64,000 nt of DNA, taken from the IMG/VR virus record IMGVR_UViG_2558860226_000001, positions 1 through 64,000 of that record; one strand, written 5' to 3'. The notes under the pieces were generated by a model. That model saw nothing but the letters and a program-made list of their open reading frames with translations, was not told where the DNA came from and searched no databases. This DNA is from a virus (Duplodnaviria > Caudoviricetes). Below, in pieces: positions 1 to 64,000 of the stretch. Positions within the stretch are counted from its first letter, which is position 1. Each line of letters opens with the position of its first letter. The translations under genes and the position numbers were made by a program.

Positions 1-486
1 TGACTGGGAGCAGATTTACACCACCGGATTCAGGCCATCACCTGCGGATATTGGGGCGCTCTCTGTTGCCGAGTTTAATCAGTCAATTAAATCGTATGCG
101 CCGATTGCAAGCCCGGCGCTGACGGGAGTGCCTACCGCGCCAACAGTAAATTCCGGGAATAACTCATCCCAGTTAGCGACAACTGCATTTGTGCATAACG
201 CGCTCACTGATAACGCCTTTGTACTGGATTTTACGGGTACAGTGCAGAATTTCGATGTGCCGTGGGATGCCAAAAGCGGGTTTTATAAGGCAGATGTCGG
301 GTCACATACAGATGCTGTTTTGCATTTTCACGGACCAGATGCGAGTTGTAGTGCCCTTCAGTTTGCTGCGCATTACGGTAACGGTGGGTTGAGTTATCGG
401 ACGTCCCGCGATAGCAGGGGCTTTGAGCATGACTGGGAGCAGATTTACACCACCGGATTCAGGCCATCGCCTGCGGATATTGGGGC
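1..486 (+). repeat. Direct repeat in tail fibre, 429-bp period (143-aa module)
   Basis: 1-57 matches 430-486 (tgactgggagcagatttacaccaccggattcaggccatc...) with one mismatch. Confidence 0.85.
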
Positions 487-907
487 TATTTCTGTATCTG
501 AGCTAACCGGCATCCCACTGCCGTGGCCGCAAGTGACCGCCCCGTCGGGCTGGCTGAAATGTAACGGCCAAGCGTTTGATAAAAACCGCTATCCACGGCT
601 GGCGCAGGTCTACCCATCGGGTGTGCTGCCGGATCTGCGCGGCGAATTTATTCGCGGCTGGGATGATGGGCGTGGGGTGGATGCGGGTCGAGCGATACTG
701 AGCGCACAGACTCAATCGATACAGTTGCATACGCATGATGGTGGAATAACTGGACCAGCAACCGGGGTAATCGAAGGGTACGGAGACGGCTCTAGCGGCG
801 GTGCTCCCGGCGTTGACAACTACAATCCTGCGGCAACTGGCGCCGCGGGAGGCGCAGAAACCCGACCCAGAAATATCGCATTCAACTACATCGTGAGAGC
901 TGCATAA
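2..907 (+). CDS. Tail fibre protein (gpH-like), 5'-truncated by window; collar domain
   Basis: Frame open from base 2 (DWEQIYTTGFRP...); GIPLPWP..GWLKCNG..LPDLRGEFIRGWD collar motif; ends RPRNIAFNYIVRAA. Confidence 0.93.
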   Translation, partial: DWEQIYTTGFRPSPADIGALSVAEFNQSIKSYAPIASPALTGVPTAPTVNSGNNSSQLATTAFVHNALTDNAFVLDFTGTVQNFDVPWDAKSGFYKADVGSHTDAVLHFHGPDASCSALQFAAHYGNGGLSYRTSRDSRGFEHDWEQIYTTGFRPSPADIGAISVSELTGIPLPWPQVTAPSGWLKCNGQAFDKNRYPRLAQVYPSGVLPDLRGEFIRGWDDGRGVDAGRAILSAQTQSIQLHTHDGGITGPATGVIEGYGDGSSGGAPGVDNYNPAATGAAGGAETRPRNIAFNYIVRAA

Positions 908-1530
908 TGAGTGAGAAATATTCTGTTGCTGTACAGAGTGCCCGCATGGGAAAAAGTGGGTTGGCAGAATGCGCAGGATGGCTGACTGTTTATCACGTTG
1001 ATCAGCAGACGCGTGAATATACTGGCGCGAGTTATGAATACATGATGGTCGGCACGGGGTTACCAGCCGATAGTTATGCTGACACGCCTGATCTGCCAGC
1101 TGCGGGGCAAGCTTTACGGCGTAGCGCTGATGGTGCGGGATGGGAGCATGTACCGGACCTGCGCGGCAAAACGGCGTACCGCACGGCGGATGGTCAACCG
1201 CAGACAGTGACAGCTCTCGGTGAATTGCCTGACGGGTTGACGCTGTTTTCCCCCTCGACTGCATTCGATAAATGGAATGGCGAAATCTGGGTAACTGATG
1301 TTGCAGCCCAACACGCCGCAGCCGTGGCCGCAGCGCAGCAGGAACAGGCGGCACGAAAAGCAACAGCAACGGCGCGGATCACTGAACTGAGTTACGCCGT
1401 GGAACTGGGGATAGCAACTGACGTAGAGCAAGCGGCGCTGAAGACGTGGAAAACCTATCTGGTGCAATTAAGCCGCATTGATACATCCGCCGCCACAGAT
1501 ATCGACTGGCCGGAAATCCCTTCTACCTGA
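907..1530 (+). CDS. Tail fibre assembly protein (Tfa)
   Basis: Coupled to fibre stop; GLPADSY..P, WEHVPDLRG, W..Y...L.RID..A.DIDWP Tfa motifs. Confidence 0.9.
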   Translation: MSEKYSVAVQSARMGKSGLAECAGWLTVYHVDQQTREYTGASYEYMMVGTGLPADSYADTPDLPAAGQALRRSADGAGWEHVPDLRGKTAYRTADGQPQTVTALGELPDGLTLFSPSTAFDKWNGEIWVTDVAAQHAAAVAAAQQEQAARKATATARITELSYAVELGIATDVEQAALKTWKTYLVQLSRIDTSAATDIDWPEIPST

Positions 1531-1536
1531 TCTGCC

Positions 1537-1558
1537 CGGCCCTGCTTCGACAGGGCCG
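1537..1558. terminator. Hairpin between convergent tfa and gpU
   Basis: cggccctg-N6-cagggccg. Confidence 0.6.
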
Positions 1559-2068
1559 TTAAACCAGCCCTTTCAACGTGTTGACGGTGTCCGTCATGGC
1601 TGTGCTGACGGTGTTCATCGCTTTGGTTGCACTGCTGCGCGCGTTGTCCATCATGTCGCTAAAGGATGAAGATTGCAGCTTTTCCCGCAGGTCTTCATCA
1701 CAGCGCTGAAAGCTCAGCGAAAACTCAATCTTCTTTGCCTTTCCGTAGCGATTCAGCTCTGTGCGCGTGGTCTGCATACCAGTCAGCACGTACATACCGT
1801 AAATCTGCCCGGTACCGTCAATCAACGGCCAGGGGCGGCCACTGTAGGCTTGCGTAGTCAGCGCGGTTAACGACACCTCGCCGCCGGTAATTTCCGGGTA
1901 CAGCACACCGCTCAGTGTAATCTGATCTTCACCGGCACCGATGTATTGCCATTTCGCAGAGCGGTTAATCCGCTCATTCTTCACATGCCGCCAGGCACGC
2001 GACTGCTGAAGCTGCTGGTAAGGCAGCGTTTGCAGCTCAAACACAAACAACCCGTATACCATCATCAT
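1559..2068 (-). CDS. P2 gpU-like tail protein
   Basis: MMVYGLFVFELQTLPYQ...QYIGAGEDQITLSGVLYPEITGG. Confidence 0.9.
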   Translation of the reverse strand: MMMVYGLFVFELQTLPYQQLQQSRAWRHVKNERINRSAKWQYIGAGEDQITLSGVLYPEITGGEVSLTALTTQAYSGRPWPLIDGTGQIYGMYVLTGMQTTRTELNRYGKAKKIEFSLSFQRCDEDLREKLQSSSFSDMMDNARSSATKAMNTVSTAMTDTVNTLKGLV

Positions 2069-2080
2069 CGGTTTTTCTCC

Positions 2081-5053
2081 TTACTCTCTGTCTCTGAAAC
2101 TGCCACGCTGAAGCCTGTCGCGGCGGGCCAGTTCGGCACTGACTGCATCGGCCACAATACGGCCCAGCTCGCGGGCGTCCTGCCGTTCAACGCCGTGCAG
2201 GTGTATATGAATTTCCCCATTGAAACCGCCCGCCGCCGGTGTTCTGGCCGCCGGACGACTGACCGGGGACGCGTCGGCTTGTTTGACGGGCTGTGTCGCC
2301 GCAACCACGGCGGGGCGGTCGCTGAGCGCCTGCATGGTCTGCGCAGGCTGTGAGGGGGCAGAAGGTGTGCCGCCAGTAAGCCGGGATTCCTGCCATTCGC
2401 CACGCACAGCCAGCGCTTTCGGCAGGTTTTTGAAAACGATATCGCCGGGGCCGATGCGCTTTTTGGTTTCTTCCAGCACGCCGCCGGTGTTGTCAGCAAT
2501 CTTCTGCAAACGGCGCTGGGTACCGCTGTCCCCGGTCAGGGGTGGCTTAGGCGCGGGTGGTGGTGCGGTGGTGGCCTCTTTCAGGTCGCCGGTCAGGTTG
2601 GCGACCAGACCTTGCAGTCGGTCTTTCCCTTCCGGCGTCAGCTCTTTCAACTGATCGGCTTTTTTCTGCGCCGCATCCAGTCCGGACGGGATTAAACCGA
2701 GCTTTTCCAGAATCCAGCCGATCCCCTCCATCAGCTTTTGCAGCGGCAATAACAGCATGTCCAGTGCCGACCCCAGCACCTTGCCGAAACCGTAGCCCGC
2801 AACTGCGCAGTCATCCAGCGTCTTCTTTGTGGTCTGGATAGGCTGAAAAAGCTGCGTAAATCGATCCCACAGGCGCGACACGGCCGACACAATCACATCA
2901 AAGACGGGAGCCAGGCCCGTAAATGCCTGCCGAATGGGGCCAAGGCTGATAACAATGCCGGTAAACATCCCGCTGAAAAACGTTCTGACAGGCTCCCAGA
3001 ATCGCCAGATAAGCAGCCCGGCCGCCACAAACGCCGCGCCAATCAATCCGATCGGGCTTAACAGCAGCGACAGCACGCCGCCTAACACCGAGACAGCGCC
3101 GGTGATCAGGCTCCATAGCGCAGGCAGGCCGCTCAGCCGCAACAACAGCCCGCCTACGCCCCTGACCAGTGAACCCAATGCCGACACCGGCGAGGTAAAC
3201 ACGGCCAGTAACATGCCACGCAGCGGGGTCAGTGTCGCGGTCAGTCGGCCTGTGCTGCCAGAGAAAAGCTGTAGCCAGCCACCTATGCGTGCCATCGGCC
3301 CGCCGAGCAGGCTGCTTAACCCGGAAAACATCGACACCGCACCACCGACGCCCCGTGCGCCCAGCAGCAGCGAAAAGCCGAGCTGGAGCTTAGCCAGCGG
3401 ACCCATCAGCAGACCGATTGCCAGTGAGGTGCCACCGATCGCCACCGCGAATGCCGCCGCACCGCCGACAGCCAGTAACAGCGTTTGCGTCAGCCTGGGA
3501 TTCTCTTTCACCCAGCCGCTCACGTTGGTAATCACATCGCTTAGCCCCTGCGTCAGGTTGCGCAGTGGCCGGTCTGCCGTTTCTTCAACCTGAATACGAA
3601 ACCCTTCCCAGGCACTGTCGAGGTTTTTCAGGTCACCACCCAGGTTATCCGCCATCTTTTTACCAACGGTCGCCGATTCACCTTTAGCTTTTAGCAACTC
3701 CTGGAATAACTTATCCAGCTTGCCACTGCCTGCCGACTGAACCAGCGTTTGCAGACCGACAAAGGCCTCTTCCCCGGCAATATCTTTGAAGAAGGACACC
3801 TGATCGACCTGGCCGTATTTTTTGGTAGCTTTGTAGAGATCACGTAATACGTCCTGCATTGGCCGCATCTTGCCTTTGGCATCGGCTACCGACACGCCCA
3901 GCTCTTTCAATGCTTCCGCTGCGGCTTTCGGCGGTGAAGCCAGACGGGCCAGGCTGGCACGCATGGCGGTACCGGCATCACTGCCGCGAATACCGTTATT
4001 CGCCAGCATACCGGCCATCGCCGCCGCATATTCAAGGCTAATCCCCAGCTTGGCCGCCACCGGGCCGGTGTATTTCATGGTTTCGCCGAGGCTGAACAGG
4101 TCGGTGTTGGTACGGGTAAAGGTGCCGGTCAGTACGTCACCCACGCGATCCATCTGGCTGGCATCCAGATTGAACTGTGAAAGAATGTTTGACCCGATAT
4201 CAGCGGTTTCGCCCAGCTCCATGCCACCGGCCAGCGCCATATTCAGCACACCTGGCAATGCCGCTTGTATGGCCTGCGGCGTAAACCCGGCCATTGCCAG
4301 AAACGCCTGACCGCTGGCTGCGTCGCGGGTGGTGAATGCGGTTTCCGCGCCGAGCTTTTTGGCCTGCGCCCGCAGGGCCGCCAGTTGCTGATCGCCTTTA
4401 TCCAGCCGGGTCAGCGCCTGAACGCGTGACATCTCTTCATCAAACCCAACCGCCGGGGCCAGAAACTGCCCGCCTGCGTATCCGGCTGCCGCCCCGCCTG
4501 CTACCGCCATCGTGCCGCTACCACGTAGTTTGCCCGCGGTCTGCTGCATTCGCTCATAACGGGCGCGTGCCTGCGTAACGGCAGCCAGTTGCCGCCGCTC
4601 TCGCTCCAGGGTCTGGTTATATTGTTCGGTACGCCGGATGGCGCTCTGGATAGTGGCATTACTGCCAACCAGTGACACACCGTGACCGCGCAACGCTTGT
4701 GAGGCAGCGCGCAGCTTGACCATTTCCTGATCGCGGGTGATGTTCAGCCGCTCTAGTTTGACGGCCAGTGCGGCCATGTGTTCCCGTTGCTTATCGGTCA
4801 GCACAGTGTTGTTTTGCTGGGCCTTTTTCAGCCCGTCCAGGCTGCGGCTGGCTTCATCAATCTTGCGTGAGGTCTTTTGTACGCTGTCGCGCAGGCGGTT
4901 GAAGGTCCTGGACTGAGTGTCCAGATCCTTAATAGCGGCCTGGGTGCGTTTGAGGGATTCAGACAAACCGCCCGCACTCTGGCGGGCGGCGTTGACCGGG
5001 CGGGTCAGCCGGTCGATAGCGCTGAAGGCTACGCGGATATCAAGGCTTTTCAT
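2081..5053 (-). CDS. Tail tape measure protein (gpT-like)
   Basis: ~990 aa, Ala/Gly-rich TP901-type core; ATG at 5053 (MKSLDIRV). Confidence 0.92.
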   Translation of the reverse strand: MKSLDIRVAFSAIDRLTRPVNAARQSAGGLSESLKRTQAAIKDLDTQSRTFNRLRDSVQKTSRKIDEASRSLDGLKKAQQNNTVLTDKQREHMAALAVKLERLNITRDQEMVKLRAASQALRGHGVSLVGSNATIQSAIRRTEQYNQTLERERRQLAAVTQARARYERMQQTAGKLRGSGTMAVAGGAAAGYAGGQFLAPAVGFDEEMSRVQALTRLDKGDQQLAALRAQAKKLGAETAFTTRDAASGQAFLAMAGFTPQAIQAALPGVLNMALAGGMELGETADIGSNILSQFNLDASQMDRVGDVLTGTFTRTNTDLFSLGETMKYTGPVAAKLGISLEYAAAMAGMLANNGIRGSDAGTAMRASLARLASPPKAAAEALKELGVSVADAKGKMRPMQDVLRDLYKATKKYGQVDQVSFFKDIAGEEAFVGLQTLVQSAGSGKLDKLFQELLKAKGESATVGKKMADNLGGDLKNLDSAWEGFRIQVEETADRPLRNLTQGLSDVITNVSGWVKENPRLTQTLLLAVGGAAAFAVAIGGTSLAIGLLMGPLAKLQLGFSLLLGARGVGGAVSMFSGLSSLLGGPMARIGGWLQLFSGSTGRLTATLTPLRGMLLAVFTSPVSALGSLVRGVGGLLLRLSGLPALWSLITGAVSVLGGVLSLLLSPIGLIGAAFVAAGLLIWRFWEPVRTFFSGMFTGIVISLGPIRQAFTGLAPVFDVIVSAVSRLWDRFTQLFQPIQTTKKTLDDCAVAGYGFGKVLGSALDMLLLPLQKLMEGIGWILEKLGLIPSGLDAAQKKADQLKELTPEGKDRLQGLVANLTGDLKEATTAPPPAPKPPLTGDSGTQRRLQKIADNTGGVLEETKKRIGPGDIVFKNLPKALAVRGEWQESRLTGGTPSAPSQPAQTMQALSDRPAVVAATQPVKQADASPVSRPAARTPAAGGFNGEIHIHLHGVERQDARELGRIVADAVSAELARRDRLQRGSFRDRE

Positions 5054-5521
5054 CGGCTTCACTGGCTCCACTTCGGATAGCCGCCCGCGTACGCCAGGCT
5101 ATCACCTCGCCCAGATCCATGCTGAACAGTTCAGAGGGCGGCCAGTTAAAAACAACGGCGATATCAGCGACCAGATCGTCTATCTGATCGAACTGCAAGA
5201 CGGTTACGCTTCCTCCGTCACCTCCGCGTTCGGCTCGCCAGGCTCCACATGCACTAAAAAAGGCGTGATTGCCTCCGCCAGTCGCATGAAATCGCGGGTA
5301 TCCATCGCGTTGATCTCGGCCAGTTTCAGTTTTGGCGAGGTAACGCGTGTTAACAGGGTGGTGATGGAATCCACATCCATATTCAAGACGTTGACCAGCC
5401 GCAGGCCACGCAATGAGCCAGCCTGTTTGATATCGTCGGTAATGGTCACCTGGCTGATAGTGCTGTCGCCCCGCATAATAGGCGTCGCCAGGGTTACGGT
5501 GTTGTTGTTCGGTGTGTTCAT
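5040..5521 (-). CDS. Tail chaperone gpE+E' via -1 frameshift
   Basis: Slippery T TTT TTA at 5255-5261; -1 frame reads DLVADIAVVFNWPPSELFSMDLGEVIAWR (GpE' signature), stop at 5040. Confidence 0.85.
5204..5521 (-). CDS. Tail assembly chaperone gpE
   Basis: VTLATPIMRG..AGSLRGL..L motif; lies between tube and tape measure. Confidence 0.88.
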   Translation of the reverse strand: MNTPNNNTVTLATPIMRGDSTISQVTITDDIKQAGSLRGLRLVNVLNMDVDSITTLLTRVTSPKLKLAEINAMDTRDFMRLAEAITPFLVHVEPGEPNAEVTEEA

Positions 5522-5568
5522 GGTGACAGGCTCCGGGCGGCTAATGTGGCCGCCATGATTCAGGTTGT

Positions 5569-6084
5569 TCAGTTACCCAGCCCCAGCGCAGACGTGATGC
5601 GATCCGGGTAGATGTTTTTGCCGTTTTTCTTGTAGATGAAATTCAGCAGGTCAATTTCCAGCACCGATTGATCGTCAATCGACAGCTTGTAATAGGTGTT
5701 TTTCAGCGCATAGGTGACAGATGTGTCTTCGCCCTGCTTGGACTCGCCGCCGTCAATCTCGGTAATACGCCCGCGCATCTCTACTTCGACCAGCTGGCTA
5801 TCGCCGTCGGTGTAGTATTCCCCCGCGAAGCGCAGGCGAACGTCATCGATATCGCCGCCGTATTCCAGCAGCAACTTTTTCTCCATGCCGCCGACAACCA
5901 TCTGCGCTTCCAGCGCGCCGGAATCCATACCGAGATCGACCGCTACCGAGCCAATCATGCCCGCGCCCTGAAAGTCTTCAGTCTTGCGGGTCAGCTTTGG
6001 CAGCGTGACGGATGTGACCTTGCCGATCTGGTTGTTGCCGTTCACAAAACAGGTGAACAGGCGCAATTTATGCGGTACGGCCAT
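5569..6084 (-). CDS. Tail tube protein FII
   Basis: VTLPKLTRKTEDFQGAGM...EIDLLN motif. Confidence 0.93.
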   Translation of the reverse strand: MAVPHKLRLFTCFVNGNNQIGKVTSVTLPKLTRKTEDFQGAGMIGSVAVDLGMDSGALEAQMVVGGMEKKLLLEYGGDIDDVRLRFAGEYYTDGDSQLVEVEMRGRITEIDGGESKQGEDTSVTYALKNTYYKLSIDDQSVLEIDLLNFIYKKNGKNIYPDRITSALGLGN

Positions 6085-7263
6085 TTACACACCTCCCAGT
6101 GACGAGAACGCGGAATCAAAATAGTCATCGGTGAAGGTCTGGTATAACGTCAGGTCTTCCAGCGGCGGCACCGGCGTGTACTTGTAACGCACGCGCACCT
6201 GTCCCTGCCGCAGGCCGGTTGTGGGGTTGTCCTGAATATCGAACCAGCATTCCCCGCCGATCAGCCTGCCCGCCGTGACCAGCGCGCTCAGCTTGCCGTT
6301 GATGCCGTTCACCACGTCTTTCACGTTGGCCGGAGTCAGTGGCTCGTCAACGGCTTCAAACTGCGCTTCCGCGATACTGTCAGCGAGGATTTGCGCGGTG
6401 CGGGTGTACACCTCAAACAGGTAATCATGGATATCGGTGGTGCGGTTGCCCCAGAAGCGGAATCCGTTGCGCTTAATCAGCGTGGTGATCTCCTGGTTGT
6501 TAAGTTCATTGGCGTCGCTGTCTTCGGCCTGAAGCGACCAGAACACATCCCGCGAGATACCCAGCACGTTATTCACTGCCACGTTCGACAGCGACTTATG
6601 CCAGCCCTGATCGTTATCAATCGCTGCGCGCAGGCCGCAGGCATAGGCCGACGCCGGAAAGGTTTCATTGCTGCCGCTAAGCGGGTTATAAGCGATAAAA
6701 TCCGGCCAGATCAGCATCAGCTCACGGTAGGCAAACTGCGCACGGTAGGTGATGGCCTCCGCCATCGTGGTGCAGCCGTGACAACCGGCATAGACAAACG
6801 CCCGCAGATTCTGCGCAATCACACACAGCGCTGACGTCACTTCGGCGGTGTCATAGTCCGGTACCGCCAGAATCCGGGGCCGGTAATTAACTTTTGCTTC
6901 TGCCGTCAGCAAGGCATACATGCCGGTATAACTGCCGTCTGCCGCTGTCCCGCCGATAATCAGTTGGGACTGGGTTTTGTCGCCGCCTTCGGTTGCTGCT
7001 GCCACCCGCACCACGATCACTTTCGGGCTGGTCTGGTCAGAAATGGCTTTCAGCGTCTTGTAGAGTGAGCCGGTTTTACCCGCCTTGCCCAGCACGCTAT
7101 TCACCCGTGTGATGAGCACCGGCGTATTCAGGGGAAAGGTGTCTGCGTCCGCATCCTCCGCCACGGCCACCACGCCAATCACACTGGAATCAATGTCATT
7201 GATTGCGGTTACCAGGTCGGTATTTTCACGAACGCGCACACCGTGGAAACGTGTCTCGGACAT
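6085..7263 (-). CDS. Tail sheath protein FI
   Basis: FHGVRV..., GWHKSLSN, GFRFWGNRT, YTPVPPLEDL. Confidence 0.94.
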   Translation of the reverse strand: MSETRFHGVRVRENTDLVTAINDIDSSVIGVVAVAEDADADTFPLNTPVLITRVNSVLGKAGKTGSLYKTLKAISDQTSPKVIVVRVAAATEGGDKTQSQLIIGGTAADGSYTGMYALLTAEAKVNYRPRILAVPDYDTAEVTSALCVIAQNLRAFVYAGCHGCTTMAEAITYRAQFAYRELMLIWPDFIAYNPLSGSNETFPASAYACGLRAAIDNDQGWHKSLSNVAVNNVLGISRDVFWSLQAEDSDANELNNQEITTLIKRNGFRFWGNRTTDIHDYLFEVYTRTAQILADSIAEAQFEAVDEPLTPANVKDVVNGINGKLSALVTAGRLIGGECWFDIQDNPTTGLRQGQVRVRYKYTPVPPLEDLTLYQTFTDDYFDSAFSSLGGV

Positions 7264-7416
7264 GTTCGCCACCATTACGTTATTGAGTTCATGGCGATAA
7301 TCCCCGATATCCGCCGCACACTCACGCGTTGCCGGGTCTGGCCGTCCGGCGACAACAAAAAGCCATTTTTCCCCACGCGTGCGCGTGAAATCATGCGCGA
7401 AAACAAGGGGGAAACG

Positions 7417-8556
7417 ATGGCTATCACCGATCTGGCTGACTCACTTATCACTACGGCGAAACGCTACGATGATGCGCTAACCGAGGCGGTAAAAAGCCCG
7501 GCCTTCAGCATTACGCTGGGTGGGAAATCGCTGAAGGAACTGAGCGACCGGCTAATCTCGCTGTCACTGACCGACAACCGGGGCTTTGAAGCCGACCAGC
7601 TCACGCTGTCGATAGACGACAGTGACGGACGCGTGGAACTACCGCCGCGTGGCGCTCAGATTGCACTGTCCATCGGCTGGCAGGGTGAAGCGCTGACTTA
7701 CAAAGGGCTGTATACCGTGGATGAGATTTCCCACGAAGGCCCACCCGATGTGCTGGGTGTTACGGCCAGAAGTGCGGATTTCCGCGAAGAATTCAACGTG
7801 AAACGTGAGGTTTCCTGGCATGACGTGACGGTAGAGCGTGTTGTGTCGGCGATTGCGCACCGCTACGGCATGAAGGCGCAAATCAGCAACATACTGATGA
7901 ATATCGAAATCGACCACGCAGACCAGACGGAAGAGAGTGATATGTCATTCCTGACCCGGATGGCCGAGCAACTGGGGGCGATTGCCACCATCAAAAACGG
8001 CACCTTGCTGTTTATTCTGCCCGGTGGTGGTGTAACGGCATCCGGCAAGGCGCTGCCGTCGGCCAGTATCACCCGCAGTAGTGGTGATGGTCACCGTTTT
8101 CGCATTGCGGATCGGGATGCCTACACCGGTGTGCGCGCCTACTGGCTGGATCTGAAATTCGGTAAAAAGAAGAAGGTCAGCGTAAAGCGCCGCCGGACAA
8201 AGCCCAAACCGAAAAAAGAGAAAAGCAGCAGTCGTGAAGGCGATTACATCACCGGCGCAGAAGGCAACGTGTTCGTACTGCGGAAAACCTATCAGAATGA
8301 AGAAACCGCAAAACGTGCCGCGGCGGCTAAATGGCGACAGTTGCAACGCGGGGCCGCTGAATTTTCGATTACCCTGGCGCGTGGCCGTGCTGAGCTGTAT
8401 CCCGAAATGCACCTGACAGTAAGCGGCTTTAAACCGGATATCGACAATCAGGACTGGATTATCGCCCGCGCGGAACACGTTATTGATGGCAACGGCTTTA
8501 CCACCCGTCTGGAACTGGAAGCAAAAATCCCTGACTGGATAGCAGAAAGTGAATAA
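7417..8556 (+). CDS. P2 gpD-like baseplate hub protein
   Basis: RLISLSLTDNRGFEADQL, QTEESDMSFLTR; SD ggggga before ATG 7417. Confidence 0.92.
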   Translation: MAITDLADSLITTAKRYDDALTEAVKSPAFSITLGGKSLKELSDRLISLSLTDNRGFEADQLTLSIDDSDGRVELPPRGAQIALSIGWQGEALTYKGLYTVDEISHEGPPDVLGVTARSADFREEFNVKREVSWHDVTVERVVSAIAHRYGMKAQISNILMNIEIDHADQTEESDMSFLTRMAEQLGAIATIKNGTLLFILPGGGVTASGKALPSASITRSSGDGHRFRIADRDAYTGVRAYWLDLKFGKKKKVSVKRRRTKPKPKKEKSSSREGDYITGAEGNVFVLRKTYQNEETAKRAAAAKWRQLQRGAAEFSITLARGRAELYPEMHLTVSGFKPDIDNQDWIIARAEHVIDGNGFTTRLELEAKIPDWIAESE

Positions 8557-8592
8557 AATGGCGGCGAGTTCAACTCCCACAGGGGAGCCATT

Positions 8593-8841
8593 ATGTTCAG
8601 ATGTCCTTTTTGCGGGGCAATGGCCCGCACCCGTACCAGTCGCCGCCTGAGCGATATCACCATCCGGCAGTACCACCAGTGCCAAAATCTGGAATGTAGT
8701 GAGACATTTACCACCCTCAACACGATAGAACGGCGCGTATCAAAGCGTACACGGGAAGACCCACTACCGCCTGACTTTATCCCACAGGACGCCTTTCCGG
8801 CTTCGCATTACGGACGGGATCAATTGAATCTGGCGTTGTAA
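8593..8841 (+). CDS. ogr: Ogr/Delta zinc-finger late activator
   Basis: CPFCG..ARTRTSR..YHQCQNLECSETF. Confidence 0.9.
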   Translation: MFRCPFCGAMARTRTSRRLSDITIRQYHQCQNLECSETFTTLNTIERRVSKRTREDPLPPDFIPQDAFPASHYGRDQLNLAL

Positions 8842-8844
8842 AAC

Positions 8845-8875
8845 AAAAGCCCCGCAGGATGATTGCGGGGCTTTT
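8845..8875. terminator. Bidirectional intrinsic terminator after ogr
   Basis: aaaagccccgca-N7-tgcggggctttt. Confidence 0.8.
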
Positions 8876-9526
8876 CAAAGTTATTTTAATTGCTGTGTGT
8901 ATGGGCAGCGATAACGCTTCACCTCTGTCACCTTTTGCTTTGCCAACTTCCTCACAAGAAGATTTCGGGATTTCAAAAACAAACCCAGAATAGTTATTTC
9001 GGTTTAATACCTGTATCTCTTTTATGTTGCTTATATATGCAGTTTTCTTTGCCTCAAACCAGAGCGAAGTACAATCCTCATTGATATAACTGCTTCATAG
9101 ATTTCATTGCTCACACGGTCTTCATTCATTGTTAGCCGAATAACCCCGCAATTTTCCGAAAAGGTTATTGGGTGCCATGGTTTGAGTGATTTTTGCAAGA
9201 TCGAGTGATTGATTGAATGGGCAGAAGTGCAGAATGAAGCCAATAACAACAGTGCGCATGTGTATTTTTTAATGAGATATATCCTGATTTATTAATTCTT
9301 TTATTTTTTGCTTTGTATGTATAACAGAGAGATTAACAATAGGAGAGAATGATTGTGGTGACAATCCAGGTTTTTCAAGGTAATGCCGATTTACGGAGGG
9401 TGAAATAAAGGGGGCATTGACATATTGCTCACCCTCTTTTTCCACATCTTTTAAGCGCTAATTATTCAATTAAAGTTAACAATAACAGCTGATTGAAGAC
9501 TGCCTTTTTTGTACCCGAAAAACGGG

Positions 9527-9556
9527 TGCTGCCACTCTGCTGCCATTTTGCTGCCA
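9527..9556. repeat. 3x TGCTGCCA at 11-bp period; probable integrase arm-type sites
   Basis: Copies at 9527, 9538 and 9549, ~90 bp from the tRNA-Leu 3' end. Confidence 0.65.
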
Positions 9557-9575
9557 CTTGCCAAATGACAGACAC

Positions 9576-9597
9576 AAAAAAACCGCCTCGTGGCGGT
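9576..9597 (-). terminator. Terminator downstream of tRNA operon
   Basis: accgcc-N4-ggcggt with U-tract on the minus strand. Confidence 0.7.
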
Positions 9598-9641
9598 CAT
9601 GTTATTTTAATTATTTCCTTATATCACAAGCACTTATCGCA

Positions 9642-9728
9642 TGGTGCCCAGAGCGGGACTTGAACCCGCACAGCGCGAACGCCGAGGGATTTTAAATCCC
9701 TTGTGTCTACCGATTTCACCATCTGGGC
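9642..9728 (-). tRNA. leuZ: tRNA-Leu(TAA); probable att site of the P2-like prophage
   Basis: 87 nt, GCCCAGATGGTGAAATCGG...anticodon TAA...CACCA. Confidence 0.96.
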
Positions 9729-9736
9729 TCAGATAT

Positions 9737-9810
9737 TGGAGGCGCGTCCCGGAGTCGAACCGAGGTGGACGGATTTGCAATCCGCTGCATGGCCACTCTG
9801 CCAACGCGCC
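9737..9810 (-). tRNA. cysT: tRNA-Cys(GCA)
   Basis: 74 nt, GGCGCGTTGGCAGAGTGG...TTGCAAA...CTCCA. Confidence 0.96.
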
Positions 9811-9835
9811 CTATATTGGGGCTACTAAATCGATT

Positions 9836-9911
<76 letters not shown>

Positions 9912-10052
9912 ATTTTACAGAACAGGTTGTTTATTAAGTATTTTCAATAAACTATGTTCCTGTCGATGCGGTGCATTCTACTTACCTGACGCGGTGAGTC
10001 AATAAAATTATCACCCCGCTTGGATCGTTTGCTGTTTTTTAAGGCGAGACGA

Positions 10053-10602
10053 TCAATGTTCAAGCAAATCACGCCAGGCTGCGCTCAGATATTGAAACAT
10101 CGACCAGAACGTCAATACAGCGGCCACATACAAAGCAGCCACGCCAGCAGCCTCCACCATGCGCTCCGGTCGCCACAACAAACCGACCAGCGCAACCATC
10201 TGCGCAGTAGTTTTGAATCTTACCAATCCAGGAAACCGCCACGCTGCTGCGCTTACCCAGCTCCGCCATCCATTCGCGCAAGGCAGAAATAATGATCTCA
10301 CGCGCAATCATCGTAGCGGCGGGCAAGGTAATCCACCATGAATGATAATGCTCAGATACCAGCACCAAAGCAACCGCGACCATGACTTTGTCAGCAACAG
10401 GATCCAAAAAAGCACCAAACCGGGTAGTTTGTCTCCATAAGCGGGCAAGAAAACCATCAAACCAGTCTGTCACGGCTGCAAAAACAAAAATGCTAGCACA
10501 GACCATCGGTGCCCAACTGAATGGCAGATAAAACGCCAGCACAAAGAATGGGATGAGAACAACACGAAACAGGGTAAGCCACGTTGGTATATTAAATCGC
10601 AT
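10053..10602 (-). CDS. pgsA: PgsA, CDP-diacylglycerol--glycerol-3-phosphate phosphatidyltransferase; apparent +1 frameshift near 10216
   Basis: [20 protein letters not shown] motif in one frame; KTTAQM...WRDLLEH C-terminus in another frame. Confidence 0.93.
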
Positions 10603-10659
10603 AGCGTCTGGGTAACTGTCTGGCCCGAAAGATAATAGGGCTATGTTGCTACATTGCCT

Positions 10660-12492
10660 CTAGTGTTTCAATGCATGAAAGATTTTTTCTGCCAGCGCAT
10701 GTGAAATTCCCGGTACGTTGGCAATGTCCTCCACACTTGCATTCATCAGCGGCTGTAACCCCCCCATGTACTTCAGCAAAATCTGACGTCGCTTAGGCCC
10801 TACTCCTTCGATAGTCTCCAGAGAACTGGTGCTTTTGACCTTGGCGCGCTGTTTACGGTGACCACTGATAGCATGATTATGTGAATCGTCGCGAATATGC
10901 TGAATCACATGTAATGCTGGTGAATCAGCGGGCAAGGCCACACCCTCGCCTGTCGCTTCAAAAAATAGCGTCTCAAGCCCAGCCTTACGATCACTACCTT
11001 TCGCAACACCCAACAGTAAAGGTCGGGATGTATCCCACGGTACCTGCAATGATGCAAAAACACCCTTGGCCTGCGCCAGTTGCCCTTTTCCGCCATCGAT
11101 TACAATTACATCAGGAATCTTATCTTCGTCAATTGACTTACCATAGCGACGTCTCAGCACTTGATTCATTGCTGCATAGTCGTCCCCTGGTGTGATACCG
11201 GTAATGTTGTAGCGACGATATTCCGAGCGTACTGGCCCATCTGCATTGAACACAACACAGGAGGCCACCGTCTGCTCTCCCATAGTATGGCTAATATCAA
11301 AACACTCCATACGCTTGATTTTTTCAATGCCAAGCACCGATGCTAACGCCGTCAGACGTTGCTGGATAGTCGACTGTTGTGACAACTTCGTCGTTAGTGC
11401 TGTATGGGCGTTGGTACGCGCCAGTTTAAGGTAGCGTGCGCGGTCACCCCGAGGACGGGTTTGAATCTGAATTTTACGGCCCGCCTGATCGGTTAGCGAC
11501 TCAGCCAGCAACTGATGCTCAGGCAAAGAAAAATCCAGCAAGATTTCAGACGGTAGGGTACGAAAAACACTGCCTTGCAAATAGAACTGCCCCACAAATG
11601 TCTGCACCACTTCCGCCAGCTCAGTCCCACCAGGAACTTTGGGAAAATAGCTGCGACTGCCCAGAACCTTTCCCTGACGAATAAAGAGCACATGCACACA
11701 TGCCATGCCAGCATCGAAGGCCACGCCGATTACGTCAAGATCATCACCATCGCCAGAGACAAATTGTTTTTCAGTGACACGGCGTACAGCCTGAATTTGA
11801 TCACGGATACGTGCGGCCTCTTCAAACCTTAATTTACTGCTCGCTGTTTCCATACGGTCAATCAATCGGGTTAGCACCTGCTGATCTTTGCCTGACAGAA
11901 AAAGACGCACATATTCAACCTGTTGTTGGTACTCTTCATCACTAACAAGGCCACTGACGCAAGGTCCAAGGCAGCGACCAATCTGATATTGCAGGCAAGG
12001 GCGAGAACGGTTGCGGTATACGCTATTTTCACACTGACGGATAGGGAATAGTTTTTGTAATAACATCAGCGTTTCACGAACAGCATTGCCATTAGGAAAC
12101 GGACCAAAATATTCGCCTTTGGCGTGTTTGGCACCACGGTGAACAGACAACCGGGGATGCTCATCCCCACTGAGGAAAATCATCGGGTATGACTTATCAT
12201 CACGTAACAACACGTTGTAACGTGGCTGATAGCGTTTGATATAGTTGTGCTCAAGTAATAGAGCCTCGGTTTCAGTATGCGTGATCGTCACATCGATCTG
12301 CCGGATACTTTTCACCAAAGCCTCTGTTTTACGGCTAGCAACATGAGCACGAAAATAACTTGAAAGGCGTTTCTTCAGATCTTTGGCTTTACCGACGTAG
12401 ATAACCGTGTCGCTAGCATCATACATACGATAAACCCCAGGCTGACTGGTTACAGTCTTCAGAAAAGCCTGGGCATCAAAACGTTCAGTCAC
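10660..12492 (-). CDS. uvrC: Excinuclease ABC subunit C
   Basis: GIY-YIG N-terminus ([18 protein letters not shown]), ECFDISH, DGGKGQL, C-terminal HhH. Confidence 0.98.
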
Positions 12493-13141
12493 TACTAATC
12501 AATGTCTCCGCATTAAAGAGTCCATGTCGAATCGCCAGATGCGTTAGTTCAACATCACCATTGATGTTTAGTTTATTAAACATTCGGTAACGATAACTAT
12601 TGACCGTTTTTGGGCTAAGGTTGAGTTGATCAGAGATCTCTGTCACTTTCTGCCCTTTAGTGATCATGATCATAATCTGCAATTCACGCTCAGAAAGACA
12701 CTCCAACGGTGTTTCTGTCTGTGGCTCCAACTGACTCAATGCCATTTGCTGGGCGATATCCGACGCAATATATCGCTTACCGGCATGTACAGAGCGAATG
12801 GCACAGATTACCTCTTCTGGCGTGGCTCCCTTGCTAAGGTAACCTGCCGCGCCTGCCTGCATTACTTTAGCAGGTAATGGGTTCTCTGTGTAAATAGTTA
12901 GCACTATAACTTTAATTTCAGGGGAAAATCGTACAATTTTGCGTGTTGCCTCCAGGCCGCCAATTCCTGGCATGTTCATATCCATCAACACAACGTCCAC
13001 ACTGTTATTACGGCACCATTTGACCGCATCTTCACCGCACTGAGCCTCACCAACAACCTTGAGGCCTTTAATATCGTCAAGAATGCGCCGTATCCCTGCT
13101 CGCACCAGTTCATGGTCATCAACAAGAAAAACGCTAATCAA
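12485..13141 (-). CDS. uvrY: Response regulator UvrY/GacA/ExpA
   Basis: REC + LuxR HTH; TTG start with GGAG SD; overlaps uvrC start as in the conserved uvrY-uvrC operon. Confidence 0.96.
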
Positions 13142-13781
13142 AGAACAATTCTCCAAAAAGAGTAACACTTGCAGACAATTCCATTGCAGGTGATACTACG
13201 TGGTTTCGAAAAAATGAACACACTTTTCAATTAGAAGTGTATTTTTATTCTACTGTATGGTATTATCATAAGAGCCTATAAATGATACCTACCGCGCATC
13301 ATCCAAAGAACTTACTCCCATCACAGTATTCATGTTTCAAACCTGGTTTTTTAGAGAAACAGACGTGTCGAACGTCTAAAAATAGAAAATTTAAATTTAA
13401 TCAATGAACTATAAAAGCTTGCACCTGCATCCAATCAGGCCAGCAACAACTATCATCTATTGTAACTGTCTTGTCGCTTTGCTGCACTGGCTATTTACTA
13501 CAAATAATACACCTCTTCCAAAATATCCATATAAAAATTGCAAGGTGTCTACTCAAACGCATTTACAATGCCAAACGCATATTGATCAAATATGGGCAAA
13601 ATGTGGCATAAACAGATAAAAACAAGGCGATTTTATGGCCTGATGGGGCTAATTTCTTCACCAGACGCATTGTAGTTCATGGTATAATAAGACCAATTTT
13701 TGTTATGTCACCAACTGTATCATGGTGCAGAACCAATCCCAGGGCCCATTGCATCGGCTTGCGTTTGTTAAAGGAGATACT

Positions 13782-14006
13782 ATGAACAATAATGACTTTC
13801 CAACAGCCTCCACACCAGAAACACTGGCTCATGAAGCCAGTTGCATGAAGGTATTGATGACGTTGATACTAAAATCTATCGGCCAGGCTGATGCAGGCAA
13901 AGTTATCATTAGCATGGAAAAATACTCAGCACAACTGGAAGACCCTGCTCAGGCAGAAATATTTAGTACCACCATTAATCAAATCAAAACTGTTTACCGC
14001 CGCTAA
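13782..14006 (+). CDS. yecF: YecF (DUF2594) family protein
   Basis: SCMKVLMTLILKSIGQADAGKVI...QIKTVYR; divergent from uvrY; AAGGAG SD. Confidence 0.85.
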   Translation: MNNNDFPTASTPETLAHEASCMKVLMTLILKSIGQADAGKVIISMEKYSAQLEDPAQAEIFSTTINQIKTVYRR

Positions 14007-14341
14007 TCAAAGCCCATCGGCCAACAGCATAGTGATAAAGGTCCGATGGGTATAAAATCTTTTCCTTCAAAAAATAAACAGACATAAATAATAGTGAACT
14101 CCGGTTCGGGGAAGTTATATATCCTAAACAATTCGAGTTTTAGACGACACGCCTACGCCTTGAAGTACAATAGATACATTTAATCTAATATAGATTGTTA
14201 TCGAATAAACAATAAAACGAGAAGTCTAATAAGTTTTATTTTTAATCAATTAATTTCCCAAAAATAACAATTAAATCAGTTTTGAAATCAAATGGCAGGA
14301 ATTGTTTGATGAAACTTGCTTTAGGCAATTAAAAGAAGTGT

Positions 14342-14388
14342 TGGTGGGTCGTATAGGGCTCGAACCTATGACCAATTGATTAAGAGTC
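14342..14388 (-). other. att core: 3' half of tRNA-Lys(CTT)
   Basis: Minus strand GACTCTTAATCAATTGGTCATAGGTTCGAGCCCTATACGACCCACCA; 5' half absent. Confidence 0.88.
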
Positions 14389-14461
14389 CATAGATAGTCC
14401 AATTAACCTATCTAATATCAACAAGTTACCTGCATTCACACCGCATTTTTACGTTGTAGAT

Positions 14462-14501
14462 CGTCACAATGCGACAAAAAGCGCCGCTCTACGTCACAAT
14501 G
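14462..14501. repeat. 2x CGTCACAATG near att; possible arm-type sites
   Basis: Copies at 14462 and 14492. Confidence 0.45.
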
Positions 14502-14690
14502 ACGGCACGCGCATGATCAGTCTACAGGCTCCTGATATCCGCATTCATCACAGTACCACCATTGCCGGTTGTACTCGACGATCTGCCGCATTTCACTGCC
14601 GCAAATTGGGCAGAATTTATAGTTGTCATCCCGTGCTAATTTAGTCTCAGTTGCTTCCGTTTTTTTGTTATCAGCCATGTTTTAATTCCC

Positions 14691-15281
14691 TCACTGTTGT
14701 TTTGCCGCGGCAACATCGGATACATATTTGTTTTTGCGATCGGCTATGCGATTACGCACAATTGTTTGTTTTGTCGCCTCCTGTGGCCCGTCAGCAACAA
14801 TTGCTGCAAGATACGCCTGATTTAAGTCGTTCATGTCGTTTTTGTATTCTGTGGCCAACACAGCTAACGTGGCAGAAACGGCATCGGCACGTTGCGCCGC
14901 GGTATTCGTAACCCATGCATTACCATCCCACTCGTCATATTGAGTTTCCGGAATTAATAAAGTCAGATTTGACGGCAATTCACCAAGCGTGCTAACCACC
15001 TGCGGTTGACGTGTTTGCGTGTCATATGCAGTTTGACCACGATAGTCAGTAACGATTTCCCATGTTAAATGATCGAGGCTACGCACGATGGCTGTTCCGG
15101 ATTGTGAAATAGGTGGAGCATCTGTGTAGCTATTTGCTGGGATGCCAGTCCCGGTCATCAAAAATTCCTCCCCGCTACCAACATACTCACCAGTCACGCT
15201 ATTTGCGTGATAAATCACAATCCAGCCGTCACTGACTGCGAATCCATGCTCATCGAGCGTGGTATATTGTTTATCTGTCAT
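14691..15281 (-). CDS. Tail fibre assembly protein
   Basis: GTGIPANSYTDAPP..WEIVTDYRG..LGELP..WDGNAWVT; coupled to fibre. Confidence 0.85.
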   Translation of the reverse strand: MTDKQYTTLDEHGFAVSDGWIVIYHANSVTGEYVGSGEEFLMTGTGIPANSYTDAPPISQSGTAIVRSLDHLTWEIVTDYRGQTAYDTQTRQPQVVSTLGELPSNLTLLIPETQYDEWDGNAWVTNTAAQRADAVSATLAVLATEYKNDMNDLNQAYLAAIVADGPQEATKQTIVRNRIADRKNKYVSDVAAAKQQ

Positions 15282-16666
15282 GCTGCTCTCACTATGTAGT
15301 TGAATGCGACGTTGCGCGGGCGGTTTTCCGATGCAGTAGGAACGACTGCACTAGCTCGGAAATATTTGTAGTAAAAACCATTAGGGCCAGACGCGGCAGA
15401 AAATGGCGCAGATGTGCCTGTGTCAGTTACAAACGCGCCAGACGTCATCCCGATATTGTACCCAACCATCGAACCAGTAATATCCCTGATCGCGTCCCCC
15501 TGTGACGTTCCAATCCCCCGCCCCGCATCCACCCCCCGCCCATCATCCCAGCCGCGAATAAATTCGCCGCGCAGATCCGGCAGTACACCGCCGGGGTAGA
15601 CTTGTGCCAGTTTCGGATATGTTGATGTGTTGAATGATTGTCCGTTGCATTTCAGCCAGCCAGATGGCGCTGTGGACTGCGGCCACGGTAACGGTATGCC
15701 GACTATTTCAGAAACGGAAATGGCCCCAATGTCCGCCGGCAACGGCTTAAATGCGGTGGTGTAAATCTGTTCCCACGGGTTCGGAAAACCAGAGTTTCCA
15801 ATTGACGATCTGTAGCTCAACCCGCGGTTGCCAAAAAGTGCTTGAAATTGCAGAGCTGTGCAACTGGCCGACGATCCGTGAAAGTGCACCACCATCTCTG
15901 ATGCGCCATCTACATCAGCACGATATACGCCGCTCTTAGCGTCCCATGGAACATTAAATCCGGAAACGGCACCAGTAAAGTCCAATCCGAACGAGCTATT
16001 ATGAACAAACTCGGTGGTGGCGATTTGCGTAGTGCTGGTTGCCGATGATGCGGTTGGCGCCGTTGGCGTCCCAGTTAACGCAGGACTGGCGAGCGGGGCG
16101 GCTGACAAATATGACAACACATTGGCAATCGATGCCTGGCCGATTATGTCTCGACCGACTGAGGTAATATCGGCCTGTGCCAGCACATCAACGCCAGTGA
16201 AATACGGCAATTTATTTGCACCACCGGAAAGCCCCGCAAATGCTGTTAATGTCGAATCCCTTGGTTGATAAGCCGCAGTTAAATTAAACCATCCAGTTGA
16301 TACTGAGTTTGGGTTATTGGTATTTGCGTCAGTAGTGCTGACATAAATAGATGTTCCGTCATCACCGAGGATTACCGCACCTTTGGGATAACCCGCTATA
16401 GCGGCAGAAAATGTTGCGTCATATGAATTTAATGCGCCAGCGCTGAACCATCTACTTAGATTTGATAATTCATATAGAATCTGGTTCATGTCCTGCCCTT
16501 TTGGGGGTAGGCCACCAGCCGCTTTCAGTATCATCGTTACTGGCGGAAATCCAGCATCATATGATGCCGTGTTATCTCCGGCTGGAGTCGTGCTTAATAT
16601 GTTTTCTCGCTGCCCGTTAACGCCGAACGGCACGGGTTGTTTCTTGGGTGCATCAGAGCGATTCAT
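15278..16666 (-). CDS. Tail fibre protein with collar domain
   Basis: N-terminal GFPPVTM..AGGLPPKGQDMN anchor; collar motif; ends RPRNVAFNYIVRAA. Confidence 0.92.
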   Translation of the reverse strand: MNRSDAPKKQPVPFGVNGQRENILSTTPAGDNTASYDAGFPPVTMILKAAGGLPPKGQDMNQILYELSNLSRWFSAGALNSYDATFSAAIAGYPKGAVILGDDGTSIYVSTTDANTNNPNSVSTGWFNLTAAYQPRDSTLTAFAGLSGGANKLPYFTGVDVLAQADITSVGRDIIGQASIANVLSYLSAAPLASPALTGTPTAPTASSATSTTQIATTEFVHNSSFGLDFTGAVSGFNVPWDAKSGVYRADVDGASEMVVHFHGSSASCTALQFQALFGNRGLSYRSSIGNSGFPNPWEQIYTTAFKPLPADIGAISVSEIVGIPLPWPQSTAPSGWLKCNGQSFNTSTYPKLAQVYPGGVLPDLRGEFIRGWDDGRGVDAGRGIGTSQGDAIRDITGSMVGYNIGMTSGAFVTDTGTSAPFSAASGPNGFYYKYFRASAVVPTASENRPRNVAFNYIVRAA

Positions 16667-16668
16667 AA

Positions 16669-17313
16669 TTAACCTTTATAAAATGTTCCATCGTTGAATG
16701 GGTATGCATCATCAGCAAATCCAAAATACGGAGGGGCAATTTGTGAAATATTTAACTGAACACCACTTGGCACCGGAACCACATTATAATCCGTCAGGAT
16801 TGATTTTTCATATGGTGCCAATGCAAATTCGAATGTTATGCCGATCGTCATATCTCGATAATTGACGCAATACGCACGTCCACGACCAGCAAATAACATA
16901 ACCAGAAATTTGTTTATCTCCGGTATTGTAGCAATGCTAATATTAGAAAACGCCTTGCACATTATTAGTGTGCGATAGGCATCATCAGACAGTCTGACTG
17001 ATGTGGTTTCCTGAACACCTGCATAAAATGGTGAATCATTAAATGGTAGTGGATAATCTGATGCCCCCGCATTGGACTCATAGAATCCAAACGCATCACT
17101 ATCGATTGGCGCAGTTATATACCTGCCTATTCCTACTATTTTTCCCCACACGTCTAATCCATAAGACTCATTAGCAGTCAAATCCCACACTTTATTGATA
17201 AATTCATTGGTAAACTCATCAATACTCACGGCCTGATTAAATGTGTTGATGATAGATAACAATGCAGTACTGTTTGCGTACTGCGCGTATATTGTCGATT
17301 CCCAATTATTCAT
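16669..17313 (-). CDS. Baseplate protein (DUF2612-like)
   Basis: YAQYANS..GLDVWGKIVG..LSDDAYR; between baseplate J and fibre. Confidence 0.82.
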   Translation of the reverse strand: MNNWESTIYAQYANSTALLSIINTFNQAVSIDEFTNEFINKVWDLTANESYGLDVWGKIVGIGRYITAPIDSDAFGFYESNAGASDYPLPFNDSPFYAGVQETTSVRLSDDAYRTLIMCKAFSNISIATIPEINKFLVMLFAGRGRAYCVNYRDMTIGITFEFALAPYEKSILTDYNVVPVPSGVQLNISQIAPPYFGFADDAYPFNDGTFYKG

Positions 17314-18545
17314 ACAAGATTTACCGTAATGTCAGAATCCTGAATTGTTGGTATCTGATCAATCCCCATTGTAACCGAGGGTGCATACGATGACCCGGTC
17401 AGAGATATTTCAATTGATAACACGCTAACCGTGTCGGGCGATATGGATATCACCGGAGCATAGTATTTACCGGCGTTAATCGATGCGCCGATTCGTGCCT
17501 TTCCTATTCCCTCATACCCTCCGGTAAAAACAGTGGTTACCATGTTTTTTACCAGTTGCGTAATGTTGCTAGGAGGGTTTAGTGTGCTATCAATATTGAC
17601 AGTAAAATACACTCGCGTTGGCGAGGCTTTTTGCCATTGCATCACATATTCAGGATATGGAGTTCCATAGTTTGTGCTGTCATAAACAGTATATGTAGTA
17701 TTGCCATTCATGTCAGCGCCGGGGTTGTAGGTTTTGAATATAGCATTAGCTACATCACTATCAGACCCCCCATAAGCGCAAATATAAATAGAATGCCCCA
17801 ATACATGAAAATTTGTTGTCCCTTTATTCACTACGCTGGCGGTTCTGTTTGACCACACATAGGCATCAAGGACGCCATTCACCTCAAGCACGGCAGATAA
17901 TACAGCTCCATCCATATTTCTTGCGTTTCTCGCCACAGATTCCTTTCGGCGATATTCAAAATTAGCTCTTGATTCCTCAAGACTGCCAAGCACACCAGCA
18001 GAATTGTTAATAACGCCAGACCATCCGGGGACTGCCTGATAAATCGCAGTTAGCGCACCAATCGGGCAGGCAATCGCACCAGCGGTTTGGTTTTGGAAAA
18101 TCACCGACACGGTGCCATCAGATGATATTGTTGCCGCCGATGTTGATGCATAAATGTAGCCGTTAACATCCTGAGCCAGACTCCCGGCAGGAATAATAGT
18201 ACCGACCAGCCCTGAGCATGTAGCAGTTACCGCCGTTCCGGTGGCGGCGATTCGCTCCATGAAATAAACGCGACCAATAGCGTCCTGAAATCGCCCGGAT
18301 GCATAGTCAGGATTGATTTGATTTACTATTGCCAGTAGCTGATCGTTTTTATCAGCAATGATTGCCGAATCTGATACGGATATTTGCCCTTGCGGGGTTG
18401 ATAAATCCTGACTCATTGCGCTACCGAGCGCAGTAGAAAAGTCCGTGATGCGACCCGATAAAATATCTGCCTCATCTGGAACAGCTAACCCGGATGTTGA
18501 AAATGACACTGACGGGACGGAGGTTTCTATTGTCGTTGTTGCCAT
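17310..18545 (-). CDS. Baseplate J-like wedge protein
   Basis: TPQGQ, PDYASGRFQDAIG, ESRANFEYRR. Confidence 0.87.
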   Translation of the reverse strand: MATTTIETSVPSVSFSTSGLAVPDEADILSGRITDFSTALGSAMSQDLSTPQGQISVSDSAIIADKNDQLLAIVNQINPDYASGRFQDAIGRVYFMERIAATGTAVTATCSGLVGTIIPAGSLAQDVNGYIYASTSAATISSDGTVSVIFQNQTAGAIACPIGALTAIYQAVPGWSGVINNSAGVLGSLEESRANFEYRRKESVARNARNMDGAVLSAVLEVNGVLDAYVWSNRTASVVNKGTTNFHVLGHSIYICAYGGSDSDVANAIFKTYNPGADMNGNTTYTVYDSTNYGTPYPEYVMQWQKASPTRVYFTVNIDSTLNPPSNITQLVKNMVTTVFTGGYEGIGKARIGASINAGKYYAPVISISPDTVSVLSIEISLTGSSYAPSVTMGIDQIPTIQDSDITVNLV

Positions 18546-18551
18546 ATTCAC

Positions 18552-18911
18552 TCACATATTTACTGTTGATGTGGTTCCGTTCGTGTCCACAATAGTTATT
18601 ACGCCATATGATTGGCGCTTCTGTTGATCATTTATGATTGTGGCTTGTGCTGTTGATACATAATCCAGCCTCATAGCCTCATTCTGCAAATAAGATTGAA
18701 TAAGACCGGAACCCGGAATAAATCCCATAATTTGGGTATTGTACGGGATGCCTATTGTGTTGTCATATACACACTCACCGAGATATAAACTACAGGCTGT
18801 AGCCACATCCTGTGCGACGGAATAGGGATTGTTTACAACGGCGAGGTTACCAGAATCATCCAGCTGAATATCCCACGTATCAGAATTGAGTGATAATGTC
18901 CTGTTTTGCAT
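18552..18911 (-). CDS. Baseplate wedge / sheath initiator (gpW/gp25-like)
   Basis: WDIQLDDSGNLAV..SVAQDV..GEC.YD..GIPY; directly upstream of J. Confidence 0.75.
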   Translation of the reverse strand: MQNRTLSLNSDTWDIQLDDSGNLAVVNNPYSVAQDVATACSLYLGECVYDNTIGIPYNTQIMGFIPGSGLIQSYLQNEAMRLDYVSTAQATIINDQQKRQSYGVITIVDTNGTTSTVNM

Positions 18912-19527
18912 TTGCTACCCTCCTGAATGCATAGGTGTCGATTCCATCTCTACCTAGCTCTGTTTCTGTTTTGCAGTGATCGACGCATTCAAACCCGTTT
19001 TCCAAAAACCATTTTCGTAAACCTACGTCAGTGAAATACCAAATGTGTTCGTCTTTCCTGAAATGTCGAGATTTTAAAATATGCTCAGCATTATCAAAAA
19101 TAGGGATGGATACGAAAACCCACTCTGTAGCCTGAGATATGGCCTGTTCTGGGTTGTCTATATGCTCCAGCACATCCCAAAATGTTAGCGCGGAAGCCTT
19201 TTCATTGTAGATATCATGAAATTTCCCGTTTTTATGCAGCCATTCTACACCAGCTGGATTAACGTCAAACCCCTTAGCGTTTTCGCACTTTGATACAAAC
19301 TGACCGCACCCAATCCCCACATCGACAACATCACCGGCGTGGTACTTTTTTACAAAATTGATGCGGAATTTTGTTAACTCTCGTCCCATTTCAGTGCTTG
19401 CCATTGATGCATATTTTGAGAAATAACCTTCATCATATGGCCTGTTTTTTGGTACAGGGTAGTGACCTATTCCCAGCTCAGGGAAAAATGACAATTCACT
19501 ATTAATGAGTTCACAAATTTTTTTCAT
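18880..19527 (-). CDS. Class I SAM-dependent methyltransferase
   Basis: VVDVGIGCGQF, GFDVNP, FWDVLEHI, EHIWYF motifs. Confidence 0.88.
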   Translation of the reverse strand: MKKICELINSELSFFPELGIGHYPVPKNRPYDEGYFSKYASMASTEMGRELTKFRINFVKKYHAGDVVDVGIGCGQFVSKCENAKGFDVNPAGVEWLHKNGKFHDIYNEKASALTFWDVLEHIDNPEQAISQATEWVFVSIPIFDNAEHILKSRHFRKDEHIWYFTDVGLRKWFLENGFECVDHCKTETELGRDGIDTYAFRRVANAKQDIITQF

Positions 19528-20395
19528 TTAACCATCCGGTTATTTTCTCTGTCAGGTTTGAAATTCTTTTATCGCAATTGTGTTTCATCTCCTGACACAT
19601 GCAGTAATTGTCAGGGTATACAAACAAGCATTGACTCAAATCCATAATAGATGCATCTGTTATGCGCGAGTGATGATTACTACCACCACAACCACCACCA
19701 ATAAAAATCATTTTGGTGCGATATGCTAACGCCGCTTGAGATATGAGGCATGGGCCCGTCACGACAATATCAGCGTGGTTTACCAGTGCCATTAACTCGG
19801 TGATTTTCAATTCACCATTATGCAATTTCAGATCGGCATATGGTTCTAAATCTGGTATCCACTCCGCGCCCGGAACTGTATCCGCCACACTGACGCAAAA
19901 ATAGCCGCGTCTGTGCAGTAATTTCGCGGCGGCATCGATATTTTTATTCAATGGCCCACGCGATTTGTGATGCCATTCTGACCGCTCTGTTGTGGGTCGG
20001 ATTAACGCTATTTTTCTACCTTTCGGCAATCCGATGTCAGGCAGCGCGAATTTTGGTAAATCGAACCCATCAGGCTCGCAGCCAAAAACGCGTCTGGCGG
20101 CTGAAAATATCCCACCGGGCCGCATCAGGTCAGCATTGCCATAGAATATTCTTCTCGACTCCATCTGAACTGGAGGGAGTTGAACATATCTGATAGTTGA
20201 TGATTGCTCATTTTTACGCTGAGTGCGCAATGTGGTATCTGAGCGGATGAAATTGACGTTCGGCAGATCGGAATAAAATTCAGGGATGGAGGTTTTTAGG
20301 TAAATCTCTCGCGTTTGGCATAACCGCTTGATAAACGCTCGCTGAAATATGTTGTCCCCTATCCCCTGCATACCGTCGATGTAGAGTTTTTGCAT
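19511..20395 (-). CDS. GT9-like (heptosyltransferase-type, GT-B) glycosyltransferase
   Basis: GMQGIGDNI N-terminal motif; LKITELMALVNHADIVV..AALAY C-terminal motif. Confidence 0.72.
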   Translation of the reverse strand: MQKLYIDGMQGIGDNIFQRAFIKRLCQTREIYLKTSIPEFYSDLPNVNFIRSDTTLRTQRKNEQSSTIRYVQLPPVQMESRRIFYGNADLMRPGGIFSAARRVFGCEPDGFDLPKFALPDIGLPKGRKIALIRPTTERSEWHHKSRGPLNKNIDAAAKLLHRRGYFCVSVADTVPGAEWIPDLEPYADLKLHNGELKITELMALVNHADIVVTGPCLISQAALAYRTKMIFIGGGCGGSNHHSRITDASIMDLSQCLFVYPDNYCMCQEMKHNCDKRISNLTEKITGWLNEKNL

Positions 20396-20931
20396 AACGA
20401 TAATTGTTCCTCAAAATTCCCGGTCGGGAAGGCATTCAGTTCTGTATGTCGGGAGCAGTTGATCACCTTGGTTTTTCCCATGCGAGCAGATGCACGCAGG
20501 AAATCATCGTGCCAGCGCCGCACAAGGTTTATATCGGGGTTTTGTAACACTCCAGAGTGATCGCTATGCCAGTGCATACCGTTGGATAGCGAACAGTCAT
20601 AACCGATCAGTAGAATGCGCGTCGCGCCAAGGTGCTTTGCTAGCAAGATGGCCCGTTGCCCGGAATTAAAGCCGCCTTGTAGTTCTGGCGGGAATAGCCG
20701 CAAGCCAAACAATGCCGAAGTGGTTTCGTTTGAAGCCCACCGCATAGCATCTGAACGTATGATTTTGTGGTTTTGCTCCCACCATTCATGGTCACCGGCA
20801 TAAATATGGTGGCACTCTGGTATCAATGACCATGAGTTGTTAACTGCAATAATTTGGCAGCCAGAGGCCGCCGCAAGTCGGCAGTCATTGGCTGTTAGCG
20901 ATGGCCCGGAGGCAATGCATATAAAGTTCAT
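20359..20931 (-). CDS. Maf/DUF115/sialyltransferase-like transferase
   Basis: IASGPSL, IIAVNNSW, NSGQRAILLA.HLGA.RI.LIGYD, HWH, VINCS motifs. Confidence 0.62.
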   Translation of the reverse strand: MNFICIASGPSLTANDCRLAAASGCQIIAVNNSWSLIPECHHIYAGDHEWWEQNHKIIRSDAMRWASNETTSALFGLRLFPPELQGGFNSGQRAILLAKHLGATRILLIGYDCSLSNGMHWHSDHSGVLQNPDINLVRRWHDDFLRASARMGKTKVINCSRHTELNAFPTGNFEEQLSLCKNSTSTVCRG

Positions 20932-20938
20932 AGGCAAT

Positions 20939-20960
20939 AAAAAACCCGCCGGAGCGGGTT
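20939..20960 (-). terminator. Intrinsic terminator after doc
   Basis: aacccgc-N4-gcgggtt with U-tract on the minus strand. Confidence 0.75.
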
Positions 20961-20985
20961 GGGTGTGATGATGTCGCGAGTAAGC

Positions 20986-21471
20986 TCAAGGCTGATTTAC
21001 GCCGCCACGTTGCTGCAATATATCGGAGATCGACATGTCAGATGGATGGCAAAGTTCACGTGAATCATAAGTCCGCGACCAGTAAGCAAGCCAATCTTCC
21101 AATTCTCTACAGGTGTACGTCTTGCAGGCCAGCCCCTCAGCCATAGTGACAATGTCATCACCCGGTGCCGTCAGCTCGTAGCCATTGATTAGCAAAAATA
21201 TATAACCACCCATCATAGCCGTACGCTTGTTGGCGTTCGCAAACGGGTGATTTTGTATCAGGCTTTCAATAAGAGCCGCGGCCAAGACAAACATGTCATC
21301 TGTTTGCTGATAATATCTCGTCAGGCTTGGTCTGGATTGCGATGAACTGAGATTGTTTGGATTGAGAACGCAAACAGGCTCGGATGGTGTTTGCGCCTCA
21401 ATCAAACTTTTATTGATAAAAATCAGATCATCTTCGGAAAGGTAATGAACTCCATCAATAAACTCGGCCAT
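20986..21471 (-). CDS. Doc (Fic-family) toxin
   Basis: QNHPFANANKRTA Doc-type motif. Confidence 0.88.
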   Translation of the reverse strand: MAEFIDGVHYLSEDDLIFINKSLIEAQTPSEPVCVLNPNNLSSSQSRPSLTRYYQQTDDMFVLAAALIESLIQNHPFANANKRTAMMGGYIFLLINGYELTAPGDDIVTMAEGLACKTYTCRELEDWLAYWSRTYDSRELCHPSDMSISDILQQRGGVNQP

Positions 21472-21480
21472 GCGTGTGCT

Positions 21481-21660
21481 TTACACCTTAGAGAGATCTT
21501 CCATCGCCTTTTCGTAACGAGCAAAACCAAAAGCAAAGGCGTTCTTTACCTGATCTGCGTGTGCGCAGTCGCTTCCCATTGCCGCACGTGGAGATGCCAC
21601 CACGCCTTTGTCACGCGGGGGGATGTACAACCGCTCGGACTTTCTCAGTGCGTGACTCAT
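21481..21660 (-). CDS. Small putative antitoxin for Doc
   Basis: 59 aa, 9 bp upstream of doc, C-terminal helix FARYEKAMEDLSKV; AGAGG SD. Confidence 0.6.
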   Translation of the reverse strand: MSHALRKSERLYIPPRDKGVVASPRAAMGSDCAHADQVKNAFAFGFARYEKAMEDLSKV

Positions 21661-22178
21661 AATATAAACCTCTGTAATTACTAACAATATTGTGTAATCC
21701 ATTAACATAAGACCACCAGTGCGCGCCATTCACTACAGCCCAATGGTTAGAATGACCTGTAATGCATCTAGTAATCTTAGGGCTAAGTTTATAGTAAACA
21801 CCGAGTCAAGCCATGGTTTACTTTCACAGGCAAACAAAAAAATCAATAGCGCATAATCAAATCCCCATTTGTACAAGGGATTTCATTAACCTGGCTCAAT
21901 CATAGTTAGCAATCGGTCTGACGCCACACAAATGAAGTGCGTAGACAAAAACTCGCGTTAGGTAAAGACTGATCGCCTGTACAGGGTTTATTTGTAATCA
22001 ACCATCAAAAGGTGCGGTTCTCGTTTGCGTTTTACAAAAAAAATATGATTCTTGCGTTGCGCGGTTAACCATTTTCGGTCAAGCTTTGATTTAACAAGTA
22101 AAGGTTTTGATTTGCCAAATCCAGTAGCTAATCTAGTACGCGCAAAACGAAAGGACTCCCGATCATTGTGGGGGACAT

Positions 22179-22811
22179 ATGCAAACAGCAGCTAAGAATA
22201 CAACTATGCCATACATGATCCCGGAAGCGGACTTCGACAGAAAGCTCAGCGTTATCAAAAACAACATCGAGCATACCAGCTCTTTTTTGCAAAAAGGCAT
22301 AGAGGATTTCTCGTTGCCGGGCTTTGTTGTGCCATTTGGCTATCGACTGGTTAAATCTCGTGATAACGAACACTACCGACTGATTACTGATTCGCAAGAT
22401 TCAGAAACCGTTTACGCCGTTAAACTGCTGTTTCGGCATGACATCATAAACGCTAAAAAAACATGCACGCAGATATTGGTATGGCGAACCATTCAGGCCC
22501 AGCATGACAGTGCCGTCCGAGGTCTTCCCCAAGTTTTCTTTGAGTTTTTTTTAGAAAGCTACTCGATTGTCGTATCTGATGAAGAGCAAACTCCTGATGG
22601 ACGCCGCTTTTGGGAACGAATGATTTCGTGGGCCATGTCTGCAACTGGATATCATGTATATGTATCAGATGGCACGCAAGAATCGCGTCCGTTGACATTT
22701 ATGACATCATGGGACGACTTCTATACTACGTGGTCTGAATTCTGCTGGGGTCATGACAAAGAGTGTCATCGCCACAGGCTGCTAGTGATCAGCAAAGACA
22801 AGCTGCACTAA
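22179..22811 (+). CDS. Hypothetical moron protein, possibly GNAT-like fold
   Basis: 210-aa ORF with SD and own terminator; VSDEEQTPDGRRFW motif. Confidence 0.7.
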   Translation: MQTAAKNTTMPYMIPEADFDRKLSVIKNNIEHTSSFLQKGIEDFSLPGFVVPFGYRLVKSRDNEHYRLITDSQDSETVYAVKLLFRHDIINAKKTCTQILVWRTIQAQHDSAVRGLPQVFFEFFLESYSIVVSDEEQTPDGRRFWERMISWAMSATGYHVYVSDGTQESRPLTFMTSWDDFYTTWSEFCWGHDKECHRHRLLVISKDKLH

Positions 22812-22820
22812 TCACCAAAC

Positions 22821-22842
22821 TAAACCCGGCTTGCCGGGTTTA
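22821..22842. terminator. Intrinsic terminator
   Basis: taaacccgg-N4-ccgggttta. Confidence 0.75.
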
Positions 22843-22865
22843 TTATTGTCATTCAAATAACCTTG

Positions 22866-22894
22866 TTGACGCCCAGATCACTATCAGCTACATT
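22866..22894 (+). promoter_or_regulatory. Sigma70 promoter of C4-like cassette 1
   Basis: TTGACG-N17-TACATT. Confidence 0.65.
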
Positions 22895-23008
22895 CTGTGT
22901 CACGAGGCGTAGAAACCTCTCCAAAAGCGGTCCTAACCAACCCCGATAGCGTTGGATTTTTTATGCCTGTCATTCAGTGGGCGCAGTGCGCGACCACACC
23001 CCGAATAA

Positions 23009-23093
23009 TGTCGGGAGGGCAACGAATACAACACCCAGCAATGGGGAATAAGTTCGCGGTATCTTTTGGGCCGTTTCTAACCTCCCGACACCA
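23009..23093 (+). ncRNA. C4-type antisense RNA 1
   Basis: 10-bp closing stem tgtcgggagg/cctcccgaca + CCA; inner AATACAACACCC..GGGGAATA; loops complementary to leader tagaaac/ccaaaag. Confidence 0.72.
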
Positions 23094-23108
23094 CACCATC
23101 TGTGGTAA

Positions 23109-23138
23109 TTGACAATCTAATTAATTTCAGAATATAGT
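23109..23138 (+). promoter_or_regulatory. Sigma70 promoter of C4-like cassette 2
   Basis: TTGACA-N18-TATAGT. Confidence 0.65.
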
Positions 23139-23222
23139 TCCGTCAGGTGCTCAAAACACCACAAACAGCGGATACCGCACCCGATAGACTTGCGGATTTT
23201 TTGTGCCTGAATTTTGGATATA

Positions 23223-23303
23223 TGGCCGGGCGTGCGGCTAATACAACACCCGAAAGGGGAATATGCCCGCCGACTGTTTGCGGTTTTGAGCGCCCGGCCA
23301 CCC
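23223..23303 (+). ncRNA. C4-type antisense RNA 2
   Basis: 10-bp closing stem tggccgggcg/cgcccggcca; same inner motif; loops complementary to leader gctcaaaac/caaacag. Confidence 0.72.
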
Positions 23304-23337
23304 TACGCAACGCCGGTTATTGCCCATCACATTAATC

Positions 23338-23574
23338 CTATTGTTTTGGCGTTTGCTGCTTCTCAATTAACAACTTTAACCCTTCTAGTGATCTAGCAAT
23401 CTCAGTAAGACTACCCGCAGGATTAGTGGTAAACGCGGCCTCAACCCACGCCTCTAAGGCGGCAACAATTTCAGCGTTTATGGATCTCTTATTCCTTTCT
23501 GCAAGAGCCGCCACCTTCTCTTTTAATTCCGGATGGATTCTGACGTTGAACTGTGGATTTCTAGGTGCTGACAT
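23338..23574 (-). CDS. Arc/Mnt-family ribbon-helix-helix repressor
   Basis: PQFNVRIHPELKEKV...NKRSINAEIV. Confidence 0.88.
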   Translation of the reverse strand: MSAPRNPQFNVRIHPELKEKVAALAERNKRSINAEIVAALEAWVEAAFTTNPAGSLTEIARSLEGLKLLIEKQQTPKQ

Positions 23575-23600
23575 AAAAATTACCTTGCTCAAATATTGAG

Positions 23601-23654
23601 TTGACATGATAGCCCACGGATACTAACATTTCAACATTGGTAGCCACTGGCTAC
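23601..23654 (+). promoter_or_regulatory. Antirepressor promoter with palindromic operator
   Basis: TTGACA-N17-TAACAT; GTAGCCA-C-TGGCTAC palindrome at 23640-23654. Confidence 0.6.
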
Positions 23655-23726
23655 TAACACGACGAAGCCCCAACTACTTGCGATAGCTGGGGCCTCTAAT
23701 TTGCCAGTAACCTGTGAGAAACCGAC

Positions 23727-24623
23727 ATGAAGAGTATGGCAAAAGTAAATGCTGATATCACCATTTTTAAGTTTGACGATAGAGATATTCGCGTTGTGAT
23801 GAAAAAAGGTGATCCTTGGTTTGTTGCCGCGGATTTATGTGACGCCTTGAATCTGACTAACTCCCGCGTTTCGCTTATGGCTCTGGATGATGATGAAAAG
23901 GATGTAAGTTTAATTTACACCCGTGGAGGTCGGCAGATAATGTCTGTTGTTAGTGAGTCTGGCATGTACACACTGATTCTTCGCTGTCGTGATGCTGTTA
24001 AACCCGGAACCGTTCCGTATCGCGTTAGAAAATGGGTCACTGCTGATGTTTTACCATCAATCCGTGAAACTGGGAAATACACTAAAAATTACGAAGATAT
24101 CGAAAAGACTACTGTTGATGACCGCACCCCGCTGCGCAGCTTAGTAAACCGGATTATGGGTAAGTACGGCATCCCATATCAGCCCATCTACAAAATGATC
24201 CACCGAGAATTTGGCGTTAACCATATCGATGAGCTTTCGCCAAAACAGGCAGCAGAAGCGATGGACTATTTGGCCGCAAAGGTCATAGAGGGTGAATTCC
24301 TCGGCAAGCAATCTCTACCAGCAACACCTCCATCACCAGCGCTTACCGTGCAGGAAATGAATCGTCTGGTGTGGCTATGGGATTACGCCAACCGCTCACA
24401 GGCCATTTTCAGGGAGCTAATGCCAGTCATGCAGCAATTGCAATCCTCGTATCATGGGGTGTGCTGCGATTACGGATATGAGTTCTCAGCAATCCTGTCA
24501 CTATCGCGTGACGCTGTGCTGAAGCTGACCAGTGGCGTAGATGTTCAGGCGCCCAGCGACTCAATAAACATATCAGCATGGATCAGGCTAAAGAATAACG
24601 AGCTACCGGCAAGACTGCGTTAA
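23727..24623 (+). CDS. Bro-N antirepressor with P22 Ant-like C-terminus
   Basis: PWFVAADLCDAL..VSESGMYTLILRCR..KWVT..VLPSIRETGKY; LVWLWDYANRSQ. Confidence 0.88.
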   Translation: MKSMAKVNADITIFKFDDRDIRVVMKKGDPWFVAADLCDALNLTNSRVSLMALDDDEKDVSLIYTRGGRQIMSVVSESGMYTLILRCRDAVKPGTVPYRVRKWVTADVLPSIRETGKYTKNYEDIEKTTVDDRTPLRSLVNRIMGKYGIPYQPIYKMIHREFGVNHIDELSPKQAAEAMDYLAAKVIEGEFLGKQSLPATPPSPALTVQEMNRLVWLWDYANRSQAIFRELMPVMQQLQSSYHGVCCDYGYEFSAILSLSRDAVLKLTSGVDVQAPSDSINISAWIRLKNNELPARLR

Positions 24624-24703
24624 CTTGGAATTACTCACAGACCACGCTGCGCAGGGACGCGCAACAAAAAACCGATGGTCGGGCTATAGATATTAAAAGT
24701 TTA

Positions 24704-25084
24704 TTATGCTGCCTTTGCTTTCATTTCTTCTATTTTTGCCAGCATTCTTTCAACCACAGCTATAGAAGTGATGGCCTCTGATGCACTAATCGTTTCGTCA
24801 AGCTTGTAATCAGCCCGTTTTCTTTGCATTTTTTGCTGCTTCAAAACAGCGCCAAGTTGAACTAATGCAATGAACTCAAACGGCTCATTTTTTCTCCTGG
24901 CATCTTTGGTGAGGTATTCAACAACACCATCATGTGTAGTTGGAGGGCAATGGGTAAGTATTCCGCAAGTTTCATGGTAAAAGGCATAATAAGCACGAGA
25001 AATCGCGCTTCTCAATCCAGATTCGGTTCCAGAATCCAAGCAGGATTTTGCGGCAGAGACAAAATCTTTCCCTTTTATGCTCAT
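24704..25084 (-). CDS. HEPN domain protein
   Basis: RSAISRAYYAFYH...H...RKRADY; ATGA-coupled to upstream gene. Confidence 0.82.
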   Translation of the reverse strand: MSIKGKDFVSAAKSCLDSGTESGLRSAISRAYYAFYHETCGILTHCPPTTHDGVVEYLTKDARRKNEPFEFIALVQLGAVLKQQKMQRKRADYKLDETISASEAITSIAVVERMLAKIEEMKAKAA

Positions 25085-25851
25085 GATGCTGAAATCTCCG
25101 TTTCTATGTTTCCTCGATACCAAGCTGTAAGATTTTTGCTTGCAAAAGAATCATTTGTTGCCAGCGCAATTGCAATGTCTATATCCATGTTAGCCAGCTT
25201 CTCCGCATCATCGCAAAGAACATTGCAGATGATCGCAGCATCTCCATCATCACTAGTGTAGTAATCATGTGATGTTGCTAATGCGTTGTGATTTTTTGCG
25301 ATGGTTGAGGCAATAAGCGAAAGAGATTTTAGCTCAGACGGATAAAGGCTTGTAACCTCTATAAAATCTTCTAATTGCTTTTTCTTATTTAAAACATCCA
25401 TTTGCATTTCATTGCGCTCATTATCATCACTTATCATGGATATGGCCTTCCTTGCAAAAAATAATGTAAGCTCGCCATCGCCATCAGCATACGCGGCGTT
25501 TCTTGCCGTAATGCATAGATTAAAGCTGTTTATTTCACGGCCAAGCCTTACCGCTTCATTTTGATAATCCTCAAAATGACCAGTATGCCCAAGATAAGTA
25601 AGATAATTCTGTGCTGAGATCTCGTCACGATATGATGCTGCTTCTTTGAAAAATGAAACCGCCTTTTCGTGTTGTGCTGCAGCTCCGTAAGCCAAAGCCG
25701 ATATCATCAGCTTTGTTGGCTCATCTTGAATCTTTTCAACATCTGATAGAACGCGCTTAAGAGTAAAAGCGTCCAGAATGCTACCGGTCTCTATGTGAGA
25801 GATTAGCATTATCGTAGTGTCACGAAATCCTTTTTTTTGTGTCTGAGCCAT
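25081..25851 (-). CDS. Hypothetical helical (TPR-like) protein, partner of HEPN
   Basis: 256 aa with GGAGGG SD; ALAYGAAAQHEKAVSFFKEA TPR-like segment. Confidence 0.7.
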   Translation of the reverse strand: MAQTQKKGFRDTTIMLISHIETGSILDAFTLKRVLSDVEKIQDEPTKLMISALAYGAAAQHEKAVSFFKEAASYRDEISAQNYLTYLGHTGHFEDYQNEAVRLGREINSFNLCITARNAAYADGDGELTLFFARKAISMISDDNERNEMQMDVLNKKKQLEDFIEVTSLYPSELKSLSLIASTIAKNHNALATSHDYYTSDDGDAAIICNVLCDDAEKLANMDIDIAIALATNDSFASKNLTAWYRGNIETEISAS

Positions 25852-26004
25852 TTAACCCCTCCCTATTCCACAAACTTAGCATTAGGAAGGGGAACCAACA
25901 ACCTGTTGTTTTATTCATGATTGCTGCCAACCAATGATTTCCCCACATGATTACTCAATACTGCATCAGTAACAGTATTGGTGCGGTCTCGATGTCTGCC
26001 GATG

Positions 26005-26649
26005 TTAAACCCTGAGTGACTTTTTCCAGTCATATTTCAATTGTTGCAGGTTCCAGCACGACTTAGCTATATCAACAATCGCAATGCGCGAGTTAGGGTC
26101 AAGCCCCGGCGCGTCTTGCAATCTCGTTACGACTTCATCTAGCGGAACGCCAATTGACTGTTGCCCTGCGGCACGCTCGCATATCGTGCGCACTGCATAA
26201 TCTATGTCAGATTGCTGATAGGGATTTGATGACAGCAGGTATTGATAGCGCATCTGCAACTGCTGGCTGTATTTTGTAATGGATCGGTTGTCCATGCACT
26301 CCTTGCTTGCCTGACAGTCTTTCTCTTTTTTGTCGGCAGCTTGTTTTTCTTTTTCATCAAATTCACGGATGCCGTTATCAAACGCGGACAGATAAGCGGT
26401 GTGGTAACAATTCTTATCCGTCCCGCACTTGCTGGTATCAGCTGTCAAATTGCTGCCCGTATGAGAAAGATAATCTTGTTTCAGCTCTTTAACCGATTTA
26501 TACCATGTCCTTCCGTGACCATTGGGCCAAAATTCTTTTACTGGCTCATACGTTTCCGATTCAGTCCTTTGATACTCTTTTATTTGCTCCGGCGTCATTG
26601 CGCATCCAGCGGCAGACAATGCAAGTAACAGCACGATTTTTTTATTCAT
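26005..26649 (-). CDS. Putative lipoprotein
   Basis: MNKKIVLLLALSAAGC lipobox; several Cys; coupled to spike gene stop. Confidence 0.75.
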   Translation of the reverse strand: MNKKIVLLLALSAAGCAMTPEQIKEYQRTESETYEPVKEFWPNGHGRTWYKSVKELKQDYLSHTGSNLTADTSKCGTDKNCYHTAYLSAFDNGIREFDEKEKQAADKKEKDCQASKECMDNRSITKYSQQLQMRYQYLLSSNPYQQSDIDYAVRTICERAAGQQSIGVPLDEVVTRLQDAPGLDPNSRIAIVDIAKSCWNLQQLKYDWKKSLRV

Positions 26650-27251
26650 TATTGCGGCCCTGAGGTTAGCGATCCCCCCGATTGTACGCCGCCATGAGCA
26701 TGATTTTCCACTGATATATTACCCGCCCTAATGTCTCCCGCGGCGGTAATTGTGCTGGTTGTTGTCACCGGGCCTATAATGTGCATTCCATTAGGAGCCA
26801 TGATAGTGATACCACCATCAGCGAATTCGATATACTGCGTGGGTGTAGGGTTCAGTAACCCGATTCCGCCGAGGTATACCGCGTCAGCAAGGTTGTGCTC
26901 TCTTTTGCTGCCGGGGATGGCTTGCGCCCCACTGCTTTTAACCAGACTGATATCCCGGTCACAGACCAAAATCAGCCCAACATCACCCACAGACGGATTC
27001 ATGATTACCGCGCTTTGCCCATGCTGTAACCGCATAAACGGAACGTTGTAAATCAGGTCTGTATCGTTGATTTTTTTACCGGACGCATCAACAGGATTAA
27101 CAAACCGCCTTACCGTCAGGGTCGAGCCTGTAATAGCGGTCACCTGAGCCAATTCGACAAATGAGCATCTTGATAGCATTTGCCGAAACACGAACGCCAG
27201 CGAATTGCCCTCACACGATATATCTGCCGGGGTTTGATTGATCGGATTCAT
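26649..27251 (-). CDS. Baseplate spike (gpV/gp138-like)
   Basis: P.VGDVGLILVCDRDIS; C-terminal HAHGGVQSG metal-tip motif. Confidence 0.88.
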   Translation of the reverse strand: MNPINQTPADISCEGNSLAFVFRQMLSRCSFVELAQVTAITGSTLTVRRFVNPVDASGKKINDTDLIYNVPFMRLQHGQSAVIMNPSVGDVGLILVCDRDISLVKSSGAQAIPGSKREHNLADAVYLGGIGLLNPTPTQYIEFADGGITIMAPNGMHIIGPVTTTSTITAAGDIRAGNISVENHAHGGVQSGGSLTSGPQ

Positions 27252-28102
27252 TGCACCCACTCCGTAGGCGTCGCAGTTATCACAGAAAACCACGGGCCAC
27301 CTTCAATTTGAGACGATAGGTAATGTGACGTACCCACCTGAATGAGATAATCCCCACTAACGTGTGGTAAATCGCTCTCTATGCGAATTTTGCGGCACAC
27401 CTTAATTAACGGCGAATACAGACAGGTGACTGATATCCCCAATTCAGTAAATATGGGATAACCAATCATGCCGTGGTCAGCAGAAATCAATACGACTTTG
27501 TCATCAATCGGATTTTTGCCGGTATAAATGGTTACCTTGCCAACGTCAATATCAGCATTAAAACCATATGCACGGGCAATGCTTTGTATCTGGTCTATAG
27601 CGCTGCCATCAAAACGCTGATTATCAACAGCAACATCAACGTCAGCGTTGTAAAACGAAAATCCAGCTGCCCCGGCTATGCCTTTTATTAAATCCTGAGC
27701 CGTGGTCTTCCCGGCCACTGACGTGGCCGGGAATGGTATTGTCCGTTCATACGCCGTGGCCTGCGCGATAATTTCTATCGGAGCTTCTGGCATCATGTTA
27801 GCATTAATCATTGGACTGGTGATTGAGCCGGAAAAAATACGCTCGTCATTGGCGATAATTTCAATCTGGTTTTGTTTCTGAGCGATAATCCGGCGCGTTC
27901 TTGATGTCAACTTGGCTATGATATCCATCGACAGTCCGTAAATACGCGCATTGGCTACGGTGCCGGTAGCGCCACCGTATGCCGACACACTCACCTCACA
28001 CTTGAAACCCTTTAGCGTGATAGTGTCATTTTCTTTTTTATCATCGAACGAACCCTCTGACAGTTTGAATTTTATTTCAATGTCGCGGCGTTCGTATGTC
28101 AT
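27248..28102 (-). CDS. Baseplate hub protein
   Basis: ARIYGLS, GMIGYP motifs; directly upstream of spike. Confidence 0.75.
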   Translation of the reverse strand: MTYERRDIEIKFKLSEGSFDDKKENDTITLKGFKCEVSVSAYGGATGTVANARIYGLSMDIIAKLTSRTRRIIAQKQNQIEIIANDERIFSGSITSPMINANMMPEAPIEIIAQATAYERTIPFPATSVAGKTTAQDLIKGIAGAAGFSFYNADVDVAVDNQRFDGSAIDQIQSIARAYGFNADIDVGKVTIYTGKNPIDDKVVLISADHGMIGYPIFTELGISVTCLYSPLIKVCRKIRIESDLPHVSGDYLIQVGTSHYLSSQIEGGPWFSVITATPTEWVQ

Positions 28103-28398
28103 AAATCAGATGCCTCTAAATAGTAGAGTTTGTATCGACTACCAAGGCCATCCCATACCGGGTCGGTATCACCTTCCATATCAGAAAAAACCAGATCGCC
28201 GATAAAACCGAGGTATTTATATCTCACCATTCGATTGCAATTCAGGCATATAACGCCTTGCATTATTGCTTTTTCACCAACGTAGAGATCCATATAAAGG
28301 CCGGTAGTTCTTTGGTGTATTTTTATTCGGCAAGATTGACCGCCTAGTGTAATGCTTATTTCTTGTGATTTTTCCGCCGCAATAGCAATACTCAACAT
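28099..28398 (-). CDS. Baseplate plug-like protein
   Basis: YLGFIGDLVFSDMEG..DPVWDGLGSRYKL. Confidence 0.72.
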   Translation of the reverse strand: MLSIAIAAEKSQEISITLGGQSCRIKIHQRTTGLYMDLYVGEKAIMQGVICLNCNRMVRYKYLGFIGDLVFSDMEGDTDPVWDGLGSRYKLYYLEASDL

Positions 28399-29249
28399 TA
28401 TAAAATCTCCTTAACAAACCTAGAAACATAGTCTTTTATCTGTTCGGCATTAGCATTGGTGGCTTCGTCATATGCCTCACTAACAGTTTCAGCGGCAGAC
28501 ACAACACCGGAAACAATTGCGCTTCCGGTTGTTGAAAGGGCTTTGGCAAATGCAGTTGCAGAGTTGGCAGAGGCCCACGCTTTTTTAGCTTCATCTAATG
28601 TTACAGGTGTCGTATTTGATATAGTTTTGCTTGTTGAAATTGCACCATTCCGGGTTCCCCTTTGGTTGTCTGTCTTTTGTTCTTTGGTTGTTGAGCTTGA
28701 TATAACCACTTCACCGGTTTGCATGACGGCCTGAAATACCGCACTGACTTTTAGCAGTGTCTGGCCATTTTTCGCGGTAACCGAGTAATCATAATGAGCC
28801 AGGTCATACGATTCAAAAACACCGTCCGGCGTTTCGATATTGTACGTGCTCGCACTGGTACGCATTTCATCAAGAATATCAATGAGGTTTGAGCGGCTCA
28901 GCATACTGAAATTGGTCAGGTTAGGTAATGCCCCGCTAAATGCTGACCATCCCTCAAGCAAGAATTGAACGCGGATTTCTCTCGGCTTCTTAACTTTGTT
29001 GTATGAAGTATAAGAGCCTTTTTCAATTGGTGAATTCACGATTACAGCATCGGCGGATTGCTCAATAGAACCCCAACCGCTAGGAGTAAAAACCTTCTGT
29101 CCGACTACTTTTGTCTTGTCGGTATTATTCTTATCAATCGTGTTGTAATAAATGCCATAAGTAGGTGCAAATGCGCCATTAATGACAGAGAAAATACTTC
29201 TGCTTTTAACAGCGGATAACAGGGTTGTTTCGTTAAGCGAGAAAGACAT
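28398..29249 (-). CDS. Tail tube initiator / Dit-like baseplate protein
   Basis: PIEKGSYTSYNKVKKP motif; position in tail operon. Confidence 0.7.
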   Translation of the reverse strand: MSFSLNETTLLSAVKSRSIFSVINGAFAPTYGIYYNTIDKNNTDKTKVVGQKVFTPSGWGSIEQSADAVIVNSPIEKGSYTSYNKVKKPREIRVQFLLEGWSAFSGALPNLTNFSMLSRSNLIDILDEMRTSASTYNIETPDGVFESYDLAHYDYSVTAKNGQTLLKVSAVFQAVMQTGEVVISSSTTKEQKTDNQRGTRNGAISTSKTISNTTPVTLDEAKKAWASANSATAFAKALSTTGSAIVSGVVSAAETVSEAYDEATNANAEQIKDYVSRFVKEIL

Positions 29250-29324
29250 TACATCTCCTGATAAATCCATAGGTAATAAACCCGTCTAAACGGGTTTGGT
29301 GTGTTCGATTATTTTGCCACTAAA

Positions 29325-30572
29325 TCAGTAGTATGCGTTAACTGGCATATTTAGCATTTCAGGAATGAAAATCCCGAATTTCTTAGCCGTTCCGCGCACA
29401 ATCTCCTCTGGAGTGTTTGCTCCCCCACTGATAGTTTCCTCTTGTCCGGTGACAATATCTCGGTAATGAAGAGTGATAACGTAGCGGAATACTGGAACAA
29501 CTTGACGCTTTTCTTCAATCTGATAACGACCAGTTTTTCGAATGGATGGTAGTACTTCATTGGTCACCCATTTGCGGAAGCGCCAAGGTAAGGTACCTTG
29601 TTTTATTGAATCACGGCAGCGGAGAATAAGAGTGTACAGGCCGGATTCATTGATGATGATCATGCTCTGCGCTCCGTTACCTGCCGACCCTAACTTGAAG
29701 TTAGGGTCGCCGTTGAAGATTTGTTTTTCATCATCGTCCAACGATGCTACTGATTTTGAAGGGTTTGATAGGTCTAAAGACTTACAAACATCAGAGGCAA
29801 TAAACCACGGTTCTCCATCGCGCATAACCGCGCGTATTTCACTTCCTTCAAAAATGAAACCTGAATTTGCAACTTCATTGGTGCTGGATGTCGTATTTTT
29901 TGCTAAGGTATTCATATCAATAATTCCATCACGATTTGTTGATATCGAGGCCTCGTTAGTTGCAGCTATCGAGGCTTCATTTTTGTAGTCTTCCACTTCT
30001 TTCAATCCAGAAAATCTCTTGTATTTTGTTTTCCCATCGCTTTTCAGGTGTCTTTTGTAGGATTTAGATGACATGCCAAGGTCTTTTTCAGGCCATCCGG
30101 CTGCAATCCTTTGCTCTAGGGTGCATGGATTAACATCAAAAAACTCAGCCCATTCAAAAATTGTTTTTATCTCTCCGCTAATCTCATAAAAAACTCGACC
30201 GAACCTTTCCTGTTCTCCCCATCCGTGCCTTTTGAACCCCATCCGCTGCCGTTTGCGGTCAATCATGTCTTTAGCGTTGTCTTTGGCGTCCCCCAAGTAC
30301 AAGTGATCTGGGTTGCAACAGCATGGGTTATCACACGTATGAAGCACCCACCATTTGTTAGCACCCTGAGGTATCACACCATTTGACATTTCATAAGAAA
30401 TTCTATGGGCTGACCATACTCTCCCCTCAAACGATAATTGTCCGTATCCGGTGAATCCGGTGAATCCAGTCCAAACTAGGCAACCATCATCGCGAGCACT
30501 TAGCTTGGATAGAAAAAGGCGCCCAAGTGCCTCCTTATCAACAATATCTGCTATGGTCTTCCGAATCTTCAT
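29325..30572 (-). CDS. HNH endonuclease fused in frame to Bro-N antirepressor (internal ATG 29915)
   Basis: AHRISYE..VLHTCDNPCCCNPDHL..N; PWFIASDVC..INESGLYTLILRCR. Confidence 0.82.
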   Translation of the reverse strand: MKIRKTIADIVDKEALGRLFLSKLSARDDGCLVWTGFTGFTGYGQLSFEGRVWSAHRISYEMSNGVIPQGANKWWVLHTCDNPCCCNPDHLYLGDAKDNAKDMIDRKRQRMGFKRHGWGEQERFGRVFYEISGEIKTIFEWAEFFDVNPCTLEQRIAAGWPEKDLGMSSKSYKRHLKSDGKTKYKRFSGLKEVEDYKNEASIAATNEASISTNRDGIIDMNTLAKNTTSSTNEVANSGFIFEGSEIRAVMRDGEPWFIASDVCKSLDLSNPSKSVASLDDDEKQIFNGDPNFKLGSAGNGAQSMIIINESGLYTLILRCRDSIKQGTLPWRFRKWVTNEVLPSIRKTGRYQIEEKRQVVPVFRYVITLHYRDIVTGQEETISGGANTPEEIVRGTAKKFGIFIPEMLNMPVNAYY

Positions 30573-30669
30573 ATATCATCACCAAAAGTATTTTACAGTA
30601 TCGAATAGTCGTGACAGAATCATAATAGATTCCATTTACAGCCTTAGTCAATACTATAAAGAACTATTT

Positions 30670-31086
30670 ATGACCAAAGAAAACCATTTCATAAAAAGAA
30701 TGATTGCCAGAAGGGTTGATCAGGGGCTTTCCCAAGAAGATCTGAGCAAGAGATCTGGGGTGGCAGCTGCACAAATTTCTCGCTACGAGCTAGGAAAAAG
30801 CAAGCCAAGGCCAAACGTAATCGCTAGGTTAGCTGAGGCGTTGAACGTGCCCTTTGAGTGGCTTGCTTATGGAGATAATGATGCTGACCCAATAACAATT
30901 CCCGGCATACCCACGCGCCAAATAGAATTACCTGAGGATTTGGTTAACATAATCAAAAAGAAAGCCGATGAAATGGGTATTCCTGAATATGAACTTATAG
31001 AAAGAATGCTGGCTGAATCACTCGTTCATGATGGAGTGATAGAAAATGTAGATGACTATTACCTCTTAAAAAAACCGGATCGTTGA
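30670..31086 (+). CDS. XRE-family HTH regulator with RHH-like C-terminus
   Basis: RVDQGLSQEDLSKRSGVAAAQISRYELG..P..LAEALNV..EWL. Confidence 0.85.
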   Translation: MTKENHFIKRMIARRVDQGLSQEDLSKRSGVAAAQISRYELGKSKPRPNVIARLAEALNVPFEWLAYGDNDADPITIPGIPTRQIELPEDLVNIIKKKADEMGIPEYELIERMLAESLVHDGVIENVDDYYLLKKPDR

Positions 31087-31311
31087 GTGCTCGTGCGGTA
31101 TCAAAAATAGGAACTGCAATCTTTTTTTCCAGCTCCTGCCAGCGGTCAACCAGTCTGGCAGTAAACTCCGGCGACAACTGAGCTACTACTACGATGCTGT
31201 CTCGTTTGCCTTGCTCACCCTCAAAAAGATAAGCATCAACAAACCGGTTTGGGCTATTTGATTGTTTATTTTCAACTTTCCCCGTTGGGGTAAGTTGAAT
31301 CACGCCACGAT
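31065..31311 (-). pseudogene. Internal fragment of Roi/Rha-type antirepressor
   Basis: GKRDSIVVVAQLSPEFTARLVDRWQELE; lacks normal N- and C-termini. Confidence 0.72.
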
Positions 31312-31617
31312 CTACTTGGTCACTGATTCAATGACCATTGTCATCCCCTGAGAAAACTCGTCTATGTATTCAAGCATCACAGCATTTCGTTCCGCTTCGT
31401 AGCTCTCGCTATGTTTTCGTAACTCTGCGGTCATCCAGTTGAAGGCGTTGATATACGCCTCTTTAATCGCATCAGCCTTGGCGCCATTGAAACCCATGAC
31501 CAGCATCACGAAGCCGCTAAAATCCATTCGGTAGTATTTCTGTTTCTTGTCAAAAATACCTAACTCATTGATTTTATCGACAGCGCAAAAATGCGCTCTC
31601 CTGAATTCATCAGAAAA
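31312..31617 (-). pseudogene. Internal fragment of Rha-family regulator
   Basis: YYRMDFSGFVMLVMGFNGAKADAIKEAYINAFNWM; no N-terminus. Confidence 0.75.
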
Positions 31618-31650
31618 TAGACTGGCGCAGGGACGCGATACGCATCACGC

Positions 31651-32160
31651 CTATACCCCCGGCAAATACATCTGCACCTCATCAACCACCATTTCCCTCA
31701 CGGAATGAAGCAGCCGTTTGCGTCCACCAACACCCCAACTAGCCATTTTTCTGGCGCACTGGCTGATCTCCTTGGTTTCAGTATTGATGATGTGATCGAT
31801 TTTATTCAGACGCGACATGGCGCTGATGCCATTACGGATTACTGCCTGAAAGATCTGGTAAACCTTGATTTCAAACTCAACATTGAGCCACGCGGCATAA
31901 CGAATGGCGACCAATTCAAGACCCCAAATACCCGGCTGAGTGCCACCTTTGATAACTCTAACCGAAGCTATTTTCGTAGCTTTGGTCAGTTCTTGTACAA
32001 ATTTCTTGATTTGAGCGCTTTTGATGAAGTTACTTGGTCGTTGTGATTCAGTGGCCTTTCCCTCAGCCACGGCGGCAGCGTGCAAGTCATTGAGATTGTA
32101 GCGCCCGGCGTCATCGACGCGAACGGAAACGCCGTTTACGGATACGGTTGGGTATTGCAT
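31651..32160 (-). CDS. KilA-N domain protein
   Basis: VRVDDAGRYNLNDLHAAA..RPS.F..GIWGLELVAIRYAAWL. Confidence 0.88.
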   Translation of the reverse strand: MQYPTVSVNGVSVRVDDAGRYNLNDLHAAAVAEGKATESQRPSNFIKSAQIKKFVQELTKATKIASVRVIKGGTQPGIWGLELVAIRYAAWLNVEFEIKVYQIFQAVIRNGISAMSRLNKIDHIINTETKEISQCARKMASWGVGGRKRLLHSVREMVVDEVQMYLPGV

Positions 32161-32173
32161 GGCGATTACCTTA

Positions 32174-32260
32174 CTTTGAAATGAACCTTTGCCGCACAGG
32201 AAATCAGCCCATCGAAGGCTCGCCAGCACTAGCCGACTTCCTCAAAGGCTCATTTCAAAG
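32174..32260 (-). promoter_or_regulatory. Structured leader abutting the KilA-N ribosome-binding site
   Basis: 18-bp stem ctttgaaatgaacctttg/caaaggctcatttcaaag enclosing inner stems. Confidence 0.55.
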
Positions 32261-32408
32261 GGATTGGTTCGATGTGGATGAATGCGCGTGCGAAGCGCTC
32301 GATGAATTGGCTAATTTAATACGCTGATCGTTTATCAGGATTTACCAATCCTGAATGTGTTGTTATGGTCAAGCCCTATATTTTTTCACATAGCAAAAAG
32401 GCGTCATC

Positions 32409-32675
32409 ATGAACGACAAAAGGATTGTCGAGTTAGAAAACCAGAATCGTGAACTAAAAATACGGCTAAGAGCATTAGAGTACGCCTTCATGCTGTCTGT
32501 TGTTGATATGACGCCAGATGGGTGCAGGCAGATATCAGATGGATTCGGTCACCTTCAGAGCGATATCCTTAAATCCATGACTGACGCTGAAGCCCGTGAA
32601 AACGCAGCCGTCACAAAACAATTGAAATTTCTTCTTCGGCATGTCTTCATTCAGGGTAGTACACCCTCCCAATAG
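32409..32675 (+). CDS. Hypothetical moron protein
   Basis: 88-aa ORF, AAGG SD, opposite to the tail operon. Confidence 0.55.
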   Translation: MNDKRIVELENQNRELKIRLRALEYAFMLSVVDMTPDGCRQISDGFGHLQSDILKSMTDAEARENAAVTKQLKFLLRHVFIQGSTPSQ

Positions 32676-32840
32676 CATCATTAAACCTTTTAGTTCCTTC
32701 GTCAAAGCTTGTTGCACAAAAAGTGCTCTCAGCTCTACATGAAGATCGCTTTCTTGCGCCCAACCTAAGCGCAAGCCAGTAAAGTTTCCTTGCAATAAAT
32801 TCTCTCATGATTTCCTCGATATTCCCCGCCGAAGCGGGGC

Positions 32841-34820
32841 TTAGTTTCCGGCAGTAAACCCCAGCACGCGAGAGCGATTACCCGCCTGCTGTTGCAGGTC
32901 TTTTGACAGCGCCGAGGCGCTAGTCGGATTTGATGTGACGGTTACCTGACCAAAATTATAGACAGGGGCCGCTGATTGCTGCGTTATCGGAGATTGATAT
33001 CTCGGTGCAGTTGCTGCGGCGCCAGTCGGCATACCAGCCAATACCTTCGGCACATACATTTGAGTTTCCAGCGGTGCATTGCCCAACCCTTTACGCTGCA
33101 CATTGCCAATCCCCCAATTGTAAGCTGCCAATGCTTTATTGAGGTCTCCGCCAGTTTGCGATAACAACTGATTAAGGTATTTTGCAGCCGCCTGCGCAGA
33201 TTTGTGCGGGTCGAACGAGTCATTGCCACTCAATCCCAAATCACGCGCAGTACCCGGCATCAACTGAAATAATCCCTGAGCACCAGCGCCAGAAACAGCA
33301 TATTGATTACCGCCAGACTCAACAGTAGCGACACTTTTAAGCAGTCCAGCAGGAAGCCCGTATTTCGCCTCAAGTTGCCCGAACTCGCCAGACATCCAGT
33401 CAAGCATGGCCTTACCTTTGCCGGATGCCTGTGGTGCGGTAACGCCGGGGATGTTTGGCGTCATTGACGCAGCCCCAGCCGGGGTGATGATGGCATCGCC
33501 AATTTTCCCCAGCATGTCAAGCGCCTTGCTCCAAAATGATTTTTCATCCTGATGCTGCCGGTCTTGAGCCGAATTTCCCTGCTGCTGAGTGTCGTTTATC
33601 TGCTCTAATTGATGCTGTGATTGTGATTCCGGATAAGCAATGCCGGGGTTATTTGCACTCCAATTTTTGCGCTTAAGTCGTTCTAACTCAGACATTTCTT
33701 CCGTCTGGCTTTGCGTGTCAGACGGAGCCAGCAGCGACAGTAATCCCACACGCTTAGCGATGGCCATGACGACGCCGGAACCGGCAGCAGCAGCGCCAGA
33801 GCCAGCGGCGGCACCAGCACCAAGCTTCAGCAATGACCCAAACGCGCCGACAACCCCAAGAACCCAACTTGCTACTTTCAATCCAATCAGAATTTCAAAT
33901 GCATTTTTCCATCCACTTACCGCTTCAACTCCTTTATGCACGTATGATGCGATTTCGCTGAACGTATCCAGCACTGAGCGGATAGCGGATTTAATTTCCT
34001 GCGGATGACTGGATAACCACGTCGCCAGCTCCTGTAGGTAATTGGTGAACTGCTGAACATACGGAGATAGTGCGTTAAATATGACGTAGCCGGTTTTTTC
34101 CAGATTTTGATGTAGTTCTGTCCACTGCACGTTAAATTTACGCGCGGTGTCGATATCCTGATCTGTTATCCCCGATTTAGCCGTGTACTTCTGCACATTC
34201 GGCATGAATTCGCCACGCTGGATTGATTGCAGTGTGGCGTCATCAATACCCAGCATTTGCGCGATTGTTCTGGCGCGGTCTTGGTTTTTTTCTTTCTGCA
34301 ATCCAGATGCGATTTTCGCCATCGCTTGACTGGCATTGTCATTGTAATCAACGGTAACGCCCGTGCTGGCCGTGAGCATCGCCAGTGCTTCTGACATCGG
34401 CGTTGACTTGCCCTGCCGCATCGCCTCAAGGTTGGTCTGCAATCCACCTAGCGTGCCACTCATTTTTTCAGCGGACGAACCTGCAGCCTCGGCAGCTTTT
34501 CGCCATCCATCCAGCTCCTGAGCCGACATGCGCAGCGCTTTGGATTGGGTGGATATCTCCATCAATCCATTTGTGGTGTTTTTTACAAAACTCGTGACGC
34601 CGGTAGCAGTAAGTGAAAGACCAACAAGAGCCAAAAGTTCTTTCTGAATCAGCCCGAAAAACGATGACGCTCGTTTACCCTGCTGCTCCATGAATTTTGC
34701 AGTTTGCTCTGAATTATCGCGGGTGGATTTCATGCCGTCCGCGACATCCTTTTTACCCTTATTGAATCCAGATGCATCCAGACCAAATGTTACAACCAGC
34801 GCGTCAACAACAGTTGGCAT
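32841..34820 (-). CDS. Tape measure protein with C-terminal lytic transglycosylase domain
   Basis: ESGGN..AVS.AGAQGLFQLMPGTA..ALAAYNWG SLT motifs. Confidence 0.9.
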   Translation of the reverse strand: MPTVVDALVVTFGLDASGFNKGKKDVADGMKSTRDNSEQTAKFMEQQGKRASSFFGLIQKELLALVGLSLTATGVTSFVKNTTNGLMEISTQSKALRMSAQELDGWRKAAEAAGSSAEKMSGTLGGLQTNLEAMRQGKSTPMSEALAMLTASTGVTVDYNDNASQAMAKIASGLQKEKNQDRARTIAQMLGIDDATLQSIQRGEFMPNVQKYTAKSGITDQDIDTARKFNVQWTELHQNLEKTGYVIFNALSPYVQQFTNYLQELATWLSSHPQEIKSAIRSVLDTFSEIASYVHKGVEAVSGWKNAFEILIGLKVASWVLGVVGAFGSLLKLGAGAAAGSGAAAAGSGVVMAIAKRVGLLSLLAPSDTQSQTEEMSELERLKRKNWSANNPGIAYPESQSQHQLEQINDTQQQGNSAQDRQHQDEKSFWSKALDMLGKIGDAIITPAGAASMTPNIPGVTAPQASGKGKAMLDWMSGEFGQLEAKYGLPAGLLKSVATVESGGNQYAVSGAGAQGLFQLMPGTARDLGLSGNDSFDPHKSAQAAAKYLNQLLSQTGGDLNKALAAYNWGIGNVQRKGLGNAPLETQMYVPKVLAGMPTGAAATAPRYQSPITQQSAAPVYNFGQVTVTSNPTSASALSKDLQQQAGNRSRVLGFTAGN

Positions 34821-35496
34821 TATTGTTCACTCCGTCGCCGCGCTACTTCGGCGTTGTAATTGTCGATAGTGATTATTTCAAGCAGCGCCCACAAATCCTC
34901 TAATCCGTAGACGGTATCCAGCTCATGCAGCGTGGCCCGATTTGCCGAAATGACCGTCGCAATAGTCCGGGGTATGTTGACATAATCAGCCAACCCCCGG
35001 ATTTCATCGCTCACCATTGGCGCGATGTCTAGTTTGCGACGGCGCTCAAGAAACCCACGTGGAGTTTCAACACCTCCGTTTTCAGGCGGAATCGCGTTGA
35101 CATTTCCTCAATATGAGAGTCATCGAGCGGGATCGTTGTGGTGGGTGTAGCCTGGAACTGAATGCATGACATCAGCTCATCCATCAGAGGCCTCGATTCC
35201 GCAAACGGAATTTTCCCCAGTGCGGTAAGTGCGAATTTTGCTAATGCCGCCATTCCCGAAACGAGGACGGCGTTATATAGCTCATTATCCGCCTCATTTT
35301 CTGGCGCTCCAGCGCTCAATTTTTGGATTGCGGAATATACTGGTTGTGGCACCTCGACATTTGCAGCCATTAACGCACTGACAACGCGAATAGCCCACTC
35401 CTCAATTTGTCTGGCAGGCATTTCAGTGATGAGAAAAGTTTTTCCCTCATCGCGGTTTTTCGCCTCTACTTTGAATGTTAACGTTTTGCGAGCCAT
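34820..35496 (-). CDS. Tail chaperone long form via -1 frameshift
   Basis: Slippery G GGT TTC at 35050-35056; -1 frame is continuous with ORF 34820-35017. Confidence 0.75.
35029..35496 (-). CDS. Tail assembly chaperone
   Basis: NRDEGKTFLITEMPA..EEWAIR; between tube and tape measure. Confidence 0.8.
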   Translation of the reverse strand: MARKTLTFKVEAKNRDEGKTFLITEMPARQIEEWAIRVVSALMAANVEVPQPVYSAIQKLSAGAPENEADNELYNAVLVSGMAALAKFALTALGKIPFAESRPLMDELMSCIQFQATPTTTIPLDDSHIEEMSTRFRLKTEVLKLHVGFLSAVAN

Positions 35497-35497
35497 A

Positions 35498-35932
35498 TTA
35501 TGCATTCTCCGGCGTCACGGTTTCCCATTCAATTAGCCCGGTAACAGGCTGCAAAATACGAGCGGCGGCGGGAATGACTTTCCACCGTTTTAATATCCCG
35601 TTAGTCATCGTGTATTTCATGCCAAGCGACGGAAGCCAAACAATTCCATTGCAGCGAAAAATCGCTTTGCTGGTTTGCTGCGTCGTATACCACGTATCTA
35701 ATTTAGATCGCGTCGGGGAATCAGCCGTCAGGTGAAATGTCCATGGCAGGTCACCAAAAATAAAACCGCCAGTTAATTTGCCATCTGCGGTACGAATGGT
35801 TTCTGCCAAATCAGTGTCGCCCATGTCAAAAATATTCTGAGCCTCAAATGATTCCATCTGAAAACCAGATGGATAGAGATTTGTTACAGTCAACTGAATA
35901 ATGGCATCAGCAGCCGTTAATGAATTTGCCAT
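35498..35932 (-). CDS. Tail tube protein
   Basis: ADGKLTGG..L.ADSP; follows sheath. Confidence 0.75.
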   Translation of the reverse strand: MANSLTAADAIIQLTVTNLYPSGFQMESFEAQNIFDMGDTDLAETIRTADGKLTGGFIFGDLPWTFHLTADSPTRSKLDTWYTTQQTSKAIFRCNGIVWLPSLGMKYTMTNGILKRWKVIPAAARILQPVTGLIEWETVTPENA

Positions 35933-35934
35933 AA

Positions 35935-37428
35935 TTATTGAACCTCAACTGAATTCACGATCAGCTTCTGAATAAATCCACCGTCGCAATACCACAAATA
36001 AACTGTTGGTGATGTACGCGCATTACGCATTGCAGCAGTAAACGGTCCTATATAAATGTAATACCCCTTTGTCGTTAATGATGTCGATACATCAGTTCCG
36101 ACGATAGAGTTAATAGCCAGAATCTGATTATCATCCAGCGTAGTGCCAGCAGAAATGCCACCCCAAGATTTAAACTGCTCAACTGTACTGGTCATGCAAT
36201 TTTGAATAGCCGCTCGACCAGCGTCGTTGTACGGCAAATAAATTTCAGACTGGAATAGCGTGATAATGTCACTTTGCAAATTAGCATTAAGCCAAATCTG
36301 ACCAATGTAAGCGTCGATCCACTTATATGAACCAGTTATTGAACCCGGATACCACTGATTGGTTACGATGTTATTTGCAGCGTATTTTCCGTAGAAATTA
36401 TATCCATTTGTAATCAACGAAGAATAATCAGCGTTAGTATTTACATTCGATGCCAGACCACTTTGCACGCGAAATGCAATCGACCGACGCCCATTAGTCA
36501 GGTCGAAATTAAATGATGCGGGAATTGCCAGCAAAGATGCCGCATATTCCTGCGTTCCATAAACGGGAATAGTACCGCCATCGTTGTATGTATTGATAAT
36601 GTCGTATGCATATGCATTCGTGCTGCCGCTGGTCACGGCATAAACCGAATTATCCATCAGGATGTACGCAAATCGGTTGTTTTGTCCGGTTACCCATGCT
36701 GCTAATGCCTCACCCTGTGATTTTGTCGGCATGAATGACGTAGTAAACAGCACCCAATTTTGATTCTGGTCGAGAATGGTTGTGAACAAATCAGCAACCA
36801 CGGCAGCGTTAGCGCCATGAGACAAGCTTGCCCCGGTCGCCGATGTCAGCAGCAGGCTTGCAGACAGCGTGCCAGATGCATAACCGATGGCTGAATTAGA
36901 GCCGGATGAAACGGTTGTAATATAAAATTTTTTCTGTGTTGTATCGAATCGAACGCTAACCTGAGCCGATGATTTCACCGTGTTAATTGCATTCTCGATG
37001 ACGGTCGCGGCTGCGGCAAAACTGGTTACCGCTGACAGATTAATATTACCTGTAGTTACGGTGGTATTGTTAATCGACAGCGATAATGTGCCGCTCATAG
37101 CCTGCAATTGAGCAATCGTTACCGATGCCATGGAGCCAGATCGCAACCACGCAGATACTCCCAATTCATTATATTGAGCAAACAGCAATTCACCCGGCAA
37201 GCGTGATGCATTGTTATATCCGCTGAAATATTTTGCTGCCATCGTGTATTCAGTGGACAGTGCGCCAAAATAAGATTTTACGTCATCGGCGGTTGTGAAA
37301 TTTAACACAGCTCCGGTAGGGATGCGTGTGTCTCCGGACAGAATTAACCCATTAACATCAAGTGCAGATCCAGATGCAGCCAGTACACCGGGCAGAATCT
37401 GCACGATTTTACTTAACGAAATCGACAT
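35935..37428 (-). CDS. Tail sheath protein (DUF3383-like)
   Basis: IVQILPGVL..YFG..S.EY..A..YF.GY; LWYCDGG.IQK C-terminus. Confidence 0.87.
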   Translation of the reverse strand: MSISLSKIVQILPGVLAASGSALDVNGLILSGDTRIPTGAVLNFTTADDVKSYFGALSTEYTMAAKYFSGYNNASRLPGELLFAQYNELGVSAWLRSGSMASVTIAQLQAMSGTLSLSINNTTVTTGNINLSAVTSFAAAATVIENAINTVKSSAQVSVRFDTTQKKFYITTVSSGSNSAIGYASGTLSASLLLTSATGASLSHGANAAVVADLFTTILDQNQNWVLFTTSFMPTKSQGEALAAWVTGQNNRFAYILMDNSVYAVTSGSTNAYAYDIINTYNDGGTIPVYGTQEYAASLLAIPASFNFDLTNGRRSIAFRVQSGLASNVNTNADYSSLITNGYNFYGKYAANNIVTNQWYPGSITGSYKWIDAYIGQIWLNANLQSDIITLFQSEIYLPYNDAGRAAIQNCMTSTVEQFKSWGGISAGTTLDDNQILAINSIVGTDVSTSLTTKGYYIYIGPFTAAMRNARTSPTVYLWYCDGGFIQKLIVNSVEVQ

Positions 37429-37431
37429 TTT

Positions 37432-37968
37432 TTATCCTTGAGGTGGAAATTGAACGTTTACAGGTACGGCATTTGGATTTGCGCTGGTCATATATTGCTG
37501 AGGTGTTGTTATTACCGGGTTTGTTTGTCCGATAAAATCCATCGTCCATCGCGGCTCATATTGCTGCTCACCGTTAATCATTGTTGTTTGGTGCGGGTCA
37601 TTTGAATACAGAGGCGATAGCGCGGAACCATTTGAAGAAAACCATCCAGCCGCATACTCATCTCTAATCATGGTTGAAATTATGACCGCATTGTTTTGTG
37701 CGTTAGGCCCGTAAAAATCGATCTGACATCGCCATTGACTATTTCTGTTTGTTTTTTTCTGTCCATTTTCACCGTCATGAACCCATTTGTTTGTTGACGT
37801 GGCTACGGAATCAATAGGCGTCATTACAATGTAATCAGTGCCAATTTCCGGCATTGGAACATTATTTTCCTGACCAAGGACACAATCAGAAACATCAACG
37901 AGAGACAATAAAAAACCACGGAGAGCCGTGGTTAAATCATCCTCTGATATTGATATCGTAGCCGTCAT
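37432..37968 (-). CDS. Tail terminator / neck protein
   Basis: GQENNVPMP, QIDFYG, NGEQQYEPRW. Confidence 0.7.
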   Translation of the reverse strand: MTATISISEDDLTTALRGFLLSLVDVSDCVLGQENNVPMPEIGTDYIVMTPIDSVATSTNKWVHDGENGQKKTNRNSQWRCQIDFYGPNAQNNAVIISTMIRDEYAAGWFSSNGSALSPLYSNDPHQTTMINGEQQYEPRWTMDFIGQTNPVITTPQQYMTSANPNAVPVNVQFPPQG

Positions 37969-38336
37969 GTTTTCCTCTGCAAATTGATTATCAGTTTGCA
38001 CCAGTCATACCAGAGTTCTGCTATTTTAACGATCAGCCACTCATTTCCATTCACGACCAAAATATCCCCACCAGTTTGATTGGCACGATTTATAGCGCTG
38101 AAATTCCCGTGTACATACGCAACGCGAGTAATCCCCTGCACATTCAATGAATCCATTTGCTTCAAATCCATTGATGACAATTCCTGCAATTGAACTGAAA
38201 CATCAGCCTGAGAATAAGACGGCGTGCGCTTACCGCTGGGTGCAGTAACATAACCGGTGTTTATTTTTATTACCGCAGGGACATAATCATTGACGAGTGA
38301 CACCGCGCCGGATGTGATATTAAACAGATCCATCAT
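37965..38336 (-). CDS. Head-tail joining protein
   Basis: Position in neck cluster; GGDIL..NG.EWL...E.W.DWCK. Confidence 0.65.
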   Translation of the reverse strand: MMDLFNITSGAVSLVNDYVPAVIKINTGYVTAPSGKRTPSYSQADVSVQLQELSSMDLKQMDSLNVQGITRVAYVHGNFSAINRANQTGGDILVVNGNEWLIVKIAELWYDWCKLIINLQRKT

Positions 38337-38799
38337 CACCCCCATTGATTTCATAATCCACTGCGCGTTGCATTGAACCGGAGTCAATCAGCGTTTTATC
38401 TGGCTCTTTACGGCCTTTTCTGATTTTTGCATCGATAGTTGATTTGGCGTTAGCGGGAGGTATCGATGATTCAATCGAATCTCGAATATCCTGAACTATG
38501 GTTAATCCCAACCTATCGAACCCTTTTTTAACCACGCCTGGATCGGCACCAATACCATCCAATGACTTAGCCAGTTGCTGTGACCAGTCTTTAGCGTGGT
38601 TATCAATCGATGTACGCATGAATGGACGAGGGGGGATGGTTTTAGTGCCGTATTCATTTGCAGCAGCATACGGAGCAATTAGCTCCCCCATATCCTCATT
38701 TGTCGCCCCCGCCAGAATACCGGCACTCAGACTAATCTGCGTCTTTTCTGCGATAGCCTGGAGTGCCGACAGCATTTTATCGCCGCCAGAAATACCCAT
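38320..38799 (-). CDS. Neck / virion morphogenesis protein
   Basis: AAANEYGT..IPPRPFMR..NA.STI..K..LIDSG.M. Confidence 0.75.
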   Translation of the reverse strand: MGISGGDKMLSALQAIAEKTQISLSAGILAGATNEDMGELIAPYAAANEYGTKTIPPRPFMRTSIDNHAKDWSQQLAKSLDGIGADPGVVKKGFDRLGLTIVQDIRDSIESSIPPANAKSTIDAKIRKGRKEPDKTLIDSGSMQRAVDYEINGGDDGSV

Positions 38800-38802
38800 A
38801 AA

Positions 38803-39216
38803 TCACCCCCAAGGGTGGTAATATCGCTGCACATGATATCTGCCACCAACCACATATTTCCGCGTAGCCTGCCAGTATTGCTGGCCATATCCCGTCAACA
38901 TAAACCATGATTTGGTTCCCGGAACTGCCGTAGCAAATGACGAACTCACCGACCCCTGAGATGCGCTTGATAATGGGCTCGAAACGCCTTTAGCGGCCCA
39001 CTGTAGTGATTGCGACACATGAGCGGTTAGCAAATAGAGCAACGTCTTACGCTCAATCTCACCGTTATCCGGGTCATACGGACTAATCGACCCATCGGTG
39101 TTATCGAGATACAGACATGCGGTGCTGAATGCGTTAGTCAATTGCCCGGTGGTCAGCGTGGAAAAATTGGGGTAACTCGTCAGGAATTCGGCAGCGTCAA
39201 ACACCACGACGCCCAT
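38803..39216 (-). CDS. Head-tail connector (DUF4054-like)
   Basis: FD..EF...YPNF..LLTAH..ASQGSVSSS..T.YGQQYW. Confidence 0.8.
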   Translation of the reverse strand: MGVVVFDAAEFLTSYPNFSTLTTGQLTNAFSTACLYLDNTDGSISPYDPDNGEIERKTLLYLLTAHVSQSLQWAAKGVSSPLSSASQGSVSSSFATAVPGTKSWFMLTGYGQQYWQATRKYVVGGRYHVQRYYHPWG

Positions 39217-39218
39217 AA

Positions 39219-39653
39219 TTATGCAACCTCGTCGGTGACTTCTTTAGTCTTGACGGTGGGGTCTTTCTCAACATCAACAGGCTCGCGGCCATGTCGAGAT
39301 TCCCGGCGCTCTTTTGCAGCAGCAACGGAACTTGCATCTTCTGCGTGATAAACCAGTGTGTTATTGCGCTCCAGATTTCTAATTAAATCGGGGTAGGTTG
39401 ATTTGACCAACTCCCATTTATCGGCGTCGACAACGGTGTGGCCAAACAGTCCGGTTGGCAGCACGCCTTTTTCCTGTCCCAGCAAGTGGAACGCGTTGCC
39501 TTTAAGGGTCACTCCCGTGCCATCAAAATGAATACCGTGCGGGTGATTGAGGCGAACATGAATTTTACCTGACATAGAATTTCCTGATTCAGAAAAAGAA
39601 GCGGCCTCTAATGAGGCCGAATTGTCTTGTTGCTTACGTGGACGTCCGCGCAT
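39219..39653 (-). CDS. Hypothetical head protein (start may be 39575)
   Basis: ORF between capsid and connector. Confidence 0.65.
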   Translation of the reverse strand: MRGRPRKQQDNSASLEAASFSESGNSMSGKIHVRLNHPHGIHFDGTGVTLKGNAFHLLGQEKGVLPTGLFGHTVVDADKWELVKSTYPDLIRNLERNNTLVYHAEDASSVAAAKERRESRHGREPVDVEKDPTVKTKEVTDEVA

Positions 39654-39654
39654 A

Positions 39655-40665
39655 TCACATGCCCGTCATCTGAGCGACAGCAGCCGGAACCCGAATAACG
39701 CCGCCGTAGGTGGTCGAGGTCACTTTCTGGCTGTATGAGGACAGACCCGGAATGATACGACCCATGCGCATTTTCTCACCAAAACCTAATAGGCCCGTTT
39801 CATTGCCGAGAACCTTGGGCGCGATAAACATCATTGTCTCAACACCACCGCTTGACAGCTGGGGCAGGCTGACAATGGTCAAATTGCTGAAATAGGTTTC
39901 CAGCATTTTCAGTACCGACACATTGAAATCGGTCGCGCCACCCAGCAGAGTGCGCAGGCCGGGCGACATGGTCAGGATCAGCTCATCTTTTTCCGACACC
40001 AGACCCTGCAACTGATTAACCAGACGTGTAAACAGCGTCAGGATATCGTTGTAACGCTGGACAGTGGTTTTAGCTGACCACGCAGTTGAACTGCCTGTGC
40101 CAGTTGCAGCGGCGGTAATTGCCGCAGTCAGATTCGGATCATTCAGAACGCCATAGATTTCCTTTCCTGACACGCCCAGCAGATAGAATTTATTGGCGTC
40201 GATGTCGATAATCGTCGCAGCAGCACGCTGTTTGTCAGCAGCCAGATTGATTTTTGCCTGCGATGCCATATCTGCTTCCAAATCACCATACTGAATAATG
40301 GTTTGGAACCGATACTGTTCGCGGGTAAACCACTCTTGGTTAACGCCTGCAACGCCGAATTGCCCGAAATCACTGTATGCAGCGGTATTACCGGTAATTT
40401 CAGATGCACGCCATTTGAAATACGGTGCTGTCCAGTCGCCCTTTTTCTCTTCCGGGTAAAGTTCACGCGCATTACGCGGCGCGGTCATGATTTCGATGAC
40501 AGTTGGGTCAATGTACGCCAGCAGTTCAGCCGGTACGGTTGAGTTCGCGGAGGTGATTAACGCGGCATCCTGTGCGATTGCTGCGCGGTTTTCCGGGGTA
40601 ATCCACATGCGACCGCCGGGAAACACGAACCCGTATTGTTTTGCCTGATCAAACGTAATATTCAT
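39655..40665 (-). CDS. Major capsid protein (DUF2184-like)
   Basis: KKGDW..YSDFG..NKFYLLGV..YGVLNDPNL; GGAG SD. Confidence 0.87.
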   Translation of the reverse strand: MNITFDQAKQYGFVFPGGRMWITPENRAAIAQDAALITSANSTVPAELLAYIDPTVIEIMTAPRNARELYPEEKKGDWTAPYFKWRASEITGNTAAYSDFGQFGVAGVNQEWFTREQYRFQTIIQYGDLEADMASQAKINLAADKQRAAATIIDIDANKFYLLGVSGKEIYGVLNDPNLTAAITAAATGTGSSTAWSAKTTVQRYNDILTLFTRLVNQLQGLVSEKDELILTMSPGLRTLLGGATDFNVSVLKMLETYFSNLTIVSLPQLSSGGVETMMFIAPKVLGNETGLLGFGEKMRMGRIIPGLSSYSQKVTSTTYGGVIRVPAAVAQMTGM

Positions 40666-40738
40666 TTTGTCTCCATGCAGGCGCGACAAATACCACTCTT
40701 ATTTCAGAGTGTGCACGTCACGCCAGATTATTTAGTGT

Positions 40739-41233
40739 TTATGCGGAAGCTGGGTTCCAGTTGGAAATGACAGCAAGGCCAGAAGTTGAGTCAACGCCTT
40801 TACAAACAAACGTGGTCTCGACGAATCCTGACACGGTGGCACCAGCAGCGGCAAAGTGCACCGAACCATTGGTTTTTGATGCAAATGCTTTCTGACCTAC
40901 TGTAGGCACTGAACTGTTGTCGTATGTGACATAAAACTCGCCGATTTTTGCCACGGTCAACGATGTGTTATCTGGCAGCGTCATAGTCGAACCAGACGTC
41001 AGCGTAAAATTGTAGTAGTTCAGCAGGCGCTCAATGAACCCAACCGGCGCGTCAGAGCCGGATGTGGATGATTTGACCTGTGTGTTATCACTGCCAGCGA
41101 ATACAAACTGACCCACATACACGGTATTTTCTGCTCGTGGATTGAACGGCAGATACACAACCGGATTTTGTGACGCCCGATCGCCCTTTACTGCCGGGGC
41201 GTAAAACTGATTTACCTGAGATTGCAGACCCAT
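40739..41233 (-). CDS. Capsid decoration / cement protein
   Basis: MGLQSQVN..AVKGDRASQNP; between protease and capsid. Confidence 0.72.
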   Translation of the reverse strand: MGLQSQVNQFYAPAVKGDRASQNPVVYLPFNPRAENTVYVGQFVFAGSDNTQVKSSTSGSDAPVGFIERLLNYYNFTLTSGSTMTLPDNTSLTVAKIGEFYVTYDNSSVPTVGQKAFASKTNGSVHFAAAGATVSGFVETTFVCKGVDSTSGLAVISNWNPASA

Positions 41234-41246
41234 TTACAGGCTCCCA

Positions 41247-42761
41247 TTAAAGACGAATATTTGCCAAACCGGCGAATTTGCCATCCAGTTTCGCGGGTTT
41301 GTTGAATGCTGAGTCACCGACCGGCGCAGGTTGAGATTGTTTCTGCTGCAGCATAATTTCTACCATACCAGCGTAACCAGCAGGTTCGAATTTACTGGTG
41401 TCGATGCCCTTCGCTTTCAGTGCGTGAGCATAGATGTCGGCAGCGGAGTCAAACGCCATTGCATCAACTTTGCCGCACAAGCCCTCAACCTTGCTTGCCG
41501 CCGTGGTCAGCGCCTTAGCCCGTTCGCGCTCGGCCTGAGCCACTTTCTCGGTTGCTGATTTGATTGCGGCATCCATGACGGCCTGTGTCACCACGTCTTT
41601 TTTCTCCTGATTTTCTTGACCGCCTTCCGCGCCGCCAGCAGAACCGTTTTCGTCATTGGCTGGAACCATCAGGCATTTCAACACCGCATCAATAGTTTCA
41701 GGCGGTACGCTGGCCTGCTCCAGAATTTGTTTGATGCTCTCAGCCGGTGATTCCGCATCATATGCCGGTGATTCCTCTTCCTGTTGCGGCTCTTCTTCCA
41801 CGCCGTCGCCGATTTGTTTTTCCTCTGGCTCAACAACTTGCTCGGCGGCCTCTAGCGCTTCAGCCAGTTCTGTAGGATCGATTTCAATATCCTGCGCCAA
41901 CAGCGGCGCAAATTTCTGCACTGCGGCTTTAGCAATCGCAACAGGGGTTTTGTTTGCTCGCACCAGAGCAGTTAATTCGCCCGGTGCGGCGTCTTGCGCC
42001 AGCAGTGGTTTCAGGTGAGCTGCCAGCGCAGAACGCAACGCCACCCCTTTACGATTCAATTTCTTCATCGTATCTATTACCTTTTTTTGTGAGAGATTAG
42101 ACGGCATTGCGTCATGTACATATACATCCGGGCCAGCCCGGCCTTTTTCCACCAGCGCAACATGGTTTCCCCTCAAATTGCGCATGACAAAATCATAATT
42201 GACACCGTTGAATTCACCCGGAGTGAAGTCCGGTTCGAAAAAATATCCGCAACTAATTTCACGCAGCGTGCCGTTATTGATTTTTTCAATCGCGTCCGAA
42301 TCAGTGACAATCAACGCATTATCAAGATACGGAGCACTCCAGACAGGCGTTGTGCCGATTGATCCGATCCGAAATTCTTTGAGCGGAGCATCTGCGCTAT
42401 CCTGTCGGTGTTCGCGCAGCAGGGGCATTCCATTAAATGTGTCTCTGGCCTTTTCCAGCTCTTCGCCAGACCTGTAACCGTAGTAGACGCGCTCAGGTTC
42501 GAGGTTTAATTCCTGCCAGCCTGGAATCTCCTTGCCCAAATACGGAGCGACTTGTTCTTTTGTTAGATGGGTCTGACTAACGTGCAAGTAGCCGTTTTCA
42601 TCAATTCGGCGGCGCGATGGCTCAGAATCTAGTGCTATTTTTCTGTCACCAATATAACCATTGGCATATGCTGCCTTTTCTGCTTCTTCTGCTTTTTCGC
42701 GTGTGGGGAATGGCCCTTTTGACCCAAACCACCAGCGGCCATTTTTTTTATGTACTGGCAT
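41247..42761 (-). CDS. Head maturation protease/scaffold (DUF2213-like)
   Basis: REISCGY..GNHVALVEKGRAGPDV; acidic helical C-terminus. Confidence 0.87.
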   Translation of the reverse strand: MPVHKKNGRWWFGSKGPFPTREKAEEAEKAAYANGYIGDRKIALDSEPSRRRIDENGYLHVSQTHLTKEQVAPYLGKEIPGWQELNLEPERVYYGYRSGEELEKARDTFNGMPLLREHRQDSADAPLKEFRIGSIGTTPVWSAPYLDNALIVTDSDAIEKINNGTLREISCGYFFEPDFTPGEFNGVNYDFVMRNLRGNHVALVEKGRAGPDVYVHDAMPSNLSQKKVIDTMKKLNRKGVALRSALAAHLKPLLAQDAAPGELTALVRANKTPVAIAKAAVQKFAPLLAQDIEIDPTELAEALEAAEQVVEPEEKQIGDGVEEEPQQEEESPAYDAESPAESIKQILEQASVPPETIDAVLKCLMVPANDENGSAGGAEGGQENQEKKDVVTQAVMDAAIKSATEKVAQAERERAKALTTAASKVEGLCGKVDAMAFDSAADIYAHALKAKGIDTSKFEPAGYAGMVEIMLQQKQSQPAPVGDSAFNKPAKLDGKFAGLANIRL

Positions 42762-42845
42762 GGAATCACCTTTTTATGGCAATAAAAAAGACCACCTAGG
42801 TGGTCTTGATTGCGTTAACTTTTATTTCTATGCATCGCGCATAGA

Positions 42846-43634
42846 TTATTTGGGTATCACCGGTCTCATATCACACTTGCAGTTAACGAGCTGACCCGGC
42901 ATCACATGCTGTCTTTCATGCGGATCCCAACACCCCTTTGAGATGCTGAATACCTCGCCATTCATTTTGACATGTGACTCTCGATAGGTTTTGCTGCCAC
43001 CTGCACGATGCACCCATATTGCCTCGGTAATACCAGCTGATTTACAACGCTCAACAGCAATTGCATTCGAGGCTTTGGCGTTTTGGTCACGGGCTATCAC
43101 TTTTGCTCTTCTCTCGGTAACGCCGTAGCGCTTTTTTAACTCGTCTTTGAGATATCCGACATCACGCCCACGCGTCACGCTTTCCTGAACCAGCACCCCT
43201 ATTTGCGTTAGGTATTGCTCAGGTATGGACTTGATTAGCGTTACCTGTGTTTCATAAAGCGAATCGAGGACATTTTTCACCTCTGGCGTAACTTTGAAAT
43301 TGACAGTCATACCAGCGGCGCGGAGTTTATTGCTCACTGACGTTGATGCGTAGGTATTTGAGCGATTGACGAACCACAGAGCGATTTCCTTTGCGCGTTC
43401 ATCAAATTTCTTTTGCCACCCCGCCATTATCTCCAGCAATCGGCTATGCACCGATTTTGCCGGTGATGCGTCGCCGACTATTTTTGACTCCTGTCGTTTG
43501 TATTCCGCGACAAGCCAGTAGTTAACCGAGTTGTTCATTTCCTTGGTTAGCGATATCAACCTCCGGCGATATTCCATTTCCAGACCCGCGTTCGGAGACG
43601 TCGCCTTGGCTGTTTTCGGTTTCCGCTTCTTCAT
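42846..43634 (-). CDS. Minor head morphogenesis protein (Mu gpF-like)
   Basis: LIKSIP, RA.VIARDQ..K, RESH, PGQLVNCKC. Confidence 0.85.
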   Translation of the reverse strand: MKKRKPKTAKATSPNAGLEMEYRRRLISLTKEMNNSVNYWLVAEYKRQESKIVGDASPAKSVHSRLLEIMAGWQKKFDERAKEIALWFVNRSNTYASTSVSNKLRAAGMTVNFKVTPEVKNVLDSLYETQVTLIKSIPEQYLTQIGVLVQESVTRGRDVGYLKDELKKRYGVTERRAKVIARDQNAKASNAIAVERCKSAGITEAIWVHRAGGSKTYRESHVKMNGEVFSISKGCWDPHERQHVMPGQLVNCKCDMRPVIPK

Positions 43635-45117
43635 TTTGCATCTCCGGCACAGCATCAGCATCAATTCCAGCAAATCCGCTGGCTGGGTCGTTAGCCAATA
43701 ATTTGCGAACCTCCATTGCATCCAGCACACCGTTTTCCAGATAAGTGGCATGTGTCTGGGCGCGGATAGATTGAGCCTCAGCCGCCGCTTTGTCGTCGGA
43801 TTCATTCAGACTGACAAAATCAAACGTCACTGAGCGATTCAATTTCCCCAGCTTGACTATCTGTAAAATGTCGAGGACTTTTTGCAGACCTTTGCGGAAT
43901 ACTTTTTCCTGCTGCGTGCTGATGTGGTCGTTGTAATTCTTGAGGTCAGCGTCGCCCGTATTAAATCCGGCGGGTGATATACCGAGTAATTTAACAGCCG
44001 GAGTACGGTTAATGGCGACAATCATTTCCAGTTGCTGACGCACAATATCAGTTACACCAGATAGCGGTGTGTTGATATTGACGTATTCCTCCATTTCCTT
44101 ATCAATCGCCAGAATCCCATCATTTGAGCGATACGCAGACATATAGGCCAGCCGCGAATCGAGAGATTTTGTTGAGTTCGGATTGGTCAGAATATCCTGC
44201 ATATCAGTCATCAATACAGTCTGACTGAATTTATCCAGCAACCTGGACTCTGCTACACGAGCATCCTGAAAATGGATTACATAGTCATACAGCACCTGCG
44301 CTTGCGGAACGCCGAGGAAATTATAGTTCGCCTTTAACAATACCGGCACCTCATTGCCGCAGATGCGAATTATCCGGCTAGCGTGAACCTCTTTCCCCAG
44401 CACCCACCATGTGCGCGGCTCAAAATAATCAGACTGCAATGGATTTGTGGACTGATACAGTCCGGGAAATACGTTGATTGGCTCAATAACAGTAAACCGC
44501 TTGAGGTTTTTCAGTTCCGCCGACATTTCGGAAATGTCCAACGGGGTGAGTAAATCCCGATCATCTGCACCTGTATCGATGTAGATTAAGCACCCGCCGA
44601 AATATCCGTCAAATTCCGCCGCCTTGTGGAACACCTGCCGAACGCAGAAATCAATCAGCGCATCATCCAGTGTTTTTTTCTCGTCAGAACTGTCGCCGTC
44701 TCCATTTGTATCAACCGCGCTAATCTCTATCCATTCGCGTGTCATATCATCAGCGACGGTCTCAATGCAGGCACGGATTAGGCCGTTTTGCATCAGCGAT
44801 GATAGCGCGGCATATCCCATGAATGACGGGCCTAGCGAATATCCCTGCCCCATCTCAAAAGCGTGCTGAATCAACGCATAACCGCCAGCGTCTTCCATCG
44901 AGTGATCCATTGCCATTCTGGCCGAATCTGGCGTATGCAGCGTTCTGGCCGGGCCGTACATTGATTTGATTTGCTCAATTGTCGGCAAGGCATATGTGGG
45001 ATCTGACATGGATTCTATTTTTGCCATCATCGCGGCGGATGTGGTTAATCCGCGTCGAGTATTAGGCGTAGCAAGTCCCCGCCGAGCAGACGCGGTGTTT
45101 CTGTTTTTGCGTGACAT
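43522..45117 (-). CDS. Portal protein (DUF1073-like)
   Basis: ADDMTREW, VHASR, P.VKLLGISPAGFN; follows terL. Confidence 0.87.
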   Translation of the reverse strand: MSRKNRNTASARRGLATPNTRRGLTTSAAMMAKIESMSDPTYALPTIEQIKSMYGPARTLHTPDSARMAMDHSMEDAGGYALIQHAFEMGQGYSLGPSFMGYAALSSLMQNGLIRACIETVADDMTREWIEISAVDTNGDGDSSDEKKTLDDALIDFCVRQVFHKAAEFDGYFGGCLIYIDTGADDRDLLTPLDISEMSAELKNLKRFTVIEPINVFPGLYQSTNPLQSDYFEPRTWWVLGKEVHASRIIRICGNEVPVLLKANYNFLGVPQAQVLYDYVIHFQDARVAESRLLDKFSQTVLMTDMQDILTNPNSTKSLDSRLAYMSAYRSNDGILAIDKEMEEYVNINTPLSGVTDIVRQQLEMIVAINRTPAVKLLGISPAGFNTGDADLKNYNDHISTQQEKVFRKGLQKVLDILQIVKLGKLNRSVTFDFVSLNESDDKAAAEAQSIRAQTHATYLENGVLDAMEVRKLLANDPASGFAGIDADAVPEMQNEEAETENSQGDVSERGSGNGISPEVDIANQGNEQLG

Positions 45118-45124
45118 AGTGCCT

Positions 45125-46411
45125 CTAGCGGAATGGACGACGCGCCCGATGTTGGGCTTGTTTGATTAATGCTGGATTGATGTTTATTTTCCCCTTGCCC
45201 TTAATCATCGGCGCGAGGGCATACCTTGTGGCATCAATAAAATGGTTGTGAGCATCGACAATATCAGTCAGAACATCACCGGTAAGCCTGTCGGTCTTGT
45301 AACTGTATAGCCTCGCCTCTTTTAGCCATTCCTTGCAGCGAGAGTGGATAATGATTTCTTTGTAACTGCGCAAATGAGCAATACCATCCTCTACGCTTCC
45401 CGTCCATTTCTCAACACCGGTAATTTTTGGCAGATTATTGCGTTTACCATTACCTGTTGATTTGACGTGACTGATAGTTTCCGGTCTCGCAGAATCGGCG
45501 CGAATAACATGCTCTTCAATTTCAGGAAGGCGCTGAATCATAAAATCAGCAATGTCATCGTTTTCCAACCCGACTTTTCCAGCCTCGTATTCGATCCAAA
45601 GCCTGTCATTACCGACCCAGCACTTAACGCCAGCGGTCGGGTCTTGGCTAAATCCCCAGTCAATACCGTAATATGGACCATCCCAATGGGCTTCTGGCTC
45701 AAATTCAGCCACACGATATTTACCAGCCAGAATTTGTGCATCGCTATTTTCCCGATATGCGCCGTCCCAAATCCATGCATACGTCTGGTCGTCCAATCTG
45801 TCTCGGTCATTCAGCCGTTCTTGGTCGAGAACATCGGGAAACCACGGATTATCTGTGTAATTCAGTTCGACAATTTTCGCGCCATCTGGTTTTTTTTTCC
45901 TGAATCGCGTATCTGTGGGGCTACCGTCCTTTTCAGGGTTCCACGTTACCCAAACTTCCGAACCCTCTTCACGCACGGTTGGCAGCAATTTTTGCCACGC
46001 TATCTCGCTGACTGTTTCGGCTTCATCAATCCATGCTATCAGTATGCGGGCTTTGGATTTGATGCTGTCGAGATTATGCCGCAAGCCGGAAAACGCATAC
46101 CAAACCCGGCGATTTTTGGTGCGAATGTATCTGTCACCAATATCAAAATAATCACTCAGCCAGGATACGGAACGAATAGCCTGCTTAATTTCCTCCATAC
46201 TGGAGTCTTCAAGCGAGTTCATAAACTCACGAGCGCCGAGAATAACACCAGAAACGCCAGCTTCGGCGAACATATACGCCCGAATAGCAGTCATCAAGGC
46301 AAATGATCGAGTTTTCGCCGATCCTCGACCACCGTATGCGCCGCGATAACGCGCTTCGCCGCTAAATACCGGGATTAGCTTCGGTGGTAATTCAATCCGT
46401 GCTACTGACAT
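45125..46411 (-). CDS. Terminase large subunit (PBSX-type)
   Basis: Walker A GGRGSAKT, WIDEAE, GIDWGF, NHFIDATRYAL. Confidence 0.95.
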   Translation of the reverse strand: MSVARIELPPKLIPVFSGEARYRGAYGGRGSAKTRSFALMTAIRAYMFAEAGVSGVILGAREFMNSLEDSSMEEIKQAIRSVSWLSDYFDIGDRYIRTKNRRVWYAFSGLRHNLDSIKSKARILIAWIDEAETVSEIAWQKLLPTVREEGSEVWVTWNPEKDGSPTDTRFRKKKPDGAKIVELNYTDNPWFPDVLDQERLNDRDRLDDQTYAWIWDGAYRENSDAQILAGKYRVAEFEPEAHWDGPYYGIDWGFSQDPTAGVKCWVGNDRLWIEYEAGKVGLENDDIADFMIQRLPEIEEHVIRADSARPETISHVKSTGNGKRNNLPKITGVEKWTGSVEDGIAHLRSYKEIIIHSRCKEWLKEARLYSYKTDRLTGDVLTDIVDAHNHFIDATRYALAPMIKGKGKININPALIKQAQHRARRPFR

Positions 46412-46817
46412 CTGGAGCCACCAATTTAATTACTGATGGTTTTGGGGACATAGAGCCATCTGACGAGATATGATCAACGATCTGCTTATCCAGCCCGGTA
46501 AGTTTTGCTTTCCCCAGCGTGGCGGCAACCGCAGCAGATGATTGCGGGGTTTCAGCGCCCAGTGCTGCCTGTCGGGCTTCTTCAAGTTCAGCCAGCAACG
46601 AATCAACCGTGACATTGTGACGCTGTTTAATTTCACCCTGCAATTCAGATACCCTTAGTGCCACCTTAGCGTTATCAAGCAGCTTGCTTGCGTTTACATG
46701 TATTGCTTCCGGCTTCATCTTGTCAGCAGCATACGCCGTGCGATAAGCCTCGGAAGCGTTACCCGTTTCGATGTATGCCTGACAGAAAGTCTCTTGCTTT
46801 ATAGTCAGACCTGTCAT
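46392..46817 (-). CDS. Terminase small subunit
   Basis: LTIKQETFCQAYIETGNASEAYR.AY. Confidence 0.92.
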   Translation of the reverse strand: MTGLTIKQETFCQAYIETGNASEAYRTAYAADKMKPEAIHVNASKLLDNAKVALRVSELQGEIKQRHNVTVDSLLAELEEARQAALGAETPQSSAAVAATLGKAKLTGLDKQIVDHISSDGSMSPKPSVIKLVAPDVSSTD

Positions 46818-46948
46818 TCAGAATATCCTGCTGGTTTTGCTTGATGCTTGCCCGGTGATTTTTGATACCACCCTCAATGAGACTTATATAAAACTCTAAA
46901 ATGCACCCCAATAAGACGCGCATTGTGGAATTTTATAAATTGATGGAA

Positions 46949-47248
46949 TCAATTAAACGGGGCAATCCCGTATTTCGATGTGAATTGCGCGGTGGTGAGA
47001 TTAGTTACGGTGCCGGTAGTGTTATCGCCGACATAAACCGCTTCACCAGATTTCGCCATCATGAACGGAAAAAATGATTTATTTCTTGTCTGGCAGAGCC
47101 GCGCCCAAAACGCCAGCAGCGGTGATGCCGGCTGAAATGACAAGCGCCTAGCAGATTCCTCTGAGCAGCCAAGACGCAAGGCAACGCCAGCAACAGATAG
47201 CCCACCACCCCAGTAAAGCGCAGTCAACAGCTCCTTAGTCACTTCCAT
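46949..47248 (-). pseudogene. Chimeric remnant (HTH-like start joined to unrelated tail)
   Basis: LLTALYW.GGLSV..VA.RLGCS then abrupt change in sequence character. Confidence 0.4.
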
Positions 47249-47628
47249 TCGATATCACCCTCAACGCCTTTGGCTCTTAGCTGCCGCTCTACTTCTGCTC
47301 GGATATCGACTCGCCAAAGGTCTCGGCTTTTCGGGAACCCCGACCCGTACACCCATGCGATCATGTCGCGGATTTCAAATCCTGCGTCCTCAATACGCGC
47401 AGCCATTCGATGCTGTGTACGTGTACCAGCAAACGCTAGCAGGTGGCCGCCAGGCTTCAAAACGCGCAGACATTCAGCCCAGACATCAACGTCTGGCACA
47501 TCGTAGTCCCATTTTTTACCCATGAATTTCAGGCCGTAAGGCGGGTCAGTAATGATGCTATCGACTGAGCTCTCTGGCATTGTGCGCAGTACATCTAAAC
47601 AGTCGGAGTTGTGCAATGTGTAGGTCAT
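47239..47628 (-). pseudogene. N-terminal half of a beta-class N6A/N4C DNA methyltransferase
   Basis: DCL..L..M...SVDSIITDPPY..LKPGG..GFPKS; no FxGxG half. Confidence 0.8.
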
Positions 47629-47782
47629 GACAAAAACATCTCGCGTTCAGCGGCGTCAGTAAGCCAAGTGCTCTCCGCATAGATCACGACGAAGATAGAA
47701 AAGGTTTTCTTGATGACGTTGACACACAGCCAGCACTTGTCAGCAAAAATCCGGAGTTAATCAGCGGTTCCGATTTATCGGA

Positions 47783-47869
47783 TTATTTACGCAGAGAAAA
47801 CAACAAAACAGTAATCAGCAGTCCAGCGCAGAAAACAAGAAATCCGGGCGCCATCAGATAGCCCGTCAT
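47783..47869 (-). CDS. 28-aa hydrophobic peptide
   Basis: MTGYLMAPGFLVFCAGLLITVLLFSLRK; ATGA overlap with o-spanin stop. Confidence 0.35.
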   Translation of the reverse strand: MTGYLMAPGFLVFCAGLLITVLLFSLRK

Positions 47870-48090
47870 TTTGATTTACCCTCGCAATTGGCTTGCCAGC
47901 TACGATTATGAGCCAGAATGTCTTTTTTGGTCTGCGTATCGAGAACCTTGACATCATTGACTGTCAGATATATTGGCTTGACCCAGTTACATGACGTATC
48001 AACGACCACCGGAGCCGGGGCGTGTCCAGTTGTTGAGCAGCTCGTTATCGACAGCGCTATCAGAGAGGTGATTAATAGTTTCTTTAACAT
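47866..48090 (-). CDS. o-spanin lipoprotein (Rz1-like)
   Basis: Lipobox LSITSC; VVDTSC.W.KPI..HN..W...C; overlaps i-spanin. Confidence 0.82.
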   Translation of the reverse strand: MLKKLLITSLIALSITSCSTTGHAPAPVVVDTSCNWVKPIYLTVNDVKVLDTQTKKDILAHNRSWQANCEGKSK

Positions 48091-48280
48091 CTGACGCCTC
48101 TTTCGTTACTTTAACTTGCCGTTCCGCGACAGTTTTTGTTGCCGTTATAACCGATTCCGATTCCGCCTTTCCCGCCGCTGACTTTGCCTCATTCTTGCCT
48201 TTTGAGTGGCCGAGACCGAACGCAGCGGCAATGGCAGCAATTACGGCAGCAATCGCAGTCAGTATCATGTCAATGCTCAT
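47999..48280 (-). CDS. i-spanin (Rz-like)
   Basis: N-terminal TM helix then coiled region; overlapped by lipoprotein. Confidence 0.78.
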   Translation of the reverse strand: MSIDMILTAIAAVIAAIAAAFGLGHSKGKNEAKSAAGKAESESVITATKTVAERQVKVTKEASDVKETINHLSDSAVDNELLNNWTRPGSGGR

Positions 48281-48483
48281 GATTGCTGGCCCTGCTGAAT
48301 GACGCGCCCAACGATACCGGCCACAGCCACTACAGCAGTGATGATGCTCATTGCGCCTGCCGGAATTGCCGTCTTGAATTCGTCTGGCAATGAAACCCAC
48401 ATTGCAGGAATTGCGCCGGAAATAGCCAGGGCGTGCACGCTAAACCATCGCCACGCCTGTTTCCAGTCTTCGATTATTTTCAT
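48277..48483 (-). CDS. Holin-like two-TM protein
   Basis: IIEDWKQAWRWFSV..two hydrophobic segments..GRVIQQ. Confidence 0.7.
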   Translation of the reverse strand: MKIIEDWKQAWRWFSVHALAISGAIPAMWVSLPDEFKTAIPAGAMSIITAVVAVAGIVGRVIQQGQQS

Positions 48484-48962
48484 GCGACTACTCCGCCACT
48501 TTGTTTATAAACCACAATCAACGTATCGATAGAATGCTCGCGCTGGCCGTAACCCGCTCCCGGCAGTGACGCCCATATATTGCAGCATTTGCCGATAGCC
48601 GACTGAATCCGTCCAGCGATAACATCATCCAATGCTTTCCGCTCTCGGATTAACTGTGTCGCCAAAGCGTCCTGCGAATTAGGGCCAAAATCTGGCAGTT
48701 TTAACTGCGCCTTGTATGTCGGCCAGTAGCGGTAAAGTTGTTGATAGCGGCCAGAGGCCGTGGAGCGCTGCCCTTGTTTGTTGAAGATTTTTCCCGGACG
48801 ACCATTAGCGAATGGATGATTTTGGTAGTCAGTAAATATCTCCGGTTTACCATCAATACCAGTAACAATGACATCGTAACCGCGATTACGAGTGATCGGA
48901 TGTGTTGAGGTTCCCTCGGAAAATGCCAGCACATCCAAAAACGCAGTCAGATTTTTATTCAC
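48480..48962 (-). CDS. Endolysin, lambda R-type transglycosylase
   Basis: AFLD.LA.SEGT, STASGRYQ, IWASLPGAGYGQ.E. Confidence 0.93.
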   Translation of the reverse strand: MNKNLTAFLDVLAFSEGTSTHPITRNRGYDVIVTGIDGKPEIFTDYQNHPFANGRPGKIFNKQGQRSTASGRYQQLYRYWPTYKAQLKLPDFGPNSQDALATQLIRERKALDDVIAGRIQSAIGKCCNIWASLPGAGYGQREHSIDTLIVVYKQSGGVVA

Positions 48963-48969
48963 GCTTACC

Positions 48970-49278
48970 TCAAAAACGAATATCGCTACTATTACGCAAC
49001 TCAGCGTAATTACGCTGAACAGACTGAGAGCGCTGCTGCTCAGACGGGACTATCACTGTCACGTTGGGCTGGTTTTGCTGCGTCGTCAATTTTGCGTTTT
49101 CCGATGAAAGCCTGGAATTTTGCATATTTGCCGCCGTCAATCGTCGAGTCATCGCTGATGACTCTTGCCCGATTTGATACCCGCAAAATGCGGTCAGCGC
49201 GATAAATAACAGCGGCATAAATCTGATGCTGTATTTACCAAAAATTTTGATGTCATTGTTTCCGACCATCGTCATCAC
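48970..49278 (-). CDS. Single-TM membrane protein in lysis cassette
   Basis: One TM helix plus polar tail; overlaps holin stop. Confidence 0.6.
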   Translation of the reverse strand: MMTMVGNNDIKIFGKYSIRFMPLLFIALTAFCGYQIGQESSAMTRRLTAANMQNSRLSSENAKLTTQQNQPNVTVIVPSEQQRSQSVQRNYAELRNSSDIRF

Positions 49279-49555
49279 CGTTAATGTTCACACCGGGCGG
49301 ATTTATTCGCCGGATAATCGATGCCCCATGCCACCCAGCCAACCCGCAACACATACCAACCAAAGGCAAGCTCCAGCCTTGCTGAATGCCGAGCAAATAC
49401 ATCATTGCCCCAGCAAACGCTGAAATAACTATGTGATTTCGAATCGGAACATTTTTTGATGATGTGTATGCATATTTGGCTACAGACCCTATCAGGGTCA
49501 TAGCGGCAGCGATCAGGGCAGCAATGAGTTGCTGTCCATCGTACATGTGCTCCAC
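49253..49555 (-). CDS. Holin (LydA-like, three TM)
   Basis: ISAFAG.MMYL..GMCCGLAGW.G; first late gene. Confidence 0.7.
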   Translation of the reverse strand: MEHMYDGQQLIAALIAAAMTLIGSVAKYAYTSSKNVPIRNHIVISAFAGAMMYLLGIQQGWSLPLVGMCCGLAGWHGASIIRRINPPGVNINGDDDGRKQ

Positions 49556-49598
49556 CCGTTAGGCGGCCAGAGAATTAGCGCCCGTGGAGCGCGGAAAT

Positions 49599-49723
49599 AA
49601 AAAACCCCAGCAATTGAGCTGGGGTTTGAATTCTTTTTATTGCTACAAATAAATCCAGTACAATAACAACACGCAATTTCCGCATTGTTGTGCTTATATT
49701 AACCAAATCTATTCAGGTGTCAA
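49599..49723 (-). promoter_or_regulatory. Candidate late promoter pR' and terminator tR'
   Basis: TTGACA at 49718-23 with TAATAT 16 nt downstream; hairpin ccccagc/gctgggg + U-tract at 49599-49627 before the holin. Confidence 0.5.
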
Positions 49724-49776
49724 TATATACAAAATAAAAACCCCGCTGGAGCGGCGTGTACTGGGTTGTCATGGGT

Positions 49777-49958
49777 TTATATGTTTTCTTCATCCAGAAT
49801 CTCAACGATTTTCCCAGTTTTTTCTATCGGATTGCCATTCTCATCGCGCAAGTGGACATTAAGAGTCTCTCCGATAAAATCATTCAGGTCGCCGTCGATT
49901 GTGTCTTCATTAACTGTACCAACGGTGTCATCATCCAGCAAAACTGTCCATTTTTCAT
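49777..49958 (-). CDS. Unannotated 60-aa acidic protein, candidate anti-CRISPR; one A missing in the run after ATG
   Basis: Restoring A6 gives MKKWTVLLDDDTVGTVNEDTIDGDLNDFIGETLNVHLRDENGNPIEKTGKIVEILDEENI; SD, promoter and terminator present. Confidence 0.6.
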
Positions 49959-50010
49959 GATGTAGCCCTTATTTGTGATTGAATGTGTGTCGCTTCGTCT
50001 TGATGGCTTC

Positions 50011-50039
50011 AATATAACCCCTTAATGGTTATGTGTCAA
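50011..50039 (-). promoter_or_regulatory. Promoter with Aca-type operator (copy 2)
   Basis: TTGACA-N17-TATATT enclosing ATAACC-N7-GGTTAT. Confidence 0.75.
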
Positions 50040-50051
50040 CGTGCGGATGGT

Positions 50052-50234
50052 TTATTTTGTGACGGGTATCTCTCTTCTGACGGTGCAGAGGAATGCCCTT
50101 CCATCATCGTCGATGTGGACTATCGTTTCAGACGATAGCCACTTTGTGATTTTTTGTGGTGGAACACCCATGTGGCGAGCGAATTCTGCCCGGCTACCGC
50201 CAAAATTCTGATCGATGTAATCGGCTAATTTCAT
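50052..50234 (-). CDS. Anti-CRISPR-associated HTH repressor, Aca5-like
   Basis: YID.NFGG.RAEFARHMGV..Q...KW...VRREIP; directly after the acrIF11-like gene. Confidence 0.75.
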   Translation of the reverse strand: MKLADYIDQNFGGSRAEFARHMGVPPQKITKWLSSETIVHIDDDGRAFLCTVRREIPVTK

Positions 50235-50235
50235 A

Positions 50236-50733
50236 TTATTCTGCCGTTATTTTTGGGTTAACGATTAAATAACTGGTGCCGTGCTCGTCTCTCATTTCTA
50301 CAGCATCAAAACCAAGGTGCGCCGCAACGCGACCGCGTAGGCGTTGAATTTCCCACGAATATGCACCCCCGATATCAGATCCGAGCCGAGGAAATAACAA
50401 TACATCAGCAAATTCATCATCTTGATTTTCGTCATCAACTATTGCGCGGGCTAATTCATTAACTCTATCCATGTTTTCAGAATTAATTTCATATTGATCG
50501 AGCAGAAATCTTACTATCTCCTCAAAATTGGCATCCAAGTCGCGTGATTCAGCCACCCTTTCTTCATCAACAATATATGTAAAAATGTTACCGTTTCCGT
50601 GGGATGCCGCTGCGTCCCAGTCGCCGCTGGCAAAGATGCCATCAAATACGTTTTCGCTAGCACCGAGCATTTCGAATGCGCCAACTTTTATTGCTGGAGC
50701 TACGGTACTGCATGAGCCGTGAAACAGTTTCAT
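50236..50733 (-). CDS. acrIF11: AcrIF11-family anti-CRISPR ADP-ribosyltransferase
   Basis: LFHGS, VFDGIF, A.SHG, WEIQRLRG..A..LG...VEM.DEHGT motifs match AcrIF11 as recalled. Confidence 0.85.
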   Translation of the reverse strand: MKLFHGSCSTVAPAIKVGAFEMLGASENVFDGIFASGDWDAAASHGNGNIFTYIVDEERVAESRDLDANFEEIVRFLLDQYEINSENMDRVNELARAIVDDENQDDEFADVLLFPRLGSDIGGAYSWEIQRLRGRVAAHLGFDAVEMRDEHGTSYLIVNPKITAE

Positions 50734-50765
50734 TTTTTGGGCCTCAACCTCGTTTTGATGGCCTA

Positions 50766-50794
50766 ACTATAACCACTTTATGGTTATACATCAA
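50766..50794 (-). promoter_or_regulatory. acr promoter with Aca-type operator (copy 1)
   Basis: TTGATG-N17-TATAGT enclosing ATAACC-N7-GGTTAT. Confidence 0.75.
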
Positions 50795-50891
50795 GATGGC
50801 GGACGAATTATTTTTCTCTGCGCATTCAGCCAATTCGATTAGCGCCCAACCATGTGAGCGCTATGTGAGCACGCATCGACTTCAAGGCGAA

Positions 50892-51704
50892 TTAACTGGT
50901 AACGCGCCTCAAATTAATCTCTGCAGTTGATTCCGCCTGATGACACGCCGAAACGAGCCGCTCATACATCGGTTTTACATGGCGTGACCATGTCGGCTGT
51001 GATATCTCAACGCCAGCGGCACATAGCGCCCTGCGGACGCTCTCAGCTGGCAATCGAGAGTATCCAGTGCCGTGGCACCGCTCACATTCTTTTGTCACCG
51101 GTATTCCGCCATTTATCGCTGTAGCCCGCTCATCAATCACAATTCCGCGTCCACGGCACCGGCATGAATTACTGACCAACCCCCTTCCTTTGCAGGTCGG
51201 GCATTGCACACGGACTATCTCGCGCCGTTCGTGAGTAACATTGCAAGCTAGCGGTTTATCCAGCATTTCGATTTTCGGCATAGCATCAATGACGCGTTTT
51301 CCATACGCCGCCTTCAGACTGAACACCTCCACGTCGATAAACCCATCATCGCAGTCAGGGCAACGCTTTACGCTTGCAGCACTACGCGCATAGTCATGAT
51401 ATGCAAATGTTGCGAGCAATTGCAGCGCTCGCAGTTTACTATCTGCATCGAGTTCTGAAAGAGGTTTGCAGTGTCCCGCCAGACTTTTTGCAATCTCTAT
51501 CAACCCCTCAATGGCTTTATCAGGGCTGCTTACCCCGATTTTAGCGAGAAACAAATCCATCCCAATGCCGCTAGATTGGTGACTCATGCCGATAGCGGCC
51601 ATCACATCACTGATACCTAATCTGTCGCTTGCTGTTGCCGGTGATTCGTCGGAGAGTTTTGGTGATTTCGGCGAGAAAAATTTAGGAATTGATTCTAGAT
51701 TCAC
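50892..51704 (-). CDS. Late antiterminator Q (Cys-rich type)
   Basis: NLES..KFFSPKS..DVMAAIG..DYARSAAS; CxxC clusters; end of nin region. Confidence 0.87.
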   Translation of the reverse strand: MNLESIPKFFSPKSPKLSDESPATASDRLGISDVMAAIGMSHQSSGIGMDLFLAKIGVSSPDKAIEGLIEIAKSLAGHCKPLSELDADSKLRALQLLATFAYHDYARSAASVKRCPDCDDGFIDVEVFSLKAAYGKRVIDAMPKIEMLDKPLACNVTHERREIVRVQCPTCKGRGLVSNSCRCRGRGIVIDERATAINGGIPVTKECERCHGTGYSRLPAESVRRALCAAGVEISQPTWSRHVKPMYERLVSACHQAESTAEINLRRVTS

Positions 51705-51972
51705 TTGGATTTCCTCCGCTCTGGATATGCATCCCATGACTGATAATGCGCCGGTTTAACCGCCGGAATTATTGGTGCAAACAAAGTCAGAATGTAAGGA
51801 AGATATTTCATGATTTATCACCCTTGTTCAGTGAGTATCGATTGATAATTTCCCGGCGGCGCTCATTTTTCCACTCAATCGACTTTTCATGATCGGATAT
51901 TTCTTTTTCCAGTCTAAGTAATTCCGCTGTCACATGCGTAGGGATTTTATCGATCATAATCCACCTCGGTAT

Positions 51973-52161
51973 TCACAGTTCCGAATCTATCTTGCCGTGT
52001 TGTGTATATTTTTTTTTGCGCAAGCGCTCTCTTGTTGTGCTCATCTCCTGACTGACTCGCATAGTGCCGTCTCTTTTTTGAATGACACAGTGATGATGCT
52101 TTTCAGTTGCACGCAGGTATCGCGCTTCTTCTATTGCCGCGTTGATATTTGTAAACATCAT
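51973..52161 (-). CDS. Hypothetical nin-region protein
   Basis: Coupled ORF; FTNINAAIEEARYL. Confidence 0.6.
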   Translation of the reverse strand: MMFTNINAAIEEARYLRATEKHHHCVIQKRDGTMRVSQEMSTTRERLRKKKYTQHGKIDSEL

Positions 52162-52385
52162 GCTGCCTCCCTGTTAGCCTGCATTGCATTCAGATATAGG
52201 CCGTTAAAGCTGTATCTTATGCCATCCCAAATATTTTCCAGCGTAGCATATGGGAAATAACTCAAATAAAAATTCTCTGCTTTGTCTATTTCATTAAACA
52301 AGTCACTGCGGCTTTGTGCCCTGATAATGAAAATGACATCTTGAAATATCGCTGCCGTTTCGCATGGGTAAATTATTTTGGTCAT
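52158..52385 (-). CDS. Hypothetical nin-region protein
   Basis: ATGA-coupled at both ends. Confidence 0.6.
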   Translation of the reverse strand: MTKIIYPCETAAIFQDVIFIIRAQSRSDLFNEIDKAENFYLSYFPYATLENIWDGIRYSFNGLYLNAMQANREAA

Positions 52386-52744
52386 ACCTTCCCCAATTCA
52401 ATAATGACGATATCCAAACTGCCGCCTTTAACTTGATCGCCACGCCTTACTCTGAAATCATCTATCTGTTCATCATCCAGCATGAATCCGGCGTGCGTGA
52501 GCGAATCAAAAACCGCCTTTTGCAGGTTATCGAGGTCACGTCTTCGCTTGTCTGGAGCGCTGGCGATGATGGAAATTTTCAGTCTTGCGGGAGTATTGAT
52601 ATCGAGGTTTTGTTGCTGGATTATCTGGATGATTCTTTGACGGTATTCTTTGCCTTTCTCGCTGATATAGTGCCCGTGTCGTGCGTGTCGCCAGTATGTG
52701 TTTAGGCTTGGTGGCCACGGCAATTTGAGGTGATATTCAGTCAT
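52382..52744 (-). CDS. rusA: Holliday junction resolvase RusA
   Basis: LPWPPSLNTYWR, PDKRRRDLDN..KA.FDSL..AGF..DDEQ. Confidence 0.93.
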   Translation of the reverse strand: MTEYHLKLPWPPSLNTYWRHARHGHYISEKGKEYRQRIIQIIQQQNLDINTPARLKISIIASAPDKRRRDLDNLQKAVFDSLTHAGFMLDDEQIDDFRVRRGDQVKGGSLDIVIIELGKV

Positions 52745-52747
52745 CGC

Positions 52748-53236
52748 TTAATCTCCGGCATAGAATTCACCATGATTTTCTTTGCAAAATGATATGTAGG
52801 CATTTTTTGCATCTGATAATTCATTAAAAAGGCCAAGATAATATCTTTTCCCATTTAGTCCGGCCTGAGCTTGCCATTTACTTGTTCGCTTATTCCACAC
52901 AACCCCTTTAACTCCTGATGTGTTGTTTGATGGAACTGCTCTATTCATTTGATTTTCCGACTTGCTGCATTCCCTTAAATTATTTAATGAGTTGTTATCT
53001 TTGTTTCTATCCAAGTGGTCTAAGTTTGAAGGCCAATACTTATGCTTGTAAAACCAGGCGAGACGATGCGCAAGGTGCAATTCTCCAAATAATTTAATCA
53101 TGCGATAACCTAGGTTGTTTATATATCCGGCCTCGTCACCTTTTTTAACGCCACCCGTTCTATCCACATTCCATGTGAAAATTCCTGTAGATTCATCGTA
53201 ATTAATCAACTCAATTAGTTGTCGATGACTTAGCAT
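52748..53236 (-). CDS. HNH-AP2 homing endonuclease
   Basis: AHRLAW..DH.DRNK.NN...NLR; NTSGVKGV.W AP2 domain. Confidence 0.88.
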   Translation of the reverse strand: MLSHRQLIELINYDESTGIFTWNVDRTGGVKKGDEAGYINNLGYRMIKLFGELHLAHRLAWFYKHKYWPSNLDHLDRNKDNNSLNNLRECSKSENQMNRAVPSNNTSGVKGVVWNKRTSKWQAQAGLNGKRYYLGLFNELSDAKNAYISFCKENHGEFYAGD

Positions 53237-53520
53237 TTGATCTTTCCCTCCGCCAGTAACACGGCCTGCGTCCTGATTACACCCTCAAGGTGTGCCAGAT
53301 GTGCGCTATCTGCGTCTGTGAGGCGTGTACGGCGGTCTATCTCGTCATGGCACGACGAGCATGTCCACGCGCCGAAAAGGTCATCAGGCTTCATTCCTGT
53401 GCCGCAAATGCCAGACATTCGGTAATGCGCCAGCACCACGGTTTCAGCATTGCCGTTACAAATGCCCTGAAGCCTGACCTGACACTCGCGGCCTCTGGCC
53501 TCTTTGCGTAAATTAGCCAT
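53230..53520 (-). CDS. DUF1364 / YbcO-family protein
   Basis: LRKEARGRECQVRL.GICN...ETVVLAHYR..CSSCHDEID. Confidence 0.88.
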   Translation of the reverse strand: MANLRKEARGRECQVRLQGICNGNAETVVLAHYRMSGICGTGMKPDDLFGAWTCSSCHDEIDRRTRLTDADSAHLAHLEGVIRTQAVLLAEGKIKC

Positions 53521-53803
53521 TCATTAGCTCCTTTTCTCTCTCGTCTTCGTGAGTGAAGTCGTCGCCGTCAATGGGCATGAGCCATGCGCCGGGGCATTTG
53601 CAGTTTTGCCCCGGCTGAATAATTCCCTTTACTCCGTAAAGCGGTGAGTTAGTGGAATTGACGCGCCAAATGTCATTTCTGTTTTTGTGCGGGCCATAAT
53701 CTACGGCACCCAAAAACTCAAACAGGTTTACAACCCTGCCAATGTTTTCGTGATTTATACTGTAAACAATAATAGCCATCCCTCCAATTCTTAATTCAGC
53801 CAT
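53513..53803 (-). CDS. Hypothetical protein
   Basis: Coupled ORF ending LMPIDGDDF. Confidence 0.6.
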   Translation of the reverse strand: MAELRIGGMAIIVYSINHENIGRVVNLFEFLGAVDYGPHKNRNDIWRVNSTNSPLYGVKGIIQPGQNCKCPGAWLMPIDGDDFTHEDEREKELMNG

Positions 53804-53972
53804 TATTTTCCTCCCGCACTATATCCATCACATCACCGCCCAATAATTCATCCGTGCATTTTTCGCACGCATAAACCTCATTTTCCTTCAGACCGCCACC
53901 GCATTGAATGCAATATCCTGCACGCTCTATGCACTGTCGCTGATAGTCAGTTATTTGATTCTGAGTTAGCAT
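53796..53972 (-). CDS. NinF-like zinc-finger protein
   Basis: YQ...IERA..C..C...L...EVYACEKC..ELL. Confidence 0.65.
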   Translation of the reverse strand: MLTQNQITDYQRQCIERAGYCIQCGGGLKENEVYACEKCTDELLGGDVMDIVREENNG

Positions 53973-54258
53973 TATATTTCTCCGGGTTCTCATCAATCCA
54001 CATCAGGAATAGCAGGCAGCAAATGGCATGAGCTAAATGTGGCAATCCGCTCTCATCATCCAGTCGCTCACCATCCCACCATGCTGTTATATGCCGTATG
54101 CTGGCATCAAAATAGCGACGACGAGCATCAGGAACGGTTTTCCAATTATCAATAGCGTATTTCTTTGCTCCGAATTCCAGAACATCCACAACGCTCTTTA
54201 TTGCACCTAATGGCAGTAGACTAAATCGCCATTTACCGACATCGTTTTTTGTCGTCAT
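53947..54258 (-). CDS. dATP/dGTP diphosphohydrolase-like protein (DUF5664)
   Basis: K.DVGK.R.SLLP..VL.FGAKKY..DNW..RH..D.ESGLPHLAHA.CCL.FL. Confidence 0.82.
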   Translation of the reverse strand: MTTKNDVGKWRFSLLPLGAIKSVVDVLEFGAKKYAIDNWKTVPDARRRYFDASIRHITAWWDGERLDDESGLPHLAHAICCLLFLMWIDENPEKYNANSESNN

Positions 54259-54425
54259 CGCGTAATCCTGTTTCTGGTTCTGTCCCACATAGCCTTTTTG
54301 AGTCCGTAGACATAATCGAATGTCTGGACTTCACTAGCTGGCGGGATTTTCTTGGGTTTATTTCGACTGCTGCGGGTGGGTCTGAATATACAATTGTCAC
54401 AAACTACTTGGGTTGGGCTTCTCAT
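54255..54425 (-). CDS. NinE-like protein
   Basis: RSPTQ...DN.IF.PT..SR.K...IP.ASEV.TFDYV. Confidence 0.72.
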   Translation of the reverse strand: MRSPTQVVCDNCIFRPTRSSRNKPKKIPPASEVQTFDYVYGLKKAMWDRTRNRITR

Positions 54426-54870
54426 CACCCTCACCTCCTGAGCGTTGCGCCCATTCATACTCGCGTCGAGATTCATCGCTCCATTTGACACTCCTCTCAG
54501 AGCCAAACCAAAATATGATTTCTATCAACTCTGTCATGCTGGCCTTGCGCATCTTGCTTGTGCGAACGCCGAACAGCACAACACCGCCATCGATACCCGG
54601 CGCACTGCGTTGCTCCTGACGTTTCGTTTTCAGCCATAGCGCTGTGAAAATGTCCTTCCAGTCGCTTTCGTCATACCGCTTACCATGCCAAAGAACTTGC
54701 CGTGAAACGTCCTGCAGCATCGGCCACATGCGGTCGTTTTGCGCTTTACTTCGCTTGGGTTCTTTGACGTGAATTTCGTGCGGTGATTTGTCGTCAATTG
54801 GTAATGCGAGGATGGTGTCTATTGCGTTATTTCTGATCGCTTCATTGCGAAGCAGGTAGGTTTGCTTCAC
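54397..54870 (-). CDS. ninB: NinB/Orf recombination protein
   Basis: KRS.AQN.RMW.ML.DVSRQVLWHG..RTSKMR. Confidence 0.9.
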   Translation of the reverse strand: MKQTYLLRNEAIRNNAIDTILALPIDDKSPHEIHVKEPKRSKAQNDRMWPMLQDVSRQVLWHGKRYDESDWKDIFTALWLKTKRQEQRSAPGIDGGVVLFGVRTSKMRKASMTELIEIIFWFGSERSVKWSDESRREYEWAQRSGGEGDEKPNPSSL

Positions 54871-54972
54871 TGTTTATTCCTATATTTCGTGATTACGAAT
54901 CAGGGTGAGTAAAATACAGCAGCGCAATAACAAAAATTGCACTGATTGCTATTTCAAAAAATTCTATAAATT

Positions 54973-55251
54973 TCATGGCTTTCTGCCTTGCACGGTGATG
55001 CCAGCTGCGCGGATAGCATTTGCTGCGTGCTCTCGCATCATATTCCAGTCGTCACCTTCCCAAGCGACTTGATGCGCCCCCATCGCTGCCGGTATCTCAA
55101 CCACCAGCGCAGCGCGGCTGGCTTGCCATGCCTCCCAGCTGCTTTTGTGCAGTTTTTTAATGGACAGTAGGCTAGCCCCATTCCGCATCATTTCTTCCTT
55201 TTGCGGCTTAAACCACGCCTCAAACTCACTGCGCATCTGGTCTGTGCTCAT
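54973..55251 (-). CDS. Hypothetical protein
   Basis: FEAWF..WEAWQASRA motif typical of lambdoid nin regions. Confidence 0.65.
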   Translation of the reverse strand: MSTDQMRSEFEAWFKPQKEEMMRNGASLLSIKKLHKSSWEAWQASRAALVVEIPAAMGAHQVAWEGDDWNMMREHAANAIRAAGITVQGRKP

Positions 55252-55450
55252 GGCCTGCCTCGCTCAAATCGTCGATTAGCAAAATATTATAAATTACAGG
55301 CTGGTACCTGCGCCTATACTCCATCACCGGTATCATTATACCCAGCACCCAGAACATGAGTCCGAATATTAATCCGCCGTGATGTGGCGATACAGACATC
55401 AAAACCATGACCATGCTTCCCAACCACAGGAAGCCAAGCAGACATGTCAT
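55226..55450 (-). CDS. Hypothetical membrane protein
   Basis: Two hydrophobic segments; coupled ORF. Confidence 0.5.
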   Translation of the reverse strand: MTCLLGFLWLGSMVMVLMSVSPHHGGLIFGLMFWVLGIMIPVMEYRRRYQPVIYNILLIDDLSEAGHEHRPDAQ

Positions 55451-55797
55451 ACCATCCGCCTCCCAATCTCCGCCGCAGCCTCGACGATGGCACGGCGAGT
55501 GGCGGCTAATTCATCCGCTCCGTTGACCCTGACGCTCAGGCCCGCAATGGTTTCTGCTAGAGCCGATTCCGTTGTAATGCTAACCCGCATACGCAATTCT
55601 ACCGCCAGCCTGAAAGCATCGCCGTCGTTGGTTAGAGGATTCCAATATGAATGCATCGCGGCCATGATTTTGTTCTTTGGTGCTGGCAAACGGGGTCCGA
55701 AATACAAGCCGTGGCCTTCTCTTTCGGCGTAATCAAAATCAAGCGGACCCATCCCGGCAGCCTTCGCCGCCAGCTCCAGCAATTCGCGGTCAGTCAT
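55447..55797 (-). CDS. Hypothetical phage protein
   Basis: DRELLELAAKAAG..WNPL..DGDA.RLAV..ATRRAIV. Confidence 0.72.
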   Translation of the reverse strand: MTDRELLELAAKAAGMGPLDFDYAEREGHGLYFGPRLPAPKNKIMAAMHSYWNPLTNDGDAFRLAVELRMRVSITTESALAETIAGLSVRVNGADELAATRRAIVEAAAEIGRRMV

Positions 55798-56212
55798 GCC
55801 CCACCTCCACCAACTCCTGCGGCACTTCTACTTCTTCCCCAAGCACCGATGCGACTACAGCGCGGCAAATGGCGATCAACTGCGTCTCACCTCTCTGGAT
55901 TGCGTTATCCACGTGTGGATGAATGCTGGCAATGTGAGTTAATCTATTTTCGTCCTCGTCGTCACTGAGCCATATTCCATATTTCTCAATAAGCGGGGCA
56001 CATTCTTTCCAATGTGTGCTGGGGCTGTATCCCATCTTGTCGAAAGAGCCGATTTTTAATTTCGGGTCTGATAGCTCATCGCCCCATATCCAATATCCGC
56101 CGTTTGCTCCAATCCCAAAATCCATTGGATCATACTTAATTTCATGACCATCAGCGGTCGCTACAGCCCAATCAAGCGCCGCTCCACTCAACTCACTTGT
56201 TTTCACTTTCAC
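55790..56212 (-). CDS. NinX (DUF2591)-like protein
   Basis: ELSGAALDWAVA..YSPST.W....PLIEKY.I..LIAICRAVV. Confidence 0.75.
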   Translation of the reverse strand: MKVKTSELSGAALDWAVATADGHEIKYDPMDFGIGANGGYWIWGDELSDPKLKIGSFDKMGYSPSTHWKECAPLIEKYGIWLSDDEDENRLTHIASIHPHVDNAIQRGETQLIAICRAVVASVLGEEVEVPQELVEVGHD

Positions 56213-56227
56213 TTTTCACCCCTTTAA

Positions 56228-56437
56228 TCAGTAAGGAATACATTCATCACAACCAGCAGACCAGCCAACTCCACCACATTTAGGGCAGACATATGGCTCG
56301 GCATCTTCATCCTGCGTCAGTCTTTTTAGAACTGATTCCAAGTGCTCACTTTCGAATCCATCTTGGAAAAAGCAGGTGATTAGTTGCGTCAGTTCATCCT
56401 GTTCAAATTCATTGAGTTCGATTTGCATCGCTTTCAC
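56228..56437 (-). CDS. Hypothetical acidic Cys-containing protein
   Basis: ORF with AAGG SD; CPKC..C..C. Confidence 0.5.
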   Translation of the reverse strand: MKAMQIELNEFEQDELTQLITCFFQDGFESEHLESVLKRLTQDEDAEPYVCPKCGGVGWSAGCDECIPY

Positions 56438-56646
56438 CTTTAACTTTTCTCGCGCACAAACTCGCGCCGCCTATTCCTGTTTGTTTATATTGCCTTCACC
56501 AACGGCGTGATATTCGTTTAGTGCGTCAACGATGACATCGATAATATCCCCTGTTGACATTTGTCCGAGAATTTCAATAACGCTAAAACTTTGTTCAACC
56601 CCAAAAAAACTTTGTAGCGCCAAAATTAATTCTTGGTATGTAGTTT

Positions 56647-57132
56647 TCACGGTCTCACCTCATCTCTAATGCGCTCTATTTCGCTAATTGCTGATAACAT
56701 CCCGATCCGCATACGTTCCGATTTTTCCAACCGCAATTTATCTCGCACAATTGCCAGCGCTGAATTGAGTGATTCAATTTTCGCCTGTGCAATTGCCTGT
56801 CTATGTGTTTGTTTTAGTGCTGGCTTGATATTTACTTTCGGAGTCCATAGCGATTTACGGCTTCTTTGCTCTGCCATGATAGCGTCTAACATTTCTCGCT
56901 CGTTTTGCATAGAATCACCCAATGTCACATGCATATGGCTTATGATGTATTCCGGCGTTTCTTTCACCTCAATCCTGTCACCGCTAGTCATTCTCAGAAC
57001 TGTTCTCCCAGCAGAAAAAAATGATTCGATGTGGCTAGGCTGAATATAAATCGGCTCATACTCGATTCGCTCTTGTCCATCGATTCCTGCCGATTGAATT
57101 AGGTGTACCTGACTTAATTTGATTACGTTCAT
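56647..57132 (-). CDS. Hypothetical protein
   Basis: AGGAGG SD; 161 aa. Confidence 0.65.
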   Translation of the reverse strand: MNVIKLSQVHLIQSAGIDGQERIEYEPIYIQPSHIESFFSAGRTVLRMTSGDRIEVKETPEYIISHMHVTLGDSMQNEREMLDAIMAEQRSRKSLWTPKVNIKPALKQTHRQAIAQAKIESLNSALAIVRDKLRLEKSERMRIGMLSAISEIERIRDEVRP

Positions 57133-57156
57133 ATCACATCCTCCTGTTTATTCGGT

Positions 57157-57366
57157 CTAGGCGTCAACGTCCCAATCTGAGAACTCGATAATTAAATCGA
57201 ATACCCGTTCGATTGATGCTTTCGCCTGCTGTAAATTCTCCGCTGATTCAGCATCAGCGCACTTAACGCCGTTAAGCTGCCCCATAACCAACTCCTTAAA
57301 CTCTATGGCGTCTTTGCGGTTGCTGATTGCTCTGGTTCTGCTGAGAAAGTCGATGATTTCAGCCAT
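57157..57366 (-). CDS. Hypothetical protein
   Basis: TGATG-coupled to upstream gene. Confidence 0.55.
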   Translation of the reverse strand: MAEIIDFLSRTRAISNRKDAIEFKELVMGQLNGVKCADAESAENLQQAKASIERVFDLIIEFSDWDVDA

Positions 57367-57959
57367 CACGCAGCCCCTTTGTTTTCGATGAGGAACATCC
57401 CGTTGCGGATCTGCTTGGCTTTGGTCACATCGCCCAGCAAAAACGGCTTTGGCGCTTCCTGAAATCCAGAGCGGATGTTTTGGGCATCGTCCATGCCGAT
57501 CAGGATGGTTTCGCACTTCTGCACACCAGTGATCAGCATCGCTCGGTAGCGCTTCTCAAACTCACGCGCTCGGAACGGCAACTCCTCCTCAGTGACGCCA
57601 GCAAACTCAATCCAGCCACCCATTTCAGAAATCACTGCGTGAATCGCGGGATCATCGAATACAACGCTGTTGCGGCGTCCGTAGCTGCAAATGGCCTTGT
57701 ATGCCTTGCTCCATGCCTGTAACGCTCTGCCGTCCTTGTTTCCCTCGATGTGCCGTAGCAGGTCAGCAGGCTTGGGAAAGAATTGCCCGTTGTCGGTGTC
57801 GCGGGTATGCCCCTGAAATGCTCTTTGCACGTCCTCAGACGGATACGGCTTTAGGGCGTTCCAGTAAATCCCGATCATCACCTCGGAAATCTCTTTCCCG
57901 TATATCTCGCCAATCGCTGCCATCGACTGAGCGAACTTAGGTTTTTCAGTGTCGTTCAT
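57366..57959 (-). CDS. Replication-associated protein in the P slot (DUF6475-like)
   Basis: FFPKPADL..A..AW..SVVFDDPAIH.VI..MGGW; follows O. Confidence 0.75.
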   Translation of the reverse strand: MNDTEKPKFAQSMAAIGEIYGKEISEVMIGIYWNALKPYPSEDVQRAFQGHTRDTDNGQFFPKPADLLRHIEGNKDGRALQAWSKAYKAICSYGRRNSVVFDDPAIHAVISEMGGWIEFAGVTEEELPFRAREFEKRYRAMLITGVQKCETILIGMDDAQNIRSGFQEAPKPFLLGDVTKAKQIRNGMFLIENKGAA

Positions 57960-58882
57960 CAGAATGGTGCTCCGCTGTCGCCCTCTCCTGCCCAGCGCTG
58001 GAGACGGTCAAGGTTTCTTGCAGTGGTTGCCGAGTATTTCCCGGCGGCGATCGCCTTCGCGTGCTCGTTGTCGTCAAGGTCGCGTAGCTTTTCGACCTGA
58101 GCGGCGTCACGCAGGATTGTCTCGATGCCGTCATAGCGCTTGTTGGACGGGTTTTTGCCCATTAGCCAAGAGTCGTATTTGGCACCAGATATCGCTTTGC
58201 AGAGGTCAGCAACGGTGAATCCCTCATCGAGACGGGCGTTGATTCGCTTGCGGCGCTTCTGGTCGAGTTTTGATGTCAGGTGGTTATGCTCTGCCTGCCA
58301 GTGGCTGAACACGGTTTTAATGGCTTGTGATGCTGGTTGTTCTGGCGGTTTCTCTTCGTCCTGCTCAGGTGGTTTTTCACACGCGTCCCCAGCGGGGACT
58401 ATAGGGGTAATACTGTCTTTATTGTCTTTTGTAATATTGTCTTTTGTGTTTGACCGTTTCGGTAAATCGCTTTTTACCGATTTAGGAAAGGTTTTCTTTA
58501 CCGATTCGGTAAATGTTTTACTGAATCCGTTAAACTTGGTTTTCCACTCAGAAACGGCCTTGTTCATCCCTACCTGACGCCCTTGTTGTACAAGGACTCC
58601 CATCCTGATTAACTCGTTTCTTGCTGTAGAGCATTTTGTTGCCGCCATCCCTGTTAGCTCTGCGAACTGCTCATTGCCGATCCAGTCCATTTTTTTGTTA
58701 TAGCCGTAGGTCTTTCTCCATACGGCCATAACAATCAGCAGTTGGTGTTGCGTCAGGCCGGATAACATCACGGCCTCCAGCAATTCGTTAGCAGTTCGCG
58801 TGTAACCATCGTCGAGATCTGCCACTCTTTTCTCCTGCCCCGGCTCAGGTCCGGGGAATTTGATTACCTCAGCAGTGTTCAT
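57959..58882 (-). CDS. Replication initiator, lambda O-like
   Basis: ADLDDGYTRTANELLEA..RKTYGYNKKMDW; internal iterons. Confidence 0.92.
   Translation of the reverse strand: MNTAEVIKFPGPEPGQEKRVADLDDGYTRTANELLEAVMLSGLTQHQLLIVMAVWRKTYGYNKKMDWIGNEQFAELTGMAATKCSTARNELIRMGVLVQQGRQVGMNKAVSEWKTKFNGFSKTFTESVKKTFPKSVKSDLPKRSNTKDNITKDNKDSITPIVPAGDACEKPPEQDEEKPPEQPASQAIKTVFSHWQAEHNHLTSKLDQKRRKRINARLDEGFTVADLCKAISGAKYDSWLMGKNPSNKRYDGIETILRDAAQVEKLRDLDDNEHAKAIAAGKYSATTARNLDRLQRWAGEGDSGAPF
58450..58533. repeat. Origin iterons, 4 x ~17 bp (consensus TTTACCGATTCGGTAAA)
   Basis: Copies at 58450, 58473, 58497 and 58517 inside O, next to an A/T-rich tract. Confidence 0.75.
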
Positions 58883-58891
58883 GCCCCCTCC

Positions 58892-59428
58892 CTAGATGCG
58901 CATCGGCATAATGACCAGCGTTCCATTGCCGAAAGCGCTGTTGAACTCAACGATTGATGCTTCTGTGTTACCGTTTGGCTTGATCTTGATGCCACAGAAT
59001 TTCGGGTTGTATAGCTTTGCGGCTTTTTCGATGTCAGCCAGATAACCAGCGTTAAAGCCGATCTCGTCAGTAGGCTTACTTTCAAATTTTGAGGTGAGGC
59101 GTTCGATGTCAGGGAATCGAGCGTCAATTACTTCACACAGGCCAGCGCCAACGCGCAATCCATGAGCGTCAAGATAAGAAACGTTACCTGTATCAGTATC
59201 AATTTCGGCTTTCTCGAATCTGGTAGGCTTGGCACCCTTGATAGCGACGATCACGCGATCTTCTAGGCCATCAGTTTCATGTTGGCCGATAAACGCTCTG
59301 TGGCCATCTGTCGAATAAAGCTTTTTGTCAGGAGCAAAACAGATGCCATTGAGGTAATAACGAACATCCGCTTTTGCTTGGAAAATCATTGCGCTTAACA
59401 GCGCGGTTTTGCTGACAGTTAAAATCAT
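58892..59428 (-). CDS. Sliding-clamp (DnaN) domain-like protein
   Basis: DVRYYLNGI, STDGHR, IDARFPDIER, IGFNAGYL, VIMPMRI recall beta-clamp motifs. Confidence 0.72.
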   Translation of the reverse strand: MILTVSKTALLSAMIFQAKADVRYYLNGICFAPDKKLYSTDGHRAFIGQHETDGLEDRVIVAIKGAKPTRFEKAEIDTDTGNVSYLDAHGLRVGAGLCEVIDARFPDIERLTSKFESKPTDEIGFNAGYLADIEKAAKLYNPKFCGIKIKPNGNTEASIVEFNSAFGNGTLVIMPMRI

Positions 59429-59446
59429 GGTATTATTCCTATCGGT

Positions 59447-59740
59447 TTAAAATTCCATCGATATCTGAGAATCCGTGTCCTTGCCCGACGCGGATTTTTT
59501 CTTTATGAGCAACAGAGCAACTTGTTTAGCCAAATGCGCCAACTCATCGTCATCAACGCCCCATTCCAGCACTGCCAGTAACAGGCTCATGCGCGGTATC
59601 AGCGTTTCTTTCCACCGGGTAATCTGTGATGGATTTACGCCCACTGCCTCAGCAATAGCGCTGACCCCTTTCACAGCAATTTTGTTCAGTAAAGCGCTCT
59701 CAATGTGCAGAGCTTCTTTGCGTGTTTTTGCACGTTCCAT
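59447..59740 (-). CDS. cII: CII transcriptional activator
   Basis: IESALLNKIA..G....AEAVGV..SQITRWK...IP..S.LLAVLEWGV. Confidence 0.92.
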   Translation of the reverse strand: MERAKTRKEALHIESALLNKIAVKGVSAIAEAVGVNPSQITRWKETLIPRMSLLLAVLEWGVDDDELAHLAKQVALLLIKKKSASGKDTDSQISMEF

Positions 59741-59800
59741 TTGTGATACTTATCCGTGTTGAATACATAGGCATCCCGTGGGGTGCCACTGTGTTTGTTT

Positions 59801-59835
59801 GGGGTGAATCACCCACATCAGGCTGTTAAAGAGCG
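59801..59835 (-). promoter_or_regulatory. nutR (boxA + boxB-like hairpin)
   Basis: CGCTCTTTAACA-GCCTGA..GGGTG-ATT-CACCC after cro. Confidence 0.75.
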
Positions 59836-59842
59836 GCGTTAC

Positions 59843-60058
59843 TTATGCGGCACTGAAAATATCAGGGTAAAGTTCTTCCTTACTGAGTCCGGTTGCTGCC
59901 AAAAATTTGTTCATTTTTCGTGCTGGCAACCGGCCACCGCGCCGTTTAATCATGTTGATGGCCTGCGGAGTTACACCCACTTTTTCAGCCAAGTTCTTTT
60001 GGCTGCCACCAACAGCGGCTACGGCTTTTTCCAGCGGTGTAGTCTGCGTGTTGATCAT
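59843..60058 (-). CDS. cro: Cro-like repressor
   Basis: LEKAV..VGGSQ..LA..VGVTPQAI..L.PDIF; divergent from cI. Confidence 0.85.
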   Translation of the reverse strand: MINTQTTPLEKAVAAVGGSQKNLAEKVGVTPQAINMIKRRGGRLPARKMNKFLAATGLSKEELYPDIFSAA

Positions 60059-60078
60059 ATCTATCTCCGTTTATTTAA

Positions 60079-60153
60079 ATCAACGTAATGTTAACTCCTT
60101 AGCTGGAATAAATCAACATAATGATGATGGATGTGAATAAACAATATGTTTAT
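60079..60153. promoter_or_regulatory. oR: three 17-bp operators (ATCAAC-N5-GTTGAT consensus)
   Basis: Sites at 60079, 60112 and 60137. Confidence 0.7.
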
Positions 60154-60175
60154 ATTTTGTGATATGGAGATCGCC

Positions 60176-60889
60176 ATGAAAACAGCTGAAGACAGAATCG
60201 AATACATCATTGATAGTGAAGGGATTAGGCAAAAAGACCTAGCCCGAATGGTCAATGCCACACCTCAAACAGTAAATAACTGGAAAAAACGAAACTCGAT
60301 CAGCAAGGACGCAGCAAAAAAAATAGCTGAAATGTATGGCTATTCCTTAGAGTGGGTTCTTGATGGGACAGGTAGCCCAAAGCCAATCATCAATAGAGAG
60401 TCCACAGTTCCACCGGAATCAGAGTGGGATACAGTTGATGCATGGGATAAAAAAACACCACTACCTAGCGACGAGGTCGAAGTTCCATTTTTGCGTGACA
60501 TAGAACTCGCCGCTGGAGATGGTCGAATATCAGAAGACGATTATAACGGATTCAAATTGAGATTTTCGAAAGCCACTTTGCGCCGGGTTGGCGCTAATAC
60601 TGATGGGTCTGGAATTTTCTGTTTTCCCGCAAGGGGTAACAGTATGGAGCCTAACATACCAGACGGAACAACTGTTGCCGTCAACATTGACGACAAAAAA
60701 ATAGTTGATGGAAAAATATACGCAATAAATCAAGATGGCTGGAAACGCATAAAACTACTGTACCGGACCGGGCCGGATACATTGAGTATACGCAGCTATA
60801 ACAGCGCAGAACACCCGCCAGAAGAAGCCGCCATCTCAAATGTAGAGATTATCGGGCGCGTATTCTGGTGGTCTGTAATAGATTACTAG
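60176..60889 (+). CDS. cI: CI repressor (HTH + S24 peptidase)
   Basis: HTH N-terminus; AAGDG cleavage site; GNSMEP and IK.L catalytic motifs. Confidence 0.93.
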   Translation: MKTAEDRIEYIIDSEGIRQKDLARMVNATPQTVNNWKKRNSISKDAAKKIAEMYGYSLEWVLDGTGSPKPIINRESTVPPESEWDTVDAWDKKTPLPSDEVEVPFLRDIELAAGDGRISEDDYNGFKLRFSKATLRRVGANTDGSGIFCFPARGNSMEPNIPDGTTVAVNIDDKKIVDGKIYAINQDGWKRIKLLYRTGPDTLSIRSYNSAEHPPEEAAISNVEIIGRVFWWSVIDY

Positions 60890-60959
60890 CCACAGGCGGT
60901 GGGTGTTGGTGCGAACTTCAATAGGCAGCAAACAGTAAATTTACTGTATATGAGATCAG

Positions 60960-61913
60960 GTGAATGCCATAATGGAAGCAAGTGGAATTGCGGAAACAGA
61001 CGACATGAAGTTCAGAATTGTTTATGACGGCCCAGCCCTAGACAACCATGAGATGGATGTCCGCGATTTGGCACCTGCCCTTCTGTCGCTATCTGATGCT
61101 TTAGAGGAGGCGGGAAAGACAATCTATGGAAAAGAAAGGCGCGTATCAGTAAAGGTAAATGCTTCTTTTAAAGCTGGATCTTTCGGCGTCGATCTCATAG
61201 CTCAATCATCATCACTAACCAGCCAAATAATCGGAGCTTTTTCTGGCAATAGTGCCTCTGCTGCCTGCAACATAATAAGCCTGGTTGGGTTTGGATATTT
61301 AGCATCAAAACAGTCTTATAAAGGTCTGCTCCAGTTAATCAAATGGCTGGGGCCAAGAAAGATAAAAAGAATAGAACCAACATTTGATGGCTGCACAGAG
61401 ATTTTCACTGATGGTGAAAGTGAGGTTTTTGAGTCTCAAGTTATTGAATTATATAAAAACAAAAAATTAAGGCGATCTCTTGAAAATGTAATCACTAAAC
61501 CTTTAGAGAGAGATGGTATCGACAGTTTCGCCGTCACCATCGACAACGGGAAAACTTTTGTTGAAGTCAGTAAAGACGAAGCGATATTTTTCAAAGTTGA
61601 TAACATAGAAGAATCAATAATATCTGAGTCCATTACTGAGAAAGCACTTCAACCCTTAGATATCTCTTTTCGTGAAGGACACAAGTGGCAGTTTTCAGAT
61701 GGAGCGAGCCCATTTCAAGCTGAAGTTAGTGATGAACGATTCCTAAAGGCTATTGATGACCAATCAATAGCCTTTGCTAAGGGTGATCTCTTGCTAGTTG
61801 ATTTGAAAGTAACGCAGTATCTAGCAGAGAAAGGCATCAAGACTACCTATGAAATTGTGAATGTTAAGAAGATCATAAACCCACAACGGCAAATTGAATT
61901 CCCCTTCGAGTAA
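60960..61913 (+). CDS. Hypothetical moron in the rex position
   Basis: 317 aa, AT-rich, directly downstream of cI, followed by a terminator. Confidence 0.78.
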   Translation: MNAIMEASGIAETDDMKFRIVYDGPALDNHEMDVRDLAPALLSLSDALEEAGKTIYGKERRVSVKVNASFKAGSFGVDLIAQSSSLTSQIIGAFSGNSASAACNIISLVGFGYLASKQSYKGLLQLIKWLGPRKIKRIEPTFDGCTEIFTDGESEVFESQVIELYKNKKLRRSLENVITKPLERDGIDSFAVTIDNGKTFVEVSKDEAIFFKVDNIEESIISESITEKALQPLDISFREGHKWQFSDGASPFQAEVSDERFLKAIDDQSIAFAKGDLLLVDLKVTQYLAEKGIKTTYEIVNVKKIINPQRQIEFPFE

Positions 61914-61917
61914 TCCC

Positions 61918-61941
61918 ACCCGGCTCCGCGCCGGGTTTTTT
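61918..61941 (+). terminator. Terminator of the cI operon
   Basis: acccggc-N5-gccgggt + T-tract. Confidence 0.8.
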
Positions 61942-62042
61942 ATGCCCATCCTCAATCCCCTTTGTCTTGAACACATAAATCAACACTGATAAAAATAAAT
62001 AAACATAAAAATCAACGGAATGAGCATTTTTATAAAAAATAA

Positions 62043-62082
62043 ATCAACATTATGTTGACCGAGCAATTCACATGATGTTTAA
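62043..62082 (+). promoter_or_regulatory. oL/pL: two operators
   Basis: ATCAACattatGTTGAC (62043) and ATTCACatgatGTTTAA (62066). Confidence 0.68.
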
Positions 62083-62125
62083 TTGATTCACAGCAGGACG
62101 CTGACTCAGTACAAAACGGATTTAT

Positions 62126-62160
62126 TGCTCTTTAACAATACGCCTGAGGGTGTTTCACCC
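62126..62160 (+). promoter_or_regulatory. nutL (boxA + boxB-like hairpin)
   Basis: TGCTCTTTAACA..GCCTGA-GGGTG-TTT-CACCC. Confidence 0.75.
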
Positions 62161-62230
62161 CCAAAAAAACAAGCGATTTCACCCTGCTGCTTTACGAAGC
62201 GGCATGAATGAAACCACTGGAGATATCCAT

Positions 62231-62470
62231 ATGCCAAGAAACACACACAAGAATTTAGCGCGAGCGATTGCTCATCGTGCAGCACAGCAAGCCGATATTC
62301 GACTGGCTCGGAAAATTGAGGCGGCAATTTCAGGTTGTTCAGAACGCGTAACAAAGGCTCTGATTGAATTACCGCGAGTGACAGAAGTAGATAGCGGTGC
62401 TACATGCATACCTGATGTTGCGCTATTTCGAGCCGGGTATCGTAAATCTGAAAATATTAGTGCGAGGTGA
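62231..62470 (+). CDS. N-like early antiterminator
   Basis: First pL gene after nutL; C-terminal PDVALFRAGYRKS...AR as in P22-type N. Confidence 0.78.
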   Translation: MPRNTHKNLARAIAHRAAQQADIRLARKIEAAISGCSERVTKALIELPRVTEVDSGATCIPDVALFRAGYRKSENISAR

Positions 62471-62703
62471 GTATGAAAGACAGGCCAAATAAAATTTTAC
62501 TTACATGCATTCAAAACAACGAACATTCTCCGGAGCGATTAATAAATCAAAAAAGAATGGTTGAGATGGCTATATCAGCATGGTCTATTGGTGGCAATTG
62601 TTATGATGAGAACAAGCACATCGCCGGATATTGCGAAGAACAAAGAGGCTATTTTTACGAGGCATTAAATCTAATAAATAATCTGCTAGTTAAGTTTAAT
62701 TGA
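62467..62703 (+). CDS. Hypothetical protein
   Basis: Coupled to N; followed by terminator hairpin at ~62705-62728. Confidence 0.55.
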   Translation: MSMKDRPNKILLTCIQNNEHSPERLINQKRMVEMAISAWSIGGNCYDENKHIAGYCEEQRGYFYEALNLINNLLVKFN

Positions 62704-62854
62704 AAGGCCGCATAGCGCGGCCTCTTTTATTACCACATAAATTCTATGGGATGCGGTGACGCCAACACCGGGGTGCGAATATACAGACATTGTTTGTATC
62801 TCACCGCATCGCCATAGAGTTTATTGCATCCGATTAATAACTGAGTGAGGGGAT

Positions 62855-63079
62855 ATGGACGATATATGCGTTGGATATATCCGAATAAATAACAGCAACG
62901 GAACATACTTAATGGATGGCACGACGCTTCCAGTTTATGTTGATGCCGATTTTGGACTGTACGCCATTGAAGAGTATGAGAAAGGCGAGCCATGTAATCA
63001 CTCTCTCCAAGATTTACGAGAGGATGGCGTAGATTTCACGCTGGTAAATATTAATAACTTAATCAGTACAGAGAGGTGA
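62855..63079 (+). CDS. Hypothetical acidic protein
   Basis: GAGGGG SD; 74 aa. Confidence 0.6.
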   Translation: MDDICVGYIRINNSNGTYLMDGTTLPVYVDADFGLYAIEEYEKGEPCNHSLQDLREDGVDFTLVNINNLISTER

Positions 63080-63082
63080 GAG

Positions 63083-63364
63083 ATGGGTAAATACATCATC
63101 GTCTGGAATGAGAATAAAACGCAAGGGATTCTTCTCAGCCAAGAGAACGAAACAATAGATACATACGATGACGCATTTCATGCAGGCGGGGGAATGGAGC
63201 AAGGTAATGTTGCGTCATTGGCTGATGCTTTCAGAAATATATATGGGGAAGAACAGCAGTGCTCTTATCAGTGCGTAGATATTGAAAACGAAAATAGCAT
63301 TCCGATCGAACATGATAGCTCAACTTGGGATGATGATTGGGATTATGAAGACGCTAACAATTAA
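63083..63364 (+). CDS. Hypothetical highly acidic protein
   Basis: GAGGTG SD; D/E-rich C-terminus. Confidence 0.65.
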   Translation: MGKYIIVWNENKTQGILLSQENETIDTYDDAFHAGGGMEQGNVASLADAFRNIYGEEQQCSYQCVDIENENSIPIEHDSSTWDDDWDYEDANN

Positions 63365-63421
63365 CCACCACCCCCGCGCCAACACCAGATAACGCGATAA
63401 CACTTAACGCCCTATTGGGCA

Positions 63422-63700
63422 TTGGAGATAGAGATGACAAAGAAAGAAAAGCAATTCGTTGACGATATGATTCGTTGCCGTGGTATCGATTTTGCCCGTA
63501 TCGGAATGATGGTTGAAGTTTACGGAGATATCGGAACCATCGTAGGCATGAACGGCAGCGCTAATTTAGATGTGGTTTTCACCAATCAGCTTAAATATGG
63601 AAAGCATCCTGAAAACTGCCATCCAATTTGTGAAGTTAAATATTTCGACGCTGACGGGAAAGTTATTGCTGATTACACAACCAAAAATACGGCGGCATAG
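63422..63700 (+). CDS. Hypothetical protein
   Basis: G.IVGMN.SANLDVVF..NCHP; GGAG SD. Confidence 0.65.
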   Translation: MEIEMTKKEKQFVDDMIRCRGIDFARIGMMVEVYGDIGTIVGMNGSANLDVVFTNQLKYGKHPENCHPICEVKYFDADGKVIADYTTKNTAA

Positions 63701-63787
63701 TTATAAATCAACGGGAGGGAGTGATAAGTAAAATTACCATCCCTCACATCCGCATCACCTACTAATTAATCAATCAGGAGTTACCCA

Positions 63788-63979
63788 ATGGCATATACCA
63801 ATGTCGGGGCTATCCCTATGGGTAGCTCACAGCCAGTTTTTGAGTTTGACGCAATTAAATCTATTCAACATGCGAGAGTGAATATTCTCGCTAGTTCATC
63901 ATTTACAACTAAGAGTTGGCTGCAACGGTTATTCGAACAAATTGTCGCAACGGTTAATCAAAAGGGGTGTCCGCTATGA
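63788..63979 (+). CDS. CIII-like protein
   Basis: AGGAG SD; amphipathic helix ending NQKG.P; position in pL operon. Confidence 0.5.
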   Translation: MAYTNVGAIPMGSSQPVFEFDAIKSIQHARVNILASSSFTTKSWLQRLFEQIVATVNQKGCPL

Positions 63980-64000
63980 GCCAGTCAGTAGAAACCCTAT

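What the first reader, a model, noticed from the sequence alone, without database searches (positions are those of the whole stretch)
18880..20960. Transferase + GT9-like + methyltransferase triad wired into the baseplate operon: candidate virion or LPS glycosylation system
Seen: three overlapping genes (Maf/DUF115/sialyltransferase-like, heptosyltransferase-like, SAM methyltransferase). The last overlaps the baseplate wedge gene by 32 bp. An intrinsic terminator sits 8 bp before the first ATG, leaving no room for a promoter, so expression should depend on Q-antiterminated late transcription. Known: GT9 enzymes use ADP-heptose, related CMP-sugar transferases use Kdo or nonulosonates, and virion glycosylation is documented in mycobacteriophages. 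Inference: late enzymes that build a methylated, LPS-core-like glycan on virion proteins from host precursors. Alternatives are late remodelling of LPS so that progeny do not adsorb to debris, or DNA modification.
Basis: partly seen in the sequence, partly recalled or inferred. Interest (0 to 1): 0.8.

Follow-up and report, generated by a model that had tools for sequence, protein, structure and literature searches.

The report
Portable phage late-operon glycosylation gene trio
Three overlapping late genes of an enterobacterial prophage encode two sugar-transferring enzymes and a methyltransferase; the same trio travels between many phages of Gram-negative bacteria (D3 and PAJU2; P1 carries relatives of gene 1 only) and probably puts a small methylated sugar on virus-particle proteins, but its target has never been tested.

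Summary
Three translationally coupled minus-strand genes at 18880-20931 overlap by 37 and 17 bp, and the last overlaps the gp25-like baseplate wedge gene by 32 bp. A real intrinsic terminator lies just upstream.

AlphaFold models give clear folds:
- g1: a minimal Maf/CstII (GT42-like) transferase.
- g2: a GT9-type GT-B enzyme, tied between the protein heptosyltransferase TibC and the LPS enzymes WaaF/WaaC. It carries an invariant CxCx4HxC knuckle.
- g3: a class I SAM methyltransferase.

The baseplate position is not typical. In 83 related loci the trio sits mostly between Q and holin (43) or between lysis and terminase genes (20). In D3-like phages it lies in the head module. In two relatives with the same tail module it sits after baseplate J instead.

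What is constant is co-orientation inside the late operon, with no promoter seen. The terminator is better read as the 3' end of the adjacent phd-doc moron.

The acceptor is unknown. I favour virion proteins (about 0.4) over LPS, DNA or other targets. No paper on the cassette was found. This scan has already met the same cassette in three other genomes.

The parts
20359..20931 (-). g1: 190-aa minimal Maf/CstII-like (GT42-like, DUF115) glycosyltransferase. Probably uses a CMP-activated ulosonic acid.
   Evidence: phrog_4603 2.6e-52. PF01973 31.2 bits, below cut-off. AF2 pLDDT 91.6. VIA Z 14.7 to Maf 5mu5 (174 aa aligned) and 12.6 to CstII, against 10.9 and 10.6 for pyrophosphokinases. Motifs ASGPS, N-S-G, G-Y-D and HxH conserved in 79-83 of 83 loci.
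19511..20395 (-). g2: 294-aa GT-B glycosyltransferase of the GT9 (heptosyltransferase) type, with a C-terminal CxCx4HxC metal-knuckle motif.
   Evidence: phrog_6804 3.9e-79. AF2 pLDDT 95.4. VIA Z 18.4 TibC, 18.2 GT9 3tov, 17.5 WaaF, 16.1 WaaC; the next GT-B enzymes score 10.5 or less. Invariant G11, G13, D14, C265, C267, H272, C274. Motifs present in 83 of 83 loci.
18880..19527 (-). g3: 215-aa class I SAM-dependent methyltransferase (Methyltransf_23).
   Evidence: PF13489 45 bits against a cut-off of 27. phrog_6564 2e-79. DxGxGxG in 81 of 81 loci. ESM Atlas neighbours are all Methyltransf_23. Fused to g2 in P0077.
20937..20960 (-). Intrinsic terminator (7-bp stem, 4-nt loop, T-run) directly after doc and directly before g1. 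Read here as the 3' end of the phd-doc moron; it would insulate the triad from that moron's transcription in the lysogen.
   Evidence: sequence.
20986..21729 (-). phd-like antitoxin (21481-21729) and Doc toxin (20986-21471): the neighbouring moron upstream of the triad.
   Evidence: Fic/DOC 2.8e-11. TIGR01550 DOC_P1 126 bits. phrog_577 and phrog_2208.
18552..18911 (-). gp25-like baseplate wedge gene, overlapped by g3 by 32 bp. Followed by baseplate J (17310-18551), DUF2612 (16669-17313), tail fibre and Tfa.
   Evidence: phrog_120 2.6e-29. Pfam Baseplate_J, DUF2612, Collar and Caudo_TAP.
50892..51737 (-). Q-like late antiterminator of the same prophage. Inferred to drive read-through of the whole minus-strand late operon, including the triad.
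   Evidence: phrog_127 1.5e-82. Holin, endolysin and spanin lie at 47999-49555 downstream.

Best explanation
The triad is a self-contained, horizontally mobile three-enzyme cassette of tailed phages of Gram-negative bacteria. It has no promoter of its own and is transcribed only as part of the late operon.

In this prophage, Q-modified RNA polymerase is expected to read through the phd-doc terminator, then through g1-g2-g3 and into the baseplate genes.

Inferred mechanism: in the cytoplasm late in infection, g2 (GT9/TibC-like) transfers a heptose from host ADP-heptose. g1 (Maf/CstII-like) transfers a CMP-activated ulosonic acid. CMP-Kdo is the only such donor every host has, and the cassette encodes no sugar-nucleotide synthesis. 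g3 then methylates the product.

The most likely acceptor is one or more of the phage's own virion proteins. This would give progeny particles a small methylated O-glycan, as in the glycosyltransferase + O-methyltransferase sets of mycobacteriophages.

Shown: gene structure, folds, conserved catalytic motifs, cassette portability, late-operon embedding.
Inferred: donors, order of action, acceptor, benefit.
For: **Folds.**
- g2: Z 18.4 to TibC, a protein O-heptosyltransferase, with rmsd 2.8 A over 253 residues. The whole GT9 group stands far above other GT-B enzymes.
- g1: the best match is Maf, a flagellin nonulosonate transferase, at Z 14.7. CstII follows at 12.6.
- For both glycosyltransferases the top-ranked solved match is a protein-modifying enzyme, although for g2 this is a tie with LPS-modifying GT9 enzymes (see evidence against).

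**Conserved motifs.**
- The GxGD motif (D14) lies where I place the catalytic Asp of WaaC and TibC. TibC Asp-110 is named the catalytic base in PMC4358343; the correspondence rests on motif position and was not aligned here.
- The invariant CxCx4HxC knuckle lies in the C-lobe, where TibC has its 4-Cys iron finger needed for substrate recognition.

**Cassette behaviour.**
- The trio is conserved in 78 of 80 IMG/VR loci, in D3, PAJU2, Mulvp2 and Eowyn, and in 30 bacterial species. Wherever enough flank was available (about 26 of the 30), phage late-gene markers lay beside it, on the same strand.
- Slots differ: Q|holin, lysis|terminase, the head module after the capsid gene in D3-like phages of beta-, gamma- and alphaproteobacteria, and baseplate.
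- Portability across hosts and morphotypes fits an acceptor that travels with the phage.
- A g2-g3 fusion exists (P0077).

**Expression.** Terminator upstream, no promoter, and overlapping start and stop codons through to the wedge gene.

**Localisation.** All three proteins are soluble; maximum 19-residue hydropathy is 1.4 or less.

**Precedent.** Tandem glycosyltransferases plus an O-methyltransferase modify capsid and tail tube in cluster O mycobacteriophages (Freeman et al. 2023, as summarised in PMC11600133).

**Weak hint.** The PAJU2 depositors label the g1 homologue 'structural protein'. The basis of that label was not checked.
Against: - There is no direct evidence for any acceptor.
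- g2's match to TibC is tied with LPS heptosyltransferases: 3tov 18.2, WaaF 17.5.
- g2 lacks TibC's N-terminal beta-barrel.
- Most copies lie in generic moron slots, not in structural modules. In 12 loci the neighbours are DNA-modification genes.
- Host phages have unrelated capsids and tails, so no common acceptor protein is evident.
- No known Kdo transferase has a GT42-like fold.
- The P1 relatives pmgO, pmgP and pmgQ are dispensable for plaque formation (PMC10695390).
- g1 here has no Shine-Dalgarno sequence.
Confidence: 0.42

Rival explanations
1. LPS or envelope remodelling. The enzymes add heptose, Kdo and a methyl group to the host LPS core, either late (so progeny do not re-adsorb to debris) or as conversion in the lysogen.
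For: - GT9 is predominantly an LPS-core family. g2 scores Z 17.5 to WaaF and 16.1 to WaaC, within about 1-2 of TibC.
- The presumed donors are LPS precursors.
- All hosts found are Gram-negative, apart from two short MAG contigs.
Against: - The terminator and the lack of a promoter argue against expression in the lysogen.
- The cassette is not next to int/att and has no membrane component.
- The hosts belong to widely separated groups (Pseudomonas, Enterobacterales, Bordetella, Caulobacterales, a cyanophage), whose LPS cores differ as far as I know. One acceptor specificity could therefore hardly serve them all.
- Late synthesis leaves little time for LPS export (inference).
Confidence: 0.2
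2. DNA hypermodification. The cassette decorates phage DNA with a methylated glycan just before packaging, to evade restriction.
For: - In 12 of 83 loci the triad lies directly next to ParB_N + TAGT (PF20691) or DAM-like + GNAT genes, in the lysis|terminase slot.
- Phage GT-B enzymes that put Kdo or heptose on 5hmC have been reported (bioRxiv 10.1101/2023.12.21.572611).
- Late expression fits Mom-type enzymes (established knowledge).
Against: - The 100.8-kb record has no thymidylate-synthase-like hydroxymethylase and no C5-methyltransferase; a TET/JBP search also found nothing, but its control rang nowhere, so that absence is not shown. The same inconclusive TET search found none in five TAGT-bearing records. 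No known acceptor base is therefore made.
- g3 is Methyltransf_23, not a DNA methyltransferase family.
- g2 is GT9-like; no T4 beta-GT structure appears among the matches listed.
- About 70 loci lack such neighbours.
Confidence: 0.12
3. Another acceptor: a host protein or a small molecule. Examples would be a flagellin, a pilin or an autotransporter. Alternatively g1 may act as an MptE/TPK-type pyrophosphokinase rather than a transferase.
For: - Maf and TibC both act on host surface proteins.
- g1 also resembles HPPK and thiamin pyrophosphokinase at Z about 10-11.
- Its Pfam hit is to MptE-like.
Against: - The pyrophosphokinase matches cover only 119-133 of 190 residues, against 174 for Maf.
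- No conserved host partner gene lies nearby.
- Late timing leaves little time for an effect on host surface structures.
Confidence: 0.2

Closest known systems
Pseudomonas phage D3 orf6.5/7 + orf12 + orf13, and PAJU2 ORF010-012 (true homologues, uncharacterised)
   Same: The same three protein families (g1 32-47%, g2 40-42%, g3 46% identity), co-oriented in the late operon.
   Different: In these phages the genes lie in the head-tail connector region of HK97-type siphoviruses. In D3, g1 is separated from g2-g3 by three genes. No function has been assigned.
Phage P1 PmgO/PmgP/PmgQ (P7 HdmB/HdmC)
   Same: - PmgO and PmgP are DUF115-like relatives of g1 (37% identity).
- They lie next to the gp25-like baseplate gene 26, behind a late promoter.
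   Different: - P1 has no g2 or g3 homologue.
- PmgQ, annotated as a glycosyltransferase in the P1 record, shows no BLASTP similarity to g2.
- The P1 operon also has C1-controlled promoters.
- The P1 genes are dispensable in the laboratory.
TibC/AAH bacterial autotransporter heptosyltransferases (BAHT; PDB 4rap, 4rb4)
   Same: - Best structural match of g2: Z 18.4, rmsd 2.8 A.
- Reduced four-stranded N-lobe (my reading of the secondary structure).
- An Asp at the position where I place the catalytic base (by motif position, not aligned here).
- A Cys-rich metal motif in the C-lobe.
   Different: - 15% identity.
- g2 has no N-terminal beta-barrel.
- No beta-hairpin thumb is seen.
- The metal motif is CxCx4HxC rather than Cys-339/342/358/370.
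- No autotransporter substrate gene is present.
Maf flagellin nonulosonate transferases and CstII (GT42)
   Same: Best fold matches of g1. The N-S-G...G-Y-D segment aligns with CstII T-S-G...G-I-D (not significant by sequence alone).
   Different: g1 is only the 190-aa catalytic core. It lacks Maf's flanking domains and CstII's lid and membrane-association region.
Mycobacteriophage virion glycosylation genes (Freeman et al. 2023)
   Same: Glycosyltransferases plus an O-methyltransferase, encoded together in the phage, that modify capsid and tail tube proteins (as summarised in PMC11600133; genomic position and timing of expression not checked here).
   Different: - No homology to those enzymes was tested; whether their glycosyltransferase families differ is my assumption.
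- The hosts are Gram-positive-type, so different sugar donors are likely (inference).
- Function is shown experimentally there, not here.

Membership tests
GT9 heptosyltransferase superfamily (Pfam PF01075) | GT-B two-lobe fold closest to solved heptosyltransferases | tested here: met
   Z 16-18.4 to TibC, 3tov, WaaF and WaaC. Other GT-B enzymes score 10.5 or less.
GT9 heptosyltransferase superfamily (Pfam PF01075) | Sequence score above Pfam's gathering threshold | tested here: not met
   The window protein has no PF01075 hit at E < 0.01. Homologues P0077 and P0101 are just above threshold: 22.9 and 23.5 bits against 22.
GT9 heptosyltransferase superfamily (Pfam PF01075) | N-terminal catalytic Asp, and a basic residue of the KxWP-type diphosphate-binding motif | tested here: inconclusive
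   GxGD (D14) is invariant in 83 of 83 loci. R146-G-P148 aligns with WaaF K-R-W-P in the profile alignment. Equivalence is inferred from position only.
GT9 heptosyltransferase superfamily (Pfam PF01075) | Uses ADP-heptose as donor | not testable with these tools
   Needs an enzyme assay.
BAHT family (TibC/AAH) | N-terminal beta-barrel domain | tested here: not met
   g2 residues 1-294 align to TibC 96-392 only. TibC's barrel is residues 1-97 (PMC4358343).
BAHT family (TibC/AAH) | Four-Cys iron finger inserted in the C-lobe | tested here: inconclusive
   An invariant C265, C267, H272, C274 knuckle lies at a comparable place, but with different spacing and ligands.
BAHT family (TibC/AAH) | Adjacent autotransporter substrate gene | tested here: not met
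   The neighbours are doc and baseplate genes.
Maf / GT42-like sialyltransferase fold (Pfam PF01973, DUF115) | Fold similarity to Maf and CstII over the whole domain | tested here: met
   Z 14.7 (174 of 190 residues) to Maf and 12.6 to CstII.
Maf / GT42-like sialyltransferase fold (Pfam PF01973, DUF115) | Pfam score above the gathering threshold | tested here: not met
   31.2 bits against 34.6. Precomputed Pfam lists PF01973 for many homologues.
Maf / GT42-like sialyltransferase fold (Pfam PF01973, DUF115) | Flanking substrate-binding domains of full-length Maf | tested here: not met
   g1 is 190 aa and matches Maf residues 273-520 only.
Class I SAM methyltransferase (Methyltransf_23) | Pfam score above threshold, and the DxGxGxG SAM-binding motif | tested here: met
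   45 bits against 27. Motif present in 81 of 81 loci.
Phage 5hmC/5hmU DNA glycosylation systems | A phage-encoded enzyme that makes the hydroxymethyl-pyrimidine acceptor (TET/JBP, ThyA-like hydroxymethylase, C5-methyltransferase) | tested here: not met
   None in the 100.8-kb record. The TET control rang nowhere, so that single search is weak.
Lysogenic-conversion (O-antigen/LPS) modules | Own promoter, expression in the lysogen, membrane components | tested here: not met
   No promoter-like site, a terminator upstream, and soluble proteins. Expression itself was not measured.
Virion glycosylation systems (mycobacteriophage type) | Glycan demonstrated on capsid or tail proteins | not testable with these tools
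   Needs virion mass spectrometry.

The most novel reading that the evidence does not exclude
Tailed phages of Gram-negative bacteria, including D3-like phages (and perhaps, through the g1 paralogues PmgO/PmgP, P1-like ones), routinely O-glycosylate their own virion proteins. They would use a heptose/Kdo-type methylated glycan, built from host LPS precursors by a portable three-enzyme cassette. This would be a previously unrecognised, widespread virion modification. It could affect adsorption, particle stability or recognition by antibodies.
Probability: 0.35. Interest if true: 0.8.

Novelty: new variant of a known kind. Interest (0 to 1): 0.58.

Why it matters
Virion glycosylation has been shown experimentally only for mycobacteriophages, where it weakens the neutralising-antibody response. 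A compact cassette is present in at least 548 IMG/VR contigs and in prophages of Pantoea, Erwinia, Citrobacter, Bordetella and Pseudomonas, among other genera (gene 2 relatives also appear under Klebsiella, Salmonella and E. coli names). If it does the same job with LPS-type sugars, this would matter in several ways:
- It would change how phage particles of Gram-negative hosts are viewed, including their immunogenicity in therapy and their surface chemistry.
- It would assign a function to long-unexplained genes of D3 (orf12/13).
- It would add a protein-directed branch to the GT9 and GT42-like enzyme families.

If the target is instead LPS or DNA, the cassette would be a new late-acting receptor-masking or anti-restriction device. 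In either case the question can be tested directly with existing laboratory phages.

Tried and rejected
- **Nucleotide searches.** Megablast of 18500-21500 against phages and against E. coli genomes found nothing.
- **Sequence searches of PDB.** Single-sequence phmmer gave no meaningful hits for g1 or g2. Profiles gave only WaaF at E 0.003 for g2, and non-significant CstII at E about 1 for g1.
- **NCBIfam.** No family for g1 or g2.
- **P1 partners.** PmgP and PmgQ are not homologues of g3 or g2 by BLASTP. PmgP is a second DUF115 paralogue.
- **Longer fused forms of g2.** None found, which is weak evidence.
- **BFVD fold search.** Only generic viral GT9-like proteins.
- **Sialic-acid-type donor made by the element.** There is no NeuB in the record. 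The host chromosome was not available: the 'own genome' is a 100.8-kb virus record.
- **Literature.** Searches for pmgO/P/Q, PAJU2, phage heptosyltransferase and capsid glycosylation found no functional study of the cassette.
- Synteny therefore came from the search for related loci plus my own ORF calling.
- **Idea rejected.** I considered that the terminator is a regulatory element of the triad. It sits exactly at the end of doc and fits a moron terminator.
Full report
**Setting**

The window holds two prophages on either side of a short host island.
- The host island comprises tRNA-Leu/Cys/Gly at 9642-9911, then pgsA, uvrC, uvrY and a DUF2594 gene up to about 14006.
- Positions 1 to about 9000 are the tail end of a P2-like prophage.
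- From about 14.7 kb to beyond 60 kb lies a lambdoid prophage with a contractile tail, whose late genes all run on the minus strand. In order they are:
  - Q-like antiterminator 50892-51737, holin, endolysin and spanin at 47999-49555;
  - terminase, portal and head genes, sheath and tube;
  - tape measure 32841-34820, Dit-like 28398-29270, hub 27248-28102, gpV-like spike 26649-27293;
  - an accessory stretch;
  - gp25-like wedge 18552-18911, baseplate J, DUF2612, tail fibre and Tfa.
- The tail operon is full of inserted accessory genes: Ant-like, HNH-Ant, regulators, two plus-strand genes, and a phd-doc toxin-antitoxin pair.

**Checking the observation**

The three ORFs are as described.
- g1 is 20359-20931, g2 is 19511-20395, g3 is 18880-19527.
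- Overlaps are 37 bp (g1/g2) and 17 bp (g2/g3).
- g3 overlaps the wedge gene by 32 bp. That gene has a strong AGGAGG ribosome-binding site.
- The hairpin AACCCGC-TCCG-GCGGGTT plus T-run lies at 20960-20937 on the minus strand. It follows the doc stop codon and ends 7 nt before the g1 ATG.
- No promoter-like site lies between them. g1 has no Shine-Dalgarno sequence.

I read the terminator as the 3' end of the phd-doc moron. Its effect would be to keep transcription from that moron's promoter out of the triad and the baseplate genes in the lysogen. The triad itself has neither promoter nor terminator, and is translationally coupled through to the baseplate genes.

**What the proteins are**

Sequence methods alone are weak.
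- g1 scores below the Pfam cut-off for MptE-like/DUF115.
- g2 has no Pfam hit.
- g3 is a clear Methyltransf_23.
- All three fall in PHROG families at E 1e-52 to 1e-79.

AlphaFold models built on 50-54 homologues are confident: pLDDT 95.4 for g2 and 91.6 for g1.

g2 is a GT-B enzyme.
- Its only strong structural neighbours are heptosyltransferases: TibC Z 18.4 (rmsd 2.8 A over 253 residues, TibC residues 96-392), Veillonella GT9 18.2, WaaF 17.5, WaaC 16.1.
- Every other GT-B enzyme scores 10.5 or less (Foldseek).
- These top scores are tied. The fold therefore says 'GT9-type' but not 'protein-directed'.
- g2 keeps a GxGD motif at the position where I place the catalytic Asp of WaaC/TibC, and an RxEW...RGP segment that aligns with WaaF's KRWP.
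- It has an invariant CxCx4HxC motif near the C-terminus, present in 83 of 83 loci.
- TibC has a four-Cys iron finger inserted in the same lobe, which is needed for assembly and substrate recognition (PMC4358343).
- The spacing differs, and g2 lacks TibC's N-terminal barrel, so g2 is not a BAHT member in the strict sense.

g1 is a bare catalytic core.
- It is closest to the central domain of the flagellin nonulosonate transferase Maf (Z 14.7, 174 of 190 residues), then to CstII/Cst-I sialyltransferases (about 12.5).
- Pyrophosphokinases match at Z about 10-11 over shorter stretches.
- The conserved N-S-G...G-Y-D segment aligns with CstII's T-S-G...G-I-D (not significant on its own).

g3 has the DxGxGxG SAM motif, and only methyltransferase neighbours in the ESM Atlas.

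All three proteins are soluble.

**The cassette elsewhere**

Homologues of g2 occur in 29 phage records: D3 and its relatives, PAJU2, Enterobacter phage Mulvp2, Klebsiella jumbo phage Eowyn, and a Synechococcus phage. They also occur in at least 548 IMG/VR contigs.

- In the 80 best IMG/VR loci, g1-g2-g3 are adjacent in that order in 78.
- After annotating the flanks, the slots in 83 loci are:
  - 43 between a Q antiterminator and the holin;
  - 5 before the lysis genes, with Q not seen;
  - 20 after the spanin and before terminase;
  - 2 in the baseplate;
  - 13 other or truncated.
- D3, PAJU2 and Mulvp2 carry the cassette among the head-tail connector genes.
- Among 30 bacterial species, about 26 loci with enough flank show phage late-gene markers beside the cassette. 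In Bordetella, Castellaniella, Cellvibrio, Alcanivorax, Methylophaga and Phenylobacterium the order is terminase - portal - about 2.3 kb - g1-g2-g3. That is just after the capsid gene, as in D3.
- Four loci have the permuted order g2-g3-g1.
- One protein (P0077) fuses g2 and g3.
- L004 and L005 carry the same tail module as this window (J and wedge 58% identical), but with the trio between J and the DUF2612 gene rather than before the wedge gene.

Phage P1 has two g1 paralogues (PmgO, PmgP) beside a different glycosyltransferase, PmgQ. They lie next to its gp25-like gene 26, behind a late promoter. These genes are dispensable for plaque formation (PMC10695390).

The constant features are the trio itself, co-orientation within the late operon and, in this window, the absence of any promoter-like site. 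The baseplate position is an exception. These 80 loci are the ones closest to the query, so the slot counts are biased towards enterobacterial lambdoid phages.

**Mechanism and target**

The cassette encodes no sugar-nucleotide synthesis, and the record has no NeuB. It must therefore draw on donors the host always has. For a GT9-type and a CMP-ulosonate-type enzyme in Gram-negative hosts these are ADP-heptose and CMP-Kdo. This is an inference.

I favour the phage's own virion proteins as acceptor, for five reasons:
- The top-ranked solved structure for each transferase is a protein-modifying enzyme.
- The cassette moves freely between hosts from widely separated groups, whose LPS cores I expect to differ, which fits an acceptor carried by the phage.
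- In the taxonomically widest lineage the cassette sits in the head module.
- Expression is late and cytoplasmic.
- Mycobacteriophages provide a tested precedent of glycosyltransferases plus an O-methyltransferase modifying capsid and tail tube.

The case is far from closed:
- g2's match is tied with LPS enzymes.
- Most copies lie in generic moron slots.
- The carrier phages share no obvious acceptor protein.

**Rival explanations**

LPS remodelling fits the family and the donors. It is hard to square with the lack of lysogenic expression signals, the soluble proteins and the range of hosts.

DNA hypermodification deserves mention for two reasons.
- In 12 loci the trio abuts ParB_N + TAGT (PF20691) or DAM-like + GNAT genes.
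- Phage GT-B enzymes that put Kdo or heptose on 5hmC have been described.

Against it:
- This prophage encodes no ThyA-like hydroxymethylase or C5-methyltransferase, and a TET/JBP search found none, though its control rang nowhere.
- Five TAGT-bearing records also lack TET (the TET control was uninformative).
- g3 is not a DNA methyltransferase family.
- g2 is not T4 beta-GT-like.

The adjacency most likely reflects shared use of the lysis|terminase slot.

**Novelty and earlier notes**

I found no paper that studies this cassette. The scan's own records show the same trio noted in three other genomes, with the same reading.

What this window adds:
- a baseplate-embedded copy;
- proof that within a single tail lineage the cassette occupies two different junctions;
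- the ParB_N-TAGT / DAM-GNAT neighbourhood as a concrete basis for the DNA rival.

Noticed in passing
window 9642-14006: A host island lies between two prophages: tRNA-Leu/Cys/Gly, pgsA, uvrC, uvrY and a DUF2594 gene. This is the enterobacterial uvrY-uvrC-pgsA-tRNA locus. A P2-like prophage tail end lies on the left (1 to about 9000) and the lambdoid myovirus prophage on the right.
   Followed up: partly
window 20986-32229: The tail operon is interrupted by many accessory genes. These include a phd-doc toxin-antitoxin pair with its own terminator, two plus-strand genes (phrog_1349 at 22179-22811 and Ant at 23727-24623), an HNH-Ant fusion (29325-30572), and regulators between the tape measure and Dit-like genes. 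Relatives L004 and L005 have tape measure and Dit directly adjacent.
   Followed up: partly
window 47239-47628: A short (129 aa) N6/N4 DNA methyltransferase fragment sits between the spanin and terminase genes. It is probably a truncated remnant, in the same slot that holds the triad or DNA-modification genes in related phages.
   Followed up: no
L007:2111-3899, L023:11002-12303 and ten similar loci: ParB_N-like + TET-associated glycosyltransferase (PF20691) pairs, or DAM-like + phage GNAT genes, lie right after the triad and before terminase. No TET/JBP gene was detectable in five of these phage records, although that search's control rang nowhere and one record is only 64% complete. If TET is truly absent, these would be TAGT systems whose acceptor base is unexplained.
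   Followed up: partly
L090, L105, L107, L113; protein P0077: Variants of the cassette: a permuted gene order g2-g3-g1 in four bacterial genomes, and a 505-aa natural fusion of g2 with the methyltransferase.
   Followed up: no
L084 (phage P1 78078-82150): P1's pmgL-pmgQ operon carries two DUF115 paralogues, a Ser/Thr phosphatase and another glycosyltransferase. It starts back-to-back with baseplate wedge gene 26, which echoes the wedge-gene adjacency seen in this window.
   Followed up: partly
window 20929-20943: g1 starts 7 nt after the T-run of the doc terminator, with no Shine-Dalgarno sequence. Its N-terminus is 3-4 residues shorter than the family consensus. The phd-doc insertion may have trimmed its translation start.
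   Followed up: no

Follow-up and report, generated by a model that had tools for sequence, protein, structure and literature searches.

Two tandem c4-like RNA units of the sRNA-Xcc1 family without a target of their own in a Dickeya prophage

We report a tandem array of two c4-like RNA units in a prophage that holds no target site for either of them. The units lie head to tail on the plus strand at positions 22866-23307 of the analysed stretch of DNA (64,000 nucleotides, “the window”), where they were recognized by sequence inspection, and each of them contains in the same order a sigma-70-like promoter, the leader boxes a1 and b1, a U-tailed hairpin and a cloverleaf RNA of approximately 85 nt. 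Both RNAs belong to the Rfam family sRNA-Xcc1, their exposed stretches are complementary to the leader of their own unit and co-vary with the boxes across the family, the target in cis is absent, and matching targets are present in other phages and genomes. We regard it as quite possible, if somewhat short of probable, that the array, as read from its sequence, encodes immunity RNAs without a target of their own which act in trans and silence the antirepressors of other phages.

The switch principle of c4 and IsrK has already been published. New are an array without any target in cis and a conserved upstream unit that is target-less; a literature search found no paper describing target-less tandem units as an immunity repertoire. 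Antirepressors are a major means for one prophage to induce another, and in P1 and P7 it is the c4-type RNAs that determine the pattern of immunity between phages. If the action in trans is true, the acquisition of small RNA cassettes could be enough to broaden the immunity of a prophage, and the competition between prophages would have an RNA layer. It would also provide a concrete function for sRNA-Xcc1, a family that is widespread on mobile elements and whose published roles are vague. As the recognition sequences and natural matching targets of both units are identified, the proposal is open to a direct test with reporters. Were the units only leftovers, the locus would still record the exchange of such switches between phages.

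The first 13 kb of the window are host DNA with the tRNA genes for Gly, Cys and Leu (glyW-cysT-leuZ), pgsA, uvrC and uvrY. The encoded UvrC has 95% identity with its Dickeya oryzae counterpart, which identifies the host as a Dickeya. The array is situated in an accessory region of the prophage, with a phd/doc pair and a phrog_1349 gene upstream and unknown genes downstream. The phd/doc genes and the size of the record suggested a P1-like phage-plasmid; this assignment was rejected, as the record holds host genes and a lambdoid-type prophage. Close relatives of the locus or of the phage were not found in the plasmid and phage collections searched.

Anatomy of the array and fold of its RNAs

The two units with their promoters, leader hairpins and cloverleaves had been proposed in a preliminary description of this DNA, and all of these elements are present (Table 1). 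The position of the unit 1 promoter is also occupied by a promoter in two related arrays, G019 and G040. The TTGAC of the unit 2 promoter is kept in both, and the −35 hexamer of this promoter starts at the position that is taken by the a2 box of unit 1 in relatives.

Table 1. Features of the two-unit array and its neighborhood (positions in the window).
Feature	Position	Strand	Details
Upstream gene, phrog_1349	22179-22811		From the annotation
Intrinsic terminator of the upstream gene	22821-22842	+	9-bp stem, then T run; left edge of the array
Unit 1 promoter	22866-22894	+	TTGACG-17-TACATT, 9/12
Unit 1 leader boxes	22910-22927	+	a1 TAGAAAC, b1 CCAAAAG; exact complement at 23063-23079
Unit 1 leader hairpin	22937-22962	+	CCAAC / CCCGATAGC loop / GTTGG, then U run; conserved in relatives
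Unit 1 cloverleaf RNA	23010-23097	+	sRNA-Xcc1 family, c4-like; RF02221 64.5 bits; R1 82.4 bits
Unit 2 promoter	23109-23138	+	TTGACA-18-TATAGT, 11/12
Unit 2 leader boxes	23149-23168	+	a1 GCTCAAAAC, b1 CAAACAG; complement at 23274-23291
Unit 2 leader hairpin	23175-23202	+	CCGCA / CCCGATAGACT loop / TGCGG, then U run
Unit 2 cloverleaf RNA	23224-23307	+	sRNA-Xcc1 family; RF02221 85 bits; R1 73.7 bits
Arc/Mnt-like ribbon-helix-helix repressor gene	23338-23607	−	Pfam Arc 6.3e-10; convergent with the array; context, no RNA target
Divergent promoter-like sites of the mnt-like gene and of ant, overlapping each other	23601-23634		Promoter scan
Weak sar-like antisense RNA across the ant start	23660-23728	−	RF00262, 21 bits, E 0.15; below the 43-bit gathering score
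Antirepressor gene ant	23727-24623	+	Bro-N and P22_AR_C domains; no a2/b2 boxes

Both leader hairpins carry the conserved CCCGATAG loop and are followed by a U run (GGATTTTTT). The hairpin and the U run are conserved; the loops measure 9-11 nt and the hairpins are not called by a simple terminator scan. By analogy, the hairpin of unit 1 looks like an attenuator or terminator of the IsrK type (PMC4825925). The cloverleaf RNA lies approximately 50 bases beyond the leader hairpin.

The exposed stretches of the RNAs are perfectly complementary to the leader of their own unit, over 7+7 nt in unit 1 and 9+7 nt in unit 2, and the two units differ in specificity, exactly as had been described. For the leader/loop complement patterns of both units 0.00 matches are expected (100 shuffles of the window). 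One stretch, b', is the variable hairpin loop, the other, a', a single-stranded stretch before the closing stem. In unit 1 these are CTTTTGG (23063-23069) and GTTTCTA (23073-23079), and the RNA has the 3' tail ACCA; in unit 2 they are CTGTTTG (23274-23280) and GTTTTGAGC (23283-23291). A closing stem of 10 bp had been assigned to both RNAs, which is correct for unit 2, whereas the stem of unit 1 has 9 bp. An acceptor-like stem of this length followed by ACCA or ACCC is consistent with the release of a mature RNA by RNase P. Good promoters and perfect leader/loop matches are retained in both units.

Both RNAs match the Rfam model RF02221 (sRNA-Xcc1) over its full length (1-87) and above its curated gathering score of 53 bits, with E-values of 2.3e-9 for unit 1 and 3.2e-14 for unit 2. 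The Rfam models C4 (RF01695), isrK (RF01394) and c4-a1b1 gave no match at E ≤ 10 in 22700-23700. The designation as C4-type RNAs therefore holds for the architecture but not for the family, which is sRNA-Xcc1 rather than the C4 or c4-2 of Rfam. Adjacent isrK and C4 matches are obtained with this search in other phages that have a phrog_1349 homologue.

The MFE folds of both RNAs are cloverleaves composed of the closing stem, a stem with a conserved AAUACAA..CCC/GGG..GAAU core and the variable hairpin. The fold was tested on an alignment of 61 diverse relatives from viral contigs, named phages and the window. The tested structure was a hand-drawn cloverleaf with 20 pairs; RNAalifold on the MAFFT alignment missed the closing stem. 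In the cloverleaf 86.8% of the cells are paired, and 215 cells contain a double change compared to 70 ± 7 in shuffles. If the partners are slid by 1-3 columns of the same alignment only 32-55% are paired. Judged by this pattern of base changes, the cloverleaf fold is real. R1, a covariance model derived from this alignment, finds the two RNAs in the window and no third match.

Relatives of the units and their targets

In relatives the normal order is a1b1, RNA and a2b2, the last of these covering the Shine-Dalgarno sequence of a gene. In two Stx2a phages (L001, L002) and an E. coli prophage remnant (L003) the second box copy directly follows the unit and extends over the Shine-Dalgarno sequence of a gene annotated as antirepressor. 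About 100 viral contigs were sampled with a pattern of the conserved RNA core, the RNA-specific viral scan being complete. Most of them contain the three-fold match of leader boxes, RNA loops and boxes at the ribosome binding site, with dozens of different box sequences. The co-variation of loops and boxes, the absence of which had been listed as evidence against the preliminary reading, is seen in dozens of homologues. The genes behind related units belong to the ORF6N, AntA and Rha families. Classification by regular expressions overcalled target-less units, nearly all of which turned out by eye to have b2, a Shine-Dalgarno sequence and a start codon; bare box patterns in viral contigs and the RNA-specific pattern in genome contigs gave chance matches, and these results were left unused.

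In the window a second site (a2/b2) is absent after both units and throughout the record of 100,779 bases, where the exact patterns occur in the leaders and the RNAs and nowhere else. Allowing up to two mismatches, the numbers of hits were mostly those of the controls (unit 1: 9 vs 17; unit 2: 7 vs 1), and nothing like an a2/b2 site emerged. A duplex-energy target scan of the whole genome was dropped, as GC-rich chance duplexes dominated. Targets elsewhere in the same prophage, which the preliminary description had listed as evidence against its reading, were accordingly not found in the record. It had also claimed that neither a second target site nor an ant reading frame lies directly behind either unit. 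We agree: unit 1 runs directly into promoter 2, and 31 bases after the end of the unit 2 RNA the stop codon of the convergent Arc/Mnt-like gene is reached.

The array of the window is collinear with the arrays G040 and G019, which were found among 121 genomes of the host's family by paired RF02221 matches 200-285 bases apart; the identity with G040 is 78% over 405 bases. In both, no target for the first unit lies within 10-18 kb, while the three box sets are complete in the second, behind which lies an AntA gene in G040 and a Rha gene in G019. Segment identities were computed among these three arrays only, all of them mosaic sequences. The RNA of the first unit has an identity of 80-90% and its leader of 73-87%, the RNA of the second unit of 83-88% and its leader of 80-87%, compared to 42-51% in the promoter spacers and the region between the units. 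By this measure, and for three mosaic arrays, the target-less first unit is as well conserved as the gene-linked second unit. Between the window and G019 the box sequences of the first unit differ, yet leader and loops match in each. In the target-less unit of G040 the leader box b1 no longer matches the RNA, which means that some decay does occur.

Target-less upstream units were also found in L338, L349, L365, L339, L350, L709 and L774 (identical with G019), and a weak pair in L321. The model scores of these target-less RNAs are 83.8-90.9 bits, which is as high as those of the gene-linked units. As judged from these sequence comparisons, the pair in the window is one inherited array that is also present in G040 and G019, and its unit 1 is a member of a recurrent class, namely of target-less units upstream of a gene-linked unit. 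In five of these enterobacterial arrays (G040, G019, L338, L349, L365) the first unit is target-less as in the window, to whose array they are likened as collinear and homologous, but there the last unit guards an antirepressor gene, which it does not in the window.

Targets with matching boxes exist elsewhere for both units, as the search suggested in the preliminary description had envisaged. L003, L527 and L552 have the same stretches as unit 1 (CTTTTGG, GCC, GTTTCTA), and each of them continues with TAGAAA..CCAAAAGAGG..ATG. The unit of L527 precedes a gene with an ORF6N domain and is 99.1% identical to 22865-23092 of the window, that is from the promoter to the 3' end of the RNA. Both sequences diverge exactly at the a2 box of L527, where the window has the −35 hexamer of promoter 2. 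The stretches of unit 2 (CTGTTTG, CG, GTTTTGAGC) recur in Chromobacterium fluminis (L455), an environmental viral contig (L553) and a Buttiauxella MAG (L686), each with CAAACAGGAG..ATG downstream; the RNA of the latter has a C4-type core. A pattern search of 401 enterobacterial genomes found the specificity of unit 1 only in the target-less unit of G040. A matching target was not found in any Dickeya or Pectobacterium genome examined, and the Dickeya oryzae representative is without an RF02221 match, which speaks against the reading in trans. Duplex energies of unit 2 are −20 to −30 kcal/mol with matching and −12.5 ± 2.9 kcal/mol with non-matching targets in a small matrix; for unit 1 the two groups are separated weakly, another point against an action in trans. 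Target matching was judged by exact complementarity rather than by duplex energy.

Unit 2 and the adjoining mnt/ant module

Leaders of the second type were scanned completely in viral and genome contigs, which after removal of duplicates resulted in 33 units whose RNA is of the RF02221 type. All of them but the one in the window continue with b2, a Shine-Dalgarno sequence and a start codon (doubtful ones were checked by eye). The homology of both window units to their relatives stops just after the 3' end of the RNA; for unit 2 this is the point where the similarity to G040 and G019 ends. It is most likely, as far as sequence comparison can tell, that the gene once behind unit 2 was lost from this phage at the joining of the mnt/sar-like/ant module. 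The gene would have been replaced by this P22-like module. The view of an array of captured immunity RNAs is consequently in need of revision: different specificities and the missing target in cis are confirmed, but the units are not equivalent captures. They are an inherited pair of which only unit 2 was orphaned here (1/33).

The mnt-like gene and the spacer after it are the only part common to the relatives L555-L561, and in three of these (L557, L558, L561) sar is found above threshold at the same relative place. That no antirepressor follows the array is correct only for the sequence directly behind a unit; 420 bases downstream of the array and on its strand there is ant, with its own Mnt and sar-like control. 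From the sequence, ant appears to be controlled in the manner of P22 immI and not by the cloverleaf RNAs, because it has its own divergent promoters, no matching boxes and a sar-like element, and because sar is present in the mnt relatives. The module resembles P22 immI (mnt, Pant, sar, ant) in that a Mnt-like repressor gene is divergent from ant and a weak sar-like element lies over the ant start. It differs in that arc is missing from the interval between the promoter and ant, and in a sar match that is below threshold. To our knowledge P22 immI is without c4-like RNAs.

This neighborhood offers an explanation in cis. Transcripts of the array could read through, antisense via the mnt-like gene and then sense into ant, so that Mnt is lowered or its control is bypassed; hairpins and RNAs would set the amount of read-through. 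A terminator scan found no plus-strand terminator-like site between 22843 and 23800, the mnt-like gene is convergent and lies 31 bases after the RNA, and ant is encoded on the strand of the array. We nevertheless consider such a role improbable. A stable hairpin at approximately 23667-23697, the sar-like terminator, is in the path of such transcripts. The closest mnt relatives have no units of this kind nearby, and G040, G019 and other arrays place their units before ordinary antirepressor genes without mnt, which makes the juxtaposition specific to this phage and probably accidental.

The main rival to an action in trans is that both units are recombination leftovers of swapped or deleted antirepressor cassettes, perhaps transcribed, without a selected function and bound to decay. 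We think this distinctly possible, though rather unlikely. The immunity region is highly mosaic, as is evident from the little that the mnt relatives share and from the lack of a near relative in the plasmid and phage collections. Unit 1 is almost identical (99%) to a gene-linked unit, that of L527, which points to a recent event, and its intactness may therefore only mean that the rearrangement is recent. Unit 2, as the sole gene-less unit among the 33 of its type, looks like a one-off deletion or replacement and not like a selected state. Intermediates and decayed forms are also known: Stx2a_F451 has an ant pseudogene between two units, the leader is truncated in L338 and mismatched in G040, leader and RNA are chimeric in L733, and the RNAs of L343 and L372 are truncated.

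The leftover explanation is less at ease with the first units. A target-less first unit is found at the same place in three diverged arrays, where RNA and leader are conserved like those of the gene-linked unit and the spacers are not, and the model scores of target-less units are as high as those of linked ones. Both units of the window moreover end precisely at intact RNA 3' ends, and their promoters are kept. The recurrence and conservation of target-less first units and the precise retention of both RNA genes with their promoters are the arguments for the reading in trans.

Proposed action in trans and comparison with known systems

The array might function as follows. Each unit would be driven by its own promoter. 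Some of the transcripts would stop at the leader hairpin and yield a short leader RNA with a copy of the target boxes a1/b1, while the remaining ones would read into the tRNA-like cloverleaf. By analogy with P1 c4 and P4 CI the cloverleaf would be cut out by RNase P, and the released RNA would expose b' in a loop and a' as a single strand. In related phages a' and b' would pair with a2/b2 over the Shine-Dalgarno sequence of an antirepressor gene of the ORF6N, AntA, Rha or BRO type and thereby keep it silent. As neither RNA has a site anywhere in the prophage, we propose that the RNAs of the window would act in trans on box-matched antirepressor genes of co-resident or incoming phages. Phages of a different immunity type would thereby be kept from inducing the prophage, or the lysogen, just as the specificity of c4 sets the heteroimmunity of P1 and P7. 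We infer expression, processing by RNase P and silencing in trans from the anatomy of the units and their likeness to these systems.

Allele-specific recognition by c4 defines the immunity type in P1 and P7. The immI system of these phages is described as a c4 antisense RNA which, by means of the boxes a1/b1 and a2/b2, controls icd-ant (Citron and Schuster 1990, via PMC12197685 and 10.1101/2020.03.17.996009). The units of the window share with it the promoter, the upstream boxes and a small tRNA-like RNA with two exposed stretches complementary to the boxes. They differ in that their RNAs match sRNA-Xcc1 and not C4, that no a2/b2, icd or ant lies downstream, and that two specificities are arranged in tandem.

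A second comparison is possible with isrK-orf45 (STnc1160)-anrP of Gifsy-1, where the leader RNA ends at its own terminator and read-through gives an inactive mRNA (Hershko-Shalev et al. 2016, PMC4825925). The common feature is a leader with its own terminator-like hairpin followed by a structured RNA, which for the window is predicted from the sequence, and in Gifsy-1 this arrangement serves antirepressor control. The leaders of the window are missed by the isrK model, and there is no equivalent of orf45 or anrP behind either unit.

The family sRNA-Xcc1 (RF02221) has been described as the RNA of a Xanthomonas integron cassette upstream of symE (PMC2996969; 10.1101/2025.06.18.660453; PMC12189769). 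It was published as a small RNA of integrons and plasmids, and is also located upstream of an ORF6N gene in APSE phages. In Xylella fastidiosa Temecula1 there are five clustered homologues, sXF1-5, approximately 381-386 bases apart (PMC12189769). These RNAs and those of the window belong to the same family by covariance model, are carried by mobile elements and form multi-copy clusters. The literature, however, treats them as virulence-linked or vesicle-carried small RNAs, and leader boxes or a link to antirepressors are undescribed in those papers.

From this literature one may derive another role, in which RNAs or leaders regulate host mRNAs, a role already suggested for sRNA-Xcc1 homologues of Xanthomonas and Xylella, or the leaders serve as decoys that soak up the c4-like RNAs of other prophages and so lead to their induction. 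sRNA-Xcc1 has been described as a trans-acting small RNA in integron cassettes, and host targets were predicted for the five Xylella homologues (PMC12189769). For the decoy there is a precedent in Gifsy-1, where antirepressor translation can be activated in trans by the short IsrK leader RNA (PMC4825925). We hold targets of this kind to be very improbable: across the family the variable loops co-vary with the boxes at the adjacent gene and not with a host gene, and no near-perfect site occurs elsewhere in the record of 100,779 bases.

The silencing of foreign antirepressors by this one array might be an instance of something more general. Temperate phages might keep heritable repertoires of target-less c4-like RNA genes, the recognition sequences of which are copied from the antirepressor switches of other lineages. 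The result would be an RNA cross-immunity array that keeps rival or incoming phages from producing antirepressors able to induce the resident prophage, and that is renewed by the exchange of whole cassettes at the 3' end of the RNA. We put this generalization forward tentatively and consider it unlikely as it stands.

Apparent exchange of leaders and RNA cores

Chimeric units, in which leader box b1 is mismatched to the RNA loop, were found in two sampled loci: L733, and L659 from G040, an enterobacterial genome with an array collinear to that of the window. The mismatch in both units indicates that leaders and RNAs recombine independently of each other.

Behind leader type GGTGCTCAAAACACC the sRNA-Xcc1 core is replaced by a C4-type cloverleaf core in loci from Buttiauxella (L686), Raoultella (L684) and Scandinavium (L702). 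As this leader type is found with the one core instead of the other, the Rfam families C4 and sRNA-Xcc1 appear to be modules of a single switch that can stand in for each other.

Coordinates of features in the window and of the chimeric units
Feature	Source	Position	Strand	Remarks
tRNA genes Leu(TAA), Cys(GCA), Gly(GCC), then pgsA, uvrC, uvrY	window	9642-13168		host chromosome
Doc-like toxin gene with small partner gene	window	20986-21729	minus	near left side of array
phrog_1349 gene	window	22179-22811		upstream of array
Mnt-like ribbon-helix-helix gene and Bro-N/P22_AR_C antirepressor gene	window	23338-24623	divergent pair	promoters overlap
Chimeric unit	L733 (Entomohabitans teleogrylli)	6505-6700		leader CAAACAG; RNA and its target use TCGAAAG
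Chimeric unit, first unit of G040	L659 (G040)	1180-1360		leader CCATTAG; RNA loop CTTTTGG

High-GC subfamily and copy number

Among the units with the same RNA core, eight loci (L280, L283, L292, L297, L299, L344, L358, L374) represent a high-GC subfamily, and in none of them are leader boxes visible. A promoter-like TTGAC element lies downstream of the RNA, and a CCGCA(C/T) match to the RNA loop is located near the start of the next gene. In this subfamily the RNA gene seems to lie outside the mRNA that would be its target.

With eight matches each to RF02221 (sRNA-Xcc1), G024 and G040, both genomes of 3-4 Mb from the family of the host, far exceed the other sampled genomes of this family.

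Genomic surroundings of the array

Part of the virus record is host chromosome. The UvrC encoded there shares 95% identity with the Dickeya oryzae protein, which identifies the host as a Dickeya. The record is a prophage with host flank rather than the genome of a free phage.

To the left of the array, the Doc-like toxin gene encodes a Fic/DOC domain (phrog_577) and its small upstream partner corresponds to phrog_2208. Phages of approximately 40 kb (loci L021-L045) carry homologues of phrog_1349, at 68% identity, about 1 kb downstream of a pair of Rfam isrK and C4 elements; this gene thus travels in company with c4-type antirepressor modules.

The divergent pair to the right of the array is regarded by us as a P22 immI-like module. 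The start of ant is overlain by a sar-like antisense element that remains sub-threshold at 21 bits, and sar is found above threshold in the relatives L557, L558 and L561 at a matching relative position.

What the first reader, a model, noticed from the sequence alone, without database searches (positions are those of the whole stretch)
49777..50039. Hidden anti-CRISPR candidate under a second copy of the Aca operator-promoter
Seen: the promoter before the acrIF11-like gene (TTGATG-N17-TATAGT) and a second promoter after the aca gene (TTGACA-N17-TATATT) both enclose ATAACC-N7-GGTTAT and share a downstream GCCATCAA-ACGA tract. The second drives an ORF absent from the ORF track: 60 aa, 16 Asp/Glu, with an SD and its own terminator. 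It needs one extra A in the A5 run after ATG (assembly slip, slippage switch or pseudogene). Known: Aca proteins repress acr promoters through inverted repeats, and many Acrs are small and acidic. Inference: a co-regulated anti-defence protein that I cannot match to a named Acr family.
Basis: partly seen in the sequence, partly recalled or inferred. Interest (0 to 1): 0.85.

Follow-up and report, generated by a model that had tools for sequence, protein, structure and literature searches.

The report
Frameshifted Aca5-controlled small acidic phage gene
Just after the anti-CRISPR regulator gene aca5 of a Dickeya prophage lies a real but frameshifted gene for a 60-residue acidic protein with its own copy of the Aca5 operator-promoter; it belongs to a widespread, unnamed phage protein family that also sits in another Aca-type operon, so it is a good untested anti-defence candidate.

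Summary
Two sigma-70 promoters each enclose ATAACC-N7-GGTTAT. This palindrome occurs exactly twice in 64 kb (0.12 expected).

The second promoter precedes an ORF that needs one more A in an A5 run. Two related prophage loci (L001, L005) carry A6 and an intact 60-aa gene, 94-98% identical, behind aca5 and the same promoter. Two assemblies with this sequence both read A5, so the gene is probably a true pseudogene here.

The neighbouring genes are an AcrIF11 homologue and an Aca5 homologue. L001 carries AcrIF20 and AcrIF17-type genes instead.

A profile search shows that the protein belongs to a large unnamed family of about 60-aa acidic proteins in phages. It has no Pfam, PHROG or PDB relative, and its confident model is a small SH3-like beta fold.

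In marine contigs a homologue is the first gene of an operon. That operon starts at a published-type Aca4 operator and ends with an Aca4-like repressor.

Best reading (0.55): an Aca-co-regulated anti-defence gene, inactivated in this strain. Function and target are untested. A 2026 survey found neighbour-operon regulation for every Aca family except Aca5 and Aca7, so this locus would supply an Aca5 example.

The parts
50892..51737 (-). Late antiterminator Q gene (281 aa). It marks the upstream border of the accessory-gene slot.
   Evidence: Pfam Antiterm 3.5e-38 and phrog_127 1.5e-82.
50766..50794 (-). Promoter 1, TTGATG-N17-TATAGT, enclosing operator ATAACC-N7-GGTTAT at 50769-50787.
   Evidence: Homologous promoters stand in front of the acr cargo in L001, L005, L029 and L034.
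50236..50733 (-). acrIF11 homologue (165 aa), a predicted anti-CRISPR ADP-ribosyltransferase.
   Evidence: NCBIfam NF052490 at 2.1e-33, 116 bits against a cut-off of 50. PDB 6kyf AcrF11 at 3.5e-10. PF26151 in the precomputed gene tables.
50052..50234 (-). aca5 homologue (60-aa HTH repressor). Its ATG starts 1 bp after the acrIF11 stop.
   Evidence: 54% identity, E 2e-25, to the Aca5 reference WP_039494319.1 (sequence taken from the supplement of PMC9410906). Weak HTH_28/HTH_3/YdaS Pfam hits.
50011..50039 (-). Promoter 2, TTGACA-N17-TATATT, enclosing the second operator at 50014-50032. It is followed by the shared leader tract GCCATCAAGACGA at 50007-49995.
   Evidence: No terminator was predicted between aca5 and this promoter, so promoter 1 transcripts should also read through.
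49966..49970 (-). Shine-Dalgarno-like AAGGG, 7 nt before the ATG.
   Evidence: Read directly. Identical in L001 and L005.
49951..49958 (-). Start codon ATG (49958-49956) and the A5 run (49955-49951), which is the site of the 1-nt deletion relative to the A6 alleles.
   Evidence: The alignment of the window, L006 and L007 (A5) with L001 and L005 (A6) is. The contig of run X1, which is the source of L005, also shows the extra base.
49777..49950 (-). Body of the small acidic protein gene in the conserved frame, residues 4-60 of the intact form, with stop TAA at 49779-49777. As the sequence stands, only the 54 codons from TTG 49941 are open.
   Evidence: The AF2 model has pLDDT 90. Purifying selection is shown.
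49730..49752 (-). Intrinsic terminator of the small gene (hairpin 49752-49740 plus T-run). Similarity to L001 and L005 ends here.
49596..49723 (-). PR'-like late promoter (TTGACA-N16-TAATAT, 49723-49696) with a leader and strong terminator (49627-49602) before the holin gene. It marks the downstream border of the slot.
   Evidence: The holin is phrog_6384 at 3.5e-18. Rfam gave only sub-threshold leader-like hits.

Best explanation
The stretch is a genuine small gene. In its intact form it encodes 60 aa with a net charge of about -11 and a predicted small SH3-like beta fold. It forms a second transcription unit of the prophage's anti-CRISPR locus, between the late antiterminator Q gene and the late promoter.

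Proposed mechanism. On infection or induction, two strong sigma-70 promoters fire. Promoter 1 drives acrIF11 and aca5, and reads on into the small gene because no terminator intervenes. Promoter 2 adds further transcription of the small gene. Aca5 then accumulates and binds the ATAACC-N7-GGTTAT palindrome between -35 and -10 of both promoters, shutting both down together. The small acidic protein most likely acts as a stoichiometric inhibitor of a host defence component. That could be an anti-CRISPR or another anti-defence activity.

In this strain a 1-nt deletion in the A6 run directly after the ATG shifts the frame after codon 3, so the gene is probably a pseudogene.

What is shown: the gene is real and under purifying selection; the promoter-operator is duplicated; Aca5 and AcrIF11 are identified by homology; the module lies in acr loci; and there is a second, independent link to an Aca4-type operon.

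What is inferred: Aca5 binds at promoter 2, and the protein has an anti-defence function with some target.
For: The gene is real:
- Intact 60-aa alleles with A6 lie in L001 and L005, 94-98% identical.
- Substitutions are 6 synonymous against 1-2 non-synonymous. The chance of at least 6 synonymous among 8 changes under neutrality is 0.002.
- Every homologue has an N-terminal strand (xYTV) upstream of the point where the window's open frame begins.
- The profile search found 344 representatives at E<=1e-3. Most of the 150 listed are 50-90-aa proteins matched over their whole length.
- The 37 members I aligned have a median net charge of -8.

Regulation:
- The palindrome occurs exactly twice in 64 kb, both times inside a promoter.
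- The -35, operator, -10 and leader tract align across 8 promoters from 5 loci.
- The published Aca5 operator is an inverted repeat, ATAatCaa-N3-TtGatTAT, between -35 and -10, with T or C at position 5 of the motif matrix.
- Members of each Aca family, Aca5 included, repressed their cognate promoters in E. coli reporters (PMC9410906).

Locus type:
- AcrIF11 and Aca5 are present here.
- The L001 cargo is listed among AcrIF20 and AcrIF17-type orthologues in the supplement of PMC7648647.

Independent association:
- In L003, L004 and L047 the palindrome TACACC-N6-GGTGTA overlaps the -10. It occurs once in the locus against 0.01 expected and resembles the published Aca4 motif.
- It precedes a family member, then a 118-aa gene, then a KorA-type HTH (Pfam KORA 1.1e-7) that is 40% identical to a published Aca4 homologue.
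- Small HTH genes lie directly downstream in L048/L049 and L051, and two genes downstream in L068 and L020. One lies directly upstream in L054.

Pseudogene status: the window, L006 and L007 all read A5.
Against: - There are no functional data for any member of the family.
- No similarity to any known Acr was found by sequence or fold. The best PDB match is Z 3.5 to SH3-like domains, which is within noise.
- Most family members lie at varied module borders of phage genomes with no detectable aca-like neighbour. Small HTH genes are common in phages, and I measured no background rate.
- The family is far more conserved and widespread than a typical Acr family, which may point to another target or role.
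- The promoter 2 arrangement was found in only three loci. L029 has the same type of Aca5 and promoter 1 but no promoter 2.
- L006 and L007 are probably the same strain: assembly sizes match NCPPB 569 and CP042220 is NCPPB 569T. They are therefore two sequencing efforts on one isolate, and no raw reads could be examined.
Confidence: 0.55

Rival explanations
1. The gene is real and controlled by Aca5, but its product is not a defence inhibitor. It could be a partner or antagonist of small DNA-binding regulators (an anti-repressor-like modulator of Aca proteins), a host-takeover factor, or a superinfection-exclusion factor that happens to ride in accessory-gene slots.
For: - Family members sit next to small DNA-binding genes of several unrelated families (Aca5, KorA/Aca4-like, XRE HTH), as a regulator partner could.
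- The wide distribution and strong conservation of the DENGNPIE hairpin are unusual for Acrs.
- Many copies lie beside head, terminase or lysis modules without any acr gene.
Against: - A partner specific to one regulator would not be expected beside regulators of unrelated folds.
- Its position as first gene of an Aca4-type operon, and under an Aca5 operator in loci packed with validated Acr families, is the pattern that has repeatedly led to new Acrs (PMC7648647).
- Its small size and strong acidity fit known stoichiometric inhibitors (my own knowledge).
Confidence: 0.3
2. The A5 allele is not dead. The product could be made by slippage at the A run (a phase-variable or recoding switch). Or a 54-aa form could start at TTG 49941 and remain active.
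For: - The lesion lies in a homopolymer directly after the ATG, a classic site for reversible slippage.
- The rest of the frame is fully intact, with no second lesion.
- A GGA lies a few bases before the TTG.
Against: - A run of 5-6 A is short for transcriptional slippage, and G-AAA-AAT is not a canonical slippery heptamer (my own knowledge).
- The 54-aa form lacks most of predicted strand 1 (residues 2-8), which every homologue keeps.
- Ribosomes starting at the well-placed ATG would end at TGA 49886-49884, out of frame.
- A neighbouring methyltransferase gene is also truncated, which fits a decaying prophage.
Confidence: 0.1
3. Promoter 2 and the ORF are an inert duplication remnant, and the open frame and repeated palindrome carry no function.
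For: - The public gene tables call only the 54-aa open piece from TTG 49941, never the full 60-aa gene, and give it no Pfam family. In one assembly a 69-aa antisense ORF is also called over it.
- The stretch is short.
Against: - Intact homologues under purifying selection exist.
- Hundreds of family members were found across distant taxa.
- The AF2 model is confident, with pLDDT 90.
- The promoter, operator, SD and terminator are all conserved as one cassette in three loci.
Confidence: 0.03

Closest known systems
acr-aca5 loci of Pectobacteriaceae prophages (Pinilla-Redondo et al. 2020, PMC7648647; Shehreen et al. 2022, PMC9410906)
   Same: Both have shuffled small acr genes (here AcrIF11; AcrIF20 and AcrIF17-type in L001) upstream of a fixed 60-aa Aca5. 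Both have an inverted repeat between -35 and -10 of a strong promoter. Both sit in a prophage.
   Different: Those studies took candidates only from upstream of aca5. Here a further gene lies downstream of aca5 under its own second copy of the operator-promoter. The half-site is ATAACC rather than the consensus ATAATC. The small protein's motifs are absent from the supplements of both papers.
Aca proteins predicted or shown to co-regulate neighbouring operons (PMC13551039, NAR 2026; Aca11 and Aca13 are cited there as shown experimentally)
   Same: One Aca gene and two binding sites in front of two adjacent transcription units. The second unit carries a gene of unknown function, proposed to be anti-defence.
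   Different: That survey reports examples for all Aca families except Aca5 and Aca7. This locus would be an Aca5 example. Here promoter 1 transcripts probably also read through into the second unit.
acr-aca4 operons (Aca4 = KorA/TrfB-type HTH; published motif GTACACCCTTAAAGGAGTATAATCA)
   Same: In L003, L004 and L047, a family member is the first gene behind TACACC-N6-GGTGTA overlapping TATAAT. The operon ends with a KorA-type HTH that is 40% identical to a listed Aca4 homologue.
   Different: These are marine metagenome contigs, not Pseudomonas, and no known acr gene is in that operon. Membership of the HTH in Aca4 rests on one pairwise match and the Pfam KORA hit.
Small acidic stoichiometric inhibitors of defence proteins, such as DNA-mimic Acrs and Ocr/ArdA-type anti-restriction proteins (my own knowledge)
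   Same: Very small, strongly acidic, phage-encoded, and placed in accessory-gene slots.
   Different: No sequence or fold similarity was found. The predicted fold is a small SH3-like beta structure, and there is no evidence of DNA mimicry.

Membership tests
Aca5 (for the 60-aa HTH at 50052-50234) | Sequence homology to the Aca5 reference WP_039494319.1 and a similar length (about 60 aa) | tested here: met
   54% identity over 57 of 60 residues, E 2e-25. Published Dickeya Aca5 homologues show the same motifs.
Aca5 (for the 60-aa HTH at 50052-50234) | Encoded directly downstream of acr genes in a mobile element | tested here: met
   It starts 1 bp after the AcrIF11 homologue, in a lambdoid prophage.
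Aca5 (for the 60-aa HTH at 50052-50234) | Inverted-repeat operator between -35 and -10 of the acr promoter | tested here: met
   ATAACC-N7-GGTTAT lies inside promoter 1. It has the same layout as the published ATAatCaa-N3-TtGatTAT, with a variant half-site.
Aca5 (for the 60-aa HTH at 50052-50234) | Represses its promoter | not testable with these tools
   Shown for a P. parmentieri homologue in E. coli reporters (PMC9410906), not for this protein.
AcrIF11 (for the 165-aa protein at 50236-50733) | Match to the curated family model above its cut-off | tested here: met
   NF052490 at 116 bits against a cut-off of 50. 6kyf at E 3.5e-10.
Anti-CRISPR protein, generic (for the small acidic protein) | Small protein encoded in or next to an aca operon of a mobile element | tested here: met
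   It lies behind aca5 in three loci. It is the first gene of an Aca4-type operon in L003.
Anti-CRISPR protein, generic (for the small acidic protein) | Promoter carries the operator of the neighbouring Aca | tested here: met
Anti-CRISPR protein, generic (for the small acidic protein) | Homology to a named Acr family | tested here: not met
   No hit in NCBIfam, Pfam, PHROGs or PDB sequences, none in the Acr supplements of two papers, and no fold match above noise.
Anti-CRISPR protein, generic (for the small acidic protein) | Inhibits a CRISPR-Cas system | not testable with these tools
   This needs targeting assays with the intact allele.
Aca-co-regulated neighbouring operon (PMC13551039) | One Aca family on the contig and binding motifs in front of at least two transcription units | tested here: met
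   There are two exact operator copies in two promoters and one aca5 gene. The same holds in L001 and L005.
Type II toxin-antitoxin pair (considered for the small protein plus its adjacent DNA-binding gene) | A toxin domain paired with a DNA-binding antitoxin in one operon | tested here: inconclusive
   No toxin family matched. A strongly acidic 60-aa protein is unlike known toxins (my own knowledge). Adjacent HTH and RHH-like genes exist in several loci.

The most novel reading that the evidence does not exclude
The roughly 60-aa acidic family is a new, widely distributed phage anti-defence family. It has been recruited under at least two different Aca-type regulators (Aca5 and Aca4-like), and its unusual conservation reflects a conserved host target. 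The Dickeya cassette would be the first case of Aca5 controlling a second transcription unit.
Probability: 0.35. Interest if true: 0.75.

Novelty: new member of a known kind. Interest (0 to 1): 0.55.

Why it matters
Searches for anti-CRISPRs anchored on aca5 looked only upstream of the regulator. This locus shows that a gene downstream, with its own operator copy, can be missed. Here it was missed twice over, because gene callers report only a 54-aa fragment of the frameshifted gene.

The protein opens access to a large unnamed family of small acidic phage proteins that can be tested directly with the intact alleles. If it inhibits a defence system, its breadth and conservation would make it unusual among Acr-like proteins.

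The locus also offers an Aca5 example for the recently proposed rule that Aca repressors coordinate several anti-defence operons.

Tried and rejected
Searches that found nothing:
- tblastn of the 54-aa piece against 50,697 phage records gave no match. blastn of the locus matched only the acrIF11/aca5 part in three phage records.
- Pfam, PHROGs and NCBIfam, on single sequences and on 37 family members, returned no family. The only hits were weak Invasin_D3, Big and CshA-repeat matches on the DENGNP hairpin.
- PDB searches by sequence and by profile found nothing significant.
- Fold searches: Foldseek against PDB found nothing at E<=1e-3. VIA-align wide gave a best Z of 3.5 (KorB C-terminal domain, SH3-like). 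BFVD returned only uncharacterised phage proteins. The ESM Atlas gave no usable feature hit.

Hits I set aside:
- Giant proteins of 2000-6000 aa in the profile search match only short stretches of the hairpin motif. I treated them as motif-level matches, not relatives.

Reads and expression:
- Sequencing runs: no run holds this strain and no RNA holder is listed. The four runs laid were contigs of relatives only. The A-run therefore could not be checked in raw reads, and expression could not be assessed.

- The record holds no host DNA, so host CRISPR types and self-targeting spacers could not be examined.

Other dead ends:
- The search for related loci with the broad alignment A3 had no usable conserved stretch.
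- Three look-ups of family members returned contigs under 1.3 kb, which are uninformative.
- Inverted repeats of 12 nt or more were not found upstream of six other family members.
- RHH-like neighbours that I suspected by eye in L058, L056, L024 and L002 were not confirmed by Pfam.
- Rfam found no RNA family over the ORF.

Ideas rejected:
- Programmed frameshifting or slippage is unlikely, because the run is short and the context is not canonical.
- An AbrB/MazE-like swapped-hairpin reading was considered from the order of secondary-structure elements. No search supports it.

Full report
**Setting.** The window is part of a 100,779-base virus record. The same sequence occurs in two Dickeya genome assemblies. 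One of them, CP042220, is D. poaceiphila NCPPB 569T. The other, CM001975.1, has the assembly size reported for the 2013 draft of NCPPB 569, so they are probably the same strain. That last point is my inference.

On the minus strand the order is as follows:
- late antiterminator Q gene (50892-51737)
- promoter 1
- a 165-aa gene
- a 60-aa HTH gene
- promoter 2
- the ORF in question
- a terminator
- a PR'-like late promoter with its own terminator
- holin and endolysin genes

The stretch therefore lies in the accessory-gene slot between Q and the late promoter of a lambdoid prophage.

**Observation.**
- Promoter 1 is TTGATG-N17-TATAGT (50794-50766). Promoter 2 is TTGACA-N17-TATATT (50039-50011) and matches 11 of 12 consensus positions.
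- ATAACC-N7-GGTTAT occurs exactly twice in 64 kb, each time between a -35 and a -10. With one mismatch allowed, 0.12 matches are expected.
- Both promoters are followed by GCCATCAA(A/G)ACGA.
- Behind promoter 2 come AAGGG, then 7 nt, then ATG (49958-49956) and five A (49955-49951).
- As the sequence stands, this ATG opens a 24-codon ORF in the wrong frame. The conserved frame is open only from TTG 49941, giving 54 aa.
- A hairpin with a T-run follows the stop codon.

**The gene is real and is broken here.** A search of viral contigs found L001. Its cargo proteins are listed as D. chrysanthemi proteins in a published supplement. L001 has ATG followed by six A and an intact 60-aa ORF, 94% identical to the window's. 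A soil metagenome contig, L005, carries the same intact gene.

Aligned together, the window and both genome assemblies read A5, while L001 and L005 read A6. Otherwise the roughly 310-bp cassette from promoter 2 to the terminator is nearly identical, and similarity stops right after the terminator.

Differences in the coding part are 6 synonymous against 1-2 non-synonymous. The chance of that many synonymous changes under neutrality is 0.002. All homologues carry an N-terminal strand (xYTV) that the window's open frame lacks.

I conclude that there is a 1-nt deletion in a homopolymer. It was seen in two sequencing efforts on what is probably one strain, so it is most likely a true pseudogene. 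Raw reads of the strain were not available. A nearby methyltransferase gene is truncated as well.

**The neighbours.**
- The 165-aa protein is an AcrIF11 family member: NF052490 at 116 bits against a cut-off of 50, and 6kyf at E 3.5e-10.
- The HTH protein is 54% identical (E 2e-25) to the Aca5 reference.
- The published Aca5 operator is an inverted repeat, ATAatCaa-N3-TtGatTAT, between -35 and -10. Its motif matrix allows T or C at position 5. The palindrome here has the same layout with the C variant.
- Aca5 repressed its cognate promoter in reporter assays (PMC9410906).
- In L001 the cargo in front of aca5 is different. Two of its four genes are listed among AcrIF20 and AcrIF17-type orthologues. 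In L005 the cargo is two unknown small genes.
- Across these loci promoter 1 and promoter 2 align in -35, operator, -10 and the first transcribed bases.
- No terminator is predicted between aca5 and promoter 2, so the small gene should be transcribed from both promoters, and both carry the operator.

**The protein family.** The word-based search found only 8 clusters. A profile search of 1.84 billion representatives found 344 proteins at E<=1e-3.
- Most of the 150 listed hits are 50-90-aa proteins matched end to end. Their shared pattern is xYTVxLxDGTVGTIxxDTLDGQxAxxFIGExVxVHLxDENGNPIExxGxLxEVLE.
- The remainder are giant adhesin-like proteins that match only the DENGNP hairpin many times. I do not count these as relatives.
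- The 37 small members I aligned are uniformly acidic, with a median net charge of -8.
- No Pfam, PHROG, NCBIfam or PDB family matches.
- The AlphaFold2 model is confident (pLDDT 90): four strands and a short helix forming a small SH3-like beta structure.
- It has no convincing structural relative. The best PDB match is Z 3.5, and BFVD returns only uncharacterised phage proteins.

**Contexts elsewhere.** About 45 further loci were fetched.

The clearest case is L003/L004/L047, marine metagenome contigs.
- A promoter there has the perfect palindrome TACACC-N6-GGTGTA overlapping TATAAT. It occurs once in the locus against 0.01 expected.
- It closely resembles the published Aca4 motif GTACACCCTTAAAGGAGTATAATCA.
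- The promoter is followed by a family member, a 118-aa gene, and a KorA-type HTH. The HTH hits Pfam KORA above its cut-off and is 40% identical to a published Aca4 homologue.
- This is the canonical acr-acr-aca arrangement, with the family member in an acr position.

Other links to small regulators:
- In L048/L049 and L051, a Pfam-confirmed HTH_3 gene lies directly downstream.
- In L068 (MqsA-like) and L020 (HTH_8; weakly Aca5-like), an HTH gene lies two genes downstream.
- In L054, an HTH gene lies directly upstream.
- In L011, a weak TacA-like RHH match lies downstream.

Many other copies lie at borders of head, terminase or lysis modules with no recognisable regulator. I measured no background rate for small HTH genes in phages. 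Only the two operator-backed cases carry real weight.

**Interpretation.** The best-supported reading is an accessory gene co-repressed with acrIF11 by Aca5. It most likely encodes a stoichiometric inhibitor of a host defence component, and it is inactivated in this strain. I put the parts as follows:
- the gene is real: about 0.97
- it is controlled by Aca5: about 0.8
- it has an anti-defence function: about 0.55
- it is specifically an anti-CRISPR: about 0.35

The main rival is a different function, for example a modulator of small repressors. The family's breadth and conservation, and its frequent pairing with unrelated DNA-binding proteins, support that rival. An active A5 allele produced by slippage or by a TTG start is unlikely, and an inert remnant is very unlikely.

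**Comparison with what is known.** acr-aca5 loci are well described, but candidates were taken only from upstream of aca5 (PMC7648647). The idea that Aca proteins also control neighbouring operons was published in 2026. That survey found examples for every family except Aca5 and Aca7 (PMC13551039). The mechanism is therefore of a known kind. The new points are the Aca5 example, the position downstream of aca, and the unnamed protein family.

The scan's own earlier notes on this genome describe the same stretch and the neighbouring acrIF11-aca5 pair. They add nothing beyond what I tested here.

**Limits.** No experiment, no raw reads, no RNA data and no host genome were available.

Noticed in passing
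window 47239-47628 (-): A DNA methyltransferase gene matches only positions 1-91 of the 221-position N6_N4_Mtase profile, in an open frame of about 130 aa. It looks truncated, which would make it a second broken gene near the lysis cassette.
   Followed up: partly
L006 and L007 gene tables (equivalent to window 50052-50234): Neither public genome assembly's gene table calls the 60-aa aca5 gene. Both list only the 54-aa fragment of the small gene, so automated annotation under-calls this acr locus.
   Followed up: partly
L001:3220-3303 and L001:4133-4216: An 84-nt element is repeated with 100% identity. It contains TTGACA followed by a perfect 26-nt palindrome, CATTGTGCCTAAATTTAGGCACAATG. The two copies stand in front of two different gene sets, just downstream of the small gene and before the holin. 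This looks like a second duplicated operator-promoter system of unknown regulator.
   Followed up: partly
L057:3001-3425: A family member (59 aa) is followed directly by a divergent 81-aa paralogue with the same RDENG hairpin. This is a tandem duplication of the family in a metagenomic phage contig.
   Followed up: no
window 49596-49723 (-): A PR'-like late promoter (TTGACA-N16-TAATAT) has a roughly 100-nt leader ending in a 10-bp GC-rich terminator before the holin gene. This is the expected target of the Q antiterminator. Rfam gave only sub-threshold leader-like hits.
   Followed up: partly
L029 (IMGVR_UViG_2775506966_000002), site at 3757-3785 (-): Another Q / promoter 1 (ATAACC-type operator) / 76-aa unknown gene / Aca5 locus. 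Its Aca5 is identical to a published D. fangzhongdai homologue. The 76-aa acidic gene is an untested acr candidate, and there is no promoter 2 here.
   Followed up: no
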